Shown: positions 1 to 64,000 of the stretch, piece after piece | How positions within the stretch are numbered: the stretch's first letter is position 1 | How the letters are laid out: every line of letters begins with the position of its first letter | Source: a virus | DNA: 64,000 bases | UHGV virus genome: UHGV-1372779 | Reading direction: 5' to 3' (one strand) | Made by a program: the position numbers and the translations under genes | The notes under the pieces: generated by a model | The model's input: only the letters and a program-made list of their open reading frames with translations | Database searches by the model: none | Told to the model about the DNA's origin: nothing

Positions 1-406
1 CAGAGAAGTTATTATCTGATAATACTTTGTCTCCGTCTTTATCGACCTTGTTAGCTAAAGTTGTTTCTATGTTAGAAATTTTAGCTACTTGTTCTTTTTC
101 TTGATTTGTATAATCATTAGTTGAGAGACCTTTTCCTTCTATTTTATCTACTTTAGTATTTAGTTTTTCTTGTGTTAATTGCTCTAAGTCAGAGATAGAA
201 TTATTAACTGATGTTTCTAGATCATTTAATTTCTTATCAGTGTCTTTTTCTAGATTAGAGATACTTTCAGTGACTTCTTTTTGTAGTTCAGTAACTTCCT
301 CCTTAGAAGCTGTTTCTGAAAGGTTTCCATTTAGTTTAACTACAATGTCTCTTAAAGTATCTCCTCCCTGATTATGGGGAGGGATACCAATTTTAAATTT
401 TTCCAT
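1..406 (-). CDS. Tail fibre-like protein, N-terminal part (C-terminus lies beyond window start)
   Basis: ATG at 406 on minus strand, open to position 1. N-terminus MEKFKIGIPPHNQGGDTLRDIVVKLNGN resembles the N-terminus of the 2230-aa fibre (MERFRIGRYPFNFQGDLLRDVVVKLNYN). Contains VDKxEGKGLSTNDYT phage-fibre repeat motifs. Confidence 0.5.
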   Translation of the reverse strand, partial: MEKFKIGIPPHNQGGDTLRDIVVKLNGNLSETASKEEVTELQKEVTESISNLEKDTDKKLNDLETSVNNSISDLEQLTQEKLNTKVDKIEGKGLSTNDYTNQEKEQVAKISNIETTLANKVDKDGDKVLSDNNFS

Positions 407-435
407 AGAATTTTAATTAAAATTATGATTATATA

Positions 436-3400
436 TTATGAAGTTTTAAGAGCTTCTAATTGTTCTAATACCCATTCTTGAGTAGCTAATTTTTTTATTG
501 CTGACGCACCTAAACTTGATCCCCAGTAAGCACCATCAGATTTAATAAGAATGCAAGAATTATCACTTGATCTTTGGATAAAAGGTCCTCCACTAGTTTC
601 AGACCATCCAACTAAGAATCTATTGTAACCTTGTACTCTGAAGATTTGGATTATATCAGTTCCATCAGGGTTATGATTATTAATTACAAAAGGAGTTGAA
701 CCATTTCCACTGATAGTTAATGGGCCAATTTGACCTCCTCTTTCTGTAATTATTTCATATTTTGCCCCAGTTGTTATTTGATGATATAATTTTTGATCAG
801 CAGCAGTTCTTAAAGTCACATGTGTTGCCGCACTATTTCCTACTACTACTCCACCATCGTTGGAGAACCAGTACCATATTCCTCCTTTAGTACAGTTTCC
901 AATACCTCCACCAGCTCCTTCACTTCCAGCATAGAAATCTAAACTTTCTCCTGTAGATAATGCTCCTCCTTTTGATGTGAGTACATTATATTCGGTAACT
1001 GTCACGTCTTCGCCTGCTGTATATGCTTTAGTTTCTCCTACACCTAAGGTTAAAGCTCCAGCATGTATTTTTAGATAAGTTGGAGTTCCTGTTGTTGCGT
1101 ATGGGACATTATATCCAGCTTTCCCCATATTAGGATTGATAAATCTATACAGTACTAATGCTCCAGAAGAATATTCTGAACCCATTCCTCCTCCCATAGT
1201 TCCTGCGTAATATAGACCATATCCTAACTGACCATTAGTAATATTATTAGAGTATCCTACTAACATAGCAGTATCTGATTGGATTCTTCCTGATGAAAAT
1301 ATTCCGCCACTAGGTACTAAAGTTGTATTTGAATAATTAGGTGATACTAATAATGAACCAACTTTTAATTTTTTAGCTGTTCCGGTGTTTAATAAGCCTA
1401 TTTCATCAGCATTTCCTTCTAAGTGCATTCCAGTGCCACCAAAGTAATAATTATTAGCATAAATGTTAGCTGTATACACTTTTTGGAATGCCCACTCACT
1501 TGTACCTAATGATGACATACCTCCTGATGATAGATCAACCTTTGAATTAGGAATAAATCCAGCTGTTGGAGATCTTAGCCATGTTAATTCAACACTATTC
1601 TCAATAGACCATAATCCAGGGTAAGCACCTTCACCTATAACATATCCTGCTGGCTTTTCATCTGCAGTTATTACTCTCTTCCAGTTGGATGAATCACCGT
1701 ACCCTAGGTTGTTGGGAGTTCGGAAGTACATGTAACGAGTACTACCAGCGACATTATGATTAACGTCAAAGGCAAGTTGAGGCATTAATGAGAGTGAACT
1801 TCCTGATCCACTACCCCATATTTGGAGAACTGTACCATATTGCATATTAGTCGGACCGTTTATCCAGTAAGAAGGTCCTGTGTAATTATATGCAAGTTTA
1901 CCCTTATCTGGTCCTACTAAATCTATGTTTAAATCATAGGATGTTTTGTCTTCATGAACGAACCCGTAAGTCCACTTAGTGTTAGGTATGACAGATTCCC
2001 AGTTGAATTCATCAAGTATTTTATAATTAGTAGAGTTTTTAGTATGATATAAATCACTGTCTCCACTTCTGATATATGTTACTCCAATAGCTCTACCTAG
2101 ATGTTGTGAATCAGCATTATTATACAAAATAAGAAAAGTATCAGTTCCTGAATCTACCAACTCCCATGATGATGGCACATATAATTTATCTGGATAGAAT
2201 TTATATTGAGCAGAATAATATGCTACATCTCCTAACCCTATGTAAGCATACTTAGCATTAGTATCATTCCCGTATCCTGCGAACCTAATCATAGAATTTT
2301 GATTACTATTAGCCTTTAAACTTAAACCACGATCCCATCCCTCACCTTCTGAAACTGATAAATTAACTGTAACATCATTATCTGAACCTATTATAAACGA
2401 CCCAACGTTAAACTGTCCAGCAGTGAAGGAGTTATTACCTGTAAAGACATTATCTCCAGACTTTGTTACTGGATCTGAGAGGTTGCTAGCATCCCATATC
2501 TTATAATCAGTTAATCCCTTTCTATGAATCAAATCCACGGCTCCACTCCTTATCTTGGTGGTTCCTGATGAACGACCAAAAGTAGCAAGACTTTCACCTT
2601 CCAAATTAATAATAGTGTTATTTAAATCTTTCAAACACCATATTGATGGAACATTCCAACTTATTATATCAAACTTGTATTGTGCAGTACGAGAAGGAAC
2701 TCTACCAAAACGGAGATAAAAGTAATCAACATCACCTTCACTACCCCAACACCCGATCGAAACTGGGATTTTTCCAAGATTATTGTTGGTCCACGTAATA
2801 CCACTTTCAAAATTACTAGTTTCTGGTATGTGTATTACCATTGATCCTTCACTCAATACCTCTAACGGACCCACTGAAAAATTTCCTGCGACGAAACTGT
2901 TAGTCCCGGTGAAAGCGTTATTCCCTGATTTAGTAACAGGATCAATAAGATTATTTCCATCCCAAATCTTATATTCTGAACCAGATGTATAATGTACTAA
3001 ATCAGAATTAGAATATAAAACAGTCTTACCACTTGCTACTCCAACTCCTAATACATTATTACTGTCTAATCCTAGAACAGTTCTGTTATTCCCTTCTGAA
3101 TCTTTAATTATATACCCAGAATTATTAGGAGTTATAAATGCAGATCCTTCTATTTGAGCATCAGATGATAGAATATTCTCTTCTGATCCAGATACCTTAG
3201 TGCCATTAGCAAAATATAAATCACCTGTTAATTTATTCTCTGAACCAGCTGATAAGGGCAGATAATCAGTTAATACTACTTTCTTATAAGTACCATCATC
3301 CGATAGAAATCTATTACCTGTTCCAGATTTAGGCAAGGCAAAAAAATTCTCTTGAACAAAAATAGAACTTCCCGCAGTAATTTGAACACCATAATTTGCA

Positions 3401-6400
3401 ATATTTAAATCTAAAATTGCAGATCTGGAACCAGGAGTAGTACTAGTTATATAACTAGCAAATAATATTACTGAATCTCCAATAGAGGCAACAGCATTTA
3501 CTAATCTAAGTTCTGGCTCACTTCCAAATTTAAGATAAATATCTCTTCCAGATTTATGAGCCTGATAAATTTCTGTTATTTCTTCAGAAGTATATACTTT
3601 TTCTGTATCATTTATATCAATAACTATAGGCGATATAGAAGGAACTTGAATTTCTTTATATGTACCATCATTAGATAAATACTTATTTCCATTCCCAGTA
3701 CCTATAAGATTAGTATACTCACTACTAACTTGAATAGAACTACCTTCAGATAATTCATATTTATAGGAGATTAATATAGTATCTAATCCTGTATCTCCTG
3801 ATTTTTTCTCATGTAATATTTTAGGAACATAAAAACTTAAATAAGCCATTCCTTCTCCCTGACCTCTTTGTCCTACAACTTCTGTTGCTCTTATTATATT
3901 TTCTCCATCCAATATAAAGATAGGAACTCCTTTTGAATAAGCTTCTAATATACTATGTATTTCTTCTCTAGTGTATACTTTATTATCCTCTGAATCTATA
4001 ATTATTGGGGATATAGAAGATTCTATTTCCTTATAAGTTCCATCATTGGATAAAAATTTAGTTCCATTACCTAAAGAATCTAATACAAAATCCCTATCTC
4101 CATTAAACATTAAAGTAGGATCTTTTAATGTTACAGTATTATTAGCTTTGTCTAGTAAATAAGTGCCTACACTAATCATTGCATAATTTATACTGTTTCC
4201 TGCAATTATATTAAGAGAAATTATTGTATCACTTATAGGAATTACTGTACAAGGATAAATAGTTCCATTTACATTTAAATAAATCGCATACTTAGATTCT
4301 GCCTTTTCTTTAATCTCATCAAAATAATTTAATAATTCTGAATTATCATTGAATTGAGGTATAATATAAACTTTATCTAATAAGGACTCTTTAATACTAA
4401 ATTCTCTATAAGGAACCTTATTCTCATCTTCTTTTTTATCTCCTATATCAAATTGTTCTTTATTAGGCAGTGGAATTTCAGTAACATATTCTTTTAACCA
4501 TGCAGGATTATATAATCCTCCATAAGGCATTACACTTGAATTTGAAGGATAGGGATAAATTGTCGGATAGTTTTCTACTATTATTTCATTATTTTCAACT
4601 TTATGAGAACTGAAAGTTAAATAGAAATACTTATCGACTCTATAAGAGGATAAAGAAGGGTTTGCAAAATTTGACAAAGATCCATCAGGGATTCTACAGT
4701 TAAACTCTAAATAATTCCCATTCATTGACATTTGAACATTTAGAGGCAAAATTTGTGAATATCTTATATTTAAATTCTCTTTGTCCGCATCTGGCATATA
4801 GCCTCCTATCGCTGGGTTCTTTAAAAAGCAAGTTCTTATAAATATCGGAGTTCCTTCTTTAACTGCTTGGATAAATTTATTCCAAAAATCTAAGGTATAA
4901 AATTTAGGGTAAAGAACAAAACTCGGATATTTATCATAATCCACACCTGCGAAATCCCCATATCTAGACATATTTGAATACATTTGACTTAAAGCTCCAT
5001 AAATAGTATAGATGCCTCCAGTTCCTGTAACATTGGGATTCTCTTGCTCAGCAAATGTCATGTCCCAAACAAAGCTTCCTCCTTTAACTTCTAAATATTC
5101 ACCATTATCAGATAAATATTTATTACCTTCTCCACTAGTAATAATCTTATCAACTTTAGATTTATCAGAATCAGAATAATCATTACTAGATAATCCCTTA
5201 CCTTCTTCTTTGTCAACCTTCCGATTTAATAACTCCTTAATATCATTAATCTCTTCTCTAGAAATATTATCTCCATACTTAATACCTTGGAACATAATAT
5301 ATCTATTATCAGTAATGAAGTATAAAGTACCTTGATCTATCTCATTTAAAGATGAATATTCTTGAGAAGTTACATATTTTAACTTAATTTCTTGATCTTC
5401 TCCATCCCATTTAAATTGGGCTACTAACCCATCTTCAGTTTTAACTAATCGAACTCCACTATCACTTTTAGCTAAAACTAAATTAGCTTGAAGTCCTATA
5501 CTTGTTTGGATTAATTCAACAGTAGGAAGAGGATTAGAGTTATCTAATGATATACTAGAAGGTCTTTTTATAATAATAACATGAAATGTACTTTCAATAG
5601 TAATCTCAGTTGTAGTAGTTCCGTCTGTAATGACTAAGAAAATATCCCTATTAGTGAAATTTAAATACTCTTGTCTTATAACTGAATATGTAATAACATT
5701 AATAGGCTCAGCAGCTCTAAGACTGAATGGAGAAACATCCGATCTATTTATAGAATTTAAAACAATGTGTCTATTATTTATAATAGCATTAGCTATTTTA
5801 TTATAAATTTCTTCAGTTACATATTCTACTTGTAGATCCTCTATGTTTATAATCTCAATATCAGAGAATATAATTCCTTCTCCAGTTATTTCTACAAATG
5901 TTCCATTATCCATAAGAGCCTTGTTTCCGGCCCCAGTTAGTTCTGGATAACTGTCTAACTTATTCTTTCTTGCTTCAGTTAAATCATATGTAGATAATCC
6001 TTTTCCTTGAACCTTATCAACTTTGTTAATAATAGTTCCTACTAATGTTTTTTCTTCACTTGTGTAATCATTACTGGATAATCCTTTTCCAGGCTCTTTA
6101 TCTACCTTATTATCCACTGACTCTTTAGTTGCAAGTTCAACTTTCTCAGTTTTGATTAAATTATTGAGCTTGGAGATAATTATATTTTTCTCTGTTAAAT
6201 TATTATCCTTAACTGTTAATATAATCTCATTATCAGTGTCTGATATTAATATGACTGATTTAATTAATCCTGTATTATCAGTAGTATAAATATCTGCATT
6301 ATTCTCTATAGCTAGAACTAATCTATTGTAATTCTCATCTGATATTCTTCCTCCGCTTGGTATATCATTTATTTCTGATAAAATTAAAGTTTCTGAGGAT

Positions 6401-7128
6401 GGAGCTAAAGATTCAGTTAAACTAGGAGATCCTATTAATTCCTTAGTATTAGAATTATATGTAAATTTAACTGTTATTAAATTTTCTCCAGTTATAAATT
6501 TTAGCTCATGTGCTATTTCATTATCTGAAACAATAGTAGATAATATAGATTGATGAGGAATAAGATTAGTAGTTGAAGAATTGTCTTGAATAGATAACTC
6601 AACACTGTTACTATTAGAAGGGTCTTTTAGAGCCTCTCCAACTAATTTTAAATCCTCCTCATCTATAAATTCTAGAGGTTTAGTTCTTATTCTTATAACT
6701 CTAAAACCACTTATATTATATTCTCTTTTACTATTTTCTGAAGTTACATTAAGAATATTACCCTCAGAATCTAAATCGCAAGTAATAATATAAGTACTAG
6801 ATACAATCTTACCATCTTTTATTATAGATCCTTCAAAAATCAAGTTTACTTTATCATCTGAGAACTCTATATCAGAAAGGAAATGATAAATTCCGTCATA
6901 GTAAACATAAACTAAATAATTTAGCTCATTACTTATCTTATCATTTATTACTTGTATTAGCTTCTCAATGTTGTTTATTGTTATTAAATTATCTGGATCA
7001 ATAGAAACTCCTCCTTGTCTAAGAAGATCTTCTATCAATGAGAAATTATAATTTAACTTAACAACAACATCTCTAAGTAAGTCACCTTGAAAATTAAATG
7101 GATACCTACCTATTCTAAATCTCTCCAT
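436..7128 (-). CDS. Giant tail fibre / receptor-binding protein (2230 aa)
   Basis: Six-frame ORF. Repeated VDKxxGKGLSxNDY(T/S) motifs typical of the phage tail-fibre repeat. Gly/Ser/Thr/Asn-rich beta-rich composition. C-terminal modules shared with the 1740-aa fibre (e.g. LGTSEWAF..YYFG..VGSLLVSPNYS). Confidence 0.7.
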   Translation of the reverse strand: MERFRIGRYPFNFQGDLLRDVVVKLNYNFSLIEDLLRQGGVSIDPDNLITINNIEKLIQVINDKISNELNYLVYVYYDGIYHFLSDIEFSDDKVNLIFEGSIIKDGKIVSSTYIITCDLDSEGNILNVTSENSKREYNISGFRVIRIRTKPLEFIDEEDLKLVGEALKDPSNSNSVELSIQDNSSTTNLIPHQSILSTIVSDNEIAHELKFITGENLITVKFTYNSNTKELIGSPSLTESLAPSSETLILSEINDIPSGGRISDENYNRLVLAIENNADIYTTDNTGLIKSVILISDTDNEIILTVKDNNLTEKNIIISKLNNLIKTEKVELATKESVDNKVDKEPGKGLSSNDYTSEEKTLVGTIINKVDKVQGKGLSTYDLTEARKNKLDSYPELTGAGNKALMDNGTFVEITGEGIIFSDIEIINIEDLQVEYVTEEIYNKIANAIINNRHIVLNSINRSDVSPFSLRAAEPINVITYSVIRQEYLNFTNRDIFLVITDGTTTTEITIESTFHVIIIKRPSSISLDNSNPLPTVELIQTSIGLQANLVLAKSDSGVRLVKTEDGLVAQFKWDGEDQEIKLKYVTSQEYSSLNEIDQGTLYFITDNRYIMFQGIKYGDNISREEINDIKELLNRKVDKEEGKGLSSNDYSDSDKSKVDKIITSGEGNKYLSDNGEYLEVKGGSFVWDMTFAEQENPNVTGTGGIYTIYGALSQMYSNMSRYGDFAGVDYDKYPSFVLYPKFYTLDFWNKFIQAVKEGTPIFIRTCFLKNPAIGGYMPDADKENLNIRYSQILPLNVQMSMNGNYLEFNCRIPDGSLSNFANPSLSSYRVDKYFYLTFSSHKVENNEIIVENYPTIYPYPSNSSVMPYGGLYNPAWLKEYVTEIPLPNKEQFDIGDKKEDENKVPYREFSIKESLLDKVYIIPQFNDNSELLNYFDEIKEKAESKYAIYLNVNGTIYPCTVIPISDTIISLNIIAGNSINYAMISVGTYLLDKANNTVTLKDPTLMFNGDRDFVLDSLGNGTKFLSNDGTYKEIESSISPIIIDSEDNKVYTREEIHSILEAYSKGVPIFILDGENIIRATEVVGQRGQGEGMAYLSFYVPKILHEKKSGDTGLDTILISYKYELSEGSSIQVSSEYTNLIGTGNGNKYLSNDGTYKEIQVPSISPIVIDINDTEKVYTSEEITEIYQAHKSGRDIYLKFGSEPELRLVNAVASIGDSVILFASYITSTTPGSRSAILDLNIANYGVQITAGSSIFVQENFFALPKSGTGNRFLSDDGTYKKVVLTDYLPLSAGSENKLTGDLYFANGTKVSGSEENILSSDAQIEGSAFITPNNSGYIIKDSEGNNRTVLGLDSNNVLGVGVASGKTVLYSNSDLVHYTSGSEYKIWDGNNLIDPVTKSGNNAFTGTNSFVAGNFSVGPLEVLSEGSMVIHIPETSNFESGITWTNNNLGKIPVSIGCWGSEGDVDYFYLRFGRVPSRTAQYKFDIISWNVPSIWCLKDLNNTIINLEGESLATFGRSSGTTKIRSGAVDLIHRKGLTDYKIWDASNLSDPVTKSGDNVFTGNNSFTAGQFNVGSFIIGSDNDVTVNLSVSEGEGWDRGLSLKANSNQNSMIRFAGYGNDTNAKYAYIGLGDVAYYSAQYKFYPDKLYVPSSWELVDSGTDTFLILYNNADSQHLGRAIGVTYIRSGDSDLYHTKNSTNYKILDEFNWESVIPNTKWTYGFVHEDKTSYDLNIDLVGPDKGKLAYNYTGPSYWINGPTNMQYGTVLQIWGSGSGSSLSLMPQLAFDVNHNVAGSTRYMYFRTPNNLGYGDSSNWKRVITADEKPAGYVIGEGAYPGLWSIENSVELTWLRSPTAGFIPNSKVDLSSGGMSSLGTSEWAFQKVYTANIYANNYYFGGTGMHLEGNADEIGLLNTGTAKKLKVGSLLVSPNYSNTTLVPSGGIFSSGRIQSDTAMLVGYSNNITNGQLGYGLYYAGTMGGGMGSEYSSGALVLYRFINPNMGKAGYNVPYATTGTPTYLKIHAGALTLGVGETKAYTAGEDVTVTEYNVLTSKGGALSTGESLDFYAGSEGAGGGIGNCTKGGIWYWFSNDGGVVVGNSAATHVTLRTAADQKLYHQITTGAKYEIITERGGQIGPLTISGNGSTPFVINNHNPDGTDIIQIFRVQGYNRFLVGWSETSGGPFIQRSSDNSCILIKSDGAYWGSSLGASAIKKLATQEWVLEQLEALKTS

Positions 7129-7219
7129 TTAGTTTGATTTTAATTATTCATAATTTTTGTACTTCTCTACTTATCTTGCAAATATAGTAAAAACTTAAAG
7201 TCTTTCCAAATATAATATA

Positions 7220-7256
7220 TAGACATAAAAAAAAGAAGAGGATTACTCCTCTTCTT
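7220..7256 (-). terminator. Intrinsic terminator (potentially bidirectional) at end of ORF 7243..7965
   Basis: aagaagagg-attact-cctcttctt with A8 upstream (T8 on minus strand) and a T-run downstream. Confidence 0.6.
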
Positions 7257-7965
7257 TACTTTTTAAAAATCTATGGAAATGCCAAAATGCTTTACCATCT
7301 GGTATACACTCATCCTTTAACCAAGCATGAGCACATTTAGCATATGACTGAAGGTTATCTTGTAAAACTGATGAGAATAAGAAATACATTAGATTTAGTG
7401 CATAAGTCCAATCATGTTTATTAAACTCTTCACCAAATTTAACCCCAAATTTCTCTGCGATTTGCTTAGCTTCTTCACATTTCCATCTAGGCTCTCTTTT
7501 TCCAAAATGTTCAGCTACTTCTTCTAAAGCATCTTCTACATAATCTTCATCAAAATGTGGGCCTTTTATAGCTTTCCATAAATCACATTTTAACATACAG
7601 AATAATTCTGGATCTTCTTTCTTAATCTCTTCAATATATTCCCAAACTTCTTCTTCAAGGTCTTTTAATTCTTCAGGAACTTCTCTATCATCCTCGTCGT
7701 CCTCATCATCAAATCTATTTCTCATAGATCTGTTTCTATTGGATCTTCCATACCTTTCTCTTTCTTCCTCTTCCTCATTCCTTCCAAATCTTCCTCTTCT
7801 ACTATATCTATTCATTCTACTATTGTCTTCTTCATCGTCTTCATCTCTAAAACCTCTTCTAGAGTATCTACTATCTTTTCTTCCAAATCTGTCTTCCATA
7901 TCATGTTTGTGGTAAGGTCTTTTGTTCCGACCCATTTCCTCTAACAGTCTCTTGATTTTTTCCAT
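7243..7965 (-). CDS. Hypothetical zwitterionic low-complexity protein (240 aa)
   Basis: ORF with alternating R/S-rich and D/E-rich blocks (RYSRRGFRDEDDEEDN..RNRFDDEDDEDD) followed by a Cys/His/Trp-containing C-terminal domain. Confidence 0.4.
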   Translation of the reverse strand: MEKIKRLLEEMGRNKRPYHKHDMEDRFGRKDSRYSRRGFRDEDDEEDNSRMNRYSRRGRFGRNEEEEERERYGRSNRNRSMRNRFDDEDDEDDREVPEELKDLEEEVWEYIEEIKKEDPELFCMLKCDLWKAIKGPHFDEDYVEDALEEVAEHFGKREPRWKCEEAKQIAEKFGVKFGEEFNKHDWTYALNLMYFLFSSVLQDNLQSYAKCAHAWLKDECIPDGKAFWHFHRFLKSKEEE

Positions 7966-8470
7966 TGCTTATAAGTTTAGTAAGTTCTTCAATTTTCTTT
8001 TCCAAAGCTAAAAATCTACTATCATCTGGGATATTAGGAGATAAATTAGGTTCCTCACCTAGTAATTCTTTTTCAACTCTCTCACATTCTTCAAGGATTT
8101 TATTATATCTATCTAGAGATTTAAGTTGATTAGTAGCATCAGTTTTTCTGACTCTTATTTCTTGTAATACATCTTCTCTAGTTATACATATTGTCCTATT
8201 ATCAGCTCTAGCTATGGACATCTCTTTAGTTACTGTGAAAGGAAATTGAACTCCATTGAATAATGCTGTGATTGTAATACTCTGAGGAGGTTGTTGGTTA
8301 CCCAATCCGGCCTTCTGCATGAGTTGATACATATTATTCATGTTATCCTTAGGTGGTTCATTAATTACAGAGGATTGTACTAATCCTTTTATATATGTTA
8401 GATCCTTCTTAAATTGATTATAATCAATTAAATATAAAGTATCACCTGGTTTTAATTCTCCAAAATTCAT
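7901..8470 (-). CDS. Hypothetical protein (189 aa)
   Basis: ORF in the structural block. Its start region overlaps the end of the downstream gene, so the true start may be internal. Confidence 0.4.
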   Translation of the reverse strand: MNFGELKPGDTLYLIDYNQFKKDLTYIKGLVQSSVINEPPKDNMNNMYQLMQKAGLGNQQPPQSITITALFNGVQFPFTVTKEMSIARADNRTICITREDVLQEIRVRKTDATNQLKSLDRYNKILEECERVEKELLGEEPNLSPNIPDDSRFLALEKKIEELTKLISNGKNQETVRGNGSEQKTLPQT

Positions 8471-8498
8471 ATGACATAGATTTTTAAATTGTTAATAA

Positions 8499-8924
8499 TT
8501 AAGCTGCGGGTGCTGCTGCTACATTAAATTCTAATGTAACATTTCTTACAAATTTATTAAATGCTCCGTCTGGACATCCACCGCAGGTGTTTATAAATGT
8601 TTCATCTCCTAAAACTGTAGTTTCATCTATTGTTGGCAATGTACCTACTGCTGGAGGATTAGTTAATCTTAATGGAATAGAAATTGTGTAGTTCTTTACA
8701 GTGGTCTTAAGATTACATTCTGTAACAGGTCTATAGGTCATCGTGTGCACTAGCGTATAATTTACTAGGAATGTATCTGAAGTTCCTTGTCTGATTATAT
8801 TCTTTTCCACTACATTAATTAAACTAGAGAATCCTTCTCTTGCTACATTAACTGGGAATCTTTCTACAACTTGTAGATAGGTAACTCCTGTGTCTACAAA
8901 ACCTTTATTATTTATTACACTCAT
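8499..8924 (-). CDS. Hypothetical structural protein (141 aa)
   Basis: ORF followed by a hairpin at 8943..8962. Confidence 0.4.
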   Translation of the reverse strand: MSVINNKGFVDTGVTYLQVVERFPVNVAREGFSSLINVVEKNIIRQGTSDTFLVNYTLVHTMTYRPVTECNLKTTVKNYTISIPLRLTNPPAVGTLPTIDETTVLGDETFINTCGGCPDGAFNKFVRNVTLEFNVAAAPAA

Positions 8925-8979
8925 AACTTATTAATTTAAAGAAAGGGAGATTTCTCTCCCTTAGTTATTATTAATTAAA

Positions 8980-9915
8980 TTAGGCAGGCGTTACAGTTGT
9001 TGAAGCAGCTGCACATCCGCATCCACATCCAGTTTGAGGAGCTATATAAGCTGGAACTGGTCTAGGTGGGATTATACACTCTAAATAAGATAATTTAGTG
9101 TTTATAGGATTGATAAGAGCTTGCAATGCATTGTATTGTTGTAATGTTTGAACATTATTATTTAACTCAGCATTTCTTAATTGTAAGCTTTCGATCTTAT
9201 AATCACATAACATATCTTTCAAGTTTTGGAATCCTTGATTGATAGCAATAGTTTGCTGATCTATCTTAGCTCCTACATTAGCAAACCCAACATTCATATT
9301 ATTATTAATGTTGCAAGTTTGTTCTTGACATCTTAATTGTTCTTGATAACCTAAGCTAGTTAAGTTTAGATTTACAGCATCAATTGATCTTTGAGTTGTG
9401 CAGCAGCATTGGTTAATAGCATTTTCTATACTACATCCTGTAGATTGTACAGTTGTTAAGATTGCACTATTAGATTGGCAGATTTGATTGATTATATCTT
9501 TCTGTCCTAATCCCACTGTTTGAGCAACTTGGTTGATTGCATTTTGAATTGCATTAGTGTCACAATTTAATTGTGTAGCTAAATTCTGTACGAAATTAGC
9601 ATTATCTTTAGAAGCTGTTTGGATAGCTGTTAGTAAGTACTCATTAGATAAAGCTGATTGAACTTCTGGTGTTGATAGAACTCCTCCAAGTCCTCCACCT
9701 CTGTTTCCAAATCCACCCCATCCGCCGTTACAGAAAGCTAAGATGAAGATTAACCAAACTGCCCATTGTCCTCCCCAACCATTATCGTTGTTGTTATTAC
9801 CATCTCTTGTAAGAGCTAGTAACCCAGGAAGATCATTCATTCCACTTGATTTACTCTCAGGAATAAAATTAAAAATGTTAGGCATTCCTTCCATGCCTGC
9901 ACTATAATTTCCCAT
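8980..9915 (-). CDS. Membrane-anchored Q/N- and Cys-rich protein (311 aa)
   Basis: One hydrophobic helix (WAVWLIFILAFC), a Gly-rich GGWGGFGNRGGGLGG segment, a Q/N-rich coiled-coil-like region and a Cys-rich C-terminus (TGCGCGCAA). Confidence 0.45.
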   Translation of the reverse strand: MGNYSAGMEGMPNIFNFIPESKSSGMNDLPGLLALTRDGNNNNDNGWGGQWAVWLIFILAFCNGGWGGFGNRGGGLGGVLSTPEVQSALSNEYLLTAIQTASKDNANFVQNLATQLNCDTNAIQNAINQVAQTVGLGQKDIINQICQSNSAILTTVQSTGCSIENAINQCCCTTQRSIDAVNLNLTSLGYQEQLRCQEQTCNINNNMNVGFANVGAKIDQQTIAINQGFQNLKDMLCDYKIESLQLRNAELNNNVQTLQQYNALQALINPINTKLSYLECIIPPRPVPAYIAPQTGCGCGCAAASTTVTPA

Positions 9916-9940
9916 AATTTAAAATAATTTAAAATTAGAC

Positions 9941-9995
9941 ATAAAAAAACTATCTTCGCGCTATTGATCGTTTTCAATAGTACAAAGATAGTTCA
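9941..9995 (-). terminator. Nested-hairpin terminator downstream of the DnaA-C-like gene
   Basis: Outer actatctt/aagatagt enclosing ctattga-tcgttt-tcaatag. A7 on plus strand gives a U7 tract on the minus strand. Confidence 0.55.
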
Positions 9996-10000
9996 TTTTA

Positions 10001-10309
10001 TTAGGATTTTAAATTATTTTCTATCTGCAATTCACACATGCGATATTTTGTATAGAAGTCTTTATCTAAGCCTTTAAGTGATTCACATTTGTTTACTGAT
10101 CTAATGATTATACTATGATGTTTATCATAGTATCTTGATAATCTATAGAAGGAGATGTAGTACTTAACATGCAATATGTGGAATAATACACTCCTTGCAT
10201 CAGTATGAGATCTAAATTTTCTATTTCCTCTAAGATCTTCTAGAGTTATATTGAATACTTTACAGACTATTTCTTCTATTTTAGGAATAAGGTTCATATT
10301 CTCATTCAT
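10001..10309 (-). CDS. DnaA C-terminal-domain-like HTH protein (102 aa)
   Basis: RSHTDARSVLFHILHVKYY..SFYRLSRYYDKHHSIIIRSV matches the pattern of the DnaA C-terminal DNA-binding domain (R..ARqiAMYL....sl.eIg..fgrdHsTV). Confidence 0.45.
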   Translation of the reverse strand: MNENMNLIPKIEEIVCKVFNITLEDLRGNRKFRSHTDARSVLFHILHVKYYISFYRLSRYYDKHHSIIIRSVNKCESLKGLDKDFYTKYRMCELQIENNLKS

Positions 10310-10331
10310 AATATTATAAGTTTAGATGAAT

Positions 10332-10397
10332 ATTAAATTACTCCCTCAATGTCAAAAAGATTGTATTAAATTACTCCCTCAATGTCAAAAAGATTGT
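10332..10397. repeat. Perfect 33-bp tandem direct repeat x2 (ATTAAATTACTCCCTCAATGTCAAAAAGATTGT)
   Basis: Two exact adjacent copies immediately upstream of the start of the DnaA-C-like HTH gene at 10309 (minus strand). Confidence 0.85.
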
Positions 10398-10444
10398 ATT
10401 TAATATAGATTAATGTTATAATATATGATGAGATATGATATTAA

Positions 10445-13400
10445 TTATGCATCTGTTACTATATATATTGTAGTGCTTGACCTGGATGATGGAAGCTGTG
10501 ATTCTGTTCCTACCCAGATGTCATAACCATTCCATTTAGTGGCCGTAGTAGAGGTAGCTGCATTACCAGTAATTGATACTCCTAAAGTAGTAGAACATTG
10601 AGTAATGGTTCCTGCATTCATATAAACTGGAACTGTTGAGGAGCCTACTGTGGCTGAACAAGCTGTTGCAGTACCTGCACTTAGATAAATAGGTTTAGCT
10701 GTACCTCCTACTGTAGAAGAGCCTAATTTAGATGCAGTAGTTGCTGTTGTAGCATTTCCACTTAAAGCTCCTACAAATGTTTCTGCAGTAATTTTTACTC
10801 CTGAATTGGAACCTTGACCATTACAAAATTTATACTCAGTAATAGGATTAGTAGTATTTCCACTAACTCCTGATCTATAATTAATATATATACTAGTAGT
10901 ATTAGTATTGGCAAAGTTAAATTCATTTGAATTAACTATAAGATTATTACCACTTGCTTGTACAGCATAATTTTTATTATTTACCCACGATTGAGTGGCA
11001 TATCCAGAAAGAGAAGAACTAGTTAAGAATCCACTATTGTTGGTTAAATCACTTGTTCTAGTAGGAATTTCATCAGTTGTGGCTAATTTTTTTCTAACCC
11101 AAGTAGATTTATCAGTGCTATTTGGTCCTGACATTATGTAAGCACTAGGAGTTGCAGCTTTTACTACTCCAATAGCTGTTGCATAGGGCACATCACTCCA
11201 TGAATATGCATTCATTAATATCCAATCACAATATCCTCCTCCACTTGATTCAGCATTAGTATACATCATGTTACATTGTAATTTGTATGTGCCTATAGAA
11301 CCTGGAGCTATAACACCTCCAGAACCAGTATATCTACCAACAATATATTCATGAGTATGTGCAGAAGGAGTAAATGAGGAAGGTTTTCCTGTAATATCAT
11401 TCCATGATACTGACACAGACGCTGATCCTTTAGTAACTGTTAGGGTATGCCCACTTGCTGATATTCCTGTTACTACACTGCCACTTCCAGAAGTAGTTAT
11501 AGAGATAGATGGTATAGTAGGTATTTGATCTACTGTTGCAAGTGTTTTATTACCAAAAGTAACTTTATCTGTATAGACCTTAAGATTATTTACAGCAGAA
11601 TAACTTAAGTTTGTGCCAACACCTATATAAGCATAACTTGGAGTGTCTCCATTTCCATATCCACCAAATGTAACTCCAGATGTACTAGCTGAATTAGTAT
11701 TTCCAATCCAATAACCTCTAGCCCAACCCCCTGTTCCAGCATTAGCAGCTAAATACACTCCACTAGTAAATAATGGAGAAGATGATCCAGATTTATAATA
11801 ACCTTGACTAGTAACCCAGTTTTGAGTTGCAGGATTTGGGAGATTATAAGCATCCCACATTACATAATCTGTTCCACTAGAGCCATCTGTACTTCTATAG
11901 TGTAATATATCAGAAGCATTAGATAAAAGGAAAGTTCTCATCTTACTAGTATAATTACCTATCATTACATAACCAGCACCATCTGACTTATTTACATTAA
12001 TGGCATTATGATATGACCCATTGTGGGAATATTGTAATATGGCTTGCCCATCACACTGGAGTGATGTGGTTGCCCTAATAAATCCATTTGCTATGATATA
12101 CCCAGTTCTAAAATTATACCATCCTGGGGTACTATCCCACCATTCTAAATATTTAGCAGCTCCTGCTGAAGCTTGTGCAGCTTTAGATAAACTTACATTT
12201 ACATAATTTTCTCCTCCAACTGCAGTTATAACATTATCATCTGTAGTAAGGAGTTTTACATTAGAGCTAGGTGTTCCAAAATAAGCACCATCAGTTCCTA
12301 CAAATAAATATTTATTGCTTTCATAGTTATATATATAGCTTCCAATGCTAGACAAGAATCCAATAGCTGCCTTATCAGTTCCGTTTAATTTAACCTTAAT
12401 AAAAGATTCGTTTCCACCAGAACTTGTATTATTTATTATTAGTGAATTAGATGCTGCATTGATAATTAATTGTCCAGTTAATGTTCCTCCTGTTAGTGGT
12501 AAATAGCCAGCAGCTTTAGAATTTACATAATCTTCAGTAGCTAATACTGTCCAATTATTCCATTCTACAGAAGAATAAGTTTTAGTACTTCTATATCTTA
12601 ATTTACCATTATTTTCAGCAGTGTTAGTTTGATCAATCCATAATTGAGTGTTCCAATGCCCTGATCTGCTATTAATTTGTAATACACTTCCATAAGCACT
12701 AGGTTTGTTTTCTGCATCTGTACTAACTCTCCAAACTTTTAAAGATCCTTCAACCTCTTTATAAACACCACCTTCATTAGTCCAATCATTATTTGAGAAT
12801 GCAAGCCATCCTCCATTTAATCTAAGACTACCAGTCATAGTATCTCCACTCTTAAGAACATATCTACTATCTCCAACACTAGAGATATTAGACCATGTGG
12901 GAACACCACCAGTAGAAGTTAGCACTTGACCACTAGTTCCAGCAGCAGTTGGAGCATATATAGATGTAGTAGCTGCATTAGTTGCTGATAAGAAAGTCCA
13001 TTGAGAGCCATTAACTCCTAGATTTCTGTTATAAACAGTTGTTGGAGTTGCAGCAGTGCCTGAAGCATATAATAATGGAGAAGTGAGGTTAAAAGCATCC
13101 CATATTCTATATGAGGTCCCATTTCTTATATGAGAAATATCTGCAGCATCACTATATAAGAATGTATGCCCATCAGAATCTCCAATATAAGTTACATTAT
13201 CACTTCCCTTTCCAATTAATCTTTTTGAATTGCCACTAGAATCTTTAGATTGTATAGTGATATTATTACTCATTATAATGCTGCCAGTCATAGTGCCCCC
13301 AGCCAATGGAAGATAATTACCAGCCACAGAAGTTATCTTATTACTAACCCAATTAGTATCAGCTAAAAATTTCCAAGTACCAGAAGCTCCAGTAGAAGGA

Positions 13401-15667
13401 GTATATCTTCTATACGCCATTCCAGTGCCATCAATATCTCCCACAAGTTGGAAGGCAAAATCACCTTGCCAGAAGTAAGTTAAAGCAACTCCATCATTTA
13501 TTACCTGACTACTTATAGGATCAGTCCCTGGCCTATTTTCAGGATCATTTGCAAATGAGGAAATATGTAACACATCGTTTCCAGTCCTTGCTATAGTAAG
13601 ATTGGAGATTCTAAAATCACTTGTAAATCCTGTGTATGACTTAATAGCTCCTTTAGAATATATTCCATTATTAGGAACTTTTGTCTCATCACTATAATTA
13701 TTAGAAACAAGTAATGATCCTACATTCATTCCAATAGCAGCTCCTGTTGTTTTAGCAGATATTCTAGTTGTAGAAGCATCTAAGAATACATCATTTGTTC
13801 CAAAATAATATTTATTAGAATGATTATTGGCTATATAAGCATTAGCAAATGCCCAACTACTAGTTCCTAAATATCCATTACCTCCAGAAGCTAGATTACC
13901 ACTAACATTAGGTAAAAATCCACTCGTACAGGCTCTTAAATACCCTGGAGAAGTTCCATCCTGATTTATTATTTCTGGATAACCATTAGCATCATATTTA
14001 TATACTGCAATTCTATTATTTTCTATTGCCCAATAACTTCCATAATATCCCATATTAGAAAGTTTATTCCCATCTTGATCTACCGAAGATATAAGATTAT
14101 AATTATCTTCATCAGTAGATTTAAGATAAAGTTTAACATCATTTGGGCCAGCAATAATGATATAATTCTTAAATTCAGTATTCTCTAAATCTGCATGATA
14201 TAATACTTCTGAACCATCAGAAGCTCTGTTAAAAGTGATAGCTGTTACTGGGACAGTAAACTGTGCAACTGTATCTTTTAGAGATAATTTAGTAACATCA
14301 CTTCTTTTAAATAGAAAATCAGATACAGAAGATATTGTACTAGGAAGTAAAATATTTTTGTGGAAATAGAAACCAGTTTTATCTGTATCTAAATTAAGAT
14401 TAGTGTTTCCTGCACTTATAAATATTCCTCCTAATGAGTTAGAATACCTTAGTGTTTGATTTAAAGCATCTCCTGAAAATGAGTGACTTGTTAATTGAAG
14501 ATAAGAATTATTATCTGTAAAAGCTAACTTCCTATCAGAGGGAATTATATTAGTAGTTTTCAATCTTTTAGTAGAAGAATCCCAAGATGTAAACATTCCA
14601 TTTAACATATCAGCATCATCATCTCTAAGAGCTAGACACCATAAATCTCCTTCCTCTCCAGCTTTAAATCTCCTATCTGATTCATCAAATAATATTTGGA
14701 ATTTAGGTAACGTACCTCTATCAATTTCAATTCCTGCAAATCCTTTAGATACCCCTGCTGCAGTTTCTCCTCTATTTAAAAGAATTGTATTATCTCTCAC
14801 CTCAACTGTCTCAGCTTGAGTTATAAAACTCTCTCCTTTTTGAGTTACATTTCCTTCTATAATTATATCCCCTAACGTAACAGGAGCATAGGAGTTATCT
14901 TGATTATTTCTTACTTCTAACTTACCTCCACTGTTTTTGATAATAACTCCCCCATTTGGATCTAATCTAGTATCTATATCACTTTTCTGTAATTGCCAAG
15001 TTTGAGAAGTAGTCCCTGTATTAGATAATCCATCAGCATTGTCCATCCAGTGTTTCTTTTCTGGAGAAACTAATCCATTATTATCATCTGTAACAAGAGG
15101 AATGTTTAAATTAGTAGTAACAGATTCATCAGTATCTGGATTATATTTAGTAACAGTTAAAAATAATGATTCTGTTTCTGCATCAGATATAATCTTAGCA
15201 TCTGTTTGATAACCAGTTACATTATTTAATCTATTAACATAGAACTTAGAAAGTAATCCATTATATAATGTTCCATCACCTAAAACTGTAGCTTCTGGAA
15301 TACTATAATCTCTTAAGGAGGTTATATTAGTATTAGGATCATAACTATGTTCTCTATATAATAAGTTATTATCTTTATCATAGATAATCTCTGTATCTAC
15401 TAGATAATTTTTTATATTCTCTAATTTATCTTTTTCTTCTTTTTCAAATTTGGATAATATTACCCATTTATTTTCATCTTTATGATACACATATTCACTA
15501 TCTGTTTCTTTCACATATACCTTCATTCTATCATAGGCTATGTGTTTAGTTACAAGAGAATCTCTCTCTTCTATTGTTTCAGGATTTAACCTAGGATCTA
15601 ATGGAACCTCCGATTGTATTTTTAAACTATTTATAACCGGAGTCCCATTAGCATAAAAAAGATTCAT
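10445..15667 (-). CDS. Giant tail fibre protein (1740 aa)
   Basis: Six-frame ORF with G/S/T/N-rich beta composition. Shares internal modules with the 2230-aa fibre (LGTSSWAFANAYIANN..YYFG..VGSLLVSNNYS; HYRSTDGSSGTDYVMWDAYNL). Confidence 0.7.
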   Translation of the reverse strand: MNLFYANGTPVINSLKIQSEVPLDPRLNPETIEERDSLVTKHIAYDRMKVYVKETDSEYVYHKDENKWVILSKFEKEEKDKLENIKNYLVDTEIIYDKDNNLLYREHSYDPNTNITSLRDYSIPEATVLGDGTLYNGLLSKFYVNRLNNVTGYQTDAKIISDAETESLFLTVTKYNPDTDESVTTNLNIPLVTDDNNGLVSPEKKHWMDNADGLSNTGTTSQTWQLQKSDIDTRLDPNGGVIIKNSGGKLEVRNNQDNSYAPVTLGDIIIEGNVTQKGESFITQAETVEVRDNTILLNRGETAAGVSKGFAGIEIDRGTLPKFQILFDESDRRFKAGEEGDLWCLALRDDDADMLNGMFTSWDSSTKRLKTTNIIPSDRKLAFTDNNSYLQLTSHSFSGDALNQTLRYSNSLGGIFISAGNTNLNLDTDKTGFYFHKNILLPSTISSVSDFLFKRSDVTKLSLKDTVAQFTVPVTAITFNRASDGSEVLYHADLENTEFKNYIIIAGPNDVKLYLKSTDEDNYNLISSVDQDGNKLSNMGYYGSYWAIENNRIAVYKYDANGYPEIINQDGTSPGYLRACTSGFLPNVSGNLASGGNGYLGTSSWAFANAYIANNHSNKYYFGTNDVFLDASTTRISAKTTGAAIGMNVGSLLVSNNYSDETKVPNNGIYSKGAIKSYTGFTSDFRISNLTIARTGNDVLHISSFANDPENRPGTDPISSQVINDGVALTYFWQGDFAFQLVGDIDGTGMAYRRYTPSTGASGTWKFLADTNWVSNKITSVAGNYLPLAGGTMTGSIIMSNNITIQSKDSSGNSKRLIGKGSDNVTYIGDSDGHTFLYSDAADISHIRNGTSYRIWDAFNLTSPLLYASGTAATPTTVYNRNLGVNGSQWTFLSATNAATTSIYAPTAAGTSGQVLTSTGGVPTWSNISSVGDSRYVLKSGDTMTGSLRLNGGWLAFSNNDWTNEGGVYKEVEGSLKVWRVSTDAENKPSAYGSVLQINSRSGHWNTQLWIDQTNTAENNGKLRYRSTKTYSSVEWNNWTVLATEDYVNSKAAGYLPLTGGTLTGQLIINAASNSLIINNTSSGGNESFIKVKLNGTDKAAIGFLSSIGSYIYNYESNKYLFVGTDGAYFGTPSSNVKLLTTDDNVITAVGGENYVNVSLSKAAQASAGAAKYLEWWDSTPGWYNFRTGYIIANGFIRATTSLQCDGQAILQYSHNGSYHNAINVNKSDGAGYVMIGNYTSKMRTFLLSNASDILHYRSTDGSSGTDYVMWDAYNLPNPATQNWVTSQGYYKSGSSSPLFTSGVYLAANAGTGGWARGYWIGNTNSASTSGVTFGGYGNGDTPSYAYIGVGTNLSYSAVNNLKVYTDKVTFGNKTLATVDQIPTIPSISITTSGSGSVVTGISASGHTLTVTKGSASVSVSWNDITGKPSSFTPSAHTHEYIVGRYTGSGGVIAPGSIGTYKLQCNMMYTNAESSGGGYCDWILMNAYSWSDVPYATAIGVVKAATPSAYIMSGPNSTDKSTWVRKKLATTDEIPTRTSDLTNNSGFLTSSSLSGYATQSWVNNKNYAVQASGNNLIVNSNEFNFANTNTTSIYINYRSGVSGNTTNPITEYKFCNGQGSNSGVKITAETFVGALSGNATTATTASKLGSSTVGGTAKPIYLSAGTATACSATVGSSTVPVYMNAGTITQCSTTLGVSITGNAATSTTATKWNGYDIWVGTESQLPSSRSSTTIYIVTDA

Positions 15668-17545
15668 TTACTTATTGTAATTAAAATTAATTGCAAAATT
15701 ATCAACAGTAGTTAAATTTGATGCATAGAATATATATGGAACTGATGTATTATCTGTGGTCAACGTAGCATAAATCTTTTTAAAGAATCCGTTGACATTT
15801 AACCCATTTTCATCCCTTATAATAGCTAAATCTCCATAATATTCTGGATAACCAAATACTAATCTCTGATAATCTGCAGTAAAATCTACTTGTTTATTGG
15901 ATTTTAACTCCACTATTTTCTCTAACCTATCGAAGTTTATATCTTCCTCATCTGCCATTACTCCATAGAAGTATGGGTAAATAAACTGGAACTTCTTTGT
16001 GAGTATTTCTACTTGTCCATTTTGCTTATCTGTAACTCTTACTCTAAAAAATATCTCACTTCTATTAGTTGTATCTAGTATTTTTGGAACATTAAAGTTA
16101 AACACTCCACCATCTTTTATATATAAATCATTAAATGTATAAAGAAGATTATAATTATCATCTAATATCTCTATCCTATCTATATCATAGGACTTTTTAG
16201 TTACTCCAATTTCCAGAATATTTAACTTAACCTCTGATTCTTTTTCAAATACCCCACCATTAGGATCAGTATAAGCAAAATTAATAATAGGTTTAAGATG
16301 AGGATATAAGATTTTATTAATTAAATCGTCATAAGGAGTATCTTCAAAAACTTCTCCTTTCTTAAATCCTCTAAAATCTTCTACTATTGGAGTTAAATTG
16401 GTAAATGTGCCTAGGCTTTCATATATTTCCTTATTAAATAATCCTGCTCTCCCGGTTTTAGGGTCATAAGATTCAATAAGAATATCAGTGCCATCATTAC
16501 CTTTTATATAATAATTATTCTGATCTCTAGTTACTTTAAATTTTTCATTAGTTAATAAAGCTCCATCATATCTAACCTCTGATATAGCCTGATTTACATA
16601 TGAAAAAGAAAACTTATCAATCATTCTCTTGTCAAATTTAGAGAATAATCCATTAGTATTCTTAGTAACTAAAGGAATAGTTATAGAATGTGTCTTAGTT
16701 TGTAGAGTATAAGGGTCTTTAGTTATGTAAAAATAAGTAAGACCATCTTCATTAGAGGTAAATTTAGAATCTATTTCAATAACTGATTCATAGAAACTTT
16801 CTAATAGTTCTTTATGTTCAGGAGTCATTAATCCATTTTGGGTTAATGTTACTTCTGGAAGTAAGAAAGTTTCTTCAGTAGTTTCATTATTCTTTACATT
16901 ATAATGAACTACCTTCATATATATGTTAGGAGATAGATTATCTTCAACTAAATCAGTGTCAGTTATATAGCCTCTAATTCTATCTAATTTAATCTTATCC
17001 TCAGAAGTCATTACTCCGGCCTTAGAATGTGTAGCAGGGGTTAATGTAATCCCATCTCCTTTAGAGTTTGAGATATTTATATAGGAATCAGTAAATTCTA
17101 TATCTAAATCTACATTAGAGACATTAGTTAGTTCTCCATTTTCTAATCTATATTTAGTCTTAGTTTTTAAATCATAGAACTCATATCCTTCTTCCAACTT
17201 AACACTAAAATATCTATTTAATTTATCACTCCATGAATAATAGTAATACTCAGAACCTTCTTTCCTTACTATATGAGTGTTTTCACTTATCTTTAATGGT
17301 AGTTCTTCAGATGTTATATATAGAACAGGATTCAAGTGGGATAAATCTTCTAAAGTTATCCCACTTTTAATTTTCACTTTCTTAACAACATCTGGGTTTT
17401 GTTTGACAAGTAATTCAAATGTATATTCATTATACTCAACATTTTTAATCCTAAAGTCTATATATTGAGGAACTGAACAATTTGGATTCTCCATACCATA
17501 TAGGTTATCACTGCAATTGCTGGAAAGTTGTGTTGTTAAGTCCAT
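15668..17545 (-). CDS. Tail fibre-associated / baseplate-like protein (625 aa)
   Basis: ORF immediately upstream of the fibre gene. Contains GVMTSEDKIKLDRI and GLMTPEHKELLESF motifs (the AG(L/V)MSxxDKxKLD fibre repeat). Confidence 0.55.
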   Translation of the reverse strand: MDLTTQLSSNCSDNLYGMENPNCSVPQYIDFRIKNVEYNEYTFELLVKQNPDVVKKVKIKSGITLEDLSHLNPVLYITSEELPLKISENTHIVRKEGSEYYYYSWSDKLNRYFSVKLEEGYEFYDLKTKTKYRLENGELTNVSNVDLDIEFTDSYINISNSKGDGITLTPATHSKAGVMTSEDKIKLDRIRGYITDTDLVEDNLSPNIYMKVVHYNVKNNETTEETFLLPEVTLTQNGLMTPEHKELLESFYESVIEIDSKFTSNEDGLTYFYITKDPYTLQTKTHSITIPLVTKNTNGLFSKFDKRMIDKFSFSYVNQAISEVRYDGALLTNEKFKVTRDQNNYYIKGNDGTDILIESYDPKTGRAGLFNKEIYESLGTFTNLTPIVEDFRGFKKGEVFEDTPYDDLINKILYPHLKPIINFAYTDPNGGVFEKESEVKLNILEIGVTKKSYDIDRIEILDDNYNLLYTFNDLYIKDGGVFNFNVPKILDTTNRSEIFFRVRVTDKQNGQVEILTKKFQFIYPYFYGVMADEEDINFDRLEKIVELKSNKQVDFTADYQRLVFGYPEYYGDLAIIRDENGLNVNGFFKKIYATLTTDNTSVPYIFYASNLTTVDNFAINFNYNK

Positions 17546-17735
17546 TATTTAAGAAATATTCTAGTATTGAGTTAAAATAAGAATCTTTTATACAGTCTGT
17601 ATCTAATAATTTCATGAATTGAAGTTCTTCAAATAGGAAGGAATAATCAATTGGGTATCTTCCATATTCAAAGTCTTCTAATATTTCATTAAATTCTTCT
17701 AATGCTTTTTCTAGTAATCTGTCCAATTTGCTCAT
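17508..17735 (-). CDS. Hypothetical protein (75 aa)
   Basis: Small ORF, contiguous with neighbouring genes. Confidence 0.3.
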   Translation of the reverse strand: MSKLDRLLEKALEEFNEILEDFEYGRYPIDYSFLFEELQFMKLLDTDCIKDSYFNSILEYFLNNGLNNTTFQQLQ

Positions 17736-17736
17736 A

Positions 17737-18189
17737 TTATTCTATAGTTATTGAACTAACATTAAAACGGTAATTCCAATATTGATCCTGAGAATTTCTT
17801 ATAGATGCTCTCCAATATTCTCCTACTGGTATATCCTTGTCTGTATAATAATCCCAATGTTCTGATGTGTCAGTTGTGAAGATATTGATTATATAATCCT
17901 CTCCAGAATTATTCTTAATATCTATTACTAGATCAGAGAATCTTGGAAGATTAAGATCATTTGGAGTTATTCTAAATACTACATTATTATTTTCATCTCT
18001 ATATTGAGATAGTGAAAATGTATATACTTGAAGACGATATTGATAGAAAGTATCCTCATAAGCTAAGTGAAATGTAGAATCTACTCTTCCAATAATATTA
18101 TCATCTTTATAAATTAATCCTAAGTATATTGGAACTGGCTTACCATCTTTGAATACATAAATACTCTCAGCCTTCATTATATTACTCAT
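17737..18189 (-). CDS. Hypothetical protein (150 aa)
   Basis: ORF tightly packed between fibre-related genes. Confidence 0.4.
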   Translation of the reverse strand: MSNIMKAESIYVFKDGKPVPIYLGLIYKDDNIIGRVDSTFHLAYEDTFYQYRLQVYTFSLSQYRDENNNVVFRITPNDLNLPRFSDLVIDIKNNSGEDYIINIFTTDTSEHWDYYTDKDIPVGEYWRASIRNSQDQYWNYRFNVSSITIE

Positions 18190-19829
18190 CTTCCAGGAGC
18201 ATTATAAGGTTTAATCCATATAGCACCATCTACTCTTAAATTAGGATCAGTAGGTTCTGTATCACTAACTGTCATAATAGGTTTAGCTAATGTAACATCC
18301 ACCCATTCTCCATTTGCATTAAGAATTTTATTAGCTTTAGTAGCTAATCCCAATGTTGAAGGAACTAGAGCTCTTTTAACTCCAACTGAAGTTAATACTT
18401 GAGGTGCATTTTTTATATAAGCTACATCTTCTGGATCTGTTATATCATAATCAGCTTGCTTTTGAACCATTACTGATAATGAGTCTAATTTAATTTTATC
18501 ATCTTTAGATAATAAACCATTTCTAGTTACAGTAGCAGTAGGTAAAGCAAAGTAATCTGAGATTAAATCTCCAGAATTAGCATTGTATTTCTGATAAGTA
18601 ATTCTTAAATCTTCAAGATTGTGCTCATATCCAACTAATGTTATCATTCCAGTTATTCCATCTAATTTTTCCATGTTTTCTCCTGAAATGACTCCATCTT
18701 TATAGTTCTTATCCTGATAAGAAGCTATAGGAAAAGGAATTTTATCAATACTAATAGATCCAGAATCTAAATCAACTGTAGTATTTTCTAATATTAGTGT
18801 GGATCCATCATGATTTAATGAGGAATTACTTGTTTTATTAGGTAAACTAGTTAGTCTAATTTTATCAGTAGATGAAAGTAGTCCGTTAGTAGTATCAGTA
18901 GCTAAAGGAATGATTATATTCTTAGGAGCTTCTGATTGAGATTCTAATACTCTCTCTGTGTAATTTAAGGATAATCCTCCTTGATTTTGAACTAATCCAT
19001 CTATAGTCTTTATTCCAGAAAATTTAGATATTGCATCTTTAGAATCTGCAGATAAAAGTCCTGCAGCTTGTGAAGTTGCTGACTGTATAGTAACTCCTTC
19101 TCCAGCTGAATTAGATATAACATTAGTAGTCCTACTTGTTTGAATACCTAAGTTTACCTTAACACTTGTAGTTCCTATTACAACCCATTTAGACCCAGTC
19201 CATAAGAGAACATCTTCTGATTTATAAGTTTTATCATCATATGGATTTACTATAGTTTTAGATGGATCTCCTAAATCAGCTATATTATACATCATTCCTT
19301 GAGATAAATTATCCGGATTTGGGAATCCGGTACTTAAATTTATCTCTCCCATGTACTTCATTTGAGATAAAGTAACCCAAGTTCCTTTAGAGGTTAAATA
19401 ATGCTCTTCATCTTGAGTTTTTGGACTTGGAACAGTTCCAGAAGTTGTTACCTCAGTAAATTCTTCAATGTAAAATCCATTTCTATCTAAATGTACATGT
19501 TCATTATTAGCTTTAAGAGTTAAGGTGATTTTAGTTCCAGATAATTCTCCTCCTCCACCTAATCCATCTGTTGTATCTATTACAAAAGTATTTTCTACTT
19601 TATTTTTATTTAAAGTATCTATATCTGACTTAAACCCCTCTAATTGAGGTATTTTAGCTTTTAAAATATTTCTAGGATTCTGATATATTACTAATGTATC
19701 TCCATTCTGAAGTTCAAACTTAGTAATTGTGTAATCAAACTGATCATAGCAATTAGTTCTTACATGTTCAGTAGAGTAGCAGCTTTCAGATCCTAACACT
19801 GTAGGGTTTCCACTTGTTTTCATTAGCAA
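18186..19829 (-). CDS. Tail fibre-like protein (547 aa)
   Basis: Repeated GLLSSTDKIRLTSL / GLLSKDDKIKLDSL / GENMEKLDGI fibre repeats. Confidence 0.55.
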   Translation of the reverse strand: MLMKTSGNPTVLGSESCYSTEHVRTNCYDQFDYTITKFELQNGDTLVIYQNPRNILKAKIPQLEGFKSDIDTLNKNKVENTFVIDTTDGLGGGGELSGTKITLTLKANNEHVHLDRNGFYIEEFTEVTTSGTVPSPKTQDEEHYLTSKGTWVTLSQMKYMGEINLSTGFPNPDNLSQGMMYNIADLGDPSKTIVNPYDDKTYKSEDVLLWTGSKWVVIGTTSVKVNLGIQTSRTTNVISNSAGEGVTIQSATSQAAGLLSADSKDAISKFSGIKTIDGLVQNQGGLSLNYTERVLESQSEAPKNIIIPLATDTTNGLLSSTDKIRLTSLPNKTSNSSLNHDGSTLILENTTVDLDSGSISIDKIPFPIASYQDKNYKDGVISGENMEKLDGITGMITLVGYEHNLEDLRITYQKYNANSGDLISDYFALPTATVTRNGLLSKDDKIKLDSLSVMVQKQADYDITDPEDVAYIKNAPQVLTSVGVKRALVPSTLGLATKANKILNANGEWVDVTLAKPIMTVSDTEPTDPNLRVDGAIWIKPYNAPGR

Positions 19830-20635
19830 TTACATCCTCCAGTTTTTATTTTATTATTAAATTTACTTAGAGTTTTAGTACAGAATGTATTACAAGTACT
19901 TATCCTTTCTAGCAATCTCTGTGCCTCAAAGAAATTACATTGAGAGATTAATCTTCTTATAAGCTCCAAAGCCATCCATACTATATCTCTATTTCTATAT
20001 ATATTATTTAAATCATTATCTTTATATAAACAGGCTTCAAATAAATTATTATATAATATAAATTTAATCATATCCTCATAACATTTTTCTAGTTTTCCTA
20101 TTAAGAACAATTGTTCTTCAATTCCTACTAGATTTATATTATTTAAATGTTCTTTTATATAATATATATCAATTTTATGGGCTGTATAAATTCCAGATAC
20201 TATATCTAATTGAAGATACTCCTGTGAATCTGTATCATATACTATATATGATCCATCAAATAGAACTTCTTCACTTCTAGCTGCACCTGCCACAGTTTCT
20301 GCAACAAAGTTTTTCATATAATTTAAAGTAGGAAGAACTAAATGGTCAACTGTAAACCATCCATCTACTGTAGATTTATATTCTAACTTATAAGCTTCAT
20401 ATCTAGCATCTGATCCAACCACATATTTAAATCCTGTAAGTTTATTATCTGATAATTTATTATAATTTACTAAATCTAAAAATATTACATCTGATGTTCT
20501 ATAATACTCTGAAGACACCCCAGACTGTTCTGGCATAAATTTTAAATACCCTATACCTGTTGTATCTTTTAAAGTAAACCCAGTAGTTCCATTTTCAGAA
20601 AAGGTTGCTTTTAAGTTTATATTTACGTTTCTCAT
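19823..20635 (-). CDS. Hypothetical structural protein (270 aa)
   Basis: ORF between the portal and fibre genes. Confidence 0.45.
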   Translation of the reverse strand: MRNVNINLKATFSENGTTGFTLKDTTGIGYLKFMPEQSGVSSEYYRTSDVIFLDLVNYNKLSDNKLTGFKYVVGSDARYEAYKLEYKSTVDGWFTVDHLVLPTLNYMKNFVAETVAGAARSEEVLFDGSYIVYDTDSQEYLQLDIVSGIYTAHKIDIYYIKEHLNNINLVGIEEQLFLIGKLEKCYEDMIKFILYNNLFEACLYKDNDLNNIYRNRDIVWMALELIRRLISQCNFFEAQRLLERISTCNTFCTKTLSKFNNKIKTGGCNC

Positions 20636-22851
20636 TAGTATTTAACTTCATTATTATGAGGATTATTATCAAACATCTGTGCTAATTCAAGATCAACCTT
20701 TTTATTGTCAACCTCAATCTTACTCTTATTAAATTCATCTTGTAATTTAACTTTAGCCCATTCAATTTTATTTTTCTCTGAATCATCCTGAGCTTGTTGT
20801 AATTGTTGCTGAGCTTGTTGTAATTGTTGTTGCATTTGTTGAAGTTGCTGTTGAAGCTCTTTAATAACTTGATCAGATTGTTCAAGATTTTGTTGCATTT
20901 GTTGTATCTGTCCAGCTTCTTCTTTTCTTCTCTTAATAGCTTCAAGACTTTTTTGTTTATAATCGGTAAGACTTTTACATCCAACTGTTGATAAAACTAC
21001 TTCTGCATCAACTTGTCCAGCTTTAACTAATTCAAGATTTAATTCTCTAATACTTTCCATATCTCTAACAGCCTCTTGTCCATCTGCTATATGTATATCA
21101 AAGTCTGTAAGAGTATAATATTCTGGTAGAGCAGTAAAGATTTTTTGTCCTTTATCTCCTAATATAATAGCTCCAGTCAATCCATCCTTGTAAACTATTT
21201 TCCCTAAATTTAATGCATCTAACATTAGCTCTTTTAATATTAGATTCATATTAGCAAAATAAGACTTAGTTATTATAAAGGACTGTTCCATACCTACTTT
21301 AACATTGTGAACAGCATCTTTTTGCTCTATTCCCCCAATCATTTCTCTAAATACTCCTGTAATACTAGATGCTGAAAGTTCTACTCTCTCTAATGATATA
21401 TCAATGGCTTGAATTGCATTAAGAGGAACTGTATCATCATATCCATTATATATTGTATTAACAGGTGCAACTCCAGGTTCTATTTGAGAAAAATCTAATG
21501 GTGCGAATCCTTGTTTTTTATATCCTACGAATTTAAGTAATCTCATAGTCTCATCTTCGTCTAGCCAAGTTGGAATTTTACTTACATCAATGTATCCTCC
21601 TTTAGATCCTGAATTGGCTATAAGATTTTCTCTATGGAAATGTAAAATATTATACATATCTTGAAGATCAGCAGTAGCTAAGACTAATGAAAATGGTTGA
21701 TTTTGTCTAGTAGTCATAAATACTCCATTGATTGATAAAGTACAATGTTTCTTATTATCTACTGATCTAATAACATTTATATCTTTCTTTCTTATGATAT
21801 AAATATCTTCTCCAATTTTGGCATCAGAATATCTATGTTCTACACCATGTTCATCAGTATCTATATATTCAATCTCATGAACTACTATATCTCTTCTTGA
21901 TGCTGTATATATAGAATAATTTCCATCCCAAGTAGGAGATACTTCTAATCCTCCTAAAACTCCAGTACCTAATTCTGTGTTATTATCAGTTACAGCACTT
22001 ACTGGACCAGTAGATCTAATTACATAAACTTGTCCATCTTGACTTCCATGTCTAATTAATCCTTCTTCAAGTTTTTTCCTAGACTCATCGTCTAATTCTT
22101 TATGATATTTGTGAAGGATTTGTTCTGGAGTCATGTAATATCTACATACTGCTCTAGGTGAATCTTTTAAATAATAACTATTAGGATTTCTTTCAATAAA
22201 AGTATTTATAGGATTTAATGTTTCTAATTCTATATTATTTCCACTTTCACTAGGATACTCTTTATAATAAGCTGTACCTGTTATCAATAAGTCTGTAAAT
22301 AAGATTCTAGATTTAGTTCTTAAATCTATATTTCTAGATTGAGATAAATATGTAATAAGATTCTGAGCAGTTATTTCATACTCTGAAATGAAGTTCTTAT
22401 TTAAATCATTAACTAAATTATTTAAATATTCCTCTGTTAAAGGGTCAGTGGGAGGAGTTCCTTGAAGTCCAAATTTAGTTAATATTTGATTTTGAAGATC
22501 TTTGATATATATGTCTCTTATTTGGGAATCTATATATAATTGTTTTTCTCTAAATATATTAGATAATGTATTAGAATCTTTACAAGATATTTGAATATTT
22601 AAAGGTAAATCTAAAAAGTGTCCCACCAATGCATCTACATGTTTTTTAATTAATGGAATAAATTTAATTTGTGTGGGAGTTCCTATTCCATAATTTTCTT
22701 CTAGATGTTTATATTGATCTAAGTCCATTTTACCATGATAATAATTATAGGCTTTCTTTAAAGCTATCTTATCATAAACAAGATCCGAGATTGTATGATT
22801 TATTTTCTGAATTCTCTTGTCCCGCTCTTCTGTTTCTTTTTTTGTAGTCAT
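20635..22851 (-). CDS. Portal protein (738 aa)
   Basis: Size and position next to the terminase. C-terminal QQLQQ coiled coil. No capsid or terminase motifs. The call rests on synteny and size. Confidence 0.55.
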   Translation of the reverse strand: MTTKKETEERDKRIQKINHTISDLVYDKIALKKAYNYYHGKMDLDQYKHLEENYGIGTPTQIKFIPLIKKHVDALVGHFLDLPLNIQISCKDSNTLSNIFREKQLYIDSQIRDIYIKDLQNQILTKFGLQGTPPTDPLTEEYLNNLVNDLNKNFISEYEITAQNLITYLSQSRNIDLRTKSRILFTDLLITGTAYYKEYPSESGNNIELETLNPINTFIERNPNSYYLKDSPRAVCRYYMTPEQILHKYHKELDDESRKKLEEGLIRHGSQDGQVYVIRSTGPVSAVTDNNTELGTGVLGGLEVSPTWDGNYSIYTASRRDIVVHEIEYIDTDEHGVEHRYSDAKIGEDIYIIRKKDINVIRSVDNKKHCTLSINGVFMTTRQNQPFSLVLATADLQDMYNILHFHRENLIANSGSKGGYIDVSKIPTWLDEDETMRLLKFVGYKKQGFAPLDFSQIEPGVAPVNTIYNGYDDTVPLNAIQAIDISLERVELSASSITGVFREMIGGIEQKDAVHNVKVGMEQSFIITKSYFANMNLILKELMLDALNLGKIVYKDGLTGAIILGDKGQKIFTALPEYYTLTDFDIHIADGQEAVRDMESIRELNLELVKAGQVDAEVVLSTVGCKSLTDYKQKSLEAIKRRKEEAGQIQQMQQNLEQSDQVIKELQQQLQQMQQQLQQAQQQLQQAQDDSEKNKIEWAKVKLQDEFNKSKIEVDNKKVDLELAQMFDNNPHNNEVKY

Positions 22852-23128
22852 TTAAGTCTATTTTTTCTCCTACACTAAATTTAGTTAAATTGAGGTTTCT
22901 ATTTAAGAGATCCTCTCTTACATAGTCTAGAAACTCATCTATTGAAGTACATTGTACATAGATTTTACATGTAGGAGTAAGAAAATCTTTATTCATATAA
23001 AGACTAAGAATAAATCCATCCTCTTTTTCTTCTATCTTCATTTTTCCTACATATATTGCTTCATATACTTCAAGTATTATATCTTCTATTTTGCAAATTA
23101 GCTCTTGCTCTTGCGACTTTGTCATCAT
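22772..23128 (-). CDS. Hypothetical small protein (about 118 aa)
   Basis: ORF bridging the terminase and portal genes. It overlaps both neighbours in other frames and the true start is probably at ATG 23125. Confidence 0.3.
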   Translation of the reverse strand: MMTKSQEQELICKIEDIILEVYEAIYVGKMKIEEKEDGFILSLYMNKDFLTPTCKIYVQCTSIDEFLDYVREDLLNRNLNLTKFSVGEKIDLNDYKKRNRRAGQENSENKSYNLGSCL

Positions 23129-24743
23129 TTATATCATATTGTAAATTAGCTAAATCTTGTAAATCTTGAATTGGATCAGGCTTAACTCCATAGTGTTTAA
23201 TCCCATTATCATCATACCAATATCCAAAAGGTTTCATCTTATTTGCATTCATTTTCTTTGCAACAGCTCCCCATGTTCTCATCTCTTGATCACCTATTTC
23301 ACACATCCCCATCGCAGCAATAATATCGAATTTTCTCTTGTCTTCAAAAGAGTATTTACTTAACTCTTCTAACATAGCTAAATCATCTATTGTAAAGCAA
23401 TATTCCAACACAAAATCAGCTATAAGTTCTAGATAATATTCAATTGTTTGTTTAGATGGGTATACCCCAAACATATCAGTATTAGTTACTTTATTAGTAG
23501 GGTTAACTGAGCTTGGCCGCCTCATTAAAAGACCTTGCTTTTTTCTATCCTTAAAATGGTTTACAATAGCAGTTCTTGAACTTTCAAGTACAGCTTGACA
23601 ACCATAAAATTCTAATAATTTAATTGTTTGATTATATGCTTCTTTAATATTTCTAGGACGATCTTTATATATAGCCACATATTTAGGAGGCTCCAATCCA
23701 AATGTTCTTCTTTTAATTACTAAACAGTAATCAGAAACATCTTTTTGACCAGTCGATTGATCTATACCTTGGTCAATAGAGTCAATTCCTGCTACATACA
23801 AATTCTTAAACAGAGCTCCATTCTCATCATGTCTGGGAAGCTCATATATTCTAACTTTGCCATTAGGAGAAGGTAAAAATTTGAGAATGTCTTGATTTAA
23901 ATCTTTACTATAGGAGTAGTCTACTATTCCAACTTTAGGTTTAATTCCGGAACCATGAACTTTAATATCCGTTATTCTAGCTGCTATAGCTACTGAATCA
24001 AAGATATTATCACCCTGTCTAGAAAGTGCTTCATCTGGGTTGTAACAATATTCAGCACAATATGTAAGATAACCTTCTGGAGATCCAGCTTTGGCATCTC
24101 TTTTCTTATTATAGTACTCAATCGCTTTTTTCTTATTACATACTCCTCTTTTATCTATAATTCCATCTATAATAACTACACTATATGCAGGAATAAAATA
24201 AGATGTAACTACATATTCACCATCTGCCGTGTGATTATGTTTATATGGAAGTATATCATATTCTTTTGGGTTATAAAATAATTCATTTAATCCAGCTACG
24301 GCAGGACCTTCATCACCTCCAGTACCATATCCTATCTTAAATCCTATTCTAGATCCACCCACTATAATAAGAGCATCACCTTGAATCCATTTTTTAATCA
24401 AAACTGGATCAGATCCAACCTCTTCATATAATAACATCTCAGCTCTATCACCTCTAACCTTACTAGGTTTATCAGCAACAATTCCAGTAATCATAGATCC
24501 AAAACCAGACTCATTACCTTCTCTATCTTTCTTAGAGGCTTTTTTCTGAGTAGCTGTATTAACAGCTTGTCTAAGATGTTTAAACCCTCCTTCTGTTTCT
24601 GTATTTAAATAGTCTAATTGTCTCCAACATTTTTCTAATGTCTTAGAAACAAATAGATCTGTGAATGCTGTGTATATAGCTTGTTGTCTTCTCTTAACTG
24701 TATAAAGATTTACACCTAAACAGGCTCCCATTTCTGACCATCC
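23070..24743 (-). CDS. terL: Terminase large subunit, exon 2 (Walker B plus RNaseH-like nuclease domain)
   Basis: RAEMLLYEEVGS is Walker-B-like. YVAGIDSIDQG...DYCLVIKRR matches the start of a terminase nuclease domain. The ORF lacks any Walker A, and its frame is open upstream only to the stop at 24744..24746. Confidence 0.6.
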   Translation of the reverse strand, partial: GWSEMGACLGVNLYTVKRRQQAIYTAFTDLFVSKTLEKCWRQLDYLNTETEGGFKHLRQAVNTATQKKASKKDREGNESGFGSMITGIVADKPSKVRGDRAEMLLYEEVGSDPVLIKKWIQGDALIIVGGSRIGFKIGYGTGGDEGPAVAGLNELFYNPKEYDILPYKHNHTADGEYVVTSYFIPAYSVVIIDGIIDKRGVCNKKKAIEYYNKKRDAKAGSPEGYLTYCAEYCYNPDEALSRQGDNIFDSVAIAARITDIKVHGSGIKPKVGIVDYSYSKDLNQDILKFLPSPNGKVRIYELPRHDENGALFKNLYVAGIDSIDQGIDQSTGQKDVSDYCLVIKRRTFGLEPPKYVAIYKDRPRNIKEAYNQTIKLLEFYGCQAVLESSRTAIVNHFKDRKKQGLLMRRPSSVNPTNKVTNTDMFGVYPSKQTIEYYLELIADFVLEYCFTIDDLAMLEELSKYSFEDKRKFDIIAAMGMCEIGDQEMRTWGAVAKKMNANKMKPFGYWYDDNGIKHYGVKPDPIQDLQDLANLQYDINDDKVARARANLQNRRYNT

Positions 24744-24746
24744 TCA

Positions 24747-25771
24747 TGGTCTTGTTGTCCTATAAGCTTTTTATCCTATAGTTCTGGGAGTTTCCTCCTT
24801 ACTTATTACCGAAATAGAAATAATAAGATATTCTGATTTAATCATCAGACAGTTCAGCGTACATTTTCACCCAAACAATGGGGCCGACACTCTTGGAGAT
24901 ATTATTTCAATCTCTACGCGTTACGGTGGTCAATTAATAATTGACTTACCTCGGTATTAACATAGTAATTAAATTTATTGAACTTTCTACTCATATAAAA
25001 ATTAGAATTATCATATAGTAAATGGAATATTTTAGAAACCTCCTTCTTTGATGATGTACTTATTCTATACATATCATCTCTAGATAAATAATTTAAGTTG
25101 ATTTTAATATTATTTAATCTAAAGAAATCTATTATATCTTCTAATATAGAAGAATATTTAGAACAGATCTCAAACTTAAATCTAAACCTATCTGATTTCC
25201 CTTTTTCAGAAGCAATCCATCCAATAATAGATCCATCTCCATCAAAATACCCTCTAATAAAATGAGGAATGAGATCTTGAGAAATATTAGGAATTTTTAA
25301 TTCTTTATAAGTTTTATTATAACCAAATCCTATATCATTTAGAGAATTTACCAATATGGTGCTATTTATATCAACTCCTTCTTGAGGTCTTCCAATATAG
25401 GTTTTATCTCCTCTTCCTTTAATTTCATAAGAATCAATATGAAACCTTCTACTATTAGGAGAAATATATTTAGATATTAACTCTATAATGTCCCTGTCTT
25501 CTTCACATAATTTAACTCTAAAAGTTTTTCTTTTCTCATCAATAGACCCATCAGCAGCAAAAAATCCTAATAGGTATGCTTGAATTTCAGTTACAATATT
25601 ATTAAAAAATTCATGTCTAACTTCTCTTTTACTTCCATTATTAGTATATAATGGACAAATCTTGTTAAGAATCACTTCTTGGTCATTTACATTCATAATT
25701 TTTATATTTTTAATCGTGTTATTTTTTAATCACCTTAGCCTTCACCGATTTTGCCGGATTTAAAATATACA
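24747..25771 (-). mobile_element. Putative group I intron with LAGLIDADG homing endonuclease, interrupting terL
   Basis: About 1 kb separates two terminase-like ORFs. It contains a LAGLIDADG ORF flanked by GC-enriched, structured, non-coding segments (24747..24913 and 25697..25771). Exon 1 ends in ..FALKSRG (P-loop-like) followed by a stop inside the putative intron. Confidence 0.5.
24914..25696 (-). CDS. LAGLIDADG homing endonuclease (260 aa)
   Basis: Two LAGLIDADG motifs: LLGFFAADGSI and IRGYFDGDGSI. Confidence 0.8.
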   Translation of the reverse strand: MNVNDQEVILNKICPLYTNNGSKREVRHEFFNNIVTEIQAYLLGFFAADGSIDEKRKTFRVKLCEEDRDIIELISKYISPNSRRFHIDSYEIKGRGDKTYIGRPQEGVDINSTILVNSLNDIGFGYNKTYKELKIPNISQDLIPHFIRGYFDGDGSIIGWIASEKGKSDRFRFKFEICSKYSSILEDIIDFFRLNNIKINLNYLSRDDMYRISTSSKKEVSKIFHLLYDNSNFYMSRKFNKFNYYVNTEVSQLLIDHRNA

Positions 25772-26617
25772 TTACTGTATATTGGGACAGGCATTTATCC
25801 CTCTAGACTTTAATGCGAAGACATTTAGTCCTAATTTTTTACAAAGTTCCACATAGTGGAAATATTTATATTGTTCTGCAATAAATGTAGGAAATGAATC
25901 ATTTCTTACAGTTACCTTAGCCTTAGAATCAGATTTAAGAACAGCAGGAGAATCCATTCTATAGAAATTTAAATAGAAGTAATTATCTCCTGTTAAAGTA
26001 TATCCATTATATGTATAACCATATATACATCTTCTTTGTTGCTCTAACCAATATTTAACATAAGAAGGACCATTTATCTCAAATGAACTATACTTGCCAG
26101 TAGCTTCTTTAGTCATAGCAGGCTCTCTAAACCAATCTGGATCAAAATCTAATCCCTGTGTTTCAGTGATTGGTCTATATCCAGTTAATTCATAAGATAA
26201 ATCTGGGTCAAAATATTCTATTGGATCATCTATTCTCACATCCCAATTTGTGAACTTAACATCTTCTCCATTTACATGATATAACTTTCTAAATTCTTCA
26301 TTATCAAAGTTTTCTCTAGTCTGATCTGCAATTTCTAAAGATTGTCTTATGTAATCATTATCGTACAAAACTAAATCTTCTTCTTTTGGATCATCTAATA
26401 AATGCTCTGGAATGTGATAAATAGTTGCTATTTCTTCATCTACTAAATCTTGAGAGTTTATTTTATCTAATAATTCCTGTGTTGTTTCTCTTTTACGATA
26501 AGCTCTTTTAGGCTTAGATTCCTTTTCGAGTTTAGCTTTTTCCCTGGCTTTCTTCTCTTCCTCTTTCTTTCTAAGCTTTTCAGCATTACCTTTAGCCCCA
26601 AAAGTCTTCTTAGCCAT
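25772..26617 (-). CDS. terL: Terminase large subunit, exon 1 (N-terminal region up to Walker A), 3' end approximate
   Basis: Basic N-terminus. Ends ..LNVFALKSRG (KSRG P-loop-like) then reads through into the intron to a stop. Together with exon 2 it gives about 830 aa. Confidence 0.45.
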   Translation of the reverse strand: MAKKTFGAKGNAEKLRKKEEEKKAREKAKLEKESKPKRAYRKRETTQELLDKINSQDLVDEEIATIYHIPEHLLDDPKEEDLVLYDNDYIRQSLEIADQTRENFDNEEFRKLYHVNGEDVKFTNWDVRIDDPIEYFDPDLSYELTGYRPITETQGLDFDPDWFREPAMTKEATGKYSSFEINGPSYVKYWLEQQRRCIYGYTYNGYTLTGDNYFYLNFYRMDSPAVLKSDSKAKVTVRNDSFPTFIAEQYKYFHYVELCKKLGLNVFALKSRGINACPNIQ

Positions 26618-26619
26618 AA

Positions 26620-27198
26620 TTAATCAAATAAACCAGGAGTCTGATCTCCTTTGATTTTACTTTGCTTTTCTAATGCCTTCTTATATCTAATCTCAGCATC
26701 TTTAATTTCATCTAATAATGGCCCAACACTTTTAGCTTCAGCTATTACATCTTTAGCCTTAAACACAGGACTTCCATCTTCTTTTCTCTCATTTAGATCT
26801 ACCAAATAATCAAAATATATAGTTAATTTGTCTACTATATTATATACTGATTTAAGAAGTTTCCAAGTCCTATCATTCTCCTTCATCTCTTTAAAAGCTC
26901 TACAAGCTTTTCTAAATGTTTCATCATCAAACTCAGCTTGAGTCAGTTTAGAGTCTTTTAAAGCCATCTTATGTCTATCCTGCTCAGGATAATCAGCATA
27001 AGGAGATTTCCAATTAAGCATTAGGTAAATATATTTAAATTCCCTAAATGCTCTTAATTTATATCTCCCTTCTACATCCTCAACACATTTATTTCTTTCT
27101 GGTTCTATTAATGCCTCAAACTCTTCCGTTAGTAAAATCGCAGGTTCTACTAACTCTAATTGTCCAGTAGCATTATTATACTGAAAAAAGTCTAACAT
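26620..27198 (-). CDS. Hypothetical protein (192 aa)
   Basis: ORF upstream of terL, possibly a small terminase subunit by position. No motif supports this. Confidence 0.35.
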   Translation of the reverse strand: MLDFFQYNNATGQLELVEPAILLTEEFEALIEPERNKCVEDVEGRYKLRAFREFKYIYLMLNWKSPYADYPEQDRHKMALKDSKLTQAEFDDETFRKACRAFKEMKENDRTWKLLKSVYNIVDKLTIYFDYLVDLNERKEDGSPVFKAKDVIAEAKSVGPLLDEIKDAEIRYKKALEKQSKIKGDQTPGLFD

Positions 27199-27264
27199 AT
27201 ATCATTATTTAAATTAAAAAAGAGTAACATAATTTTTATCTAAAAATTACATTACTCCTTAAAG

Positions 27265-27516
27265 TTATTCACTGGCTTTAACCAGTTCTAAATCTTTAGT
27301 TGAAATCACCATTTCATGAGGAACTTCTTCCTTATCAAACCACAAGCACTTCATTCCTAGAAGCACTTTATTGCAATCAGTTACTTTTTGTGTAATAAGC
27401 ATATTTATTGGAGTATTCTGTAATTCAGAATGTTTAATTCTTACTATATCTCCTGGTTTGAACATTACGTCTTTTTTATTCTCATAGTACATATTACTCT
27501 TCTTTTTTAAATCCAT
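27265..27516 (-). CDS. Hypothetical protein (83 aa)
   Basis: Small ORF. Confidence 0.35.
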   Translation of the reverse strand: MDLKKKSNMYYENKKDVMFKPGDIVRIKHSELQNTPINMLITQKVTDCNKVLLGMKCLWFDKEEVPHEMVISTKDLELVKASE

Positions 27517-28078
27517 AAACTACTACATTACCTCCTTGAATAATATACCATGTATCATCTCCTTCATCAGTAGTTACTGGAAGAGATCTTTCTCCTCCTT
27601 TTATATACATGATTTCCATTCCAGGTTTTATATTTTTAACATCAGGTCCAACTTCTAAAACTAAACCAGTTCCAATAAATCTCATATCCTCCATATCTTC
27701 AGTAGTTCCAGATTTAGAATTATATACTTTATCTCTTACTAAAATTATACCACTATTTCCAACTTCTGGAGCTAAATATGGACTTCTTTCATAGGGTTTA
27801 AACATAATAAAATTTCCTGTTACTTGAAGACACCAGTTTTTGCTCAATCTTTCCTCATATAGAGCTTTTTGTTTTCCATATTCTGTTTGTTGAACCTCTT
27901 CAATGTTTCTTCTTTTTCTTTCTGCCTCTAAAGAATTCCTTTTATTATCCTCTCTTAGTTGTTCTAAGGTCATTGGGATATTATTAAGTTCACAATCTTT
28001 AAGAGTTTTTCTTTCTAAATCAGTCATAATTTCATTAAATTCTTTACTCATATTCATTAATTTTAAATCATTAAACAT
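27494..28078 (-). CDS. GroES-like co-chaperonin with N-terminal coiled-coil extension (194 aa)
   Basis: C-terminal 100 aa (YLAPEVGNSGIILVRDKV...GTGLVLEVGPD..IKPGMEIMYIKGG...GDDTWYIIQGGNVVVYGF) follows the Cpn10/GroES pattern (kPLgdRVlV...GiilP...vlAvG.G....Gd.V.f..y.g......y.i.re.dIlav). Confidence 0.45.
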   Translation of the reverse strand: MFNDLKLMNMSKEFNEIMTDLERKTLKDCELNNIPMTLEQLREDNKRNSLEAERKRRNIEEVQQTEYGKQKALYEERLSKNWCLQVTGNFIMFKPYERSPYLAPEVGNSGIILVRDKVYNSKSGTTEDMEDMRFIGTGLVLEVGPDVKNIKPGMEIMYIKGGERSLPVTTDEGDDTWYIIQGGNVVVYGFKKEE

Positions 28079-28348
28079 TTACCATTTATTTATAATACAA
28101 TGATTATCTTTATTTCTAGCTTTAGCTCTTAATCTGCATCCACATCCTCTAAACCAACCATATAATGGAATATCAGATGTTTCATTAGTATCTGGATTTA
28201 TCCATAAGGAACTATCACACATACCACCTAATTTATCTAAGTACAGAGGACATTGTTTGCATATTTTAATTCTCTCTAAATATAAGTCCTCATTTAATTC
28301 TAAGAACTCTTTAACATGTCCTCCAACTATATCAGAAATTTTCCCCAT
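28079..28348 (-). CDS. Cys-rich zinc-ribbon protein (89 aa)
   Basis: CKQCPLY...CDSS...CGCRLRAKARNKDNHC. Confidence 0.4.
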   Translation of the reverse strand: MGKISDIVGGHVKEFLELNEDLYLERIKICKQCPLYLDKLGGMCDSSLWINPDTNETSDIPLYGWFRGCGCRLRAKARNKDNHCIINKW

Positions 28349-28349
28349 A

Positions 28350-29318
28350 TCAAAATATAACAGGTTTATTTCTCTCTTCTAAGTCTTGTAAAACAAGTTG
28401 TTTTTTATAATATTTAAGCATCCTAATTATATCTTCTTTTCTGTAATCAAGAACATATTCATTAACTTGACCATCATGGGTAAAGTGAACTATTCTTAAT
28501 TCATCTATAATAAAATTAGGATTCATTTTTTGAACCATCCAAGCATATAAGGATAATTGTAATGTATAATGCATGTAATTACAATCTTGGATATTATTTA
28601 AAGGATATTTCATCATTTCATGAGATCCTTTTTTCTTATCATAATAAGACTCCATTTTTAGTTCCTTATTAGTCTTCCAGTCCCAAATTTTAATATGATT
28701 ACCATCTTTAATAAGTAAATCAGATTGACCAGCTATTCTTAATAATCCATCTTTAGATACTGATGATAAAAGTATTTCAGGATAAATAGCTCTTTCTAAA
28801 TCTAATTTATGGTAATTTTTATTTACTTTGAATTTATTCCCAACATTAAATTTATCAATCATTTTCTGTGGGTTCATGTAAAAAGTATTTTCTTGTTTGG
28901 CATGAACTCTAGTCCCATGCTCACAGGCTTCTTTATTAGTGTCTTTCCACCCAGATTTAACCTCTTCACATTTAGATTCAAAGTCTTCTGGAGAGATTCC
29001 AAAATTTAAATAATAAGAATCATCCCATATTTTTTTATCTAATAACTTCTTTTTTACTGAAGAAAATTGATCAGCTCCAACTAAAGCTTCTAAGGCTTTA
29101 TATTTACTCCAAAAATCACCATCGAATTTATTCTCAAATAATCCTATTAGAGTAGTCACTGATATAAACTTTTTATCTTGTACTAATCCAGACTTACCTA
29201 CGTATATATGCTTTTCATCATTATATACAACATCATCTGTTTCCTTATCTATCACTAATTCTTCACCACCAAATCGGAAATGTTTACTTACATCTCCATC
29301 ATTCATACTCATTGTCAT
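28350..29318 (-). CDS. PD-(D/E)XK family nuclease (RecB/Cas4-like fold, 322 aa)
   Basis: GQSDLLIKDGNHIKIWDWKTNKE fits the hhhD(x)n..hxhhD(W/Y)KT catalytic core of RecB-family nucleases. Confidence 0.5.
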   Translation of the reverse strand: MTMSMNDGDVSKHFRFGGEELVIDKETDDVVYNDEKHIYVGKSGLVQDKKFISVTTLIGLFENKFDGDFWSKYKALEALVGADQFSSVKKKLLDKKIWDDSYYLNFGISPEDFESKCEEVKSGWKDTNKEACEHGTRVHAKQENTFYMNPQKMIDKFNVGNKFKVNKNYHKLDLERAIYPEILLSSVSKDGLLRIAGQSDLLIKDGNHIKIWDWKTNKELKMESYYDKKKGSHEMMKYPLNNIQDCNYMHYTLQLSLYAWMVQKMNPNFIIDELRIVHFTHDGQVNEYVLDYRKEDIIRMLKYYKKQLVLQDLEERNKPVIF

Positions 29319-29325
29319 AATATCA

Positions 29326-30009
29326 TCATTTTTTCTTTAATTTTCCCTCATAGTCAAATAGATCACTTAAATCCCTTAATGCAACTGATTCCTCATAGAA
29401 AATTTTATTAGTATCTCTATAAGTAGAATCAGCATAACTTACTCCAACAAACCCAATCGGTGTGCCATGTAATTCAAAATACATCAAGTACATTTGTTTA
29501 GTAGAATTCTTTTTAACCATAGTATAAGTAATAGGATCATAATATTTAATTTCCTCTATATCCCTTATTGCTACAGTATTCTCAGTAAACACTCTTGACA
29601 TAGTTTTAAAATTGGAATTGTTTTGCTTTTGGTAATTACTGGCAATTGAAGTAATTCCGGGTTTAACATCTTCATTATTAATGGTAAAGTATAAGAAGTG
29701 AAGTCCAGTTAATCCAGTAACAGTGTTACTATACTCACCAAGAAAAGTTCTGTCAGCACCTAATCTAAGTCTTAGATTTTTTAAGATTTTATCAATCTCT
29801 CCAGAAATCTCTCCTCGATATTTAATAATCCTATCTTGCATATCTCGTCTTTCCACAAAAACAGAATGAACTCCATTTTCAATAGCATTCTTTACATAAC
29901 TAGGAACGCCAAGCATAGCAAGTATAAGAACTGTTATTAAAAAACACTTAGGATGTTTAATGACTTTGTGCTTTATCAAAGTATTAAACAATTCAATTAA
30001 TTTTATCAT
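29326..30009 (-). CDS. Membrane-anchored hypothetical protein (227 aa)
   Basis: N-terminal TM helix (FLITVLILAMLGV). Confidence 0.4.
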   Translation of the reverse strand: MIKLIELFNTLIKHKVIKHPKCFLITVLILAMLGVPSYVKNAIENGVHSVFVERRDMQDRIIKYRGEISGEIDKILKNLRLRLGADRTFLGEYSNTVTGLTGLHFLYFTINNEDVKPGITSIASNYQKQNNSNFKTMSRVFTENTVAIRDIEEIKYYDPITYTMVKKNSTKQMYLMYFELHGTPIGFVGVSYADSTYRDTNKIFYEESVALRDLSDLFDYEGKLKKK

Positions 30010-30120
30010 TCCTATACCCTAATTAATTTATGATTAGATTTACTTTTTATTCTGCAAATATAATTATATCTTGCAACATAAAAAAGATATAATATGAGTT
30101 TTTAAAATTTTTATCATGAA

Positions 30121-30438
30121 GTGATTATTAGACAATTAAATTATATTGATATGAGTTTAAGTATAAAAGATTTTCAAAATTTAAACATAGACTTATCTGG
30201 CATAGACTTGTCAGAATATATAGATGAAACAGAAAATTCATTGGATGAACAAATGGAATTATTTCTAAAGAAAGGTGGTAAGATACATATAAAGAAAGCT
30301 AATAGAGGTAAGTTTACTAAATATTGTGGAGGAAAAGTTACTTCCAAATGTATTGCTAAGGGAAAGAATAGTTCTGATCCCGCAGTTAGGAAGAGGGCTA
30401 CCTTTGCTCAAAATGCCAGGCGCTGGCATAAGAAATAA
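30121..30438 (+). CDS. Small basic protein (105 aa)
   Basis: Lys/Arg-rich C-terminus. First gene of the plus-strand block after a divergent intergenic region. Confidence 0.4.
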   Translation: MIIRQLNYIDMSLSIKDFQNLNIDLSGIDLSEYIDETENSLDEQMELFLKKGGKIHIKKANRGKFTKYCGGKVTSKCIAKGKNSSDPAVRKRATFAQNARRWHKK

Positions 30439-30446
30439 TTCTAAAA

Positions 30447-31106
30447 ATGGGAATTAAGAAATTTAAAAAGTGTTCTTGTTGTGAAAAAGAGCTCCCAGCT
30501 AATAAAAACTATTTTAAAAGAATAAAAAATAAAGAGACTTCTAAGGAAGAACTAAGTAATGTTTGTAGAGGGTGTGAAAACAAATTACTGTTAGAAGAGA
30601 ATTGGAAGGACGGTAAATTAAAATGTTTTATATGTGGAGAATATTTAGATGAAGATAACTTTTCACATAGTGAGCATTACGAGTATAGAAATCATAGAGA
30701 TAAAAGATGTACAAAATGTAAAACTTTACAAAGTAAATTAGCAAGATCAAAATATTCAGATGATCAGAAGCTGGAGAAGACTCTTAGAAATAGACTAGAT
30801 GGAGCTAAAAGAAGAGCCATAAAGAAAAATATTCCTTTTGATTTAGATTTGGAATTTATAAGAAAACTGTGGGATGAACAACGTGGACTGTGTAAAGTAT
30901 CTAAGCTGCCTATGACATATACTTTAGATAGTGGAAGAACTTTTTCTAATGTAAGCATTGATCAAATAAATCCTTCTTTAGGATATACTAGAGATAATAT
31001 ACAACTTGTATGTATGTCTATAAATCAATTAAAATCAGATTTTGATATGAATACAGTTTTACTAATTTGCTCTAATGTAGTTAAAAATTACGAAAATGTC
31101 AAGTGA
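30447..31106 (+). CDS. Zn-finger plus HNH_3-like (beta-beta-alpha-Me) domain protein (219 aa)
   Basis: Four CxxC pairs at the N-terminus. The C-terminus SIDQINPSLGYTRDNIQLVCMSINQLKSD resembles the HNH_3 motif (hIDgnk.Nn...NLe.v....N). Paralogous C-terminus in ORF 39168..40151. Confidence 0.45.
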   Translation: MGIKKFKKCSCCEKELPANKNYFKRIKNKETSKEELSNVCRGCENKLLLEENWKDGKLKCFICGEYLDEDNFSHSEHYEYRNHRDKRCTKCKTLQSKLARSKYSDDQKLEKTLRNRLDGAKRRAIKKNIPFDLDLEFIRKLWDEQRGLCKVSKLPMTYTLDSGRTFSNVSIDQINPSLGYTRDNIQLVCMSINQLKSDFDMNTVLLICSNVVKNYENVK

Positions 31107-31821
31107 AAAATATGTAAAAGATATTAGTAAATTTCAAATGGGAGGAACTATGAATGGTTTATCTCCTTTACCCATTTGGAGTTTATTTAAATCTAGTAAA
31201 GAAGTTAGGGAAGAACCTAAAAAAGTATCTAAACAACCTCAATTTGAATCTAATAAATCAATCTATGAGGATAAAATTAAATCTAATCCTAAATTTGATA
31301 AGAGAATAAATTGGGATAATATAGATTGGCTACAGCAATTTTTTCATAAAAATCTAGGATATAAAACATCCTTAGGAATATTACCCTCTGTTATTAAAGA
31401 AAGTTTTGGGAATCCTAAAATTAAACAGATAGGTGGAGGGCCTGGATATGGATTATTACAGTGGGAGAAAGGATCTGATAGATATAATAGAATGATGAAG
31501 TATCGCACTGATAGTATTATTCCAGGAGTAGATCCAGAGCTTCAAAGGCAAGCAGAATTTATTATTAACACTACACTTGACTCTCAGCATCCAGATGATT
31601 GGCATCATGGAGGTAAAGGAAGTGGGTTTAATACTGCTGAAGATGCAAGAAAGGCTTTTATTAGTAGAAAAAGTTCTGCTGAAGAAAAAGCTTATGCATT
31701 GTCTGCTGGATATGTAAGACCTAAAGAAGGATTAAATGAAGCTAAGAGAAGAAGTAAAATGACACACTCATTAGATTCTTTATATAATAGTAAGTATTTT
31801 AAAATGTTATCAAATAAGTAA
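31096..31821 (+). CDS. Phage-tail-lysozyme-like peptidoglycan hydrolase (241 aa)
   Basis: GGGPGYGLLQWEKGSDRY...LQRQAEFIINT...YVRPKEG..AKRR resembles the Phage_lysozyme2 pattern (GlaQWtggR...aQl.Fi..E....yerP....R). Confidence 0.5.
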   Translation: MSSEKYVKDISKFQMGGTMNGLSPLPIWSLFKSSKEVREEPKKVSKQPQFESNKSIYEDKIKSNPKFDKRINWDNIDWLQQFFHKNLGYKTSLGILPSVIKESFGNPKIKQIGGGPGYGLLQWEKGSDRYNRMMKYRTDSIIPGVDPELQRQAEFIINTTLDSQHPDDWHHGGKGSGFNTAEDARKAFISRKSSAEEKAYALSAGYVRPKEGLNEAKRRSKMTHSLDSLYNSKYFKMLSNK

Positions 31822-31823
31822 TT

Positions 31824-32018
31824 ATGTTAGGAGGAATAATATTTGTATTCATAGTTTGGTTCGTCCCTATGATTTTATGGTTGATATTCCAAAATCCATT
31901 TAAAAAGAATTCTTCTTGTGAAAGTGGTAAAACTGAGAATAAGTTAGATAAGAAAATATTTTGGGCTGCTTTATCTATTGGTATAGCAATTTTATTAGGA
32001 ATAATTATATTAGCATAA
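31824..32018 (+). CDS. Holin candidate (64 aa, two TM helices)
   Basis: Two hydrophobic helices with a charged loop. Located in the lysis cassette. Confidence 0.4.
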   Translation: MLGGIIFVFIVWFVPMILWLIFQNPFKKNSSCESGKTENKLDKKIFWAALSIGIAILLGIIILA

Positions 32019-32019
32019 A

Positions 32020-32697
32020 ATGTCAGAGTTAGGTAAGAATTATATAGATGTAGAAGTAGGAGACAATGATTATGTCTGTAGAGTAGCCTACGATACTTGG
32101 GAAAAAGGTAGAGGATTAATGAATGAGGAGAATCTGGGAGATAATGAGGGGATGTTATTTATATATGATGAACCTCAAGAAGAGATCTCCTTTTGGATGA
32201 AGGATACTCCTTTAGATTTAGATATTGTATTTATATGTCCATGTAAAAAAGTTATTTCAGTTGGACAAGGAATAGCTAATACCACTGATCTAATAACAGA
32301 GAATAATGTTCAATTTGTACTAGAGGTAAAAGCTGGATCAGGAATAAAAGAAGGAGATGAAGTAGAATTCGATGGGTTAGAAGATTTTATTGAAGATAGA
32401 ATTGAATCATTACCACAAGAAAATGTTGAAAAAGTTCTTGATTCTGAAAGAGAAAAACTCTCTGCTCTTCTTAAAGTATTAGATCCTGAGGGAGAAGTTC
32501 AATTGGTTATAAAAGGAGATGTTAGAATATTCTCTAGAAAGAATACTAAAGTCCTAATTAGACAAGCCAAGAAAGCTGATAAATTAAAAACTGATTCAGC
32601 CTATAAAAGATTAGGAAAATCAATATTTAAATACATGAAAATACAAGATGAGAATGGGGAAGAATATGTAAAACCTAATAAGAAGAATAATGAGTAA
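32020..32697 (+). CDS. DUF192-family protein (225 aa)
   Basis: GRGLMNEENL..GMLFIYDEP..ISFWMKDTPLDLDIVFICPCKKV...VLEVKAGSGIKEGDEV matches the DUF192/COG1430 consensus (GLMgr..l...GMLF.f.....fWMknT.ipLDiiFid..g.V........PC.....vLEv.aG.....i..Gd.V). Confidence 0.65.
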   Translation: MSELGKNYIDVEVGDNDYVCRVAYDTWEKGRGLMNEENLGDNEGMLFIYDEPQEEISFWMKDTPLDLDIVFICPCKKVISVGQGIANTTDLITENNVQFVLEVKAGSGIKEGDEVEFDGLEDFIEDRIESLPQENVEKVLDSEREKLSALLKVLDPEGEVQLVIKGDVRIFSRKNTKVLIRQAKKADKLKTDSAYKRLGKSIFKYMKIQDENGEEYVKPNKKNNE

Positions 32698-33262
32698 AAA
32701 GATAAATCTAATCAATTTAATTCTTGAAGGAGAAGGAGGATATGTAAATGATCCAGATGATTCTGGAGGAAGAACTTATAAAGGAATCTCTGAAAAGAAT
32801 TTCCCTAATTGGGAAGGTTGGAATATAATTAATAAGTATGAACCACTGAAAAGAGGACAAGTGATTAGGGATGAGGATTTAGAGGAAGAAATATATGAAT
32901 TTTATTTAGTTCACTTCTATTCCAAACTAAAAATAGATCAGATTAATAATTTATATATCTCAGCTCATCTATTGGATCATGGAGTTAATGCTGGAATCTC
33001 TAATGGTGTTAAATGTTTACAAAGAGCAGTTAATAAGACTTGTCCAGCTAATTTATCTGTAGATGGTAAAATTGGCCCTAGGACAATTAATGAGGCAAAT
33101 ACCTGTAGTCCCAGAATACTTTTAGATAATTTTATTAAAGAAAGACAAGAATACTATAAATCTATTGTGACCAAGAATCCTAAACAAGAGAAATTTTTGA
33201 AGGGATGGTTAAATAGAATAGATAATGTAAATAAATATATTAACAATTTAAAAGAGAAATAA
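32690..33262 (+). CDS. Endolysin, glycoside hydrolase family 108 (N-acetylmuramidase, 190 aa)
   Basis: EGEGGYVNDPDDSGGRTYKGISE matches the GH108 signature (EGGYvndp.DpGG.TkyGIt). Confidence 0.8.
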   Translation: MSKKINLINLILEGEGGYVNDPDDSGGRTYKGISEKNFPNWEGWNIINKYEPLKRGQVIRDEDLEEEIYEFYLVHFYSKLKIDQINNLYISAHLLDHGVNAGISNGVKCLQRAVNKTCPANLSVDGKIGPRTINEANTCSPRILLDNFIKERQEYYKSIVTKNPKQEKFLKGWLNRIDNVNKYINNLKEK

Positions 33263-33353
33263 TTATGGCTTGTAAAGGTAGTAAAAAATCTGGATCTTCT
33301 AAAGGAAAATCCGGAAAAGGAAGTAAATAATTAATTAATAATTTAAATTAGGT

Positions 33354-33844
33354 ATGGCAATATATGTAGGAAACACATTAGTTGCTGATGTAGGAGGGGG
33401 GGGGTAAACCTCTCTACCTCTACTGCAACTAGATATTTAGTTGGATCGGCTTCTACTACAGGAGATACTGAAAATTTGTATACTAATTCTAATTGTTATA
33501 TGAGTAATAATAATTTATATAGTAATGGTAATAAAGTAGTGACAGAAACTGACTATCTTAAATTAGTAGGGGATCATAGGGCAACTGTTAATGGATATAT
33601 AACATTGGGGAGAATAAAAATTAATTGGGGAACATTATCTATAGGCCCAAATACTAGAGGAAGCACAAATTTTGCTAGTTCTTTTGGTGGAAATCCTTAT
33701 ACGGCAGTTTGTACATGGGATTATGATGCTGTAGGAGGACAAGAAAATTATGCAATTTATCAGTTATCTTCCTCAACAATTTATATTGTTAATGGTGAAG
33801 GAACCACCAGATTATTTAGATATATAGCTATAGGTCCAGCATAA
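33354..33844 (+). CDS. Candidate gene interrupted by G9 homopolymer (leader MAIYVGNTLVADVGGGG, then 122-aa ORF in the +1 frame)
   Basis: The ATG at 33354 reads 17 codons into a G9 tract (33396..33404) and stops. One extra G fuses it in frame to ORF 33476..33844, whose annotated start is TTG. The leader resembles the start of ORF 34492 (MAVYVG..). Confidence 0.4.
33396..33404 (+). repeat. G9 homopolymer tract
   Basis: Nine consecutive G in a roughly 30% GC genome, at the junction between an ATG leader and a +1-frame ORF. Confidence 0.9.
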
Positions 33845-33845
33845 T

Positions 33846-34253
33846 ATGAAAATTAAATACTCTTCATTGATTCCATTTAAAGGATTTTATGCAATAAATC
33901 TTTATGGAACTATGTATATTAGGAAAGAATTTAAAGATAGTCCTTTGAGATTAGATGAGTATGATATAAATCATGAAGAAATTCATTCAGCTCAAGCAAG
34001 GGACTTCTGTAAGATAAACTGGATAGGATATACTATATTCTATATATTTTATTTCTTATTCTGGTTAGTAGAATTAGTAAGACCTCCATATGATGAGGCA
34101 TATCATGATATATGTTTTGAAAAGGAAGCATATATTCATGAAAATAATTTAGATTATTTAAAACAAAGAACTAGGTGGTGTTGGTTAAAAGAAAAGTATT
34201 GGAGAAATTATGAAGAACCTAGGAAAAATAAGACTAAAAAGTATAATCAATAA
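33846..34253 (+). CDS. HExxH-motif small membrane protein (135 aa)
   Basis: NHEEIHSAQ (HExxH) followed by a hydrophobic segment (WIGYTIFYIFYFLFWLV). Confidence 0.4.
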   Translation: MKIKYSSLIPFKGFYAINLYGTMYIRKEFKDSPLRLDEYDINHEEIHSAQARDFCKINWIGYTIFYIFYFLFWLVELVRPPYDEAYHDICFEKEAYIHENNLDYLKQRTRWCWLKEKYWRNYEEPRKNKTKKYNQ

Positions 34254-34264
34254 ATTTAAATGAT

Positions 34265-34483
34265 ATGAATAAAATTAGAGAAATAATTAATAAAATTTTA
34301 TCTACTAAAGTAGGAAAGTTCTTATTTGAATTTACTAACATGGTTGCATTGATATTCTTAACTATTTATATGTTTGCACATGTTGAAATTGTTTTTGGAA
34401 TAATTGCATTATTCTGTGCATTTTCTAATGCTTTAGTATTAGTTGATAAATATTTTATTAAGAATAAAAGTAAAGTAAAGTAA
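34265..34483 (+). CDS. Small membrane protein (72 aa)
   Basis: Two hydrophobic helices. Confidence 0.4.
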   Translation: MNKIREIINKILSTKVGKFLFEFTNMVALIFLTIYMFAHVEIVFGIIALFCAFSNALVLVDKYFIKNKSKVK

Positions 34484-34491
34484 AGTAAAAT

Positions 34492-35361
34492 ATGGCTGTA
34501 TATGTAGGAGCCGATGAGTTATCTAAAATATATGTTGGAAATTCTAATGGAAATAGTATTTATTTAGGAGATAAAAAGGTTTGGCCTAATTATCCTGATT
34601 TAGATCCTATAGTAGCACAGATAACAAAAGATTTAAAAATAGTGCCTATCCATTATTGCAAATTTGATGGAAATATAACACAAACTCCTTTACTTATTGA
34701 TGGAGTTCAAATGAGTCCTATTAACTTTATCAGTACTCCAAACAGTCCTACATATGAAAAAGGTGTTGGAGGGAGGAAAGCACTGAAATGTAGTTATGTT
34801 GATATTTCTTTAGCTCAATTAGCTAAAGCACAACATAGTGTATTCATATCAATGCTAATAAAACAAACTACTTCAAATAGTACTTATTCAGGAGTTTTAG
34901 GAGGAACTATATTTGGATTAAATACTAAAGGATATGGATATGCTTTAGGATGGGGTCCTAGTATACAAAATAATAAAATCTGTGCTGAAAGTTATGCTGG
35001 TGGTGCAGCAGCAACTTCTTATAATACTGTTATGACTGCCAATAAATGGCATCATGTTATGATGGAATTTAGAAGTCCAATAACTGCAACAGGAGATGGA
35101 ACACCAACATCTTTTCTTTCTATAAATGGTTCTGAATTTACTAAAGGTGTTGGAGCAGGTAGTATAGGTAGTCCATTAGATTATAGTGATTTATCTAGTG
35201 AGCAAGGTGATAGTTACATTCATTTGGGTTGTGTATGGCAGAGTGGAAAAAAATACTTTAAAGGACTTATTCAAGATTTTGTATTATGGATAGATAACAA
35301 ACTTACAGATGCTCATGTAGAATTATTAAAAAATTATTATAGAGAACTTGGAGTATATTAA
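34492..35361 (+). CDS. LamG/concanavalin-like domain protein (289 aa)
   Basis: C-terminus ...SYIHLGCVWQSGKKYFKGLIQDFVLWIDNKLTDAHVELL follows the LamG jelly-roll pattern (...G.iddv.iwn.aLs..ei). Confidence 0.5.
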   Translation: MAVYVGADELSKIYVGNSNGNSIYLGDKKVWPNYPDLDPIVAQITKDLKIVPIHYCKFDGNITQTPLLIDGVQMSPINFISTPNSPTYEKGVGGRKALKCSYVDISLAQLAKAQHSVFISMLIKQTTSNSTYSGVLGGTIFGLNTKGYGYALGWGPSIQNNKICAESYAGGAAATSYNTVMTANKWHHVMMEFRSPITATGDGTPTSFLSINGSEFTKGVGAGSIGSPLDYSDLSSEQGDSYIHLGCVWQSGKKYFKGLIQDFVLWIDNKLTDAHVELLKNYYRELGVY

Positions 35362-35364
35362 AAT

Positions 35365-35402
35365 AAAAAAGGACTAATCAATTAAGATTAGTCCTTTTTT
35401 GT
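35365..35402. terminator. Bidirectional intrinsic terminator between convergent genes
   Basis: A-run, then ggactaatc-aattaa-gattagtcc, then T6. Confidence 0.65.
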
Positions 35403-35617
35403 TATACTTTTATTTCATTTATTAGATTAGTAGAACAATAAACTTTTCCATTTTTCCACCAATCATTCCAATTGCCCGAGCCAGTATTCCAAGGAGTGCT
35501 AGTTATAGTGTAGGGTCGACTATTTTTTATATTTATTTGAATATCTATATCTAAATCTTTTATATTACTTAGCTTTTCTAAAGCTTCAGCAATTTCTTTC
35601 AATTCACTTATTCCCAT
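35402..35617 (-). CDS. Hypothetical protein (71 aa)
   Basis: Small ORF convergent with the LamG gene and sharing the terminator at 35365..35402. Confidence 0.35.
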   Translation of the reverse strand: MGISELKEIAEALEKLSNIKDLDIDIQINIKNSRPYTITSTPWNTGSGNWNDWWKNGKVYCSTNLINEIKV

Positions 35618-35619
35618 AT

Positions 35620-36594
35620 TTAATCATTTAATAATTCAAAAGCATTTACAGTATCAACAGTTTTAATTCCCATAGATTCTAATAATTCTAAAAATCCAGT
35701 GATAACTGGGTTGTCATTATATAAATCTTTAGCCTCTTCTATTGTTAATTTATTTCTTGATAATTCCTTTTCAGATTTACCAATCTTAGCATATTCTGGA
35801 ATCTTATCTAATTTCTCCTCAGGATCATTAGTCGATGTAGAAGTATAAGTATCTTCTACTTTATTTCCTTCTTTCTTTCCAACATATGCCTCAAGTTCCC
35901 ATCTAGCATAATCTTCACAGAATTTTCTATAGTTTTCATCAAGTCTATCAAGCTCAATTCTTTCATATTGCTCAGCTAACTTTTTCCATTGATTATAATT
36001 ATGTATTGCTAGAGCCTTAGCTTGATTTAATTGATCCTTTAATCTAACTATCTCTTCCTCTGCATTTTTCTTATATGTGTCATTTTCAATATAATCACTT
36101 TGCCATTTTACAGTTTCTTCAAGTTGAGATATTTGCTCTTTTGATTCACATAATTTTTCTCCTAAATTGGCAACTCTTTCCCTCTCTATACCAATAGCTT
36201 CTTTCAAATCATCTATAGTATCATCATAGGCCACTTCATTATTTTTATATTCCTCAATCTCACGATGTAATTTTATATTTTCATCATGTAATTCTTCAAT
36301 AGTTTGATATAATCCTTCTTCTTTATTTCTTAATACATAGTTCTCAGAATTAACAGCTTCTAGAAGTTCCTTATTTTCTGATAATTCTTCCTTTAAAGAA
36401 GTTCTTTCAGCTATATAACCACTTACCATCTTTTTTAACTTAGAAATTTCTTGATTCTTAGCCTCAATCAAATCATCCATATTCTTGATAATCTTTAATA
36501 AAGATCCTTCCAATTCACAAAGTTTTCCAACTTCATCATTCATAAAAGAGTCAATCTTTTCGTAAAATTCTTCACTAATTTTTCCCATAATCAT
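35620..36594 (-). CDS. Coiled-coil protein (324 aa)
   Basis: Heptad-rich E/K/L sequence throughout. Confidence 0.5.
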   Translation of the reverse strand: MIMGKISEEFYEKIDSFMNDEVGKLCELEGSLLKIIKNMDDLIEAKNQEISKLKKMVSGYIAERTSLKEELSENKELLEAVNSENYVLRNKEEGLYQTIEELHDENIKLHREIEEYKNNEVAYDDTIDDLKEAIGIERERVANLGEKLCESKEQISQLEETVKWQSDYIENDTYKKNAEEEIVRLKDQLNQAKALAIHNYNQWKKLAEQYERIELDRLDENYRKFCEDYARWELEAYVGKKEGNKVEDTYTSTSTNDPEEKLDKIPEYAKIGKSEKELSRNKLTIEEAKDLYNDNPVITGFLELLESMGIKTVDTVNAFELLND

Positions 36595-36724
36595 ATTTAA
36601 TATTAAATTAATTTATAAAAACAAAGATACTATTTAGAATCTACTTTTCCAAGTAATCCGATTCTAAATAGTATCTAAATAAGGTTATCATACTCAACAT
36701 TTAAATCTTTATGGATTCATCTAA

Positions 36725-37000
36725 TTATCTTAGTTTCTCTCTAAATTCTGGAAGTAGTTCTTTAAGCTCTTCCTTAACTATTCTTTGTCTATCTAAATAA
36801 CTTTTATTTGGATACTTGATTGCACCTAATTCATTAACTATTTGTGTAGCTTCTGGAGATGTTAAATCTGGATCTTCAGACAATATCTTTTGCATTGATT
36901 GCATATTATTTTGTATATAATTTAACATCTTTAAAGCATTTTGTATTACTCTAGGATCAAATTGAGAAAAATCAAAATTCCCAAAATTAAAATTAGCCAT
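36725..37000 (-). CDS. Hypothetical protein (91 aa)
   Basis: ORF. The upstream intergenic region contains the palindrome ACGTGCGCACGT. Confidence 0.4.
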   Translation of the reverse strand: MANFNFGNFDFSQFDPRVIQNALKMLNYIQNNMQSMQKILSEDPDLTSPEATQIVNELGAIKYPNKSYLDRQRIVKEELKELLPEFREKLR

Positions 37001-37131
37001 ACCTGATTCAATTTAATATTAATATCATTTGTTATTTATTAATACAAAGATAGTAAATATTTAATAAAGTATAGCTTAGATTATGAATTTATATTATCAT
37101 GTGCTATTTAAAATTATACCTTTATTATATA

Positions 37132-37143
37132 ACGTGCGCACGT
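37132..37143. promoter_or_regulatory. Perfect 12-bp GC-rich palindrome ACGTGCGCACGT in AT-rich intergenic DNA
   Basis: Self-complementary 12-mer upstream of ORF 36725..37000. Confidence 0.4.
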
Positions 37144-37275
37144 ATAATTTAAAATCATATTTCCAAATTAATTTTGGGAATTTTTATTTATCTAATAGGA
37201 GAATTTATTAGAGTAATATTATTGCTGATAATAGTGCAACTATTGCTATAAATAACTTTAATGCTTTACTAGTCT

Positions 37276-37503
37276 TCATATTGAGGTTAATTTATATTTA
37301 AGTTCTCTTAGATTATTTTCTAATTGAACAACCTTATTTATTTCAAATGATTTTATTGCTATGATCTTAGCTTCTAAATCTCCTACACTTAATTTAAGAT
37401 CTATTATAGCTTTTATTAATAACTCCCACTTATCCTCAGGATTCATTAATTTATTCTTACAATCCTCTAATTGATTTATTGTCACTGAATTTATCATACT
37501 CAT
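37276..37503 (-). CDS. Hypothetical protein (75 aa)
   Basis: Small ORF. Confidence 0.3.
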   Translation of the reverse strand: MSMINSVTINQLEDCKNKLMNPEDKWELLIKAIIDLKLSVGDLEAKIIAIKSFEINKVVQLENNLRELKYKLTSI

Positions 37504-37774
37504 TAATCATATTTAATGCCATATTGGCAGCATTATGTAATAAATTATTATTTACTTCAACATTTATTATATTAGAATAACTTTCTAATATACTTATTAT
37601 CTTATTCATACATTCCTGTTTAGCAAATGTTTTATAAAATACGGATTCAAGTATTGCTTTTTGCATTTCTGAATCTGGAGCATCATCAGAATCTAAAGGA
37701 AATCTTACTTCTGAATCTCCAAATTCTGAATCAGTAAATATTGTATAACCATTTTCTACGTCAACTCTTAGCAT
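37457..37774 (-). CDS. Hypothetical acidic protein (105 aa)
   Basis: Small ORF. Confidence 0.35.
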   Translation of the reverse strand: MLRVDVENGYTIFTDSEFGDSEVRFPLDSDDAPDSEMQKAILESVFYKTFAKQECMNKIISILESYSNIINVEVNNNLLHNAANMALNMINEYDKFSDNKSIRGL

Positions 37775-37930
37775 CTTCCCAGCTTTTGTCTAATAATTTC
37801 CAAAAATCATAATCATTAACTCCCATTTCCTCTAAGTCTTTATAAAAGCTTTTAGAGTTATCTAATAATTTTTCTTCAAATTCTCTAAGAGCTTTTATTA
37901 GTTCTTCTTTTACAAATACTTCATTTTCCA

Positions 37931-38677
37931 TTACTCTGTTTCACATTTAATTACATCCTCATAATTTACATGAATATAAGATTCCTTATCACGATCTCTA
38001 TTTATAATATTTATTTGATCTATTAAACTCTTAATTATCCTATCCTTCTCTTGGTCTTTTCTTTTCAATTCCATAATATCTTCTGTATTTTCTTGCACCT
38101 GTGCAGCCAAAAATAAAACTGCTTGTCCTACCTTATTTAAATCAAATACAAAAGATTTATCCATTTTGGATATAATACTTTTCTCCTCTAAACCTGTAAT
38201 AATTTTTTTAGTTACATGAGGAGAACATCCCATTATCTTTGAAATCTTATTAGTAGTTAAATTCACATTTCCCATTCCGGTATTAGGATCTTTCTCCATT
38301 TTATTCTGAATACATAAAAATAATGCCTTCTCAGACCCAGTATACTCTTTACTCCTAATAAACTCCATAGTAAACTCTTCTTTATCTCTTAAACTCTTTG
38401 GAGGCCTTTTTAAAGTATATAAATTAGATTTCCCCTTCTTTCCGATTTCTAAATTCCCATTTTCTTGTAACTTCTTTAATCTATTAGAAATAGTATTCTT
38501 TGCCATATTGGCCTCCTTAGATAAAGTATCTAAAGAAACAAAAGTTTGGAATGTTTCTTTATCTGCATAACTTAATAATATCCCATATAACAATACATCT
38601 TTATAATCTAAATTCTCATCATTTGGAATATCATTATCCAATTGAATTCTTTGCGGCTTTTTCTTTCCATTAATCAT
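37931..38677 (-). CDS. Tandem winged-helix DNA-binding protein (248 aa)
   Basis: Two HTH-like segments (LYGILLSYADKETFQTFVSLDTLSKEANMAKNTISNRLKKLQENG; FLCIQNKMEKDPNTGMGNVNLTTNKISKIMGCSPHVTKKIITGLEEKSII). Confidence 0.5.
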   Translation of the reverse strand: MINGKKKPQRIQLDNDIPNDENLDYKDVLLYGILLSYADKETFQTFVSLDTLSKEANMAKNTISNRLKKLQENGNLEIGKKGKSNLYTLKRPPKSLRDKEEFTMEFIRSKEYTGSEKALFLCIQNKMEKDPNTGMGNVNLTTNKISKIMGCSPHVTKKIITGLEEKSIISKMDKSFVFDLNKVGQAVLFLAAQVQENTEDIMELKRKDQEKDRIIKSLIDQINIINRDRDKESYIHVNYEDVIKCETE

Positions 38678-38886
38678 TCTGTTTCATGAAATATTTTTAT
38701 TTTATTTAATCATTTATCAACATTACAAAGATAATAATTATATTTTTGAAAACCGATTGAATATAGAAAATTATAAAATTTTGAACTAATGAGCTCTTCT
38801 TAAATACTATATTTAAAAATGATTATATCTCAATATAATATACTTATTAAAATAATCATTTTATTTAAATATCCAATATAAAACCG

Positions 38887-38928
38887 ATTGTTTGCACTGG
38901 TTGAGATTGAAGTTTGCACTGGTTGAGA
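38887..38928. repeat. Direct repeat GTTTGCACTGGTTGAGAT x2 (tRNA-Phe-derived sequence)
   Basis: ATTGAAG plus TTTGCACTGGTT matches the anticodon-loop and variable/T-stem segment of the window's own tRNA-Phe (ATTGAAGATCTAGGTTTGCACTGGTTCGAT) with TCTAGG deleted. Confidence 0.5.
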
Positions 38929-39167
38929 TATAGAAAATTATTCTTCCAGTTTAATTTAACATTTTTTAACTATTAAAAGTATATATTTAATAAGCTTATA
39001 ATATCATTAACTTAAAATTTTGGATCACAAAAGTTTGCATATATTGACACCTATCTATACTAGCAACTTGGAATCCAGCTACCGACCCTACCCTAGCCAG
39101 GGTTTACAACTCTTCTTCGAAGAGTTTGAAGATTTAAGTTTATTTTAAGCCCCTCCCGTTCTATTGT

Positions 39168-40151
39168 TTAAAAGTTATTTATATTATTATAAAGATTAGT
39201 AATCATTTCTTTAAATTGATCTATAGTTAAATCAGATTTAGCTTTATTCACCACACTAGAACATATACATACATTTCCTTTTATATACCCTTTATTAGAA
39301 TCAATTCTATCTAAAGAAGGATTGGAATGAAGACTTTCTGAATCTAATTTAATTCCAGAATAATAACATCTCCCCTCCTGTTTATTTAGTAAATCTAAAA
39401 GATATTCCTCATCTAAATTAAACTCTAATTTAGATTTTAATATACCTTCTCTTTTTCTCCTAGTTCTCAAAGATTTTTTACAATTGGTTAAAAGATTTTT
39501 TACTATATTTAATTTTGATCTTTTATTTATACAAGATGTACATATAGATTTACTTTTGCAATTACCAAATTTATTAGGATCTGTTTCTCCACATATTTTG
39601 CACTGAAACTCAGAAGTTTTAATATTAACATCACCAGAATTTAGAGTGTTATCTATTTGAATTTGACCTTCATGATTTATTACTATTCCAAAGTTATTAT
39701 CTTTTAAATTTCTTCTTACAACAGAAGACTTATTTTTAAGTACCTCAAAAACATCCCCCTCTCCGAAGTCTTTTATCTTGTTGTTAATTCTGTATATAAC
39801 ATTTATGTCTAGAGATGGATCTATTTCAACTATCTTCCTAGGAGGAATTTTCTCAAATGAAGGCAGTATTTTTATTAGCCTACATAGTATTTCTTTCATT
39901 TGATAAGTCAATTTATCATCTAGTATAAACTCATAACAGTCCAAAGTCTCATTTAGTTTATACATAGGGTAAAATCCATTTTTATTAATCTTTTCTATTT
40001 TTCCCAATTCCAATAGATTATCTAAAGCCTTTTTAAGATATGTCTGCTTGAATCCATACTGAGATAAAATTTTGTACGATATAGTTGAAATTCCAGATTC
40101 TGAAAAACAATTTAATACTCTCAAAACTACTTCTAAATTTAAATTTTCCAT
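39168..40151 (-). CDS. Winged-helix plus Zn-finger plus HNH_3-like domain protein (327 aa)
   Basis: N-terminal wHTH. CKICGE...CKSKSICTSC zinc finger. C-terminal LDRIDSNKGYIKGNVCICSSVVNKAKSD is paralogous to the C-terminus of ORF 30447..31106. Confidence 0.45.
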   Translation of the reverse strand: MENLNLEVVLRVLNCFSESGISTISYKILSQYGFKQTYLKKALDNLLELGKIEKINKNGFYPMYKLNETLDCYEFILDDKLTYQMKEILCRLIKILPSFEKIPPRKIVEIDPSLDINVIYRINNKIKDFGEGDVFEVLKNKSSVVRRNLKDNNFGIVINHEGQIQIDNTLNSGDVNIKTSEFQCKICGETDPNKFGNCKSKSICTSCINKRSKLNIVKNLLTNCKKSLRTRRKREGILKSKLEFNLDEEYLLDLLNKQEGRCYYSGIKLDSESLHSNPSLDRIDSNKGYIKGNVCICSSVVNKAKSDLTIDQFKEMITNLYNNINNF

Positions 40152-40408
40152 TTTTGCTAATTTTAATTAAACATTATTTTTCTTATACAAAGGTAGGTGT
40201 TTTAGAAAATAAAAACAATAAAAATAGGAAAAATTATTTTATTGAGTAGGATATTATTTTATCTTTAAATTTTTAAGTTGAATGAAGAAAAATTTAGAAT
40301 TAATCGAGCGACAGATGTATTCCCCCAAAACACCCCCTAACCACCTTGAGGAAAAAGTGAAATTCCTCGCCAAAATAAAAAATAATAAACCACTTAAATT
40401 TTACGATT

Positions 40409-40804
40409 ATGGCAGTAAATAGAAGCCTATCAAAAGAAGATTTGGAAAAAATCGCATTTGTAGCATCAGAATTTGGTTCTAGTGCTCAAGTAAATGACAC
40501 CATTAAAGTTCCTGCAGATCCACACTTTGATGAGGTAAAACAAGAAATTGGTGGACAAGACAGAACTTGGTACGTTGTTAAAGACATTCTTTACAATGGA
40601 AAGAGTAAAGAGTCTCAATCAGTCAATTTCGCAAAAAGAGGTAAAAAGTCAGAAAGATCTCAGGCTACCAATGACAAGTTGGCCAACACTCATACTTTAC
40701 TTGATCTATACAAGCTGATTGCCGGAACCACTTGGAAATGTGTCTATGTTGAAACAAATCCATTTGGAACTACCAATGCAACTTGGGATTTGGTAACTGA
40801 GTAA
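40409..40804 (+). CDS. Hypothetical protein (131 aa)
   Basis: ORF followed by a 30-aa micro-ORF and an intrinsic terminator at 40917..40943. Confidence 0.45.
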   Translation: MAVNRSLSKEDLEKIAFVASEFGSSAQVNDTIKVPADPHFDEVKQEIGGQDRTWYVVKDILYNGKSKESQSVNFAKRGKKSERSQATNDKLANTHTLLDLYKLIAGTTWKCVYVETNPFGTTNATWDLVTE

Positions 40805-40916
40805 TAACAATAAAAATTTACAATCATGAATAACATTATCGAAGATTACTGGTCTGATGACTACGGTTACGTAGAAGTTCTTTACCTAAATGGTGAAATA
40901 TATCAGATACAAAGAT

Positions 40917-40943
40917 AAAGGGTTAAAACCCTTTATCTTTTTT
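40917..40943 (+). terminator. Intrinsic terminator after ORF 40409..40804 and micro-ORF
   Basis: aaggg-ttaaaa-ccctt followed by tatctttttt. Confidence 0.55.
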
Positions 40944-41042
40944 AAGTATTTTTTTAATCTTCATCATGTTATTCAATTGTGAATTTTAATGCAGCCAAAG
41001 ACTGTCTCAAGCCAGTAGAATGCAGAGAGTTATTCATGATTG

Positions 41043-41263
41043 GGCACTCCTGAACATGAGTATAAACTGTTCATATAATATTAAAAATTTATTTTACTAT
41101 ATTAAAACCTCTTAGTGTATAGGATAACTAAGATACTATGGTTAAAACAGCTTAGCCCAGCGAAAAAGTGAGTACTCAATCTCACCCATGCCTAATAAAG
41201 GATGTGCAAAGGGCAATTAGGCTTTATAAGCCAAGTAATACTCCTGAGTATGAGTATAAACTA
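41043..41263 (+). promoter_or_regulatory. Two copies of ACTCCTGA(NN)ATGAGTATAAACT about 196 bp apart
   Basis: 41043..41066 and 41238..41263. The second lies about 25 nt upstream of the ATG at 41291. A related GAGTATAAAT occurs at 41588. Confidence 0.4.
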
Positions 41264-41290
41264 CTCTATTAATTTTAAATATAACACACT

Positions 41291-41506
41291 ATGGAAACAG
41301 TTGAAAAGAGAAAGAAATTATTTGAAAAAGCATGTGAAGGATTTCTAAATGCTTTATATGCTGAAAAAGGAAAGAGTGATAATATTACATCAGATGATAT
41401 TGATGTAGTTTGGGAAGCATTATTGTTATCTTTACATAAATTTGAGCCAAATTTAAGAGAGATTGCGGAAGAGGTTTGTGATAAAATTGTTGAAAATAAA
41501 ATATAA
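41291..41506 (+). CDS. Hypothetical protein (71 aa)
   Basis: Chosen over the overlapping low-complexity minus-strand ORF. Preceded by a repeat/promoter-like motif and followed by a terminator at 41624..41657. Confidence 0.35.
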   Translation: METVEKRKKLFEKACEGFLNALYAEKGKSDNITSDDIDVVWEALLLSLHKFEPNLREIAEEVCDKIVENKI

Positions 41507-41623
41507 CTCGAATTCATGCTGACGATTACTGGAAATTAATGTCCAGATTTACCATGATTAGTATATCTAATGTAGGTAGGCTTAAACGAGTATAAATAAA
41601 AGCCGAAAAACACTTGATTGTGA

Positions 41624-41657
41624 AAATCCTAGTGAAGTAGAGTAACTAGGATTTTTT
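41624..41657 (+). terminator. Intrinsic terminator
   Basis: atcctagt-(11 nt)-actaggat followed by T6. Confidence 0.6.
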
Positions 41658-42376
41658 ATTTTGATTATATTGGTGTATTTATATATTTTGGGTTTTAGGA
41701 TGTTTAGGATAATTATTATAATTATCTAATTGATGTGAGATGTGTGGTGAGGTTGTGAGGCAAGTGTAACTCCAACTCCACCATCTCCATCTTTTTCATC
41801 CAAATCATCACCAAAATTATCTCTACAACTAGGTAAATTTTTAAGATTTCTTTCATCGGGAATAAATATTTTGTAACGTAGTTCATGATTTTTAATTAGT
41901 TTTAACTTGTTATGCATTTTATTTGCTTCAACTTTTTGTTTTAAGTTTTTTTTGAAAAAAATTAAACATTAGATTAATATAAAGTCGTGAGATTCATATT
42001 AATCGAATAATCTAAATCATGTTATATCTAGTTGATATATTATTATACAACATAAGTTTATAATAGTGATTTAGATTATGAATAATATCTAATTCTGGAA
42101 GGTACCAATAAGTTCGGGTTAGATATTATTAGTTACTAATAGGAAGGAGAAATCCTTCCTATTTTTATTTAGGATATTATGAAGAAAAGATATATAAAAC
42201 ATTTAAAAATAGTGCTTATTATATTAAACATAATAAGTGCTGCATTAGTACTTGCAACTGAGGACGATTGGACCTGGGTTGCGTTTATTATTTGTATAAT
42301 TGTTTCATTTGTAGTATTCCTTGTGGAAGAGGATATTACTTATTAATTTTTAAATAACACTAAAACACTAAATATT

Positions 42377-42895
42377 ATGGAATTATACAATAAAAAGGAA
42401 TTATTAGAATATGCTAAAGCTTGTAATTTATCAGATGTAGCTGATAGAGCTTTGATGTCAATTCTTAAATTAAGTGATACAGAGAAAGAAATGGGACTTA
42501 ACCCAAGTTTGGATTTTTCTAAGATTCAGATAAAGATTCAGGATAGTAGAACTAAGTGTAGAAAGTTATTAAATGTATTAGAAGAGAAGTTCTATGATAC
42601 TTTTAGAGGATTTAAGGAAGATTTAGATAAATCTGAGATGATTGTAGAGAAATTTGAATTATATGCAAATAGAAGTATTTCCAAAGGTGAATATGTATAC
42701 GATAACTATTTAAATATTAAGATAAGGGATAAAGATGGTCATTTAAATATTATTAATACACTTATTCAATCTTCTGGAGATAAACTTGCATGTTGTATAG
42801 GAAAGCATAGTAATGCGGAATTAGATAGTATTTGCGAAAAATATTTTCAAGTAGTACCTGCAATATTGTTTAAACCAGAACTTATTTATTTATAA
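42377..42895 (+). CDS. Hypothetical protein (172 aa)
   Basis: ORF. AACACTAAA leader upstream of the ATG. Confidence 0.45.
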   Translation: MELYNKKELLEYAKACNLSDVADRALMSILKLSDTEKEMGLNPSLDFSKIQIKIQDSRTKCRKLLNVLEEKFYDTFRGFKEDLDKSEMIVEKFELYANRSISKGEYVYDNYLNIKIRDKDGHLNIINTLIQSSGDKLACCIGKHSNAELDSICEKYFQVVPAILFKPELIYL

Positions 42896-43050
42896 AAAAA
42901 TTATCCACCTTGTGTTCCCTTCTTGCCTATTTTAGTACGTCAGACTTGCAACACAATACACACATAAGCTTATATTTAAGTTCAACACAAGGTGGATTTT
43001 ATAAGATATTTATATTAAATTATTAGATAACATATTAAAACACTAAAACT

Positions 43051-43578
43051 ATGGAAAATTATCAAAACACTAAAGAGAGAAGAGATCAAGAAGTTGAAAG
43101 ATGTTCAACTTTAGTTACTAAAGTTTTAAATACTCTAAGATTAGACTCCAAAGATGGAGTGTTTTATAAGGAGAGTTTAAAGCAATTGTTGGGAGAGATT
43201 TCTGGAACAAAGAGATCTATAATTATTCAGAGGTTAATTGGGAGGAAAATTATTAGTAAGATAGGGAAGGATAACATTGGGTCATTATATGTTATTAATA
43301 ACTTTTCCAAACCTGTTTATATTGGGAATGTGAGAGAGGCTGTAAGAGCAGCTTGTGATTATTATAATAAGAACTATCTTGATTATAAGAGAAATGAGCG
43401 AAGAGTTGAAGTTGGCCCAATTGAGAGAGTTTCTGATAGTAAAAAGTTCTTTTTAGATAGAGATAAATTATCTCAAGAAGAAAAGGAAAGAATGTGTGTT
43501 GAATTCTTACTGAGAGTTGAAGGGAATAGAAGATATAGAATTATTAAAGAAACTTCTGAGGAATTGAAACTTCAATAA
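43051..43578 (+). CDS. Hypothetical protein (175 aa)
   Basis: ORF with the same AACACTAAA-type leader. Confidence 0.45.
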   Translation: MENYQNTKERRDQEVERCSTLVTKVLNTLRLDSKDGVFYKESLKQLLGEISGTKRSIIIQRLIGRKIISKIGKDNIGSLYVINNFSKPVYIGNVREAVRAACDYYNKNYLDYKRNERRVEVGPIERVSDSKKFFLDRDKLSQEEKERMCVEFLLRVEGNRRYRIIKETSEELKLQ

Positions 43579-43659
43579 CTATTGAGGTAATAATGTATAT
43601 AGAGTTAAATAAATTAAATTACTCGAATTAGTTTCTTTCATTCATAGCAAATATACATT

Positions 43660-43845
43660 ATGAAAACAATAGGTATGATAGTTATATTTGTGATTTTGAT
43701 TTTATTTTGGTTTATGATTGGAAGAATAGGTGCTATTATATTATTTATAATAATGATAGCTCTGTTCCTTATTGTCCAAATCATCCAAACTTATTTAGAA
43801 GATCGAAAGAACAAACTAAACAACAAAAACAAAAACAAAAAATGA
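43660..43845 (+). CDS. Small membrane protein (61 aa)
   Basis: Two hydrophobic helices and a KNK-rich tail. Confidence 0.35.
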   Translation: MKTIGMIVIFVILILFWFMIGRIGAIILFIIMIALFLIVQIIQTYLEDRKNKLNNKNKNKK

Positions 43846-43895
43846 TTGACTTTAGGCTGTGGTAGAAATATCACAGCCTTTTTCTATTTAATCCA

Positions 43896-44129
43896 ATGGC
43901 AAAGAAAAAAGAAGTTGATTATAGGAGAGCTTGGAATAGTGTAACATATTTAAATAATATGTACAGCAGAACCAAGAAGAGTATCTACTTTGATTTAGCT
44001 ATATTATATAAAATGGCTATTGATTGGTATGATATGGACAATGCAAATACAGAGGGAGGAAAGAAATTTGATGAACAATGTTATTTAAATAATGTTGAAG
44101 CAGAGTTCTATACTCCTTGGAGAATATAA
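43896..44129 (+). CDS. Hypothetical protein (77 aa)
   Basis: ORF. Confidence 0.4.
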   Translation: MAKKKEVDYRRAWNSVTYLNNMYSRTKKSIYFDLAILYKMAIDWYDMDNANTEGGKKFDEQCYLNNVEAEFYTPWRI

Positions 44130-44572
44130 ATTTATCCATTTTTATCTGAGATTTCTATTAAGACTTCATCAGGCTTGGAAATATATCTGAAGAAGACTTA
44201 AACCAAGTAAAATAAAAGTTGAAACCTCTTATATCATGGAAGAGCTGTTAGGCTAGAACTAACAGAGTAATTCTGGGGGGGAATATAATTCCGATATGAG
44301 TTAGATAAGGAGAAAATCCTTATCTATTAAAAGGTTATATATTAAAATCCGAAAGGGTTTAAGATATGTATAGGGTTAATATTGTATAAAGGGTCATCTA
44401 GCTAGTGACCCTTTAAAGAAGGGAATAGTTAATTTAAATATTATGAAGAAGATTAGAGATATTTTAGAGAAGCTATTCTTATGGTTTATATTAATCTTAG
44501 TAATAGCTGTTGGGATCTCATACTTATTAGTATGGATAGGGATATTATTTGTCTTGATTAAATATTAAGAGT

Positions 44573-44791
44573 ATGATTACATATTTAATTCTTCACAGGG
44601 TATTTTTGTTTCTGTGTATAATAGACTTTACATTTTCATTAATATTTGGAATTTCTTACGCAGAATTTGAAGGAAGACTTACAAGAATAATAGCTATAAT
44701 CTCAGTTGTAACCTTTATTATAAGTGGGATTTTAACTATAATTTTTGGAACACTTTATGATCCAAATCCTTGTTTTCATATAACTAACTAA
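44573..44791 (+). CDS. Small membrane protein (72 aa)
   Basis: Hydrophobic ORF. A 41-aa membrane micro-ORF at 44441..44566 precedes it. Confidence 0.3.
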   Translation: MITYLILHRVFLFLCIIDFTFSLIFGISYAEFEGRLTRIIAIISVVTFIISGILTIIFGTLYDPNPCFHITN

Positions 44792-44896
44792 GTATCAATG
44801 ATGTGCAATTTATTTTAAACTTTCTTATTAAATAATTTGGAAGTGTTAAATGAATTGCATATCTTTGTACTCACATTTTGATAATAAAGACGTAAT

Positions 44897-44983
44897 GCCG
44901 AAGTGGTGAAACTGGATATACACGTTAGACTTAAGATCTAATGGTCAGTAATGGCCGTGTGGGTTCGAGTCCCACCTTCGGTA
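44897..44983 (+). tRNA. tRNA-Leu (anticodon UAA), class II
   Basis: Acceptor gccgaag/cttcggt. Anticodon arm ttaga-cuUAAga-tctaa. Long variable arm. T-arm gtgggttcgagtcccac. Confidence 0.7.
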
Positions 44984-45036
44984 CACTTTTCTCTTTTATG
45001 ATATTTTTTCATAAAGGTTAGTATTTAGTGTGTTAG

Positions 45037-45069
45037 GTAAGGAGTAGAAATACTCCTTACTATTTATTA
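45037..45069 (+). terminator. Rho-independent terminator-like hairpin after tRNA-Leu
   Basis: gtaaggagta-gaaa-tactccttac followed by tatttatt. Confidence 0.45.
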
Positions 45070-45301
45070 GATTTTAAAATTAAATATATGACTTTAGAAA
45101 TAATTTTATGGATAATTAGCTCTGCATCATTTTTAACTTCAATGCTCATTATAACACTAATACTTGCTGATGATAGGGTTCTTTCTTCACTACAACGTGC
45201 AATAAGTTGCATTATGTTACTCTTTTATTCATAATGAGCTTTATTCAAGCAATAAGTTCAATGATTGAATTAACAATTCAACAATTAAAATAAATTACAT
45301 A

Positions 45302-45372
45302 GCCTCAAGGTCAAATGGTTAAGATGTCCGACTGTCTATCGGTACGGAGCGGGTTCGATTCCCGTTGGGGCT
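45302..45372 (+). tRNA. tRNA-Asp (anticodon GUC), isotype tentative
   Basis: Acceptor gcctcaa/ttggggc (one G-U). Anticodon loop cuGUCua. T-arm gcgggttcgattcccgt. Confidence 0.5.
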
Positions 45373-45378
45373 GCATAT

Positions 45379-45453
45379 GTGAAGTTACCAGAGTGGCTTA
45401 ATGGCTCAGACTGCAAATCTGTTGATTCGGGAGTTCGAATCTCCCACTTCACT
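45379..45453 (+). tRNA. tRNA-Cys (anticodon GCA)
   Basis: Perfect acceptor gtgaagt/acttcac. Anticodon loop cuGCAaa. T-arm gggagttcgaatctccc. Confidence 0.7.
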
Positions 45454-45482
45454 CAGTATTAATTAAATTTAAATTTAAGATT

Positions 45483-45863
45483 ATGTGGTTAATAATTATT
45501 TTAGCAGTAGTATTTATTATTTGTGTTATAGGAGCATTTAAGTTAAATGATGATTACTTTGAGCCACAAATATTTTGTGGATTTGCATCTTTTGCAACTG
45601 GAATTACAATATTAGTGATGTTGTGTAGTATTCCTGATAATGATTATGAGAAGAAGATCCTTCAAAAATCTGAGCTTATCACACTACAATTAAGTGATAC
45701 TACTTTGTCTAATATAGAAAGATCTATTATTATAAAAGAGGCTATAGAATTAAATAATACTTTATTAGATAATAAGGTATATCATAATAATAAATTCTAT
45801 GGAGTTATTTATTCTGATAAAATTGCAGAAATTCCTTATGTTAAATTGAGAAAAGATAAATAA
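45483..45863 (+). CDS. Membrane-anchored hypothetical protein (126 aa)
   Basis: N-terminal TM helices. ORF between tRNA genes. Confidence 0.4.
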   Translation: MWLIIILAVVFIICVIGAFKLNDDYFEPQIFCGFASFATGITILVMLCSIPDNDYEKKILQKSELITLQLSDTTLSNIERSIIIKEAIELNNTLLDNKVYHNNKFYGVIYSDKIAEIPYVKLRKDK

Positions 45864-45917
45864 ATTATTAATCCATTTTAACACAGAGTTTGCAAGTTCT
45901 CTAAAAACTTGCATTAT

Positions 45918-46000
45918 TCCTCCTTCGCATAGTGGTTGATTGCACTGGCTTTGTAACCCAGTCCTGAAAAGGCACGTCAGTTCGAATCTGACAGGAGGAT
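45918..46000 (+). tRNA. Atypical class II tRNA-like gene (long variable arm, 9-nt anticodon loop cuuuguaac or 7-nt loop with a C-C closing mismatch); isotype unresolved
   Basis: Perfect acceptor tcctcct/aggagga. D-arm gca-agtggttgatt-tgc. Stem actgg/ccagt. Variable arm tcctgaaaaggcac. T-arm gtcagttcgaatctgac. Confidence 0.45.
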
Positions 46001-46043
46001 CAATTAAATAACACATTAAATAACACATTAAATAGATAACAAT

Positions 46044-46568
46044 ATGACATTAGATGAGTATTATGAGAAAGTAAAAGAAGAAATTTCTCAAATCAAAAAA
46101 GATTATCCTTGTATTTTACCTAAAAATCAAAAAATTCAGTGTGTAAAAGAAATGATTAGAGATATAGATCAAGGATATAGAGTATATGTTTGTACGAGAG
46201 TTATGCATAAATATCAGACGATTTTAGAAATTGTATTTCCTTACAATAAGGCAATTCTAGTTCCTAAAAGATCTTTTACACCACCTATTCTTGATGATCC
46301 TACTATGTATGAGTATTATCTCTCAGCTATTGTAAAAATGGAAGAATATGAAAAGCTTATGAAAGAAGAAATAGAGGAAAATAATCCCACAAAAGCACTT
46401 GCACTCATTAATGATGCAGATTCTTTTGTGACTCTTGCACTAGGATTACCTGAATTTCTTGACTACTTTCCTAAAATGCTTTGGTATGATGGTGGATGGT
46501 TTAGCTCTATGGAAGACAGAAGAAAAGCTTTAGTAGAAACTTTAATGAAATTGGAAAATCATGACTAA
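46044..46568 (+). CDS. Hypothetical protein, tandem paralogue A (174 aa)
   Basis: Shares a YPCIL-containing N-terminus with ORF 46561 and a C-terminal domain (LPEFLDYFP...RRKAL) with the minus-one frame downstream of ORF 46561. Confidence 0.45.
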   Translation: MTLDEYYEKVKEEISQIKKDYPCILPKNQKIQCVKEMIRDIDQGYRVYVCTRVMHKYQTILEIVFPYNKAILVPKRSFTPPILDDPTMYEYYLSAIVKMEEYEKLMKEEIEENNPTKALALINDADSFVTLALGLPEFLDYFPKMLWYDGGWFSSMEDRRKALVETLMKLENHD

Positions 46569-47158
46569 AGAAGAATATATAGAATATCTTGAAAGGAGAA
46601 AAGAAGATTTCAAAAGAATGTATCCTTGTATATTATCAATTAAAGAAAAAATTGATATTATAGAAAACATTTTAGACGCTATTAAAATCACCAAAAGAGG
46701 AATAGGAAGAGTTTATATTTGTCATGAGTTACAAAACATGAGCACAAAATATAATTTATCCTCTGTAAATATAGGACTTGATGATAATGTTTTATTTACA
46801 ATTCTTGCTAAAAAAGAAGATTTTTGGTATCTACTTGACGAAGGAGATAATGATACTCCTCTTTCTGAAGAAGATGTATTAAAGAGAATTTTAGAAAAAA
46901 ATTCCTTCTGCAGAATACTTAGAAGATGCTTCTTATTATCAACCTTCTTTTCACTCATCTTATGATATATTAGAAGATGATTTTTATGAATTATATGAAG
47001 ACTCCTCTTCCCTATCAATTATAGCATTAATGCTTCCAGAATTAATTGATTATATGCCTTTAACTCTATATGAAGATGTAAGTTATTTTGATTCTACAGA
47101 GGAAAGAATTCAAGCATTAGAAAATATATTACAAGACTTAAAAACACAAATCCAATAG
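46561..47158 (+). CDS. Hypothetical protein, tandem paralogue B; needs a minus-one frameshift at the A7 run 46895..46901 to reach the conserved C-terminal domain (0-frame ORF ends at 46965)
   Basis: The 0-frame stops at 46965 with a junk hydrophobic tail. The minus-one frame after G-AAA-AAA-T reads ...KKIPSAEYLEDASYY...SLSIIALMLPELIDYMPLTLYEDVSYFDSTEERIQALENILQDLKTQIQ, which is homologous to the paralogue A C-terminus. Confidence 0.45.
46895..46901 (+). repeat. A7 run within slippery heptamer-like G-AAA-AAA-T
   Basis: At the point where paralogue B's reading frame diverges from its conserved C-terminal domain. Confidence 0.8.
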
Positions 47159-47457
47159 GGCAGTGAAACTTCATCACTGGTAGAATTCTAGTTAAGGGTG
47201 GATATTATAATTTGTTCGAAAATACTAGATATTAGGTTACTTTGGGACTATGTTCAATCTCCTGATTTAACAAGAACTACTAACAAAGAATTGAGCCTCT
47301 TAGATAGTGATTTATTTAACATTGACACAGAGGTAGTTTATCTATCATAAAGTCCAAATGGTTAGACCATCAGGGATATTAATAGAGTTAGGCTTTACTT
47401 ATAGTTATCCTTATGTTAAATAATCTCACTATCTAAGATTATATTAAATAGTTAGAT

Positions 47458-47730
47458 ATGAAAATAGATTATAGAAAAGCATTTATATCAATGGAGAATA
47501 TATCAGAATGTGCTTGTAGATTTAAGGCATTCAAGATATATGATGATCTTCAAATTGCATTAGATTTGTTAAGAGAATATTCAGAATTGATTAGATTCTG
47601 TTCTGGATCTTCTAATATAAAGGAGTATGAAAGGCTTAAATCAGCCTTTAAACTTCATGTAGACAAAATCAAATCTGATTTTAGTAGAATAGATCTAATC
47701 AATAACCTTTATTTTCCTGATGAGTTATGA
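47458..47730 (+). CDS. Hypothetical protein (90 aa)
   Basis: ORF. Confidence 0.4.
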   Translation: MKIDYRKAFISMENISECACRFKAFKIYDDLQIALDLLREYSELIRFCSGSSNIKEYERLKSAFKLHVDKIKSDFSRIDLINNLYFPDEL

Positions 47731-47978
47731 TTATTAATTTAGATTACACAGGGAAATCTCTGGAGGAAATATATCGTCCTGATGAGAATGATATAATTAT
47801 TGATAATAACAATAACATTATTCATGAGAAGGAGATAGAAAGAAGTCCAAAAGTTGTTCTTAATGGTGTTACATTTTACTATTATAGAACATCTAAATTA
47901 GCTGAAAAGTTAGCTGGACACAAAGTAACTCTTGAGATTGATATAACTACTAGAAAGTTAGAGTTTATATTTAAATAA
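47727..47978 (+). CDS. Hypothetical protein (83 aa)
   Basis: ORF overlapping the previous stop (ATGA). Confidence 0.4.
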   Translation: MIINLDYTGKSLEEIYRPDENDIIIDNNNNIIHEKEIERSPKVVLNGVTFYYYRTSKLAEKLAGHKVTLEIDITTRKLEFIFK

Positions 47979-48090
47979 TATTAAAATCCTTGTCCAGTAC
48001 TAATAATTCACTGCAGGATCTGTTATTAATGTCATGGACTAAAGTAATGATGAGTAAGGGATCTCATCTTATCTTTTTACAAAACTTTAA

Positions 48091-48486
48091 ATGTTTAGCA
48101 ATTGTGTTAATTTCAAGAAACAGGGTGATGTGGGAATGTGTTATGCTATAGCATATTATTCGAAACTGGGATGGACAATCTCAATTCCAGTTACTGATTC
48201 TCAAGATTATGATTTAATAGTAGATACAGGAACTAAGTTGTTAAAGGTGCAAGTAAAGACTACTACTCAAAAAAGTAATTATGGTGTTTATATTGCAAAT
48301 TTAAAAACTTGTGGAGGTAATAGGAGCGGAGACACTATTAAGACCTTTGAAAGTAATCAGTCAGATTTAATATTTATACTAACAGATAGTGGTGATTGTT
48401 ATTCAATTCCTAGAGATGCTGTTTCTTCTAAGACTACAATTAATTTAGGCGAAAAAGTTTTAATGTACAAGGTGTCATTATTTTAA
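48091..48486 (+). CDS. PD-(D/E)XK-like small nuclease (resolvase/AHJR-like, 131 aa)
   Basis: YDLIVDTGTKLLKVQVKT fits the D..(E/Q)xK core of small restriction-endonuclease-fold proteins. Confidence 0.4.
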   Translation: MFSNCVNFKKQGDVGMCYAIAYYSKLGWTISIPVTDSQDYDLIVDTGTKLLKVQVKTTTQKSNYGVYIANLKTCGGNRSGDTIKTFESNQSDLIFILTDSGDCYSIPRDAVSSKTTINLGEKVLMYKVSLF

Positions 48487-48490
48487 TAAT

Positions 48491-48579
48491 GGGTATGCAG
48501 CGACGATGGTGGTGTCGTGCGAGACTGTAAATCTCGTCCCTTAGGGTAAACATTGGTAGTTCGAATCTACCCATGCCCA
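48491..48579 (+). tRNA. tRNA-Tyr (anticodon GUA), class II
   Basis: Acceptor gggtatg/catgccc. Anticodon arm cgaga-cuGUAaa-tctcg. Variable arm tcccttagggtaaacat. T-arm ggtagttcgaatctacc. Confidence 0.75.
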
Positions 48580-48581
48580 CA

Positions 48582-48660
48582 TGCGGGTGGGTGAAATGGA
48601 TATACAAATCATTCCAGCCTCATAAGCTGGAGATACTAGGTTCGATTCCTAGACCCGCTA
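48582..48660 (+). tRNA. tRNA with CAU anticodon (Met or Ile2); U1-U72 terminal mismatch
   Basis: Anticodon arm ccagc-cuCAUaa-gctgg. T-arm ctaggttcgattcctag. Confidence 0.6.
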
Positions 48661-48690
48661 CAAAAGTCACTTACAATACTGCATATTTAA

Positions 48691-48762
48691 GAACGAATAG
48701 CTTAGCGGATAAAGCAATTATCTTGGATATAATAGTTCTGGGTTCGATTCCCAGTTTGTTTA
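48691..48762 (+). tRNA. tRNA-Pro (anticodon UGG), AT-rich
   Basis: Acceptor gaacgaa/tttgttt (G-U pairs). Anticodon arm attat-cuUGGau-ataat. T-arm ctgggttcgattcccag. Preceded by the ACTTACAATA motif at 48669. Confidence 0.6.
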
Positions 48763-48771
48763 GTAAAATTA

Positions 48772-48984
48772 GTGACTATTTTTAAATTAAAATCAAAATC
48801 AAAGATTATGGAAACTTATATTAAAATGTATAAACAAAGATATTATGGTTATTACTGTAATATGTGTAAGGATTTAGGAATTAAACCTGTTCCATACTGT
48901 GACTTTGATAAGAATTTATACAAAGAAACAAAACTTTTATTAAAAGATTCAATATTTTGGGCTAGTTCTGGATTTGACAGGTGA
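48772..48984 (+). CDS. Hypothetical protein (70 aa)
   Basis: Small ORF after the tRNA cluster. Confidence 0.3.
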   Translation: MTIFKLKSKSKIMETYIKMYKQRYYGYYCNMCKDLGIKPVPYCDFDKNLYKETKLLLKDSIFWASSGFDR

Positions 48985-49719
48985 TTAGAACAGTATTAAG
49001 ACATGTAGGAAGGCAGTTTCCTTATAAAGGCAAAACTAATAAATGCTAAAGGTAGAGTAATCTCCTTCTCTAGACCTGCAGCTATTGCAGCGTAAGAGTT
49101 GGGTTGTCAACTGACCTAGAAACAGAATAGTTGTAAATATTAAAAAAGGATTGTATTAATATAAGCAAACCAGAATCCTTGAACCTGTGAATCTCTAGGT
49201 TGTAAATATATTTTTTATATTTCCCTTTTAGAAGGTGACAGACCATTGGGTAATTCCATAGGAGCGCTGTTAGGCTTATGAAGTTTCCTTATTCTTTAAA
49301 AATAAGGTGGTGGAGTAGTAATCCATGATTACCCCAAAGTTTGGTAGTTTGTGTATAGCTGAAAAATGGACAGTTGTGTGATATTGTATAAGCACACAAG
49401 TCAGTAAAACTATCTATAATTGATCTATGTGATTTATAGATCATAAACATGTATATCTTAATACTAAGTAAATTGTCTGGACCGGAGTTCGACTCTCCGC
49501 TAGTCCACGGGAACAAGTTAGGTGTGCTCAGGGTAAAGCTCTGAGGGTTAGATATGGATGGAATCAGAAGTACTAGTCTCCTTCTGGATTGAACTAAGAA
49601 AAGAGTATATAAGCATAGTGGACGCACTAAATTTGTGAAATTACTCCACCAAAAGAGATTTTGGTCTAGTAGCATCTAACTTTTTTAAAAATATTAACAT
49701 TTTAAATAACAAAAACAGT
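48985..49719. ncRNA. 735-bp ORF-free structured region: degenerate group I intron-like element or other structured RNA
   Basis: No plausible ORF (only a low-complexity minus-strand ORF). Contains group-I-like blocks: ATTGCAGCG..GGGTTGTCAAC (P-element-like, 49093..49120), GATATGGATGGAATCAGAAGTACTAGTC (J6/7-R-like, 49551..49578) and AAGCATAGTGGAC (S-like, about 49618). Long-range pairing GGTGGAG-TAG-TAAT (49308..) with ATTACTCCACC (49640..). tRNA-T-arm-like hairpin tggac-cggagttcgactctccg-ctag-tcca at 49479..49508. Confidence 0.35.
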
Positions 49720-50166
49720 ATGGAAAGAATTAACTTCACAGAAGAGAACTTAGCTCAGCTAAAAGATCTTGCAGTAGAGTTCTTATTTAATAGAACTACA
49801 TTTAATGGTCCTATGAGTACTCAATATGATGTAACTCAAGTGATACATGACACTACTATGAGTTCTTTAAAGTCTATGTTCAATAGCATTAAATCTGCAA
49901 TAGATAAGAAATCTAATGTAAGTAGATGGACTACTTCAGCTGCAGAACAAAAAGAATTGAAGATTCTTGAGGATAAGAAAGAGTTCTTAGACCTACTAAT
50001 GGGATATAAACTCTATCAAGCTCAGGAAGCTGAAGTTGCCAGAGAAGCAGAAGCTCTTAGAGCTGAGATTAAATCTCTTGAGGAAGATACAAAAACTCCT
50101 GAAGAGAAGCTTAAAGAGAAGAAAGAAGCTTTATCTAAGTTAGAAAATTTCTTCAAAATGGTTTAG
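49720..50166 (+). CDS. Hypothetical coiled-coil protein (148 aa)
   Basis: ORF with its own ATG immediately after an in-frame stop. Confidence 0.45.
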   Translation: MERINFTEENLAQLKDLAVEFLFNRTTFNGPMSTQYDVTQVIHDTTMSSLKSMFNSIKSAIDKKSNVSRWTTSAAEQKELKILEDKKEFLDLLMGYKLYQAQEAEVAREAEALRAEIKSLEEDTKTPEEKLKEKKEALSKLENFFKMV

Positions 50167-50312
50167 GTTTATAAAACAGTAGCAAGGTTATAGTTTATAT
50201 TTCTTGCTACTGCATGTTACTTACAATCTAACAAACTTGTCTGATCTGCAAGTAAAAAAGGATCTCCATAGCTATCATCTTTATTAATAATTAAGTTTAA
50301 TCAAGTAACATT

Positions 50313-51836
50313 ATGAAAGTAGAATTAAATAACAAAGAAACAAATCCTTTTTCTGGGTTAAGAAACTGTTTGAAGATTTTTAACAACGGTGGTCAAGGCA
50401 TTACATTAAGTCAAGATGATTTAAATAAAGCCTGGGAAGAGGTAAAAGATAGTAAAGAGAAGAAAGAGATGTTTTTCTCTCTATTATTCTCATTAGGAGA
50501 TATTACTGCCAGACAACACAACATCTTTAGAGGTCAAAAAGTTGATTCTGGAGGTAATTCTCAAAGGGAAATTTTTTTCAACTGTATGGAGTGGATGAAA
50601 AAGAATATCCCAGATCAATTCTTTAAATTCATGAAATCTCATTTATTTAATGAGTACACTTGTTTTGATAATCTATTTAGGAATAGAGTCCAAACTCAGG
50701 GTAAGAAGATCATATCTATTAAATCTGTGTTGAACACATCTGATAATAGATATTTCAATGAGTTATTAGATTACACTGAATCTATTATCAAAGGTAAGAA
50801 TCCTTATGATAAGATGCTTGTAGCTAAATTCTTAACTCTTCCTAGATTATCACCAAGAAAAGAGCATAAACAAATGCTTCCTCAAACTAAAGAATTGATG
50901 AAAGCAAAGGCTAAATTCTTAGAAGAATTATCTAAGAGAATGAATTGGCCTTATAAAATTGAAGGAAATATACTAAACTTCAAAGGATATAGAGAGTGGA
51001 GGAAGGAATACAACTCTACATTAGAATCTGTTCTTTTCAGTACTGGAAAGATTAAAGATTTTGATGAAATTCAGTTTTTGGAATGGTTGGATAGAATCCC
51101 TGCACAAGCTAGATTCAGAGTGAGAAACAGAATCATGTTTGAGAAAGAGGGAACATTTAAATATCCTAAACTGAAAGAGTGGTATGAAAAGTGGGAGAAA
51201 TACAAAGAAGAGAAACAGGCAGAGCAAAGAGTTCTTGAAGAGAAAGTTCGCCAAGGACAGGCTAGTGTAGAGGATAAAGTTAAATTGGAAAAGGTTAAAA
51301 AAGAAGCCAAGGTAACAGTTGGATCTACTAACTTCCAAGAACTTTATAAAGAGATCCTTAGTGGAAGGATTGATAAACTTAAATTGGAGTCTTTTGTGAA
51401 TAACAAAGTAAGTCTTCAATATAATAGTTTAGTGATTATTGATGACTCCGGATCTATGGGTGGTGCGCCTTTTAACTTTGCTAAATTTATTGCATCTGTT
51501 TGTCTTGTTAAAAATCCAGATGATGATGGAAGAAACCTTTTAGGATTCTTCAATTATGATTCTAGACTATACGGAAGTATGGATAGAGCTGGAAGTAAGA
51601 CTCCTAATAGCTTAATGAGATCAAGTGTGAAGAATATTGTTAAGAAGCCTTTTGTAGATCCTCATAAGAGTTTCTATGAAAACTATCAAAACATTTCTTC
51701 ATTCTGCCAAGGTGTATTCCAAGGTGGAGGTACTAGAATAAATAGTATCCCAAAAGGATTTGCTGAACAAGCTAATAATAATCCTGTATTATTAGATGAA
51801 CTTATGCAATACCCAGTTTGGACAATTGTTAGTGAT
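50313..51836 (+). CDS. Ro60/Rsr-like protein, exon 1: helical N-terminal (TROVE-like) region plus first part of vWA domain
   Basis: About 370 aa helical N-terminal region, then a vWA domain starting VIIDDSGSMGG (MIDAS DxSGS at residues 376..381) with GGGTR downstream. Ends ...YPVWTIVSD followed by a stop at the intron boundary. Confidence 0.45.
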
Positions 51837-53045
51837 TAAATTCTATTCATAGTCACTCCCAATAGTAATATTGGTGTAAAAATGCTTTAAATTGCGGGAA
51901 ACTCCTTAGAGACTAATTAACTAAGTATAAACAGTGATGTTTATATGGCCTTATTAATGATTAAGGGTATAGTAAAATCAATTAGTATTGGAAAATCCGC
52001 AGCCAAATCTCTTTTATAAAATAATTTAATAAATTCTACAATCATTTTGATTTCTGAATTTAATTGTTTATATTTGTATTATGTTAAACTAATACAAATA
52101 AACATGAGAAAATTAGAACAAAATGAAATTAATAAAATTCTTCAGCTTTACACTGAAGAAAAATATTCAATATCTAAAATAAGAGCACTTTTCAAACTTC
52201 AATTTGATGATGTAAAACATATTCTAGAAGAAAACGGAATAAAGACAAAATCTCAAAGAGAAAGTAGAAAGACTTATGATTATAATGAAAACTATTTTTC
52301 TGAAATAAACACAAAAGATAAAGCCTATTGGTTAGGATTTATTTACGCTGATGGATTTATTACTAAAAAGGCTAAAGGAAGTCCAGTTTTTGGAATGACT
52401 TTAGGAGAAATAGAGCCATTAGAAAAGTTAAATAAATATATGGATTCTAACAAACCTATAGGAATATATAAGAAGAAAAATAGTTATTCTGAAAAATCTA
52501 TTGAATATAAATTAGCTTTCTGTTCTCCTAAATTAGTTTCAGATTTAGAGAAATGGGGAGTTGTAGAAAACAAAACATTCAAATTAAAATTTCCTAACTT
52601 TCTATCTCCAAACCTCATTCCTCATTTTATTAGAGGGTATTTTGATGGAGATGGGAGTGTATATCTTCACATTCAAAAAACTAAGGATAAGGAATATATA
52701 TTCTTGGGTTCCCAGTTTTGCGGAACCAAAAGTTTTCTTTCAGACTTATCTAAATATATAAACTTAGAAACTTGCTTATATAAAGATAGTAGAAAACAAA
52801 CTGATTGTTGGAGGATACAATTAAATTCAAACATAAGAAGCTTAACCTTATATCATTATTTATATAATAATTGTGAAGATTTATTCTTATCAAGAAAAAG
52901 GGAAAAATTTGAAAATTTTATAAAAGAGAGAGGTTCAACGACTACAATAAGCAATCCTATCTATGGTGATCCAGAATATTTAACTCTGTGTTATCTAGAG
53001 GATTAAGGTATAGTCTAATCTTATATGAAAGTATAAGTAGTTATG
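51837..53045 (+). mobile_element. Group I intron with LAGLIDADG homing endonuclease ORF
   Basis: AAATTGCGGGAAA (51893..51905) is identical to the Tetrahymena-type P element. Q-like AATCCGCAGCCAA at about 51993. GACTA/TAGTC P7 candidates at 51915 and 53012. Near-identical GATTAAGG(G)TATAGT blocks at 51962 and 53002 flank the endonuclease ORF. The 5' exon ends in U and the intron ends in G (53045). Confidence 0.6.
52047..53006 (+). CDS. LAGLIDADG homing endonuclease (319 aa)
   Basis: Two LAGLIDADG motifs: YWLGFIYADGFI and IRGYFDGDGSV. Confidence 0.8.
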   Translation: MISEFNCLYLYYVKLIQINMRKLEQNEINKILQLYTEEKYSISKIRALFKLQFDDVKHILEENGIKTKSQRESRKTYDYNENYFSEINTKDKAYWLGFIYADGFITKKAKGSPVFGMTLGEIEPLEKLNKYMDSNKPIGIYKKKNSYSEKSIEYKLAFCSPKLVSDLEKWGVVENKTFKLKFPNFLSPNLIPHFIRGYFDGDGSVYLHIQKTKDKEYIFLGSQFCGTKSFLSDLSKYINLETCLYKDSRKQTDCWRIQLNSNIRSLTLYHYLYNNCEDLFLSRKREKFENFIKERGSTTTISNPIYGDPEYLTLCYLED

Positions 53046-53354
53046 GGTGAATGGAATAATATGTATTCTCCAGAAGCTTCGATGAATGAATTCTTCAGAG
53101 ATTGTGAGAATCTTTTAGGATTTAGACCATTTATCATTGCGATAGATATTCAAAATCCTAATTGGGCATATCAGACATTTAAAGCTGATAGATTCACTGG
53201 TATAGATAATATGATCTATATTCCAAGTAACCCAGCTCAAATTGAGCAAATTCTTACAAATTTCAAGGACATTGAAATCTTTGATGTCTATACTCCGTTA
53301 CTCTCTTTATACAGAAGTAATAGATATGATCTAGTAAGGACTAATGTAATTTAG
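53046..53354 (+). CDS. Ro60/Rsr-like protein, exon 2 (C-terminal part of vWA domain)
   Basis: Joining ...TIVSD to GEWNNMYS... recreates the vWA h-h-h-(T/S)DG-x-x-N motif (IVSDGEWN). Continues with FIIAIDIQNP... Confidence 0.5.
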   Translation, partial: GEWNNMYSPEASMNEFFRDCENLLGFRPFIIAIDIQNPNWAYQTFKADRFTGIDNMIYIPSNPAQIEQILTNFKDIEIFDVYTPLLSLYRSNRYDLVRTNVI

Positions 53355-53429
53355 TCCTTACTATTAAAATGACTCAATTATTATAAAGAACAATACAGAT
53401 ACTTACAATATTACAAGAATCAATTTATG

Positions 53430-53454
53430 CAGGTTCAACTCCTGTCTTTTGCAT
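53430..53454 (+). pseudogene. tRNA 3' fragment (T-arm plus 3' acceptor strand) without upstream D/anticodon arms
   Basis: gcaggttcaactcctgt plus cttttgc plus a. The complementary 5' strand gcagaag, with a D-arm and a cuGAGaa anticodon arm, lies just downstream (53466..53510). This could be a permuted or rearranged gene. Confidence 0.35.
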
Positions 53455-53589
53455 TAGCAGAAGTGGCGAAATTGGTATACGCACTGGTCTGAGAAACTAG
53501 GAATATAATATTCAATAGTATCTATTTATGACTTTTCTTTTCCTTGCATGATATACTGATACTTACAAAATCAAAACCATCTGTGGGTC

Positions 53590-53648
53590 GAGGGTTCGAA
53601 TCCTTCAAATCGCGCGTTTTGCGAATTTAGCTCAGTAGGTTTAGAGCA
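53590..53648 (+). pseudogene. tRNA 3' fragment followed by a tRNA 5' fragment (acceptor plus D-arm only)
   Basis: gagggttcgaatccttc-aaatcgc-g, then gcgaatt-ta-gctcagtaggtttagagca. The two acceptor strands are complementary except for one A-A. No anticodon arm follows. Confidence 0.35.
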
Positions 53649-53731
53649 ATAGACAAAAAAGTATCATTCAGATAAGGAAATAATATTTTAGAATAAAAAT
53701 TATAAAGTCACTTACAATATTATCATAATTC

Positions 53732-53805
53732 GTAGAAATAACTCAATAGGATAGAGTACAAAACTTATAATTTTGGTGTTCAGGGTTCGATCCCCTGTTT
53801 TTACA
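53732..53805 (+). tRNA. tRNA-Ile (anticodon UAU), AT-rich
   Basis: Acceptor gtagaaa/tttttac. D-arm actc-aataggata-gagt. Anticodon arm caaaa-cuUAUaa-ttttg. T-arm cagggttcgatcccctg. Confidence 0.6.
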
Positions 53806-53840
53806 GTGTAATTATTATAGTGACTAATTTTATATTTTAA

Positions 53841-53952
53841 GGGGATGGTTTATAACTATTAGTAAATTTATATTTACTTACAAAATCATAAACTGTACGG
53901 AAAAATTTACACCACAAATGTAAACAAGCAGGTTCGAATCCTGCCATCCCCG
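53841..53952 (+). ncRNA. 112-nt tRNA-like RNA (Y-RNA/YrlA-like candidate) with perfect acceptor-type stem ggggatg/catcccc
   Basis: Terminal 7-bp stem plus discriminator g. Canonical T-arm gcaggttcgaatcctgc. Anticodon-arm-like hairpin tttaca-ccacaaa-tgtaaa. No D-arm. Contains the internal ACTTACAAAATC motif. Confidence 0.45.
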
Positions 53953-53980
53953 CAAAAGCTACTTACAATAAGATTTAAAT

Positions 53981-54053
53981 ATAACAATAGCTCAGTTGGT
54001 TGAGCAAATTTTTGGTAAAAATTAGGTCGTAGGTTCAAGTCCTACTTGTTAAA
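53981..54053 (+). tRNA. tRNA-Thr (anticodon GGU)
   Basis: Acceptor ataacaa/ttgttaa. D-arm gctc-agttggtt-gagc. Anticodon arm aattt-uuGGUaa-aaatt. T-arm gtaggttcaagtcctac. Confidence 0.65.
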
Positions 54054-54082
54054 TAAATTTAAAAGTAGCTATTTTATAACTT

Positions 54083-54199
54083 GGGGAGGTTGAAATGTTG
54101 GAGTAAGAGTATCAGTTCATTGTGATACTTACAAAATCAAATTAATTTCGAATAAATTTGGGTTTTATCTTAACGCAGGTTCGATTCCTGTCCTCCCCA
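54083..54199 (+). ncRNA. 117-nt tRNA-like RNA (Y-RNA/YrlA-like candidate) with perfect acceptor-type stem ggggagg/cctcccc
   Basis: Terminal 7-bp stem plus discriminator a. T-arm gcaggttcgattcctgt. Internal ACTTACAAAATC motif. No canonical D or anticodon arms. Confidence 0.45.
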
Positions 54200-54241
54200 C
54201 TACGTTTCGTAAGAGCAAATAGTCAGACACTTACAATACTA

Positions 54242-54314
54242 TAAATTGTAGCTCATTGGGTAGAGCATTTGATTTTTAATCAAAGGGTAGTGGGTTCAAG
54301 TCCCATCTTAGTGT
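54242..54314 (+). pseudogene. tRNA-Lys(UUU)-like body with non-complementary acceptor strands (pseudo-tRNA or non-canonical)
   Basis: D-arm tagctcattgggtagagca. Anticodon arm tttga-uuUUUaa-tcaaa. T-arm gtgggttcaagtcccat is identical to that of tRNA-Lys at 59069. 5' taaattg and 3' cttagtg do not pair. Outer stem cagacact/agtgtctg flanks the unit. Confidence 0.35.
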
Positions 54315-54326
54315 CTGTTTTTAAAT

Positions 54327-54398
54327 TGAGACATCGTATAATGGTTAATACATCAGATTTTGATTCTGAGAATCTAGGTTCGAATCCTAGTGCCTCAA
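54327..54398 (+). tRNA. tRNA-Gln (anticodon UUG)
   Basis: Acceptor tgagaca/tgcctca (one mismatch). D-arm gtat-aatggtta-atac. Anticodon arm tcaga-uuUUGau-tctga. T-arm ctaggttcgaatcctag. Confidence 0.55.
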
Positions 54399-54488
54399 CA
54401 TTTATTCTTGTTTATTGTTCCATATGTGTTATTGGATGAGTGTATAGGTAGAAATACTTATACACTCTTTTTATTTAAAATTAGTTAT

Positions 54489-55940
54489 ATGTTATTTAAG
54501 AAAGAATATAAGATAGGAGATGTAGTTACATTTTTCCTTAGAGATGGTAAAGAAGAATTTATTGCCACTTTTAAAGTTGAGCTTGAGTCACTGCCTACAG
54601 TATCATTTTATTATTTAAAAGGATTTACTGAAAAATATGGTGAAGAGTATGGTAGTCATTATTCCACTTGGAATAAAATTCTTTCCATGTATGAAAGTTG
54701 GGCGGTACAGGCAAGTGAGAGAACTTTAAAAAATCTTGTTAAAGATTGTCAAGATCAAAAGTCATTCAAATGTAATTGTCCTGAGGGAAGTATATCACCA
54801 GAATTTGCTAATCTGGGAGAGTTAAATGTTTTCATTAGGGCTTTTAGATTATTATTAATAGATAAGTACCTTAATCTTTGTTCTACTTCAGAATCTATAC
54901 AAAAATTAATAAGCAAAGCTAATGAAAACTATGAAGAATTCTCTTCAACTATTTACAAAGATACCTTATCTTATAGTCAGGCAAAGGAGTATTTATACCG
55001 GTATGTTACTTATAAAAATTCCATTCAAGAACAACCTATTAATATAATAGGTAATGGAACAATTACAGCATCTACTATATCTCCTCAGGAATTTACAATT
55101 ACTCAAGTTAAGAAAGAAGAAGAAAAACCTGTTATAAAAGAAAATTTAATTATGAAAGAAGATGTATTATTCTCAAAAGAAGGAAAAGAAGCAACTTTTG
55201 CAAATCCGTTAAACAATATCTTTGGAAATATGTTCAAAGGTATGAATATGCAAGGAGCTAACATTGAATTTGGATTTATTCAAGATCAATCAATTGCTAT
55301 CTCACCTAAAGGAATCGCATTTTTTGATCCAGAAACTCAAGGATACAAAGCATGGGATGCCAATAATAAAGAGTTAGTAGATATGGGAACTTTTGCTATG
55401 CAAGGTATCTTTATGAAAGTTCCTGTGAAGAGAGAAAGTCTTAAAGAAGGAGATATTCTTCTCATTCAAGATGAGTACAGAATCTTTGATGGTTTTGCTA
55501 CTAAGACCATGAAATTGATTAACCCTCTTACAGGAGTACAGACTAATAAACAAAAACAAACTAACATTTTGAATTTTAATGTATTCATTAAAGTTGTTTG
55601 TGCAATGAATCCCTTTGCTAAAGGAACTATGAATGAATTCATGAAAATTAGCATGATGAGTTCTATGTTTGGAGGTCAAGGAATGCAGGGAATGTTTGGA
55701 GGTAATTGTGGAGGAGATATGGTATCTCAGATGTTCCAACTACAAATGTTAAGTAGTCTTTTTGGAAATGGTAAAGGATTTGATCTAAATTTCGATATGG
55801 ATTTTGGATCTGTTTTTGATTCAGTGTTAGGAACTGAAGCTACTGAAGAATCAGAGTTGAAAAAGAAGCTCAAGGCTCTTGAAAAAGAAAATGCTAAACT
55901 CAAAGCAGCAAAAGAAGAACTTAAAGATAAAGAAGATTAA
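54489..55940 (+). CDS. Hypothetical protein with Met/Gly/Gln-rich segment and C-terminal coiled coil (about 484 aa from ATG 54489)
   Basis: The track ORF starts at 54390 and overlaps tRNA-Gln. The first in-frame ATG outside the tRNA is 54489 (MLFKKEYKIG..). Confidence 0.45.
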   Translation: MLFKKEYKIGDVVTFFLRDGKEEFIATFKVELESLPTVSFYYLKGFTEKYGEEYGSHYSTWNKILSMYESWAVQASERTLKNLVKDCQDQKSFKCNCPEGSISPEFANLGELNVFIRAFRLLLIDKYLNLCSTSESIQKLISKANENYEEFSSTIYKDTLSYSQAKEYLYRYVTYKNSIQEQPINIIGNGTITASTISPQEFTITQVKKEEEKPVIKENLIMKEDVLFSKEGKEATFANPLNNIFGNMFKGMNMQGANIEFGFIQDQSIAISPKGIAFFDPETQGYKAWDANNKELVDMGTFAMQGIFMKVPVKRESLKEGDILLIQDEYRIFDGFATKTMKLINPLTGVQTNKQKQTNILNFNVFIKVVCAMNPFAKGTMNEFMKISMMSSMFGGQGMQGMFGGNCGGDMVSQMFQLQMLSSLFGNGKGFDLNFDMDFGSVFDSVLGTEATEESELKKKLKALEKENAKLKAAKEELKDKED

Positions 55941-56126
55941 GATTTAGATAGGAATAATTTTTATGAAAATTTCTTATAAAATTATTTGGAATTTGAAAAT
56001 TATTACCTTATCTTTGTATTCATCTTCGATAAGATAAACTGTTGAAAGGAATATAATAGTTCCAAGTAAATAAAGGATGAGAGTTTCATAAAATATTATC
56101 ATATTTTACTTTAAATCATCCTAAAT

Positions 56127-56201
56127 GGGTTCTTAGCCAAGTAGGTAAAGGCACCTGACTCATAATCAGGAGATACGCTGGTTCGATCCCAGCAGAGCCC
56201 A
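56127..56201 (+). tRNA. tRNA with CAU anticodon (Met or Ile2)
   Basis: Acceptor gggttct/agagccc. D-arm tagccaagtaggtaaaggca. Anticodon arm cctga-cuCAUaa-tcagg. T-arm gctggttcgatcccagc. Confidence 0.7.
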
Positions 56202-56211
56202 CATATACTAT

Positions 56212-56287
56212 ATAGGTGTAGTTCAGTTGGTAGAACGCTGCATTTGGGATGCAGAGGCCGCTAGTTCAAGTCTAGTCACCTATACCA
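56212..56287 (+). tRNA. tRNA-Pro-like (anticodon UGG) with genomically encoded 3' CCA
   Basis: Perfect acceptor ataggtg/cacctat plus a plus CCA. D-arm gttc-agttggta-gaac. Anticodon arm ctgca-uuUGGga-tgcag. T-arm gctagttcaagtctagt. Confidence 0.55.
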
Positions 56288-56404
56288 AGATTGTAATCAT
56301 TGATACTTTAAATCCAAGTTGGTGGTAAGGACTTTAACATCACTTTATACTTTGTTGTATAATAAACCCATGTGAGTAGTATTTAAAATGGAGGCTCACA
56401 AATT

Positions 56405-56492
56405 GGAAGATTGCTAGAACGGTAATAGAACAGTCTTGAAAACTGATGTAACGTAATCATTCGTTGAGCAGGTTCGACTCCTGCATCTTCCT
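56405..56492 (+). tRNA. tRNA-Ser (anticodon UGA), class II
   Basis: Perfect acceptor ggaagat/atcttcc. Anticodon arm cagt-cuUGAaa-actg. Long variable arm. T-arm gcaggttcgactcctgc. Confidence 0.65.
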
Positions 56493-56504
56493 CATCAATA
56501 TAAT

Positions 56505-56576
56505 GCTCCAATAGTTTAACGGATAAAACAATTCTCTTCTAAAGAATAAATTCTAGTTCGATTCTAGGTTGGAGTA
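56505..56576 (+). tRNA. tRNA-Arg (anticodon UCU)
   Basis: Acceptor gctccaa/ttggagt. D-arm gttt-aacggata-aaac. Anticodon arm attct-cuUCUaa-agaat. T-arm tctagttcgattctagg. Confidence 0.65.
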
Positions 56577-56585
56577 CTAATTTAT

Positions 56586-56658
56586 ATACTCATAGCTCAA
56601 TCGGTAGAGCACCAGTCTCCAAAACTGAAGGTTCTAGGTTCAAGTCCTTGTGAGTATG
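56586..56658 (+). tRNA. tRNA-Trp (anticodon CCA)
   Basis: Perfect acceptor atactca/tgagtat. D-arm gctc-aatcggta-gagc. Anticodon loop cuCCAaa. T-arm ctaggttcaagtccttg. Confidence 0.65.
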
Positions 56659-56672
56659 CTAATTCAAACAAC

Positions 56673-57065
56673 ATGAATGTAACAAATTTATCTAAAGAAG
56701 AAAGATTGAAGCTCTTTCAAGAGTGGATGGATGCTAATAAGAAAGCTAATGAAGAGGGATACAATCCAGATATAACATCTAAAGATGGATATTATCTTAC
56801 ATTTGGCCATGATTATGATATATCTAAAGAAGAATTAGAAGATCCTAACTTCTATTTAATAGAATGGGGAGAAAGTTCTAAACTTCCTTACTGGATGAGA
56901 CAAATGGCTGATAAAATAGGTAAAAGATGTACTATAGATTGTTCTGGAGAAACAGGGATATTTCTGGGATTTACAGCTTCTTATGAGGATTTTTATTATA
57001 GAATAAAGCTTGATACAGGTGAGAATACATTAGAAACTTGTGTAAGTAATTTATTATTTGAATAG
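56673..57065 (+). CDS. Hypothetical protein (130 aa)
   Basis: ORF between tRNA genes. Its 3' end abuts tRNA-Ile. Confidence 0.45.
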   Translation: MNVTNLSKEERLKLFQEWMDANKKANEEGYNPDITSKDGYYLTFGHDYDISKEELEDPNFYLIEWGESSKLPYWMRQMADKIGKRCTIDCSGETGIFLGFTASYEDFYYRIKLDTGENTLETCVSNLLFE

Positions 57066-57135
57066 GATTATCTTCCAAAGGTTAGGAAACTTGACTGATA
57101 CTCAAGCAATCATGGTTCGAATCCATGTAATCCTA
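57064..57135 (+). tRNA. tRNA-Ile (anticodon GAU)
   Basis: Perfect acceptor aggatta/taatcct. D-arm ttcc-aaaggtta-ggaa. Anticodon arm cttga-cuGAUac-tcaag. T-arm catggttcgaatccatg. Confidence 0.7.
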
Positions 57136-57139
57136 CCCA

Positions 57140-57428
57140 TTAAGTAGTAATACTTGGTGCTGTTCAGAGTTAAGTTGAAAGTACGCCTCTGCAACCGGGA
57201 AATGTTGTAAAACTAATTAGAAAAAACTTATCGTACCATGAGAGGGAGACAGTTGACCTCTCACTTTTGAAACAAAATATGTAAAAATATTCACATAGTT
57301 GGTGACTATGTGCGTACAAGGTAGCACAAGGTTGTACAGAGGAGCTAACCACTCAAACCGTGCTAAAAATGTGATCATCTGTACTGATGAGAGTATGTAC
57401 AGGACTTTTTAAGTCAAATCTCTCACTT
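57140..57428. other. ORF-free, hairpin-rich spacer between tRNA-Ile and tRNA-Ala (possible sRNA or processing region)
   Basis: Multiple perfect hairpins: gagagg..cctctc plus cttttg; cacatagt-tggtg-actatgtg; gtacaa..ttgtac; ctgtac-tgatgagagtat-gtacag. Only a low-complexity minus-strand ORF. Confidence 0.3.
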
Positions 57429-57500
57429 TGGGGTCATAGTATAAAGGCTATTATACTAGATTTGCATTCTAGTGATCTGGGTTCGATTCCCAGTGATTCC
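57429..57500 (+). tRNA. tRNA-Ala (anticodon UGC)
   Basis: Acceptor ggggtca/tgattcc (two G-U). Anticodon arm ctaga-uuUGCau-tctag. T-arm ctgggttcgattcccag. Confidence 0.6.
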
Positions 57501-57511
57501 ACAATTATTTA

Positions 57512-57597
57512 AGTACCTTTGGCCGAGTGGACGATGGCACATGACTGTTAATCATGCAGGAGAAATCCTCACCGTAAGTTCGAATCTTACAGGGTAC
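57512..57597 (+). tRNA. Atypical tRNA: class II architecture (GCCGAGUGG D-arm, 17-nt variable arm, G73) with a GUU (Asn) anticodon
   Basis: Acceptor gtacctt/agggtac. D-arm gcc-gagtggacgat-ggc. Anticodon arm catga-cuGUUaa-tcatg. Variable arm caggagaaatcctcacc. T-arm gtaagttcgaatcttac. Confidence 0.5.
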
Positions 57598-57729
57598 GCT
57601 CATTCTTAACCTACATCTTAGGATGCTAATATAGTTGTACAAGAATGTCTTTGTAGTGTTAGGTGAATACAAAGACGCTGGCTGCAGCGTGATACTCAAT
57701 GGTGGAATTAAGAGCAGCACCACCAATTT

Positions 57730-57800
57730 GCAGGTATAGCACAGTGGTAGTGCAGGAGCCTTCCAAGCTCACTACGTGGGTTCGATTCCCATTACCTGCT
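57730..57800 (+). tRNA. tRNA-Gly (anticodon UCC)
   Basis: Perfect acceptor gcaggta/tacctgc. D-arm gcac-agtggta-gtgc. Anticodon loop cuUCCaa. T-arm gtgggttcgattcccat. Confidence 0.7.
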
Positions 57801-57831
57801 CTATTAACATATTAAATAAGATAAGATAATT

Positions 57832-58188
57832 ATGATCAATTTAGAAGAAAAAATTAAAAATAATGAAGATTTAATTAGAAAGTATACATTAGATCAATGG
57901 ATTGCATTATTAAAACATATATGTATATCCTGCATAAGAATTCCTTCTAAAAAGGAAATAGAATCTATTATGAATGCAAATTCATTTAAAGTAGAATATG
58001 CAGAAGGAAGGATTATAAAAATAGAACTTTACACAAATGATCTGTGTTGGGAAGACTTTAAAATGGAGTTAAATATATTAAATATAGTAATTTCTAGACA
58101 GAAAGGATATAACACATTTGAACAAATTACATTTATTCCTCTTGAAGTGTTTAAAATATTAAATGATGGTATTTTTAAATGTAAATAA
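57832..58188 (+). CDS. Hypothetical protein (118 aa)
   Basis: ORF between tRNA genes. Confidence 0.45.
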   Translation: MINLEEKIKNNEDLIRKYTLDQWIALLKHICISCIRIPSKKEIESIMNANSFKVEYAEGRIIKIELYTNDLCWEDFKMELNILNIVISRQKGYNTFEQITFIPLEVFKILNDGIFKCK

Positions 58189-58194
58189 TTATAT

Positions 58195-58268
58195 TGCGGG
58201 ATAGACTGGAGAGGTTCCAGCTCAGTCTCATAAGCTGAATTACGTGAGTTCGATTCTCACTCCCGCAA
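58195..58268 (+). tRNA. tRNA with CAU anticodon (third CAU tRNA; Met/fMet/Ile2 unresolved), non-standard D region
   Basis: Acceptor tgcggga/tcccgca. Anticodon arm tcagt-cuCAUaa-gctga. T-arm gtgagttcgattctcac. Four nt between acceptor and D-stem. Confidence 0.55.
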
Positions 58269-58295
58269 CTATTTATTACTTAAATTAGATAAATT

Positions 58296-58703
58296 ATGAT
58301 TAATCTACAAGTTATTCCTTTTGAAGAATTACTTCAATGGAAAGAGAAAATTCAAGAAGAACTAGATAGAAGAGATCTCTATGCATTCGACATTACTGTA
58401 AAAGCATTATTTGAACTTCATCCAGAAAAGAAAGTATTAGTGTTAGGAATGTCTTATAAAGCATATGATACCCCTTATGAAACAGGTACTAGTTCTGCAA
58501 TTTGGGTTGATGAAGCATTTGGCAAATATGGAGAAGATGATCTAATCAACCTCTGCGAGGATGAGGAGACAGAGAATCTTATTCAAAAGTTAGCAAGATA
58601 CTTTAACCTTGAAGAAGACAATGAATTATATCCTGGACAAAGATGTATTTATTATATAGATAGATCTGATCCAGAGAATATTCAGACATATATAGAGGGT
58701 TAA
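58296..58703 (+). CDS. Hypothetical acidic protein (135 aa)
   Basis: ORF between tRNA genes. Confidence 0.45.
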   Translation: MINLQVIPFEELLQWKEKIQEELDRRDLYAFDITVKALFELHPEKKVLVLGMSYKAYDTPYETGTSSAIWVDEAFGKYGEDDLINLCEDEETENLIQKLARYFNLEEDNELYPGQRCIYYIDRSDPENIQTYIEG

Positions 58704-58715
58704 TAATCCTCTAAT

Positions 58716-58789
58716 GGAACTATAGCTCAGTAGGTAGAGCACTAGATTGAAGATCTAGGTTTGCACTGGTTCGATCCCAGTTAGTTCCA
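58716..58789 (+). tRNA. tRNA-Phe (anticodon GAA)
   Basis: Perfect acceptor ggaacta/tagttcc. D-arm gctc-agtaggta-gagc. Anticodon arm ctaga-uuGAAga-tctag. T-arm actggttcgatcccagt. Confidence 0.75.
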
Positions 58790-59068
58790 CGTTTAATATT
58801 CTATAAGAGAGACTATTATGTAGTATAGTTTTATTATGTTGAATATATGTTTTGAGCAGTTGTATCATTGAAAACTCCTCCCTCTTAGTGCTTTGGTTGG
58901 TAAAATAAAGCAGGCGAAAGTTTTAGCTCCTTCTAGAGAGTTTTTCAGACAGCCATAAGGAATTTGAAAAAGACCGTGTTCTAGACCTTTCATACTAGAA
59001 GGTTAAAAGTATGATATTTATTGTGCACAATTTTAGGGGAGAGGTACATGTACTATCTCCCTAAATAT

Positions 59069-59140
59069 TACCCTGTAACTCAATGGCAGAGTACTACACT
59101 TTTAATGTAGGAGTTGTGGGTTCAAGTCCCATCAGGGTAA
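59069..59140 (+). tRNA. tRNA-Lys (anticodon UUU)
   Basis: Perfect acceptor taccctg/cagggta. D-arm actc-aatggca-gagt. Anticodon arm ctaca-cuUUUaa-tgtag. T-arm gtgggttcaagtcccat. Confidence 0.7.
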
Positions 59141-59150
59141 CTAATTTTAT

Positions 59151-59224
59151 AGAGGATTAACTCAGCGGTTGAGAGTGTCACTTTTACACAGTGAAAGTCA
59201 TAGGTTCGAATCCTATATCCTCTA
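59151..59224 (+). tRNA. tRNA-Val (anticodon UAC)
   Basis: Perfect acceptor agaggat/atcctct. Anticodon arm tcact-uuUACac-agtga. T-arm ataggttcgaatcctat. Confidence 0.65.
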
Positions 59225-59226
59225 CT

Positions 59227-59300
59227 GTGTTATTAGCTTAGTTGGTTAAAGCGCTGGGTTGTGGTTCCAGAGATCATGGGTTCAAGTCCCATATAACACC
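59227..59300 (+). tRNA. tRNA-His (anticodon GUG)
   Basis: Perfect acceptor gtgttat/ataacac. D-arm gctt-agttggtta-aagc. Anticodon loop uuGUGgu. T-arm atgggttcaagtcccat. Confidence 0.6.
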
Positions 59301-59316
59301 TAATGTTTAATTTTAT

Positions 59317-59404
59317 GGAAGGTTACTCAAATTGGTTAAGAGGACACATTGCTAACGTGTTAGAGCAGTAAAATGCTGTGAGAGTTCGAACCTCTCACCT
59401 TCCT
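59317..59404 (+). tRNA. tRNA-Ser (anticodon GCU), class II
   Basis: Perfect acceptor ggaaggt/accttcc. Anticodon loop uuGCUaa. Variable arm agagcagtaaaatgctgt. T-arm gagagttcgaacctctc. Confidence 0.7.
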
Positions 59405-59422
59405 CAAATAATAAATAATGCA

Positions 59423-59563
59423 ATGGAAAAGAGATTTAAAGTAATAACTAAAATGAATCAGATTCATTTAGTTACAATAGAAACAGAAGAGAAGTATAAA
59501 TTAGGGTTATACTTATCCTATTTAACAGAATTATTTGGTGAATCAGAAATAATTTCTCTATAA
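59423..59563 (+). CDS. Hypothetical small protein (46 aa from ATG 59423)
   Basis: The track ORF begins inside tRNA-Ser. The first ATG after the tRNA is at 59423. Confidence 0.25.
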   Translation: MEKRFKVITKMNQIHLVTIETEEKYKLGLYLSYLTELFGESEIISL

Positions 59564-59568
59564 TAAAT

Positions 59569-59874
59569 ATGGAAAGTAATATTGAGATAAATGACGGAGA
59601 TATTATCCAATTTAAGAATGAAAATAATTCAAGATATTGGGTTGCAATACATCATTCTAAATGTAATATGGATAATAGAGAGAAATTTAGAAGAAATATC
59701 GCTGATCATACTGGATATTATTTATTTAGTGGAATTTGGTATGAGGGAGATATTTTAACTGATAAACCTTATGGAAAATGTATAGAACAGCTCAGAAGAG
59801 GTATGTTTCCTAATATAGAAATAGTAGGAAATATTATTAAAGATTTTGAGAGGTTTAAAGAAATGTTAGTGTAG
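59569..59874 (+). CDS. Hypothetical protein (101 aa)
   Basis: ORF. Confidence 0.45.
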   Translation: MESNIEINDGDIIQFKNENNSRYWVAIHHSKCNMDNREKFRRNIADHTGYYLFSGIWYEGDILTDKPYGKCIEQLRRGMFPNIEIVGNIIKDFERFKEMLV

Positions 59875-59885
59875 TATTTATATAA

Positions 59886-59957
59886 GTCGGGTTCATCTAG
59901 GGGTCAGGATTACAGATTTTCGATCTGTTCACAGGGGTTCAAATCCCCTACCCGATA
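59886..59957 (+). tRNA. tRNA-Glu (anticodon UUC)
   Basis: Acceptor gtcgggt/acccgat (G-U at 1-72). Anticodon arm acaga-uuUUCga-tctgt. T-arm aggggttcaaatcccct. Confidence 0.65.
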
Positions 59958-60067
59958 CAAAATTTAGTTAAACAATAATGGCAGCTTAATAGTATAGGTG
60001 ATGCTTTTTTATCTAATTAGAAATAATTTAATTAAGAAGCACTCAACCTATATTATTAAGATTTTAA

Positions 60068-60141
60068 GCACCTGTAGCCCAATTGGCAGAGGCAATAGAT
60101 TTAGGCTCTATCCAGTGTGAGTTCGAATCTCACTAGGTGTA
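60068..60141 (+). tRNA. Atypical tRNA: class I body (5-nt variable loop) with UAG anticodon (a Leu-type anticodon normally found on class II tRNAs)
   Basis: Acceptor gcacctg/taggtgt (two G-U). D-arm tagcccaattggcagaggc. Anticodon arm ataga-uuUAGgc-tctat. Variable ccagt. T-arm gtgagttcgaatctcac. Confidence 0.5.
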
Positions 60142-60427
60142 CGAAAATCAAGAAAGAACAGGTTTTCGATTTTTTGGTGCAGTTTGGGGTATTTGAAGAT
60201 TGATTTCATCTTTAAATACCCCATTTTTATTTTTATACTTAACTTCAAAATATGAGCCTATTTTATACCCAAAATGATGTAATTTTTAGAATCTCATTCT
60301 GGAACTGTATATTGAAAATAATAAAAATTTCATAAGGTGTATATATAATGAAATTATGAGTAATTTAGTTAAATATTTTTAAATTTATTTGATGTTGAAT
60401 TTTATAAATAATAGATAGAATATAGTT

Positions 60428-60883
60428 ATGAATGATTACGCATGTAAAAATCCCTATTGCGAGGATGGCAGAATATCTACATTCCATAATTGTGCTGAAT
60501 TTAAAGAAAAGTTCAGGGAATTTTTGAGAGTATTTAGTAGGTTTAGTTCTGATGTCCTTGGTTACAAAGAGGATAAAGAAGAGAGAATTTGGTCTGGAAA
60601 CAGGTTTGACAGAAGAGAAGATTGTGAACGTTTTGAAGAAGAACTTCTTTTGTATTTAAGATTAAGAGCATATCTTAGTTTTAGGAATTGGTTGGTGACT
60701 AAGAAAGATTATGTATCAAATATAAGAGTAGTATACTCTTACAATGAAAACAAATGGGTAGTAAGCAGTGAAAAGAATAAGGGAATCTTAGCTTTGTATA
60801 TAGATACACTTGAACATGCTGAGAAGGTTGCTAATATGCTTAACTATAGTAAAGTAGAGTTTGATAATTTATTTTCCGAATGA
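60428..60883 (+). CDS. Hypothetical protein (151 aa)
   Basis: ORF. Cys/His pattern at the N-terminus (CKNPYCEDGRISTFHNC). Confidence 0.45.
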   Translation: MNDYACKNPYCEDGRISTFHNCAEFKEKFREFLRVFSRFSSDVLGYKEDKEERIWSGNRFDRREDCERFEEELLLYLRLRAYLSFRNWLVTKKDYVSNIRVVYSYNENKWVVSSEKNKGILALYIDTLEHAEKVANMLNYSKVEFDNLFSE

Positions 60884-60886
60884 TTT

Positions 60887-61378
60887 ATGAAAAGATTTAT
60901 TTTAATTATTAGTATCATATTTATATCACTATCAGGTTTTTCTCAGGAAGTAGTATCTAAGGATTCTACAAATATATTATCAGAGAAAATATATAATGAT
61001 GTAAAACAGGCTATAGTAGGTGTCTCTCAAGCCCTTAAAGTAGGAGCTGAGAATGTTTATGAAATTGTTAAAGCTCAACAGGCTGTTAATAGTATTATCA
61101 ATCTTTGTGTGATTGTATGTGGTGTTCTTCTAACTTTACTTATATTTCGTTATCTTAAATCTACTATAAAAGTAGTAACAAAGAAGGATGAGAAGGGAAA
61201 AGCCATTGATTGGTATTATAATAAAGACTCAGAAACATGGGTATTTGCACATGTATTAGGAGGAGTGATGTTGGCAGTACTAGTAGTATTTACTATGGTC
61301 ACTATTAAAAATACTATAACAGGATTTTTAAATCCAGACTTTGGAGTTATTAATTATTTATTAGAATTTATAAAATGA
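60887..61378 (+). CDS. Membrane protein with signal peptide (163 aa)
   Basis: N-terminal signal-like segment plus two to three TM helices. First gene of the NfeD/flotillin cluster. Confidence 0.45.
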   Translation: MKRFILIISIIFISLSGFSQEVVSKDSTNILSEKIYNDVKQAIVGVSQALKVGAENVYEIVKAQQAVNSIINLCVIVCGVLLTLLIFRYLKSTIKVVTKKDEKGKAIDWYYNKDSETWVFAHVLGGVMLAVLVVFTMVTIKNTITGFLNPDFGVINYLLEFIK

Positions 61379-61905
61379 TAGATATTATATTGACATTAGC
61401 TATAGTAGTTTCTGCGATATTTGTAATCCAATTCTTAGTATCTATATTAGGTATGGGAGTAGACATGGATGTTGACTTAGATTCTAGCTTTGACACTGAT
61501 ATAGATAGTACAGGTTCTACAGTAGGAGACTTAATATCCTTTAAAGGAGTATTGCATTTCTTATTAGGATTCTGTTGGACTTTAGTATTATTGAAAGAGA
61601 TTAAGGCTCTAACTGTAGCTGTTGCTATAGGAGTTGGAATATTATTTGTAATAGTACTATATCATGTATATAAAGGTATTAATAAATTAAAATCTGAACC
61701 AACTAGAGAAACTTTATCAGATCTAGTAGGAAGATCCTGCACTATATATTGTAAACTACCTAATGAGAATGGGTATATGGTGAGTATAGTTGTTAATGGT
61801 TTAGTAACAGAAAAGACTGTATTTTCTCAATCTAATATACCTTATGAGGTAGGAGATATAGTATTTATCACAGATTGTAATGATGAGTTTTTATTTATTG
61901 AATAG
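61375..61905 (+). CDS. NfeD-like membrane protein (176 aa)
   Basis: N-terminal TM helices plus a C-terminal soluble beta domain (LVGRSCTIYCKLPNENGYMVSIVVNGLVTEKTVFSQ..IPYEVGDIVFITDCND) resembling the NfeD/YuaF OB-fold. Stop overlaps the start of the flotillin gene. Confidence 0.55.
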   Translation: MIDIILTLAIVVSAIFVIQFLVSILGMGVDMDVDLDSSFDTDIDSTGSTVGDLISFKGVLHFLLGFCWTLVLLKEIKALTVAVAIGVGILFVIVLYHVYKGINKLKSEPTRETLSDLVGRSCTIYCKLPNENGYMVSIVVNGLVTEKTVFSQSNIPYEVGDIVFITDCNDEFLFIE

Positions 61906-61929
61906 TTATATAATTTTAATTAGTTAAAA

Positions 61930-63756
61930 ATGGAAGGATTAGATTTAAGTTCGCTATTAATTGTAGCAGGAATTTTAGTTGTAGTAATTATTATTACTAT
62001 CATTGCGGTTTTATCAAGATATAGGAAGTGTCCTCCTGATAAAATCTTAATAATTTATGGTAAATCTTCTAAGGATAAAGAAGGTAACAAGAAACCTTCT
62101 AAGGTTATTCATGGAGGATCTACATTTGTTTGGCCTTACTTCCAAGGTTATACTACAATGTCCTTAATTCCAATTCAATTTAAATGTACTATTGCTGATG
62201 CATTATCAAGTCAGTATATTAGAGTAACTGTGCCTATTACAGCTACAGTTGCTGTAAATTCTGAGGAACCATTTGTTCAAAATGCAGTAAGTAGATTAGC
62301 TGGATTGACTGAGGACACTATTATAGAAATGACTAGAGAAATTATCTATGGCCAATTTAGGGAAATTATTTCTAAATCTTCTATTGAACAGTTAAATGCT
62401 GACAGAGATGCTTTTAGAACTAACTGTGAGCAAAGTATTGCTAGTGAGTTAAATAAACTAGGATTGAAACTTATCAATATTAACATTGTGGATATTCAAG
62501 ATGAAGCTGGATATATTGCAAATATTGGTAAGAAGGAAGCAGCTAAAGCAGTTAATCAAGCTAAAGTAGAAACTGCAGAGGAAGACAAACAAGGAGCAAC
62601 TAAGAGTGCTGAGATTGAAAAGGATAAAGCAACCCAAGTAGCAGAAACTGAAAAGAATAGAATTAGTATTTTAGCAGAAACCAAGAAAGAGGAGGCTATT
62701 AAGGTTGCAGAAACTGAGAAGAATAGAGTGAGTGCTTTAGCAGAGATTGAGAAAGAGAAAGCTACTCAAGTAGCAGAGGCTGATAGAATCAGAGAGACTA
62801 CTGTAGCTGAAACCAAAGCTCAAGAAAGTGCAAGTATTGTACAATCTAAGAATAATGCAGCTGTAGAAATTGCTAAATCAGATGCAGAAAGGGAATCTAA
62901 ACAAGTAGAGTTTGATAACTCTAAGGAAATTAAGATTGCTCAATCTAACTCTGAAATGGAAATTAGAAAAGCAGAAGCTGAGAAGAATGCAATGGTTGGG
63001 AAGAATGAAGCAATGAAAGCTGTTGCAACCTCTGAAGGAGAATTGAAGGTAACTGAAGCAGAAGCAGAGAGAAAAGCTAGAGAGGCTCAAGTAATTGCAG
63101 ATGCTAAGGTTAAAGAAAGACAAGAACTTCAACAAAAAGCTGTAGAGGAAGCTAGAGCGCAAAAAGTTGAAACTCAGTTAAAAGCTGAAAAGATTGTTCC
63201 TGCAGAAATTGAGAAGGAGAAAGCTCGTCTTAATGCGGAGGCTTATCAGAATGAAGTAACTGGTAAAGCTAAAGCCGAAGCTGAGGCTATTAAACTCAAA
63301 GCAGAAGCAGAAGCGGCTGCAATTAGATTAAAACAAGAAGCAGAAGCAGCAGGTATTCAGGCTAAACTTGAAGCTGAGGCTGAGGGTAAGAGAAAGTCTG
63401 CATTAGCTGAGGCTGAGGGATTTAAAGCAACCATGGAAGCAGCTAAAGGAAATGAAACCTTAGCAATTCATTACAAAATGGTTACTCAGTATAAGGAAAT
63501 TGCTGGTGAGCAGGTTAAAGCATTTGAGAAGATGAACCTTGGAAATATCAATATCTTTGATACTGGTGATGGTAAAGGTGCTGGGAAGTTCATGAAGGAT
63601 ATTGTTAATACAGTTGCGCCTGCAACTAGTGTGTTATCCGAAATGCCAGTAATTGGAAAAGCTGTGAAAGCATTAGAGAGTGCTTTAGATAAGAAGAATG
63701 AGAGTGAGAATGGGGAGGGAGATGTTAAATCTTCTGCTTTCGAAGAGGTAAAGTAA
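61930..63756 (+). CDS. Flotillin-like SPFH/Band-7 protein with EA-repeat coiled coil (608 aa)
   Basis: N-terminal TM helix. SPFH-type domain (PPDKILIIYGK..GGSTFVWPYFQ..). Long Ala/Glu-rich coiled coil with repeated AEAEA/EAEAA units as in FloT/YuaG. Confidence 0.65.
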   Translation: MEGLDLSSLLIVAGILVVVIIITIIAVLSRYRKCPPDKILIIYGKSSKDKEGNKKPSKVIHGGSTFVWPYFQGYTTMSLIPIQFKCTIADALSSQYIRVTVPITATVAVNSEEPFVQNAVSRLAGLTEDTIIEMTREIIYGQFREIISKSSIEQLNADRDAFRTNCEQSIASELNKLGLKLININIVDIQDEAGYIANIGKKEAAKAVNQAKVETAEEDKQGATKSAEIEKDKATQVAETEKNRISILAETKKEEAIKVAETEKNRVSALAEIEKEKATQVAEADRIRETTVAETKAQESASIVQSKNNAAVEIAKSDAERESKQVEFDNSKEIKIAQSNSEMEIRKAEAEKNAMVGKNEAMKAVATSEGELKVTEAEAERKAREAQVIADAKVKERQELQQKAVEEARAQKVETQLKAEKIVPAEIEKEKARLNAEAYQNEVTGKAKAEAEAIKLKAEAEAAAIRLKQEAEAAGIQAKLEAEAEGKRKSALAEAEGFKATMEAAKGNETLAIHYKMVTQYKEIAGEQVKAFEKMNLGNINIFDTGDGKGAGKFMKDIVNTVAPATSVLSEMPVIGKAVKALESALDKKNESENGEGDVKSSAFEEVK

Positions 63757-63762
63757 ATCTTT

Positions 63763-63797
63763 AGAGGAGTTAGGAAACTAACTCCTCTTTTTATTTA
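63763..63797 (+). terminator. Rho-independent terminator after the flotillin gene
   Basis: agaggagtta-ggaaac-taactcctct followed by ttttatttaaat. Confidence 0.7.
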
Positions 63798-63804
63798 AAT
63801 GTAA

Positions 63805-64000
63805 ATGAAACAAGTATTAGTTTTTGTAAAGGCTAAGAATTCTTTATTGTTTAGACAATATTCAACTTGTGTTCCTAAGGGAGAATTACTTCCAGATGAA
63901 ACTCCAGTTAAAGCAGCAATGAGAATTCTTAAAGAAATATATGGATTAAGATTTAAAGAATTACAATTTATAGAGCTAGATAATAATGAAAAGCATGTAA
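63805..64000 (+). CDS. NUDIX hydrolase-like protein, partial (runs off window end)
   Basis: GELLPDETPVKAAMRILKEIYGL approximates the Nudix box Gx5Ex7REuxEExGu. Preceding ..VLVFVKAKNSLLFRQ fits the Nudix fold start. Confidence 0.45.
   Translation, partial: MKQVLVFVKAKNSLLFRQYSTCVPKGELLPDETPVKAAMRILKEIYGLRFKELQFIELDNNEKHV

What the first reader, a model, noticed from the sequence alone, without database searches (positions are those of the whole stretch)
50313..54200. Ro60/Rsr-like (helical N-domain plus vWA) gene next to Y-RNA-like tRNA mimics inside a tRNA array
The 508-aa exon-1 product has an all-helical N-terminal region of about 370 aa followed by a vWA domain whose MIDAS motif DxSGS sits at residues 376..381. 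A helical TROVE-like domain followed by a MIDAS-bearing vWA domain is the Ro60/Rsr architecture, and the MIDAS placement is compatible with Ro60. Within 600 bp downstream lie two 112-117 nt RNAs (53841..53952 and 54083..54199). Each has a perfect 7-bp GGGG-initiated acceptor-type stem plus discriminator and a canonical T-arm, but no D-arm or true anticodon arm. That is the layout described for bacterial YrlA-type Y RNAs, which mimic tRNAs and bind Ro60. A phage-encoded Rsr/Y-RNA module embedded in its tRNA cluster would be a plausible RNA-surveillance or host-RNA-decoy system and is not a standard phage annotation.
Basis: partly seen in the sequence, partly recalled or inferred. Interest (0 to 1): 0.9.

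Follow-up and report, generated by a model that had tools for sequence, protein, structure and literature searches.

The report
Tagged tRNA-like RNAs beside phage vWA gene
A gut phage distantly related to crAss-like phages carries a conserved protein gene, only loosely Ro60-like, followed by split, rearranged and ordinary tRNA genes that all share one short RNA tag, which points to an undescribed RNA-protein system built on tRNA scaffolds.

Summary

The two flagged RNAs are not YrlA-like. RNA2 is a tRNA-Pro(UGG) body with a ~44-nt insertion in its D-loop, and RNA1 is a weaker case of the same kind. The second has the YrlA order: terminal stem, T-arm, closed acceptor, D-arm.

All these units, three bracketed ordinary tRNAs, and the 5' end of the protein gene share a covarying 6-7-bp helix followed by UUACAA. 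The arm is paired in 226 of 315 copies, against 12 in the control. The tag clusters around this gene in relatives sharing 47-70% identity.

Best reading (confidence 0.4): the tag is a recognition or processing element, and the vWA protein is its likeliest reader. No description of this was found in the searched literature.

The parts
49720..50166 (+). 148-aa ORF just upstream of the vWA gene; a conserved neighbour of unknown function
   Evidence: tblastn finds it 200-900 nt upstream of the vWA gene in 24 related loci, at 25-50% identity over ~97 aa. It has no Pfam, NCBIfam or PDB match.
50214..50311 (+). Helix-UUACAA tag on the 5' leader of the vWA gene: arm ATGTTAC (50214-50220), TTACAA (50221-50226), partner GTAACAT (50305-50311) ending 1 nt before the ATG
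   Evidence: In most relatives the tag sits ~32 nt upstream of the ATG, and its partner lies in codons 8-10, so the start codon is inside the loop. The arms covary: CGTTAC/GTAACG, TGTTAC/GTAACA, TTTTAC/GTAAAA. 23 of 28 loci have the motif within 100 nt upstream of the start.
50313..51836 (+). Exon 1 of the vWA/MIDAS protein gene (residues 1-508)
   Evidence: ORF. The splice is reconstructed. Intronless 610-aa alleles are 100% identical.
51837..53045 (+). Mobile intron, probably group I, inserted at the conserved vWA 'SD|GE' motif. It carries a LAGLIDADG homing-endonuclease ORF (52047/52104-53006).
   Evidence: The ORF matches LAGLIDADG_3 at 1.6e-8 and phrog_4645 endonuclease at 9e-55. 51866-52011 resembles DNA inside Vibrio-phage DNA-polymerase genes and in phage cr271_1. 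The 5' exon ends in U and the intron ends in G. Rfam Intron_gpI gives only a weak 3'-end hit (13.8 bits, 53003-53035).
53046..53354 (+). Exon 2 (residues 509-610, the end of the vWA domain)
53397..53523 (+). Element A, a circularly permuted tRNA-Leu(GAG)-like gene. Order: outer helix AGATACT/AGTATCT, TAC, second helix AATATTA/TAATATT, T-arm (53429-53445), acceptor 3' strand CTTTTGC, loop ATTA, acceptor 5' strand GCAGAAG, Leu-type D-arm, complete anticodon arm (53484-53500).
   Evidence: The homologue in L004 has compensatory acceptor changes (ATTTTCT/AGAAAAT).
53557..53666 (+). Element B, a permuted tRNA-like RNA with YrlA-like topology. Order: terminal helix TGATAC/GTATCA, UUACAA, anticodon-stem equivalent TCTGT (53580) / ATAGA (53649), variable loop GGGTC, T-arm (53590-53606), acceptor closed by a loop (AAATCGC...GCGAATT), D-arm (53630-53647). 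It has no anticodon loop.
   Evidence: (YrlA model aligns end to end but scores only 20.3 bits).
53706..53825 (+). Ordinary tRNA-Ile(UAU) (53732-53805) bracketed by tag arm AGTCAC+TTACAA (53706-53717) and partner GTGACT (53820-53825)
53841..53952 (+). RNA1 of the finding: a tRNA-derived gene with an insertion after the acceptor/D region. The insertion carries the local hairpin GTAAAT-ttat-ATTTAC (53862-53877) followed by TTACAA (53878-53883). An anticodon-like hairpin lies at 53906-53924 and the T-arm at 53928-53944.
   Evidence: The homologue in L004 has a clean anticodon arm GTATT-CTTGAAA-AATAC.
53957..54070 (+). Ordinary tRNA-Thr(GGU) (53980-54054) bracketed by AGCTAC+TTACAA (53957-53968) and GTAGCT (54065-54070)
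54083..54199 (+). RNA2 of the finding: a tRNA-Pro(UGG) body interrupted in the D-loop by a ~44-nt insertion (about 54102-54145). The insertion contains the hairpin GTATCA-gttcattg-TGATAC (54109-54128) followed by TTACAA (54129-54134).
   Evidence: (110 deletion variants called tRNA-Pro tgg).
54225..54316 (+). Element E: a tRNA body (Rfam tRNA positions 7-64, anticodon loop TTTTTAA) lacking a proper acceptor stem, bracketed by AGACAC+TTACAA and GTGTCT
   Evidence: 50.3 bits, partial. One search aligns 19 homologues; the bracket arms covary: AGACAC/GTGTCT, AGTCAC/GTGACT, AGATAC/GTATCT, AGGTAC/GTACC, GGACAC/GTGTCC.
54327..54467 (+). tRNA-Gln(UUG) (54327-54399) followed by the only strong intrinsic-terminator-like hairpin of the cluster (54438-54467 plus a T-run). 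This marks the likely end of a vWA-plus-RNA transcription unit.
48665..48777 (+). tRNA-Pro(UGG) (48691-48762) bracketed by AGTCAC+TTACAA and GTGACT. It is an outlying copy of the same tag, upstream of the tmRNA.

Best explanation
The locus is a conserved phage module with three components.
1. A 610-aa protein with a helical N-domain and a C-terminal vWA/MIDAS domain. Its architecture is Ro60-like.
2. A battery of tRNA-derived RNAs directly downstream. Some are tRNA bodies interrupted by a 40-60-nt insertion (RNA1, RNA2). Some are circularly permuted tRNA-like genes (A, B). Some are ordinary tRNAs whose leader and trailer pair.
3. One shared RNA tag on all of them and on the protein's own 5' leader: a 6-7-bp helix of variable sequence (consensus AGNYAC(U) / (A)GURNCU) followed on the 5' strand by single-stranded UUACAA(U/A)A.

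Proposed mechanism.
- The gene and the RNA cluster are transcribed together.
- The tag folds in the RNA and serves as a recognition site for a protein. The adjacent vWA protein is the likeliest reader.
- This would give a Ro60/Y-RNA-like particle built on tRNA scaffolds, and feedback control on the protein's own start codon.
- On interrupted and permuted tRNA genes, the same tag would mark the precursor for maturation or hold the two halves together.

What is shown: the gene structure, the vWA domain, the tRNA-derived nature and topologies of the RNAs, the tag with its covariation, and the linkage to the gene.

What is inferred: that the tag acts in RNA, that the vWA protein reads it, and what happens next (binding only, cleavage, or splicing/ligation).
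For: - Tag pairing. The 6-mer just 5' of TTACAA has a perfect reverse complement 40-120 nt downstream in 226 of 315 copies, against 12 of 315 in the control. A further ~30 copies pair with an upstream partner to form a local hairpin.
- Strand bias. Motif copies number 341 on the + strand and 37 on the - strand.
- Arm covariation. Arms covary in alignments. In 46 permuted elements RNAalifold recovers the terminal helix, T-arm, closed acceptor and D-stem, with compensatory changes in 16 of 22 pairs.
- Equivalent helices. The permuted and interrupted forms are circular permutations of each other, so the tag helix sits at an equivalent place in both.
- Linkage to the gene. In 28 loci, 23 have the tag within 100 nt upstream of the start, and 95 copies lie in the first kb after the stop. 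Only this protein gene carries the tag in the window. In the window the tag's partner has moved from codons 8-10 to the untranslated leader, yet complementarity is kept.
- One transcription unit is plausible. No terminator is predicted between units, and one strong terminator follows the cluster.
- tRNA mimicry rather than decoding. Orthologous permuted RNAs carry anticodon UUU, GUU, GAU, GUC or UCA, or lack the anticodon arm entirely, while the T-arm, acceptor, D-arm and tag are conserved.
- Redundancy. RNA2 duplicates two intact tRNA-Pro(UGG) genes in the window.
- Precedent. Y RNAs are normally encoded next to Ro60, and YrlA has the order T-arm, acceptor-like stem-loop, D-arm (PMC4201824).
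Against: - The tag does not resemble the Ro60-binding GNCGAAN0-1G helix of YrlA. Rfam YrlA scores only 20 bits.
- There is no direct evidence that the protein binds RNA. Linkage could simply reflect shared ancestry within one phage lineage.
- Many interrupted genes keep good anticodon loops. The insertions sit at sites (position 26, the anticodon stem) that would wreck an L-shaped tRNA. That favours removal of the insert (an intron) over a permanently appended protein-binding arm.
- 9 of 41 permuted genes encode N-CCA after the acceptor 3' strand. This points to real tRNA ends.
- No RNA endonuclease or ligase was found in the 64-kb window.
- A G-U versus A-C bias test for RNA-level pairing was uninformative.
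Confidence: 0.4

Rival explanations
1. The insertions are a new kind of protein-dependent tRNA intron, and the permuted genes are true permuted tRNA genes. The helix-UUACAA element guides an unidentified endonuclease and ligase. Interrupted genes would be spliced to normal tRNAs. Permuted precursors would be circularised, or kept as two pieces, and opened at the acceptor by RNase P and 3' processing. The vWA protein would be at most an accessory factor. This overlaps with the best explanation and differs mainly in the fate of the tag and the role of the protein.
For: - Deleting the insert in silico restores canonical tRNAs: RNA2 to tRNA-Pro(UGG), L005 to Thr(GGU), L047 to Leu(UAG).
- Insertion sites are diverse: 17 in the D-loop, 6 at position 26, 27 in the anticodon-arm region, 2 in the variable region. 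This resembles non-canonical archaeal introns.
- Anticodon loops are well formed, with U33 and a purine at 37.
- N-CCA is encoded after the acceptor 3' strand in 9 of 41 permuted genes, where about 0.3 is expected by chance.
- One element occurs within genes, at the termini of permuted genes, and around whole tRNAs. This mirrors the distribution of the bulge-helix-bulge motif in archaea and red algae (established knowledge).
Against: - No bulge-helix-bulge geometry is evident. In interrupted genes the tag helix is a capped local hairpin, so cutting it cannot define the exon ends.
- On the vWA mRNA the tag encloses the start codon, so excision there would destroy the gene.
- Anticodon arms are lost or changed freely between orthologues.
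- No splicing endonuclease or RNA ligase is seen in the window.
- No such pathway is known in bacteria or their viruses; the literature searches found none.
Confidence: 0.3
2. ACTTACAA(T/A)A is a phage-specific promoter (TACAAT as a -10-like box), with one per small RNA gene and one for the vWA gene. The unusual RNAs would then be by-products of promoters inserted in or next to tRNA genes.
For: - The motif is strictly strand-specific and always lies upstream of a functional unit.
- It sits ~25 nt before the vWA ATG in most relatives and 11-15 nt before mature tRNA 5' ends.
- In the window a hairpin precedes the copy in front of the vWA gene.
Against: - A promoter does not explain why the variable 6 nt upstream of TTACAA are complementary to a partner 40-120 nt away in 72% of copies, with covariation.
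- The other + strand protein genes of the window lack the motif.
- There is no consistent -35 element, and sigma-70-like sites are not enriched: 32 found against 30.3 expected.
- No terminators separate the units.
Confidence: 0.15
3. The elements are selfish DNA: a small mobile insertion with a hairpin and a TTAC-type site that lands in and around tRNA genes. The interrupted and permuted genes would be decaying pseudogenes. Alternatively, the tag could be a partial mimic of a host CRISPR repeat acting as an RNA decoy.
For: - The same ~50-nt element occurs at many positions and in many tRNA genes.
- TTAC is the target of IS608-type single-strand transposases (from my own knowledge).
- A CRISPR repeat in a 365-kb viral contig, GTTGTAAACAACCACAAATTGAAAGGTACTTACAAC, ends in the same AGGTACTTACAA.
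Against: - Acceptor, T-arm and D stems stay paired through compensatory changes across phages sharing only 47-70% protein identity. These are therefore not decaying pseudogenes.
- Arms differ between copies, unlike transposon ends.
- No transposase lies nearby.
- No full repeat-like sequence (a GTTG start with the 5' partner TTGTAA at repeat distance) accompanies the tag.
Confidence: 0.1

Closest known systems
Ro60/Rsr with YrlA-type Y RNAs (bacteria and some phages; PMC4201824)
   Same: - tRNA-like non-coding RNAs are encoded right next to the protein gene.
- Element B and many permuted relatives have the YrlA order: terminal stem, T-arm, closed acceptor-like stem, D-arm.
- Anticodon function is dispensable.
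   Different: - No TROVE sequence signature was detected.
- The tag (helix plus UUACAA) is unrelated to the GNCGAA Ro-binding helix.
- Rfam YrlA scores 20 bits against a threshold of 69.
- The tag also occurs inside otherwise normal tRNA bodies, around ordinary tRNAs, and on the protein's own mRNA.
- There are up to 5-10 tagged RNAs per genome, compared with 1-2 Y RNAs.
Circularly permuted tRNA genes of the red alga Cyanidioschyzon merolae, and split or non-canonical-intron tRNAs of Archaea (established knowledge)
   Same: - The 3' half (T-arm plus acceptor 3' strand) lies upstream of the 5' half, with a short spacer.
- Leader and trailer pair.
- One shared element occurs in interrupted, permuted and flanked genes.
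- CCA is sometimes encoded.
   Different: - The host is a bacterial virus.
- No bulge-helix-bulge motif and no splicing endonuclease were found.
- The break lies mostly in the variable region or the anticodon loop.
- Anticodon arms are often missing.
- Whether a circular intermediate or ligation exists is unknown.
Two-piece tmRNA from circularly permuted ssrA genes (alpha-proteobacteria, cyanobacteria; Rfam tmRNA_permuted)
   Same: This is a bacterial precedent for a permuted tRNA-like gene. Its precursor is cut at the acceptor, and the two pieces stay together by base pairing.
   Different: The RNAs here have no mRNA-like domain and no alanine identity (G3-C70 rather than G3-U70). They are far smaller and occur in many copies. 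The window also has a separate one-piece tmRNA.
Phage group I introns with homing endonucleases (T4 td/nrdB type)
   Same: The interruption of the vWA gene fits this type. The reading frame is restored exactly, intronless alleles exist, a LAGLIDADG ORF is present, and the intron sits in the most conserved motif.
   Different: This applies only to the 1.2-kb intron in the protein gene, not to the 40-60-nt inserts in the tRNA genes.

Membership tests
Ro60 / TROVE family | TROVE domain (PF05731) detectable by sequence | tested here: not met
   There was no TROVE hit for exon 1, for the spliced protein, or for any of 72 relatives. The profile-versus-PDB search matched Ro60 chains only over the MIDAS strand, at E 0.016-2.3. 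hhalign against a Ro60 alignment aligned only residues 376-584, the vWA region.
Ro60 / TROVE family | C-terminal vWA domain with a MIDAS motif, starting at about residue 365-375 | tested here: met
   D377, S379, S381 and D508 are invariant. VWA_2 matches 18 of 72 relatives, and vWA_Ro60 (PF25045) matches 2 weakly. The MIDAS strand aligns to Ro60 residues 364-371.
Ro60 / TROVE family | Ring of helical repeats closed by the vWA domain (the fold) | tested here: inconclusive
   [not shown]
Ro60 / TROVE family | Binds Y RNA and misfolded RNA | not testable with these tools
   Only genomic linkage to tRNA-like RNAs is available.
YrlA Y RNA (RF02553) | Covariance-model score at or above the gathering threshold (69 bits) | tested here: not met
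   The best hits are 20.3 bits (53567-53673, element B), 19.7 bits and 19.5 bits. The last two span a T-arm and the next gene's D-arm.
YrlA Y RNA (RF02553) | Topology: stem formed by the 5'/3' ends, then T-arm, acceptor-like stem-loop, D-arm | tested here: met
   Met by element B (53557-53666), element A, and 46 aligned relatives. Not met by RNA1 or RNA2, whose ends form the acceptor stem.
YrlA Y RNA (RF02553) | GNCGAAN0-1G motif in the Ro-binding helix (PMC4201824) | tested here: not met
   The terminal helices read AGNYAC(U)/(A)GURNCU with UUACAA. No GNCGAA occurs in the helix strands of A, B, RNA1 or RNA2 (sequences).
Permuted tRNA genes | The 3' half (T-arm plus acceptor 3' strand) lies upstream of the 5' half (acceptor 5' strand plus D-arm), with complementary acceptor strands | tested here: met
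   41 T-arms have 7/7 acceptor closure within 16 nt downstream, against 8 in the control. Covariation is seen in all 7 acceptor pairs. N-CCA follows the acceptor 3' strand in 9 of 41.
Permuted tRNA genes | Bulge-helix-bulge motif at the leader/trailer junction, and a circular RNA intermediate | tested here: not met
   The termini form a plain 6-7-bp helix next to asymmetric loops. The circular intermediate is not testable here.
Intron-containing tRNA genes | Removing a contiguous insert restores a canonical cloverleaf | tested here: met
   ARAGORN on deletion variants gave tRNA-Pro(tgg) for RNA2 (110 variants), 18 variants for RNA1, and Thr, Leu and Ser for relatives. Whether the insert is actually removed is not testable here.
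Group I intron (the 1.2-kb interruption of the protein gene) | Catalytic core recognised by Rfam RF00028 | tested here: inconclusive
   There is only a 13.8-bit local hit to the 3' end of the model, at 53003-53035. Supporting features: U at the 5' splice site, G at the intron end, a homing-endonuclease ORF, and intronless alleles.

The most novel reading that the evidence does not exclude
A widespread lineage of gut phages, distantly related to crAss-like phages, runs its own tRNA-maturation pathway. In it, interrupted and circularly permuted tRNA genes are recognised through a 13-nt helix-UUACAA tag by a divergent Ro60-like vWA protein. The RNAs are then spliced, joined, or assembled as two-piece tRNAs or tRNA mimics. 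This would be the first permuted tRNA genes and the first protein-dependent tRNA splicing outside Archaea and eukaryotes. It would also give a Ro60-type protein a direct role in it.
Probability: 0.2. Interest if true: 0.92.

Novelty: new variant of a known kind. Interest (0 to 1): 0.75.

Why it matters
- **Ro60 and Y RNAs.** How they act in bacteria and phages is still poorly understood. This system has many tagged RNAs, a simple sequence tag and an apparent autoregulatory site, so it would be an unusually tractable model.
- **Permuted and interrupted tRNA genes.** They would be new for bacterial viruses, whichever protein reads the tag. Standard tRNA finders miss them: 5 of the 11 T-arm-bearing tRNA or tRNA-like genes between 53.4 and 54.4 kb and at 48.7 kb were not called by ARAGORN. 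tRNA repertoires of these abundant gut phages are therefore being undercounted or misread.
- **Scale.** The protein family has more than 1200 members and no annotation.

Tried and rejected
- **Sigma-70 promoter reading.** The consensus scan shows no enrichment and no consistent -35 element.
- **Kissing or pseudoknot pairing of UUACAA with UUGUAA (a tRNA-Thr-type anticodon loop).** TTGTAA is only about 2-fold enriched downstream of the tag, 41 against 22 expected. I did not pursue this as a general feature.
- **CRISPR-repeat mimic.** The last 12 nt of one 36-nt repeat match the tag. But no 5' partner or full-length repeat accompanies the tag in the loci.
- **G-U versus A-C bias, to separate RNA-level from DNA-level pairing.** The result was uninformative.
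- **Scan of viral contigs for tag plus T-arm.** It was dominated by chance matches. Of 18 loci with two or more armed tags, 13 also held the vWA gene, but this is confounded by shared lineage.
- **Search for RNA ligase or endonuclease genes in the window.** None was found.
- **PHROGs, NCBIfam, direct PDB sequence search and GenBank-phage tblastn for the protein.** None gave a hit.
- **Literature searches** for phage permuted tRNAs, crAss-like promoters, and phage Ro60/Y RNA. They returned nothing describing this tag.
- **tmRNA-like reading of RNA2.** The tmRNA model scores 20 bits. I rejected it because the D-stem and anticodon arm are present and G3 pairs with C70.

Full report
**Setting.** The window comes from a low-GC tailed phage. 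Its terminase is only ~29% identical to those of crAss-like phages. The window holds 27 ARAGORN tRNAs between 44.9 and 60.1 kb and a tmRNA at 48959-49510. The finding lies in the middle of this RNA island.

**The gene.**
- ORF 50313-51839 (508 aa) stops inside the conserved vWA motif '...TIVSD'. A 103-aa ORF at 53043-53354 continues with 'GEWNN...'.
- Joining 50313-51836 to 53046-53354 gives a 610-aa protein.
- Public intronless alleles of exactly 610 aa are 100% identical (P0001), so the junction is proven.
- The 1209-nt intervening sequence carries a LAGLIDADG endonuclease ORF (Pfam 1.6e-8; phrog_4645 9e-55).
- The 5' exon ends in U and the intron ends in G.
- The segment 51866-52011 resembles DNA inside Vibrio-phage DNA-polymerase genes and in phage cr271_1.
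- Rfam gives only a weak hit to the 3' end of the group I model. I call it a probable group I homing intron.

**What the protein is.**
- The family has more than 1200 members in the 90%-clustered database and 157 clusters at 50% identity. All are ~600-680 aa, unnamed, and without precomputed Pfam domains.
- It is absent from GenBank phages by tblastn.
- In 72 divergent members the invariant residues are R67, G81, D377, S379, S381, M382, D508 and N512. That is a MIDAS site plus a small N-terminal motif.
- Pfam finds VWA_2 in 18 of 72 members, vWA_Ro60 weakly in 2, and TROVE in none.
- A profile search of the PDB returns nine weak hits. Five are TROVE/Ro60 chains, but only over the MIDAS strand.
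- hhalign against a Ro60 alignment aligns only the vWA region, at 54% probability.
- An AlphaFold model built on the deep alignment is confident (pLDDT 88, pTM 0.83).
- Conclusion: the vWA/MIDAS domain is certain. The overall architecture is Ro60-like and Ro60 is the nearest solved structure. Membership of the TROVE family is not demonstrated.

**The two RNAs of the finding.** Both have the stated acceptor stem and T-arm, and homologues show compensatory acceptor changes. They are not Y-RNA-like.
- *RNA2 (54083-54199).* It contains a D-stem (GAAA/TTTC), the D-loop GG, an anticodon arm ATAAA-UUUGGGU-UUUAU (anticodon UGG, G37) and a short variable loop. A ~44-nt insertion in the D-loop separates these parts. 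Deleting the insert in silico gives tRNA-Pro(UGG) in 110 variants.
- *RNA1 (53841-53952).* It behaves the same way but is more degenerate (18 variants). Its L004 homologue has a clean anticodon arm.
- *Relatives.* In related phages I found 65 such 'interrupted' genes of 105-135 nt. The insert lies in the D-loop (17), at position 26 (6), in the anticodon-arm region (27) or in the variable region (2).
- *Insert content.* Nearly every insert contains a short hairpin immediately followed by UUACAA; a minority lack a perfect local hairpin under my search criteria.

- Between the gene and RNA1 lie two orphan T-arms.
- Element A (53397-53523) and element B (53557-53666) have the order T-arm, acceptor 3' strand, short loop, acceptor 5' strand, D-arm. 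Their outer ends pair.
- A keeps a full Leu-type D-arm and an anticodon arm (GAG).
- B has no anticodon loop. Its anticodon-stem equivalent (ATAGA/UCUGU) runs through an internal loop into the terminal helix. That is the Y-RNA/YrlA design, and the Rfam YrlA model aligns to B end to end, though at only 20 bits.
- The same architecture recurs in 46 aligned elements from related phages. RNAalifold recovers the terminal helix, T-arm, closed acceptor and D-stem, with compensatory changes in 16 of 22 pairs.
- The arms, acceptor and T-stem were selection criteria, so their pairing is partly by construction. The D-stem was not selected and also covaries.
- Controls support the selected features: acceptor closure occurs in 41 T-arms against 8 in the control, and arms are paired in 226 of 315 copies against 12 of 315.
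- Nine of 41 permuted elements encode N-CCA after the acceptor 3' strand.
- Orthologues at the same genomic position carry anticodon UUU, GUU, GAU, GUC or UCA, or lack the arm altogether.

**The shared tag.**
- ACTTACAA occurs 10 times in the window, all on the + strand and all between 44.6 and 54.3 kb, against 3.8 expected.
- Across loci the consensus is (A)AGNYAC-UUACAA-(U/A)A, with 341 + strand and 37 - strand copies.
- The 6 nt before UUACAA pair with a partner. The partner is either 40-120 nt downstream or just upstream as a local hairpin. The pairs covary.
- *Contexts:*
  - (i) Inside interrupted tRNA genes, as a local hairpin.
  - (ii) At the termini of permuted genes.
  - (iii) Bracketing whole ordinary tRNAs: Ile 53732, Thr 53980, Pro 48691, and the acceptor-less body E at 54248.
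  - (iv) As a ~50-nt stem-loop just upstream of tRNAs in relatives.
  - (v) At the 5' end of the vWA gene. There the loop holds the start codon in most relatives, and in this window the partner lies 1 nt upstream of the ATG.
- The permuted and interrupted forms are circular permutations of each other, so the helix sits at an equivalent place in both.
- The tag is concentrated at this gene. 23 of 28 loci have it within 100 nt upstream of the start, and 95 copies lie in the first kb after the stop.
- No other protein gene of the window has it.
- A conserved 148-aa ORF precedes the gene in 24 loci.
- One strong terminator follows the RNA cluster, with none in between.

**Interpretation.**
- Covariation argues that the tag is a folded nucleic-acid element, not merely a promoter.
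- The absence of internal terminators fits a single transcript.
- The tight, lineage-wide linkage to one protein gene, and the tag's presence over that gene's start codon, make the vWA protein the most economical candidate reader. Combined with the Ro60-like architecture and the YrlA-like permuted RNAs, this gives a Ro/Y-like particle built on tRNA scaffolds.
- Against a pure 'binding arm' model: well-formed anticodon loops, inserts at structurally disruptive positions, and encoded CCA suggest that at least some tagged genes mature into real tRNAs by removal of the insert or assembly of halves. No enzyme for this was found in the window.
- I therefore rank the explanations as follows: tag as a protein-recognition or maturation signal read by the vWA protein, 0.4; novel intron and permuted-tRNA processing with an unknown enzyme, 0.3; promoter, 0.15; selfish DNA or CRISPR-repeat decoy, 0.1.

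**Comparison with known systems.**
- *Ro60/YrlA.* The system shares gene-RNA adjacency, tRNA mimicry, arm order and protein architecture. It fails the sequence tests for both partners.
- *Permuted tRNA genes of red algae and archaeal split or intron-containing tRNAs.* It shares the gene topology and the 'one motif in several contexts' logic. It lacks a bulge-helix-bulge motif and the matching enzymes.
- *Permuted two-piece tmRNA.* This is the nearest bacterial precedent.
- Searches of the held literature found no description of this tag or of permuted tRNA genes in phages.

Noticed in passing
window 48959-49510 (+): Phage-encoded tmRNA, unusually long at 552 nt. Rfam tmRNA scores 49 bits against a threshold of 47, E 2e-16. 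ARAGORN did not call it. It lies between a tRNA trio and the conserved 148-aa ORF.
   Followed up: no
window 51837-53045; also 51866-52011: Mobile intron with a LAGLIDADG endonuclease, inserted exactly at the vWA 'SD|GE' motif. A 146-nt stretch is 74-78% identical to DNA inside Vibrio-phage DNA-polymerase genes and in crAss-like phage cr271_1. This suggests one intron family moving between unrelated phage genes.
   Followed up: partly
window 49720-50166 (+): A 148-aa ORF with a coiled-coil-like C-terminus. Its first ~100 residues are conserved directly upstream of the vWA gene in 24 related loci. It matches no family or solved structure and could be a partner protein.
   Followed up: partly
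L068 1023-1390 (IMGVR_UViG_3300044712_001937, a 365-kb contig): CRISPR array of six 36-nt repeats (GTTGTAAACAACCACAAATTGAAAGGTACTTACAAC) with 30-nt spacers. From memory, the repeat looks like a type VI-B (Cas13b) repeat. Its last 12 nt are identical to one variant of the tag (AGGTACTTACAA). The sequence after the last repeat looks like a tRNA T-arm.
   Followed up: partly
L023, L026, L027, L030, L040 (for example L026 10783-11399): ARAGORN calls tRNA-Leu(UAA) genes with 495-620-nt inserts in the anticodon loop in the larger relatives. These are probably classical group I introns.
   Followed up: no
window 45918-46001 and 57513-57599 (+): tRNA-Thr(UGU) of 84 nt and tRNA-Asn(GUU) of 87 nt are much longer than usual for these normally short-variable-loop tRNAs. 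They do not carry the UUACAA tag.
   Followed up: no
L007 7904-7935, with equivalents in L009, L014, L018, L020: In the ~100-kb relatives, the first tag stem-loop after the vWA stop codon is followed by a conserved strong hairpin GGGTGTAGGAGG...CCTCCTACA. This is a Shine-Dalgarno-like sequence paired to an anti-Shine-Dalgarno-like sequence. It is absent from this window.
   Followed up: no
window 436-7128 (-) and 10445-15667 (-): Giant ORFs of 2230 and 1740 aa next to the portal and terminase genes. The 2230-aa size recalls the virion RNA polymerase of crAss-like phages (from memory). PHROGs gave only weak tail-fibre-like hits.
   Followed up: no
loci generally; for example L021 2776-2891, L027 7916-8034, L040 9591-9705: TTGTAA, the exact complement of the tag's TTACAA, is about 2-fold enriched within 130 nt downstream of the tag. 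It often sits in a 7-nt hairpin loop (C/UUUGUAA, the anticodon loop of tRNA-Thr UGU). This raises the possibility of loop-tag pairing.
   Followed up: partly
window 61930-63756 (+): A 608-aa SPFH/Band-7 (flotillin-like) protein is encoded downstream of the tRNA array. It is conserved in several of the larger relatives.
   Followed up: no

Follow-up and report, generated by a model that had tools for sequence, protein, structure and literature searches.

Evidence for a mobile group I intron with a LAGLIDADG endonuclease gene in the vWA-fold protein gene of a crAss-like gut phage

The td gene of bacteriophage T4 contains a self-splicing group I intron, which interrupts a phage protein gene at a codon of a conserved functional site. 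The endonuclease ORF of this intron is looped out of P6, and homing co-converts the exon markers at its flanks. The enzyme, I-TevI, belongs to the GIY-YIG rather than the LAGLIDADG family.

Group I introns are also known from crAss-like phages, whose Zeta group is reported to carry up to 14 of them per genome (PMC7886860). Yutin et al. 2021 found these introns via protein domains, in the MCP, PolB, primase, ATPase, TerL and RNAP genes, and named LAGLIDADG as an intron-encoded endonuclease (PMC7886860). In the text of that article the term "vWA" occurs 0 times, and the authors describe no intron in the vWA-fold gene treated here, nor its RNA structure or splice junction (PMC7886860). Further related introns split the DNA polymerase genes of crAss-like phage cr271_1 (MT774394) and of three Vibrio phages, Va1, TDDLMA and SRILMA.

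The locus described here belongs to virus genome UHGV-1372779, of which a stretch of 64 kb (the window) was analysed. Positions 51837..53045 are very probably a mobile group I intron. The gene that it interrupts is a conserved one, and the phage, a crAss-like gut virus of about 185 kb, probably belongs to the Zeta group. The introns of that group share with the locus the type of host lineage (relatives of ~185 kb), the kind of element and the location in conserved genes. Insertion into TerL is common to both as well, as TerL is a second split gene of the window and contains a paralogous endonuclease; the TerL of the window is distantly related to Crassvirales. The T4 td intron, in contrast, is unrelated in host and sequence. 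The organization of the locus is as follows.

50313..51836, + strand, exon 1 of the host gene, 508 codons (ORF list)
51837..53045, + strand, group I intron, 1209 nt (intron-less alleles, Rfam half-matches, covariation)
52042..52126, + strand, imperfect long hairpin enclosing the endonuclease AUG at 52104-06
52104..53006, + strand, LAGLIDADG homing endonuclease gene, 300 codons (Pfam, PHROG)
53046..53354, + strand, exon 2, 102 codons (GEWNN...TNVI) and a stop codon (ORF list, comparison with intron-less alleles)

The boundaries of the insert are exact. Exon 1 ends with ...W T I V S D, its last codon being GAT, and the first bases of the insert, TAA at 51837-39, form a stop codon. The insert ends with ...GTTATG, its last base being the terminal (omega) G53045, and exon 2 opens directly with GGT GAA TGG AAT AAT (GEWNN). 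The sequence-only reading had reported these exon ends, as well as an upstream exon ending in U and an intron ending in G, and all of them can be read directly from the DNA. The terminal G is also present in orthologues (L166 ends with ...UUACG and L170 with ...AAAUG).

Uninterrupted proteins of 610 aa, 98-100% identical to exon 1 plus exon 2, fall into about 47 clusters and come from 181-187 kb contigs of sister genomes; proteins ending at residue 508 are also present (P0049, 16 members). The DNA of exon 1 is 98.6-99.2% identical to that of intron-less alleles. Because intron-less sister alleles fix it, the junction of GAT with GGT is free of ambiguity: the DNA of loci L001, L002 and L132 allows no other. 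It was determined from an ungapped comparison of the spliced sequence, as MAFFT misplaced exon 1 across the 1.2-kb gap. The predicted spliced sequence is GTTAGTGAT joined to GGTGAATGG, also given as CAATTGTTAGTGAT joined to GGTGAATGGAATAAT. In line with the proposal that joining the exons recreates the SDGE MIDAS motif, removal of 51837..53045 yields exactly the 610-aa protein known uninterrupted from many related genomes.

The insertion separates the Asp508 codon from the Gly509 codon, within an invariant SDGEWNN block which includes the last predicted MIDAS Asp. Exon 1 encodes an N-terminal helical region and then the first three quarters of the C-terminal domain, which has a vWA fold (Rossmann-like alpha/beta) according to structure comparison. 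The pattern DxSxS...T...D (D377-D-S379-G-S381, T474 and D508) is invariant in 28 homologues with 47-100% identity, and its DDSGS (residues 377-381) and T474 are encoded by exon 1; D377, S379, S381, T474 and D508 are predicted to form a MIDAS metal site. The fold was recognised by structure comparison after sequence searches had returned no VWA family in Pfam at E<=1, nothing among PDB sequences at E<=10 and no match in PHROGs; tblastn against GenBank phages gave no match either. Without matches in Pfam, PDB or PHROGs, the domain is more aptly called a vWA-fold domain of an unnamed phage family than a member of a curated vWA family. With this label, the claim that the intron splits a vWA domain holds.

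Some genes of T4-like phages that are split by mobE-type endonucleases work as separate subunits. By analogy, a free-standing homing endonuclease could have split the present gene permanently, with no splicing, and subunits of 508 and 103 aa would be translated separately and then assemble. The stop codon immediately after exon 1 fits such an arrangement, and so does the ATG that opens the second ORF and from which the second part would be translated (53043-45, the start codon used by ORF finders). Gene callers in public assemblies likewise annotate three separate genes at the locus. However, this ATG coincides with the final three bases of the intron, and the corresponding triplet in L166 is ACG. 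The break would fall between two invariant residues of one beta-strand/loop, most alleles are without the insert and bear no trace of it, and the non-coding sequence surrounding the ORF, about 300 nt, retains a group I core in which compensatory changes occur. A permanently split gene is therefore very unlikely. The three public "genes" (508 aa, 300 aa and 103 aa) very probably represent one gene for a 610-aa protein and an intron-encoded endonuclease.

The elements of the ribozyme core are listed below.

51831..51857, + strand, P1: exon AGUGAU (51831-36) and intron UA pair with UAGUCACU (51850-57); read from the sequence
51859..51874, + strand, P2 hairpin: CCAAUA-GUAA-UAUUGG, GNRA loop; minimum-energy fold
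51883..51887, + strand, 5' strand of P3: UGCUU, partner AAGCA at 52949-52953; supported by covariation in A2 and A4
51889..52006, + strand, P4-P5 domain: Rfam match, minimum-energy fold, many compensatory changes
51892-97, + strand, P element and 5' strand of P4
51903-05 with 51990-92, + strand, P5
51912-18 with 51980-86, + strand, P5a
51925-33 with 51938-46, + strand, P5b, GUGA loop
51949-53 with 51962-66, + strand, P5c
51997-52002, + strand, Q element and 3' strand of P4
52003..52015, + strand, 5' strand of P6: CC, internal loop AAAU, CUCUUUU
52920..53037, + strand, 3' half of the core: 3' strand of P6, P7, 3' strand of P3, P8 and P9
52922-52933, + strand, 3' strand of P6: AAAAGAG, AGA, GG; pairs with 52003..52015
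52940-44, + strand, R element and 5' strand of P7: GACUA
52954-58 with 52999-53003, + strand, P8; compensatory changes
53011-15, + strand, S element and 3' strand of P7: UAGUC
53020-26, GAAA, 53031-37, + strand, P9 hairpin; compensatory changes

All helices from P1 to P9 can be drawn, including the P3/P7 pseudoknot. In P1, the exon sequence AGUGAU lies opposite the guide GUCACU, with the wobble U51836·G51852 at the 5' splice site. This U·G is found in 5/5 orthologues, and the pair U51833-A51855 is replaced by C-G in L170 (exon codon AGC, guide GUCGC). A possible P10, between 51846-50 (UUCAU) and GUGAA of exon 2 (53047-51), is weak, consisting of 5 bp in the window, one of which is lost in L125. 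Three pairs of P2 are altered on both sides in L166 and L170. The architecture of P6 equals the Rfam consensus, and its pair C52009-G52928 becomes A-U in L166 and U-A in L170. The endonuclease gene is held in the loop between the P6 strands, and the P3 pairing spans the whole of it. P7 is altered on both sides in L056 and L058, while P8 has no convincing extension past 5 bp.

The exact P element and the Q-like element noticed earlier are both present: AAATTGCGGGAAA lies at 51889-51901 and is the sole exact AATTGCGGGAAA within 64 kb, and AATCCGCAGCCAA lies at 51994-52006 and is unique even if one mismatch is allowed. The order of P, R, Q and S had been regarded as not fully canonical. However, the true R element (GTTCAACGACTA) is located at 52933-52944, within the 3' end of the endonuclease ORF, and the S element (AAGGTATAGTC) at 53005-53015, so the elements follow the canonical order P-Q-R-S, and the ORF sits between Q and R. 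The GACTA/TAGTC candidates for P7 were ambiguous as first listed; the covarying pair is GACTA at 52940-44 with TAGTC at 53011-15.

Rfam finds no group I match in the 64-kb window at the gathering score, nor in 51600-53400 at E<=10. When the ORF is excluded, both halves match Intron_gpI (RF00028): 51885-52018 to model positions 52-113 with 23.3 bits (E 2.9e-4), and 52920-53037 to model positions 124-253 with 42.1 bits (E 4.8e-10). These are truncated matches from separate searches, each below the gathering score of 50 bits. The intact region probably goes unmatched because an ORF of about 900 nt (a 906-nt insertion) fills the P6 loop. Failure of the group I model, which had been named as an argument against the intron, would then be only formal, and the locus illustrates why covariance-model scans miss ORF-bearing introns. 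Both halves fit the consensus, including the P9 GAAA hairpin and P, Q, R and S elements that are near-exact; the tail from P9 to the terminal G measures 8 nt here against 2 nt in the consensus.

Folding and covariation agree with this assignment. Minimum-energy folding of the RNA with the ORF removed arrives independently at P2, P4-P5c, P6, P7, P8 and P9. Five orthologous introns at the same site (the window, L125, L162, L166 and L170), a small set aligned with MAFFT and scored against a structure derived from the window sequence, allowed all helices to be counted. In these, 75 pairs are 96.5% paired, compared with 35-45% when partners are slid, and 0/500 shuffles are as good; 25 pairs are changed on both sides. 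In a wider set of 12 sequences, which includes Rfam-verified introns, the core is 94.6% paired versus 30-45%; only P3-P7 were counted there because P1, P2, P8 and P9 were misaligned by MAFFT. A pattern search with the P element retrieves more than 120 viral loci, and 9/20 of those scanned pass the Rfam gathering score. The proposed group I core is recognised by Rfam with the ORF cut out, and covariation supports it.

The introns of cr271_1, Va1, TDDLMA and SRILMA occupy a different host gene, while their P4-P6 domain has 73-78% DNA identity to 51866-52011 of the window, and their P, Q, R and S elements and the U·G of P1 are as in the window. The cr271_1 intron has no ORF and bears extra hairpins between P7 and the 3' strand of P3. 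Hairpins like P7.1/P7.2 are present in cr271_1, L022, L059 and L015, and none occurs in the window intron. In Va1, a MobE-type endonuclease (GIY-YIG family) is located upstream of the core, whereas the window has a LAGLIDADG gene in P6. Rfam gave no match for cr271_1 and Va1 at E<=0.1.

Near-identical blocks of GATTAAGG(G)TATAGT had been interpreted as scars of a secondary insertion of the ORF. The blocks exist, at 51959-51973 and 53001-53014, and they are conserved core elements. The first, 130 nt upstream of the ORF start, consists of the 3' strand of P5c and the GGUAUAGUAAAA motif, which is also found in ORF-less relatives (L006, cr271_1). The second is formed by the 3' strand of P8 and the S element. 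All that the blocks share in L166 and L170 is GTAT(A/G)GT. Their interpretation as a target-site duplication is rejected, both being parts of the core.

The ORF within the insert encodes a protein of the LAGLIDADG family, as proposed, matching LAGLIDADG_3 in Pfam (35.7 bits, cutoff 22.5) and the endonuclease phrog_4645 in PHROGs (E 8.5e-55). It contains two LAGLIDADG motifs, YWLGFIYADGF and HFIRGYFDGDGS; both (...GFIYADGF... and ...GYFDGDGS...) are kept in L125 and L162, each with its terminal acidic residue. A comparison with L125 gives 35/26/98 differences at the three codon positions, and 78 codon changes are synonymous against 49 that are non-synonymous; judged from these, the gene is under purifying selection with both motifs kept. 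Its final ~28 codons overlap the 3' strand of P6, the 5' strand of P7, the 3' strand of P3, and P8, and this passage of the ORF through the core distinguishes the locus from T4 td. The hairpin over its start has a folding energy of -21.6 kcal/mol (z -4.3 versus shuffles) and is a self-inverted match, and it may play a role in the control of translation.

One might also consider that the intron is decayed and no longer splices, in which case intron-bearing alleles would be null mutants of a dispensable gene. The modest Rfam scores of the halves are compatible with this, and decay does occur in this intron lineage, as the endonuclease gene of L166 appears frameshifted. In the window, by contrast, no helix of the core is disrupted, the P, Q, R and S elements match the consensus, and the endonuclease ORF is intact and selected as described above. 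The 1209-nt intron recurs in identical form in at least 5 independent samples, on near-complete contigs, and exon 2 keeps an open and conserved frame at every intron-bearing locus, even where protein identity falls to 53%. Decay is accordingly very unlikely.

The occurrence of the intron speaks for mobility and lends indirect support to homing. It is polymorphic for presence and absence, and it has spread horizontally: between L125 and L162 the intron is 99.7% identical, compared with 80.8% for exon 1 and 75.4% for exon 2 (pairwise alignment). Synonymous markers differ at its flanks as well. Intron-plus alleles read GTT AGT GAT before the insert and GGT after it, or ATA AGT GAT and GGC/GGT in L125 and L162, whereas 3/3 intron-less alleles (L001, L002, L132) read GTC TCA GAT GGA. 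The two classes of allele thus differ by five synonymous changes, all within 9 nt of the junction, the intron-less site being CCAGTTTGGACAATTGTCTCAGATGGAGAATGGAATAATATG and the spliced intron-plus sequence ...GTTAGTGATGGTGAA....

LAGLIDADG domains occur in inteins too, and group II introns are reported from phages (PMC12350094), so that an intervening element of another kind can be envisaged. The Rfam matches are, however, to group I. An intein is excluded because the ORF is neither in frame with nor fused to the host protein and begins at a start codon of its own, 267 nt from the 5' end of the insert, with a stop codon after exon 1. A group II intron was rejected for lack of a GUGYG...AY boundary, reverse transcriptase and domain V, and a transposon for lack of terminal inverted repeats and target-site duplication, the exon junction being seamless. 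Judged on these features, this group of explanations has a negligible probability and is already refuted by the sequence.

For the group I intron, the following mechanism can be proposed. The primary transcript would fold into the P1-P9 core, and an external guanosine would attack after U51836, held in P1 by the internal guide GUCACU via the U·G pair. The freed exon 1 would then attack after the terminal G53045, and ligation of GAU to GGU would restore the frame ...TIVSD-GEWNN... of the 610-aa vWA-fold protein. In unspliced RNA, translation would end at the UAA that opens the intron. The free-standing LAGLIDADG product of the P6 loop would cut intron-less alleles, presumably near ...ATTGTCTCAGAT followed by GGAGAATGG..., and, upon co-infection, repair from an intron-containing genome would copy the intron together with short flanking exon tracts. 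Both self-splicing and endonuclease activity are inferred.

From the anatomy it is conceivable, though unlikely, that the intron is more than a parasite and that splicing efficiency determines how much truncated protein is made relative to the full-length form in the course of infection. If so, unspliced RNA would give a 508-aa protein with an incomplete vWA domain, ending right after the last MIDAS Asp, and the long hairpin over the endonuclease start could add to that control.

The kind of element is already well known, as is the richness of the crAss-like Zeta group in introns, and the understanding of group I introns is unchanged by this one. The locus is a clean natural case of intron presence and absence, flank co-conversion and cross-lineage transfer in abundant uncultured gut phages.

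Just downstream of the locus, in the region of 53429-53453 and 53457-53503, lie apparent circularly permuted tRNA genes with a TTA spacer and a leader/trailer helix; the ligated tRNA would measure roughly 85 nt. These are probably more novel than the intron, and they may matter more.

The coding sequence of the host gene is interrupted by an insert of 1209 nt, which is a group I intron carrying an endonuclease gene. Three open reading frames are found in this region:

50313..51839, plus strand: 5' part of the host gene; 508 residues ending ...YPVWTIVSD, then TAA
52104..53006, plus strand: endonuclease ORF of 300 codons, between the two host-gene ORFs
53043..53354, plus strand: 3' part of the host gene; begins MGEWNN

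A search of 5.8 billion proteins with ...TIVSD joined to GEWNN... retrieved about 47 clusters of 610-aa proteins that lack the interruption, with 98-100% identity over the full length and on contigs of 181-187 kb. Also among the matches were P0049, a 508-aa cluster of 16 members that equals exon 1 by itself, and P0050, a relative of 507 aa. Intron-less DNA (loci L001, L002 and L132) reads ...ATT GTC TCA GAT GGA GAA TGG..., and the window at the same site reads ...ATT GTT AGT GAT, then 1209 nt, then GGT GAA TGG.... Because the bases flanking each boundary (one before, one after) differ, a single excision, 51837..53045, restores the frame, and the insert thus starts with UAA and ends with ...UUAUG. 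The end bases noted earlier are borne out, with U last in the upstream exon and G last in the insert. The 'ATG' that opens the third ORF is formed by the final three intron bases; the orthologous intron of locus L166 has ACG there.

The intact region gave no Rfam match at the gathering score and none at E<=10, and failure of the Rfam group I model had been named by the sequence-only reading as evidence against such an intron. This failure is caused by the ORF. When its two flanks were searched as separate stretches, letting Infernal handle them as truncated matches, both matched Intron_gpI: 51885-52018 at model positions 52-113 (23.3 bits, E 2.9e-4) and 52920-53037 at positions 124-253 (42.1 bits, E 4.8e-10). 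The break between the half-matches lies in the P6 loop of the model. Moreover, the pattern TTGCGGGRANYTCCTTAGAG retrieved more than 120 viral loci, and full Intron_gpI matches (58-100 bits) in 9 of 20 scanned loci place the P4-P5 sequence of the window in a widespread, curated-positive class. The strings first proposed as P and Q-like elements, AATTGCGGGAAA at 51890 and AATCCGCAGC at 51994, are present and each unique in the window. The order of elements, previously described as not fully canonical, is the canonical P-Q-R-S once the true R and S are located:

52933-44, plus strand: R element, GTTCAACGACTA, within the 3'-terminal part of the endonuclease ORF
53005-15, plus strand: S element, AAGGTATAGTC, starting within the endonuclease stop codon

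Helices of the intron RNA, read from the window sequence
P1: AGUGAU of exon 1 and the adjoining intron UA with UAGUCACU, U51836·G51852 included
P2: GUAA loop
P3: strands pair across the ORF
P4 and P5: P5a/b/c extension
P6: CC-AAAU-CUCUUUU with AAAAGAG-AGA-GG
P7: GACUA with UAGUC
P8: drawn as 5 bp
P9: GAAA loop, then an 8-nt tail and the terminal G
P10 (possible): exon 2 GUGAA with UUCAU

The architecture of P6 is the same as in the Rfam consensus (RF00028). The unconstrained minimum-energy fold of the ORF-deleted RNA (-74.9 kcal/mol, z -3.0) recovers P2, P4, P5, P5a-c, P6, P7, P8 and P9.

The same codon is occupied by an intron with a homologous endonuclease in four further loci, L125, L162, L166 and L170, whose endonucleases share about 84%, 84%, 71% and 60% amino acid identity with that of the window. 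Across the five ORF-deleted orthologues, few in number, aligned with MAFFT and compared against a structure derived from the window itself, pairing over 75 pairs is 96.5%, versus 35-45% with partners slid; two-sided changes occur in 25 pairs, and none of 500 shuffles reaches any observed measure. For example, the first pair of the long P6 stem varies among loci between C-G, A-U and U-A, P9 changes from U-A to C-G, P8 from C-G to U-A, and P5b and P5c hold several compensatory changes. In P1 of L170, AGC replaces the exon codon AGU, and the guide reads GUCGC in place of GUCAC. After the addition of nine Rfam-verified introns and cr271_1 (an ORF-less relative in the DNA polymerase gene of a crAss-like phage), the P3-P7 core is 94.6% paired versus 30-45% slid, and P7 shows two compensatory changes.

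The endonuclease ORF matches Pfam LAGLIDADG_3 (35.7 bits, cutoff 22.5) and PHROG 4645 'endonuclease' (E 8.5e-55), with both LAGLIDADG motifs intact. Compared with L125, codon positions 1/2/3 differ by 35/26/98, and 78 codon changes are synonymous and 49 non-synonymous, which indicates purifying selection. The final ~28 codons overlap P6', P7, P3' and P8, and an imperfect hairpin (-21.6 kcal/mol, z -4.3) covers the start codon. In L166 (4760..5010), the gene is apparently frameshifted in an A-run, with two tblastn pieces in different frames, reflecting either decay or an assembly error.

Three observations point to homing. Firstly, in the protein search the intron is absent from most near-identical genomes, and at least five samples contain the 1209-nt intron in identical form. 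Secondly, L125 and L162 share 99.7% identity in the intron versus 80.8% and 75.4% in the exons. Thirdly, differences at -24, -6 to -3 and +3, all of them synonymous, separate all alleles with the intron from all those without it (GTT AGT..GGT versus GTC TCA..GGA). These differences create the P1 pairing and presumably also make the site uncuttable. Additionally, the window matches loci L126, L127 and L129 exactly between -362 and the last base of exon 2, with 21 differing sites further upstream, the pattern expected of a co-conversion or recombination tract. A related DNA polymerase intron with a MobE-type endonuclease gene lies in Vibrio phage Va1 (L003, 1909..3225), where this gene is upstream of the P4-P6 core and not in P6; the corresponding region of the sister phages TDDLMA and SRILMA is annotated merely 'DNA polymerase'.

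The host protein has no match in Pfam, PHROGs or PDB sequences. Foldseek ranks vWA domains first among its matches (C2a at 2.5e-3, followed by CLCA1, RGLG2 and an integrin I domain), and in the AlphaFold model (pLDDT 75) VWTIVS forms a beta-strand ending at D508. Invariant in 28 homologues (47-100% identity) are DDSGS 377-381, T474 and W-T-I-x-S-D-G-E-W-N-N 503-513. The proposal that the insert splits a vWA domain at its SDG strand is thus supported at the fold and motif level, and metal binding is presumed. With 157 representatives at 50% clustering, the protein family is a small one, and several representatives end at 508-510 or start at 509, which indicates that the insertion site has been repeatedly occupied.

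The intron is real and well formed, and this kind of element is already known. The window is phage DNA, with portal and terminase genes; its TerL is 45% identical to that of an unannotated human-gut phage and 26-30% to those of Crassvirales. The size of its relatives, ~185 kb, fits the Zeta group of crAss-like phages, with genomes of 145-192 kb and reportedly up to 14 group I introns each (Yutin et al., PMC7886860; see also PMC12386605). The large terminase gene (23070..26617, minus strand) is also split, with a TerL profile match in two parts; the last entry below is a separate ORF elsewhere in the window:

25772-26617, minus strand: TerL profile positions 71-187
24914-25696, minus strand: second endonuclease, PHROG 4645, E 1e-32
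23070-24731, minus strand: TerL profile positions 242-734
39168..40151, minus strand: 327-aa ORF with an HNH / endonuclease VII-type domain (phrog_3322, 1035, 3118)

The TerL-borne endonuclease is a paralogue (33% identity) of the first, and its insert is probably a second group I intron; a string search of it found no copies of the first intron's P, Q and S strings. The 327-aa ORF is possibly another homing endonuclease, free-standing or intron-borne.

Directly downstream of the host gene lie apparent circularly permuted tRNA genes, as judged from sequence:

53397..53523, plus strand: permuted unit A
53429-53453, plus strand: its T-arm and acceptor 3' strand, then a TTA spacer
53457-53503, plus strand: its acceptor 5' strand, D-arm and anticodon arm (anticodon GAG)
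53557..53666, plus strand: permuted unit B, with 6/7 acceptor pairs and few ARAGORN calls

Re-joined in silico, the pieces of unit A are called tRNA-Leu by ARAGORN, with 7/7 acceptor pairs; in Rfam, the downstream piece aligns to positions 1-45 of the tRNA model (E 0.0027) and the upstream one to positions 42-71 (E 0.047). In 55 related loci (398 kb, including L125-L177), 45 such units (40 distinct) were found, all on the coding (plus) strand, versus none in shuffled sequence and two spurious ones in 1.1 Mb of unrelated viral DNA. Most of the 45 units yield valid tRNAs once re-permuted, with suppressor anticodons (UCA and CUA) among them. Covariation between units is seen in the acceptor and T stems (GCAGAAG/CUUUUGC in the window versus AGAAAAU/AUUUUCU in L162 and L135). 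A leader/trailer helix that would bridge the break, such as AGAUACU/AGUAUCU or AGCUACUU/AAGUAGCU, also covaries from one unit to the next. The anticodon (window 53491..53493) differs between otherwise near-identical strains with the tRNA body unchanged: GAG in the window and L125, GAA in L132, L001 and L133, UAA in L002, and CAA in L162 and L135. By analogy, the products may be two-piece tRNAs, like two-piece tmRNA, or tRNAs ligated via a circular intermediate. The closest known analogues are two-piece tmRNAs from permuted genes and the permuted tRNA genes that Cyanidioschyzon merolae carries; among the papers searched, none describes such tRNA genes in phages.

Another element of this region is the motif (N)TACTTACAA(A/T), which recurs on the plus strand at 53400, 53560, 53711, 53877, 53961 and 54127. 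It sits 12-45 nt upstream of tRNA elements, preceding both normal tRNAs (Ile 53732, Thr 53980) and the 3' segments of permuted units; in a permuted unit, the upstream portion of the motif pairs with that unit's trailer. Candidate roles are a phage promoter, with a TACAAT-like -10 element, and a site of RNA processing or pairing.

At 48959..49510 (plus strand), Rfam reports a tmRNA at 49 bits versus a gathering score of 47, spanning 552 nt for a 374-position model, and ARAGORN calls no tmRNA there; this could be a tmRNA with an insertion, a permuted or two-piece form, or a marginal match. Two tRNA-like elements of ~115 nt, uncalled by ARAGORN with introns allowed, have good T-arms and a 50-60-nt insert with ACTTACAA that separates the anticodon region from the T-arm:

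53841..53952, plus strand: perfect 7-bp acceptor stem GGGGATG/CATCCCC
54083..54199, plus strand: perfect 7-bp acceptor stem GGGGAGG/CCTCCCC

A partial Rfam tRNA match (model positions 7-64) follows at 54248-54307.

Follow-up and report, generated by a model that had tools for sequence, protein, structure and literature searches.

A phage tRNA-Asn(GUU) with a conserved extra arm and predicted asparagine charging

Among textbook bacterial tRNAs, a long variable arm is found only in those for Leu, Ser, Tyr, and Sec. A tRNA gene of the virus UHGV-1372779 combines such an arm with an asparagine anticodon, which raises the question of which amino acid the tRNA carries and what the arm is for. The gene lies in a stretch of 64,000 nucleotides (the window), which has a GC content of 30%, is abundant in AAT codons, and includes genes for a P22-like portal and a large terminase subunit. 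The latter shares 26-30% identity with crAss-like phage terminases and 45% with its counterpart in an uncultured 117-kb human-gut phage, similarities by which the source is taken to be a crAss-like gut phage; the host is probably a gut member of the Bacteroidota. A GenBank megablast search for a close phage relative found none. There are 27 tRNA genes in the window, which occupy the region from 44.9 to 60.2 kb, are all + strand, and together cover all 20 amino acids, and the one at 57513..57598 is the sole tRNA-Asn. A near-identical 109.5-kb IMG/VR contig, L001, carries the same gene, again as the only tRNA-Asn among 27, and a long tRNA-Asn is likewise the only one in a contig with 33 tRNAs (L062). 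The window phage has two extra-arm tRNAs, Asn(GUU) and Thr(UGU), and homologues of the long Thr(UGU) are known as nine distinct sequences from other viral loci. The parts of the tRNA-Asn gene and its sister case are as follows.

57513..57598, + strand: tRNA-Asn(GUU) gene with an extra arm, 86 nt including the discriminator (ARAGORN, Rfam RF00005, minimum-free-energy fold, covariation)
57513..57519, + strand: 5' strand of the acceptor stem, GUACCUU, partner of 57591..57597 (G1-C72, U2-A71, A3-U70)
57522..57538, + strand: class II-type D-arm, GCC-GAGUGGACGAU-GGC, with a 3-bp stem and an 11-nt loop containing G18G19
57540..57556, + strand: anticodon arm, CAUGA-CUGUUAA-UCAUG, with the anticodon GUU at 57547..57549
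57557..57573, + strand: variable region of 17 nt, made up of C44, the stem AGGA/UCCU, a GAAA tetraloop, and the unpaired tail CACC
57574..57590, + strand: T-arm, GUAAG-UUCGAAU-CUUAC (sequence, Rfam alignment)
57591..57597, + strand: 3' strand of the acceptor stem, AGGGUAC (sequence and covariation)
57598, + strand: discriminator G73, read in the sequence, an Asn identity element (PMC9976931)
45918..46001, + strand: sister case tRNA-Thr(UGU), 84 nt, with the arm U-CCU-GAAA-AGG-CAC, a similar D-arm, and U73

By sequence reading, the connectors are U8, G9, and A26. The acceptor stem of 7 bp includes one U.G pair, and CCA is not encoded, CTCA lying directly 3' of the gene. The last C of the variable-region tail probably pairs with G15 (G15-C48), as we infer. 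An earlier note on this DNA had placed the tRNA at 57512-57597; the tRNA itself stands, with its position corrected by one, to 57513..57597 plus G73 at 57598. The class II-type body described there is borne out, given that the 3-bp D-stem, the long D-loop, the long variable arm, and G73 can all be read in the sequence, as can the GUU anticodon in a CUGUUAA loop, the context of Asn, with which the ARAGORN call agrees. ARAGORN reports a tRNA-Asn(gtt) of 87 nt at 57513..57599, and Rfam RF00005 matches 57513..57598 over the full model (1-71/71) with 54.0 bits, where 29 is the gathering score (E = 8e-9 over the entire window), its alignment placing a 13-nt insertion in the variable region. The single-sequence minimum-free-energy fold is exactly the cloverleaf plus the extra arm. 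Because the folding-energy z-score against shuffles is unremarkable (-0.79), the case for the fold lies with the covariance model and comparative data, not with thermodynamics.

Relatives were sought first with the D-arm string and then with a degenerate pattern that joins a Ser/Tyr-type D-arm to a YYGTTAA loop at the right spacing. The D-arm 19-mer recurs in long tRNA-Asn of other viral contigs, and no IMG/VR match exists for the exact string of anticodon plus arm because the closest relative differs in just that stretch. In IMG/VR, long tRNA-Asn genes are present on 58 viral contigs, many of 100-500 kb, and the 65 parsed copies, each called tRNA-Asn(gtt), comprise 47-48 distinct sequences that are 82-91 nt long. 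Several of these have C33 instead of the near-universal U33, and in about 18 loci short ordinary Asn genes coexist with the long ones. The same pattern applied to 185,579 species, with one genome each, yields 32 loci, mostly chance matches or broken 5' halves of tRNA-Ser, and the only long Asn tRNAs called by ARAGORN in this cellular-genome scan are six, all in MAG contigs within tRNA clusters. A host (cellular) tRNA type was rejected on account of this rarity and of the setting of the six cases. Cultured phages have homologues that are annotated simply as tRNA-Asn in GenBank.

phiKZ, PHIKZ_t02: 89 nt, annotated as tRNA-Asn, and present in phiKZ relatives too
Escherichia phage 4MG, X824_gt009: 86 nt, annotated as tRNA-Asn, and present in related Cronobacter, Klebsiella, and Enterobacter phages
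Mesorhizobium phage Cp1R7A-A1_101: 88 nt, annotated as tRNA-Asn

The family counts are underestimates, since the phiKZ D-stem is CCC/GGG and falls outside the search pattern.

Twelve distinct family members with the layout of the window tRNA form the set for covariation. In them, 99.3% of cells pair, compared with 34-43% when the partners are slid, and double-sided changes occur in 19 of 24 pairs, that is, in all seven of the acceptor stem, four of five in both the anticodon stem and the T-stem, and all four of the extra arm, which upholds the 17-nt stem-loop variable arm reported before. The D-stem is invariant because the search pattern fixed it, and its invariance is thus an artefact. The arm loop is GNAA in 11 of the 12, and a 3' tail of C-A/G-Y-C runs across the family. 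Judged by these substitutions, the cloverleaf together with its extra arm is under selection. The earlier suspicion of a by-eye mis-fold can be laid aside, since the full-length match to the covariance model and the covariation in homologues rule out a chance cloverleaf. An intron in place of the arm is ruled out as well, because the inserted bases belong to the variable region and pair there as a hairpin that covaries. The folds of tRNA-Sec and allo-tRNAs have acceptor/T-stem lengths of 8/5, 9/4, 8/4, or 9/3; both are ruled out by a 7-bp acceptor stem and a 5-bp T-stem with full covariation, and no Rfam tRNA-Sec match was found. The earlier note had also coupled a standard isotype call to an alternative fold; ARAGORN does assign a standard isotype, Asn, yet on the same fold that the earlier reader had drawn.

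In bacteria, Asn identity consists of the anticodon and G73 and can be transplanted to another tRNA (PMC9976931). The window tRNA has both of these tested features, the anticodon G34 U35 U36 and G73. The latter is found in 47 of the 48 distinct long Asn tRNAs and, together with the CUGUUAA loop, also in the short ones of sister phages. The class I shape with its variable loop of 4-5 nt, which is typical of Asn but does not define its identity, is replaced by the 17-nt hairpin region. Whether G73 is a property of a common Ser-type body or of Asn can be judged from the other long-arm tRNAs at the same loci. Their discriminator is A in Lys(UUU) (7/7), Lys(CUU) (1/1), Met(CAU) (4/5), Ile(GAU) (2/2), Pro(UGG) (1/1), and Arg(ACG) (1/1), C in His(GUG) (2/2), U in Cys(GCA) (1/1) and Gly(GCC) (1/1), and G in Asp(GUC) (1/1), while Thr(UGU) has U in seven cases and A in two (9/9). 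Thus, G73 is not common to all long-arm bodies, and the discriminator tracks the isotype that belongs to each anticodon. The rule is imperfect, as two alphaproteobacterial phages have long Lys tRNAs with U73 in place of A73.

The earlier note had proposed serine instead: SerRS would read the long arm and G73 while ignoring the anticodon, and Ser inserted at AAU/AAC would recode phage genes or sabotage the host. SerRS indeed recognises its tRNAs independently of the anticodon, chiefly by the variable arm (PMC9976931), and the window tRNA presents a class II body, a long arm, G73, and C11-G24, along with a D-arm 19-mer that is identical in some viral tRNA-Ser and tRNA-Tyr. When the anticodon is masked, the nearest non-Asn body is that of a tRNA-Ser for 14 and that of a tRNA-Tyr for 6 of 53 long Asn tRNAs. 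However, G1-C72 and G2-C71 are absolutely conserved in most bacterial tRNA-Ser, and C2-G71 is listed as an antideterminant for SerRS (PMC9976931). The window tRNA has G1-C72 with U2-A71, and G2-C71, which occurs in 42 of 43 phage tRNA-Ser from the same loci, is confined to 7 of the 48 long Asn tRNAs, in which U2-A71 (25) and C2-G71 (13) prevail. The arm has a stem of 4 bp followed by 4 unpaired 3' bases, as opposed to 5-6 bp and 1 such base in the 43 phage tRNA-Ser, and the tRNA-Ser genes of the window itself have D-arms unlike that of the tRNA-Asn, and U73. G73 is moreover the discriminator of Asn as well as of Ser, and the discriminators of the other long-arm tRNAs follow their anticodons.

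The meaning of the codons was read from an alignment of the window terminase with 30 homologues, none more than 50% identical to it. Where the terminase has AAY, at 26 sites, the homologues show N in 31%, D in 11%, T in 10%, and S in 5% of cases, and among the 10 conserved columns, N accounts for six and S for none. Since these sites align with N, not with S, AAY means Asn in the window phage, a conclusion that comes from a small sample and rules out reassignment, though not low-level ambiguity. In addition, the tRNA is the only one available for Asn in a 20-amino-acid set, in an AAT-rich phage of 30% GC. On the 2-71 pair, the arm geometry, the correlation of discriminator with anticodon, and the codon test, Ser identity is very improbable, and the reading of the gene as a mistranslation device is very probably a false alarm. 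The other class II identities are ruled out by G73, which is listed as an antideterminant for both LeuRS and TyrRS (PMC9976931), whereas A73 is present in 19/19 phage tRNA-Tyr and 31/34 phage long tRNA-Leu at these loci; Tyr identity is further excluded by an anticodon that has U36 and is not GUA.

Another possibility is that a non-discriminating AspRS charges the tRNA with Asp, which would escape amidation because of G1-C72 in place of U1-A72 and end up at Asn codons in hosts with the indirect pathway. Pseudomonas and rhizobia use this indirect route to Asn, and AsnRS is present in Bacteroidota, to which the likely gut host of the window phage belongs. Transamidation of Asp-tRNA-Asn by GatCAB needs U1-A72, and G1-C72 is an antideterminant in tRNA-Asp (PMC9976931), which makes the G1-C72 of the window copy the point in favour of Asp. 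However, the share of D at AAY sites is at the level expected from ordinary N/D exchange and well below that of N (11% vs 31%), and the family members from phages of indirect-pathway hosts have U1-A72, as seen in the phiKZ and Mesorhizobium-phage copies, with G1-C72 in the copies of E. coli phage 4MG and the window. Charging with Asp is therefore the least probable of the readings considered here, and the 1-72 pattern fits a putative tuning of phage tRNAs to the Asn-charging routes of their hosts.

Altogether, it is probable, at roughly three chances in four, that 57513..57598 encodes a functional phage tRNA-Asn isoacceptor with a conserved extra arm, predicted to be charged with Asn. Most likely, the host AsnRS would charge it with Asn through the GUU anticodon and G73, and the charged tRNA would decode AAU/AAC as Asn for a low-GC crAss-like phage equipped with tRNAs for all amino acids. 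AsnRS, a class II enzyme, comes to the tRNA from the side of the variable loop, and its tolerance of a long arm is thus not guaranteed; we infer that it accepts one. The scaffold, composed of a 3-bp D-stem, a long D-loop, a 4-bp GNRA-capped arm, and four unpaired bases, is kept in many large phages.

The family is apparently widespread in phages and undescribed. In the full-text literature, with most subscription journals outside its coverage, no account was found of phage tRNAs for Asn, Lys, or Thr that have a long arm, and the tRNA-Asn of phiKZ, 4MG, and Cp1R7A-A1 is nowhere called structurally unusual in the searchable literature. With homologues already in GenBank as plain tRNA-Asn, what is new is an undescribed extra-arm variant, not a new system. 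In phiKZ, transcription has been seen for the tRNAs as a group, and these, in contrast to those of the host, sediment together with ribosomal and 30S-containing fractions (PMC8545117). Transcription start sites also map to phiKZ tRNAs (PMC8244752), and neither paper treats tRNA-Asn separately. A phiKZ ncRNA of ~100 nt near the tRNA-Asn locus was considered and set aside as a different transcript. In the same phage, an HNH endonuclease gene adjoins tRNA-Asn.

For 32 of the 53 long Asn tRNAs, the nearest non-Asn body, with the anticodon masked, is a long-arm tRNA-Lys. Long Asn and long Lys tRNAs both read the AAN box and have in common the D-arm type, the GNRA-capped arm, and the 4-nt tail, and a subfamily of long Asn tRNAs (18/51) has a Ser-like single unpaired 3' base. 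The nearest-neighbour comparison gives no decision on scaffold origin among Tyr, Ser, and Lys. The tRNA might be a genuine tRNA-Asn whose arm is a neutral relic of a class II ancestor or of the long-arm Lys scaffold, retained because its removal would break the class II-type core. The ranking of nearest bodies, with long-arm Lys ahead of Ser and Tyr, is in keeping with this, as is an anticodon switch on a homologous body, Thr(GGU) vs Pro(GGG), between the window and L001; covariation of the arm can be read as structural constraint and not as specific function. Furthermore, E. coli LeuRS is independent of the arm and the tRNA-Leu(UAG) of the window has no long arm, from which phage tRNAs appear flexible about arms. 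However, the arm and its unpaired C-R-Y-C tail are kept across very diverse phages, the arm is concentrated in a few anticodons and not spread at random, and the presence of both gene forms for Asn, long and short, at about 18 loci suggests that they are not redundant. A neutral relic is rather unlikely, though by no means negligible.

In a tally conditioned on loci with a long Asn, the arm is found outside Asn in Thr(UGU) (9/31), Lys(UUU) (7/39), Met (5/38), and Lys(CUU) (3/26), and is absent in the same sample from Ala, Gln, Glu, Gly(UCC), Phe, Trp, Val, Arg(UCU), and Thr(GGU/CGU). The PARIS nuclease AriB targets Lys(UUU), Thr(UGU), and Asn(GUU), which it cuts between 40 and 41, and in an AlphaFold 3 model, a second AriB monomer contacts the D-loop at 16-17 (PMC12409363). 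T5 escapes AriB with tRNA variants mutated near the cut site (PMC12409363). That the arm recurs in the very targets of AriB, Asn(GUU), Lys(UUU), and Thr(UGU), hints at an escape from defences that cleave tRNAs; against this, most members of the long Asn family keep the motif recognised by AriB, U36-A-A-U/C-C. As a tentative proposal, the arm may be kept because host nucleases that cleave tRNAs then act poorly on the phage copy, or because it labels that copy as the phage's own, while the synthetase determinants stay untouched. In a broader form, offered with equal reserve, extra-arm isoacceptors might have evolved in large phages as a class of their own, mostly for Asn(GUU), Lys(UUU/CUU), Thr(UGU), and Met(CAU), with a common class II-like scaffold. 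Its arm would spare the synthetase determinants and sterically block host immune nucleases such as AriB or PrrC, or else enable phage factors to distinguish phage from host tRNAs. It should be noted that nuclease evasion is so far a correlation, in a sample chosen for long Asn, and that E. coli is not the host here. No data on 4MG-like phages were found in the PARIS and retron papers.

The comparison of the window with L001 adds a second line of observation. Blocks of the two are 94-99% identical, and 16 of the 27 tRNAs are identical, but their tRNA-Asn genes have eight differences, seven of them in the anticodon arm (three compensatory pair swaps and a change from U33 to C33). Their Thr(UGU) genes have four differences, three in the anticodon stem, and position 41 differs in both tRNAs. 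These anticodon-arm differences fit an arms race in which the extra arm would be a possible steric shield or self-mark. In a competing account, the patch could stem from homing with co-conversion, or from target-site immunity, involving a putative HNH ORF. L001 has an insertion of ~700 bp between tRNA-Ala and tRNA-Asn that encodes an HNH-like protein of 189 aa (14063..14632 in L001), which scores 22.2 bits with Pfam HNH_3, below the cut-off of 24.8, and the flanking tRNA-Ala differs from that of the window at 19 positions.

The tRNA could also serve mainly for something other than decoding, as a tRNA-shaped decoy that binds a host nuclease directed at tRNAs, or some other tRNA-binding factor, and titrates it like a sponge. 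The authors of the AriB study considered overexpressed viral tRNAs as possible competitive inhibitors (PMC12409363), and both the C33 of several family members and the many phages with long and short Asn together would agree with such a role. However, the window tRNA is the sole Asn tRNA in a set for 20 amino acids, and the features of working tRNAs are retained in its acceptor stem, discriminator, T-loop, and anticodon loop, which leaves a decoy improbable.

If the preferred reading of a charged, decoding tRNA-Asn is right, the gene is a clear departure from the textbook split between class I and class II, with a long arm on Asn and also, among related phages, on Lys, Thr, Met, Ile, and His. 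It would mean that a class II scaffold can take its identity from anticodon and discriminator, a point of possible use in tRNA engineering. Protection of the arm-bearing tRNAs from anticodon-arm nucleases, or their marking as the phage's own, would, if true, explain in a new way why phages carry tRNAs, and would amount to a structural counter-defence unlike the point-mutation escape of T5. As model phages, phiKZ and 4MG carry a long tRNA-Asn annotated without comment, and with cultured Pseudomonas and E. coli phages in possession of the gene, these ideas are directly testable.

Among the close known counterparts are the long tRNA-Asn of phiKZ, 4MG, and Cp1R7A-A1, which share with the window tRNA the class II-type D-arm, the CUGUUAA loop, a GNRA-type arm loop, G73, and the location in a phage tRNA cluster. 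The unpaired tail of the arm, CACC/CAAC, is also found in phiKZ and 4MG. Nevertheless, identity to the window tRNA is only about 75-85%, and the phiKZ copy differs in its CCC/GGG D-stem and U1-A72. Canonical class I tRNA-Asn, such as that of SPO1 and the short ones of sister phages, agree with it in GUU, CUGUUAA, G73, a 7-bp acceptor stem, a 5-bp T-stem, and UUCGAAU, and the anticodon arm of SPO1 tRNA-Asn, CAUGA-CUGUUAA-UCAUG, is identical. Compared with these, the window tRNA has a 3-bp D-stem and an 11-nt D-loop in place of a 4-bp stem, and a 17-nt hairpin variable region in place of a 5-nt loop. With the bacterial class II tRNAs for Ser, Tyr, and Leu it shares the long variable arm and the D-arm type, and the geometry of its arm is closest to that of Tyr (a 3-4-bp stem and 3 unpaired 3' bases). 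However, G73 excludes Tyr and Leu, the G2-C71, long stem, and single 3' base of Ser are lacking, and the anticodon is that of Asn.

Anticodon-shifted class II tRNAs are known as the nev-tRNAs of nematodes and as allo-tRNAs, which mistranslate. They keep Leu- or Ser-type identity elements whatever the anticodon, or fold as 8/4 or 9/3. The window tRNA resembles them in having a long variable arm with the anticodon of a class I amino acid, but unlike them it folds as 7/5 and has a discriminator that matches the isotype of its anticodon. Finally, it resembles the anti-defence tRNAs of phages, exemplified by the tRNA-Lys/Thr/Asn of T5 against PARIS AriB, in being a phage copy of exactly a targeted isoacceptor, and the T5-type and mycobacteriophage variants in that close relatives vary mainly in the anticodon arm. 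In contrast, the known escape variants, including those of T5, the anticodon-loop variants of mycobacteriophages, and the SP15/T5 tRNA-Tyr that counter retron Eco7, are point substitutions near the cut site (16, 39, 41) with no added arm.

The tRNA complement of the window and that of L001, a near-identical 109.5-kb IMG/VR contig, differ at several genes, among them the following:

window 53980..54054 and L001 9169..9241, homologous tRNA pair with unlike anticodons
window 48691..48762 and L001 5301..5371, tRNA-Pro(UGG) and its counterpart
window 48959..49510 (+) and L001 5395..5905, tmRNA-like gene

The first pair reads as Thr(GGU) in the window and as Pro(GGG) in L001, with nine differences that include positions 36-37. 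One tRNA body thus appears to have switched anticodon. The L001 counterpart of tRNA-Pro(UGG) has a deleted or mutated anticodon loop, and ARAGORN returns it as '???' with a two-base anticodon. The tmRNA-like gene of the window matches Rfam RF00023 at 49 bits (gathering score 47); ARAGORN calls a tmRNA in L001 only (tag peptide VNIKKGLY*). Compared with L001, the window copy has 42 nt inserted near 49186..49227, and one stretch of it is divergent.

Unusual tRNA architectures occur elsewhere in the window, together with an endonuclease gene:

45918..46001 (+), extra-arm tRNA-Thr(UGU), 84 nt, with a class II-like D-arm and U73
48583..48659 (+), tRNA-Met(CAU), anticodon at position 39, D region enlarged
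52047..53006 (+), LAGLIDADG endonuclease ORF within the tRNA region
54248..54307 (+), partial tRNA (Rfam, model positions 7-64, 50 bits)
60068..60142 (+), tRNA-Leu(UAG), just 75 nt, with A73 and G37 and no long variable arm

The tRNA-Thr(UGU) has an extra arm of its own, U-CCU-GAAA-AGG-CAC, and long homologues of it are present in at least eight further viral loci. The tRNA-Leu(UAG) is the reverse of the long tRNA-Asn anomaly; short tRNA-Leu genes (72-81 nt) are also found in the viral loci L002-L014 and in Mesorhizobium phage Cp1R7A-A1. A 90-nt tRNA-Tyr with an unusual D-arm ends 2 nt upstream of tRNA-Met(CAU). In the partial tRNA, which ARAGORN misses, the anticodon loop resembles by eye that of Lys(UUU); the Rfam match stops short of any acceptor stem.

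Long-arm tRNAs also vary in the anticodon loop and at the discriminator. C33 replaces the near-universal U33 in several long tRNA-Asn (loop CCGUUAA; L001 14678..14764 and viral loci L029, L056 and L039), and the loop is UUGUUAA in one clade (L031, L033, L038 and L046). The long-arm tRNA-Lys (87-88 nt) of alphaproteobacterial phages carry U73 rather than A73, and differ in this from the long Lys tRNAs of metagenomic phages:

L101 2999..3086 and 3320..3407, Mesorhizobium phage Cp1R7A-A1
L105 2497..2583, Caulobacter phage CcrBL9

Some close homologues of the window's large terminase subunit are longer by 280-350 aa (homologues P0001, P0004, P0005 and P0100), and some of the longer ones contain intein and LAGLIDADG domains, which the window terminase lacks. 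Between tRNA-Ala and the long tRNA-Asn, L001 has an insertion that is absent from the window:

L001 13976..14678, insertion of about 700 bp
L001 14063..14632 (+), ORF within it for a 189-aa HNH-like protein

This protein matches HNH_3 at 22.2 bits, under the cut-off. In the window, the tRNA-Ala to tRNA-Asn spacer is 10 nt (within 57502..57513), and the adjoining tRNA-Ala differs from that of L001 at 19 positions. In phiKZ, an HNH endonuclease gene likewise adjoins tRNA-Asn.
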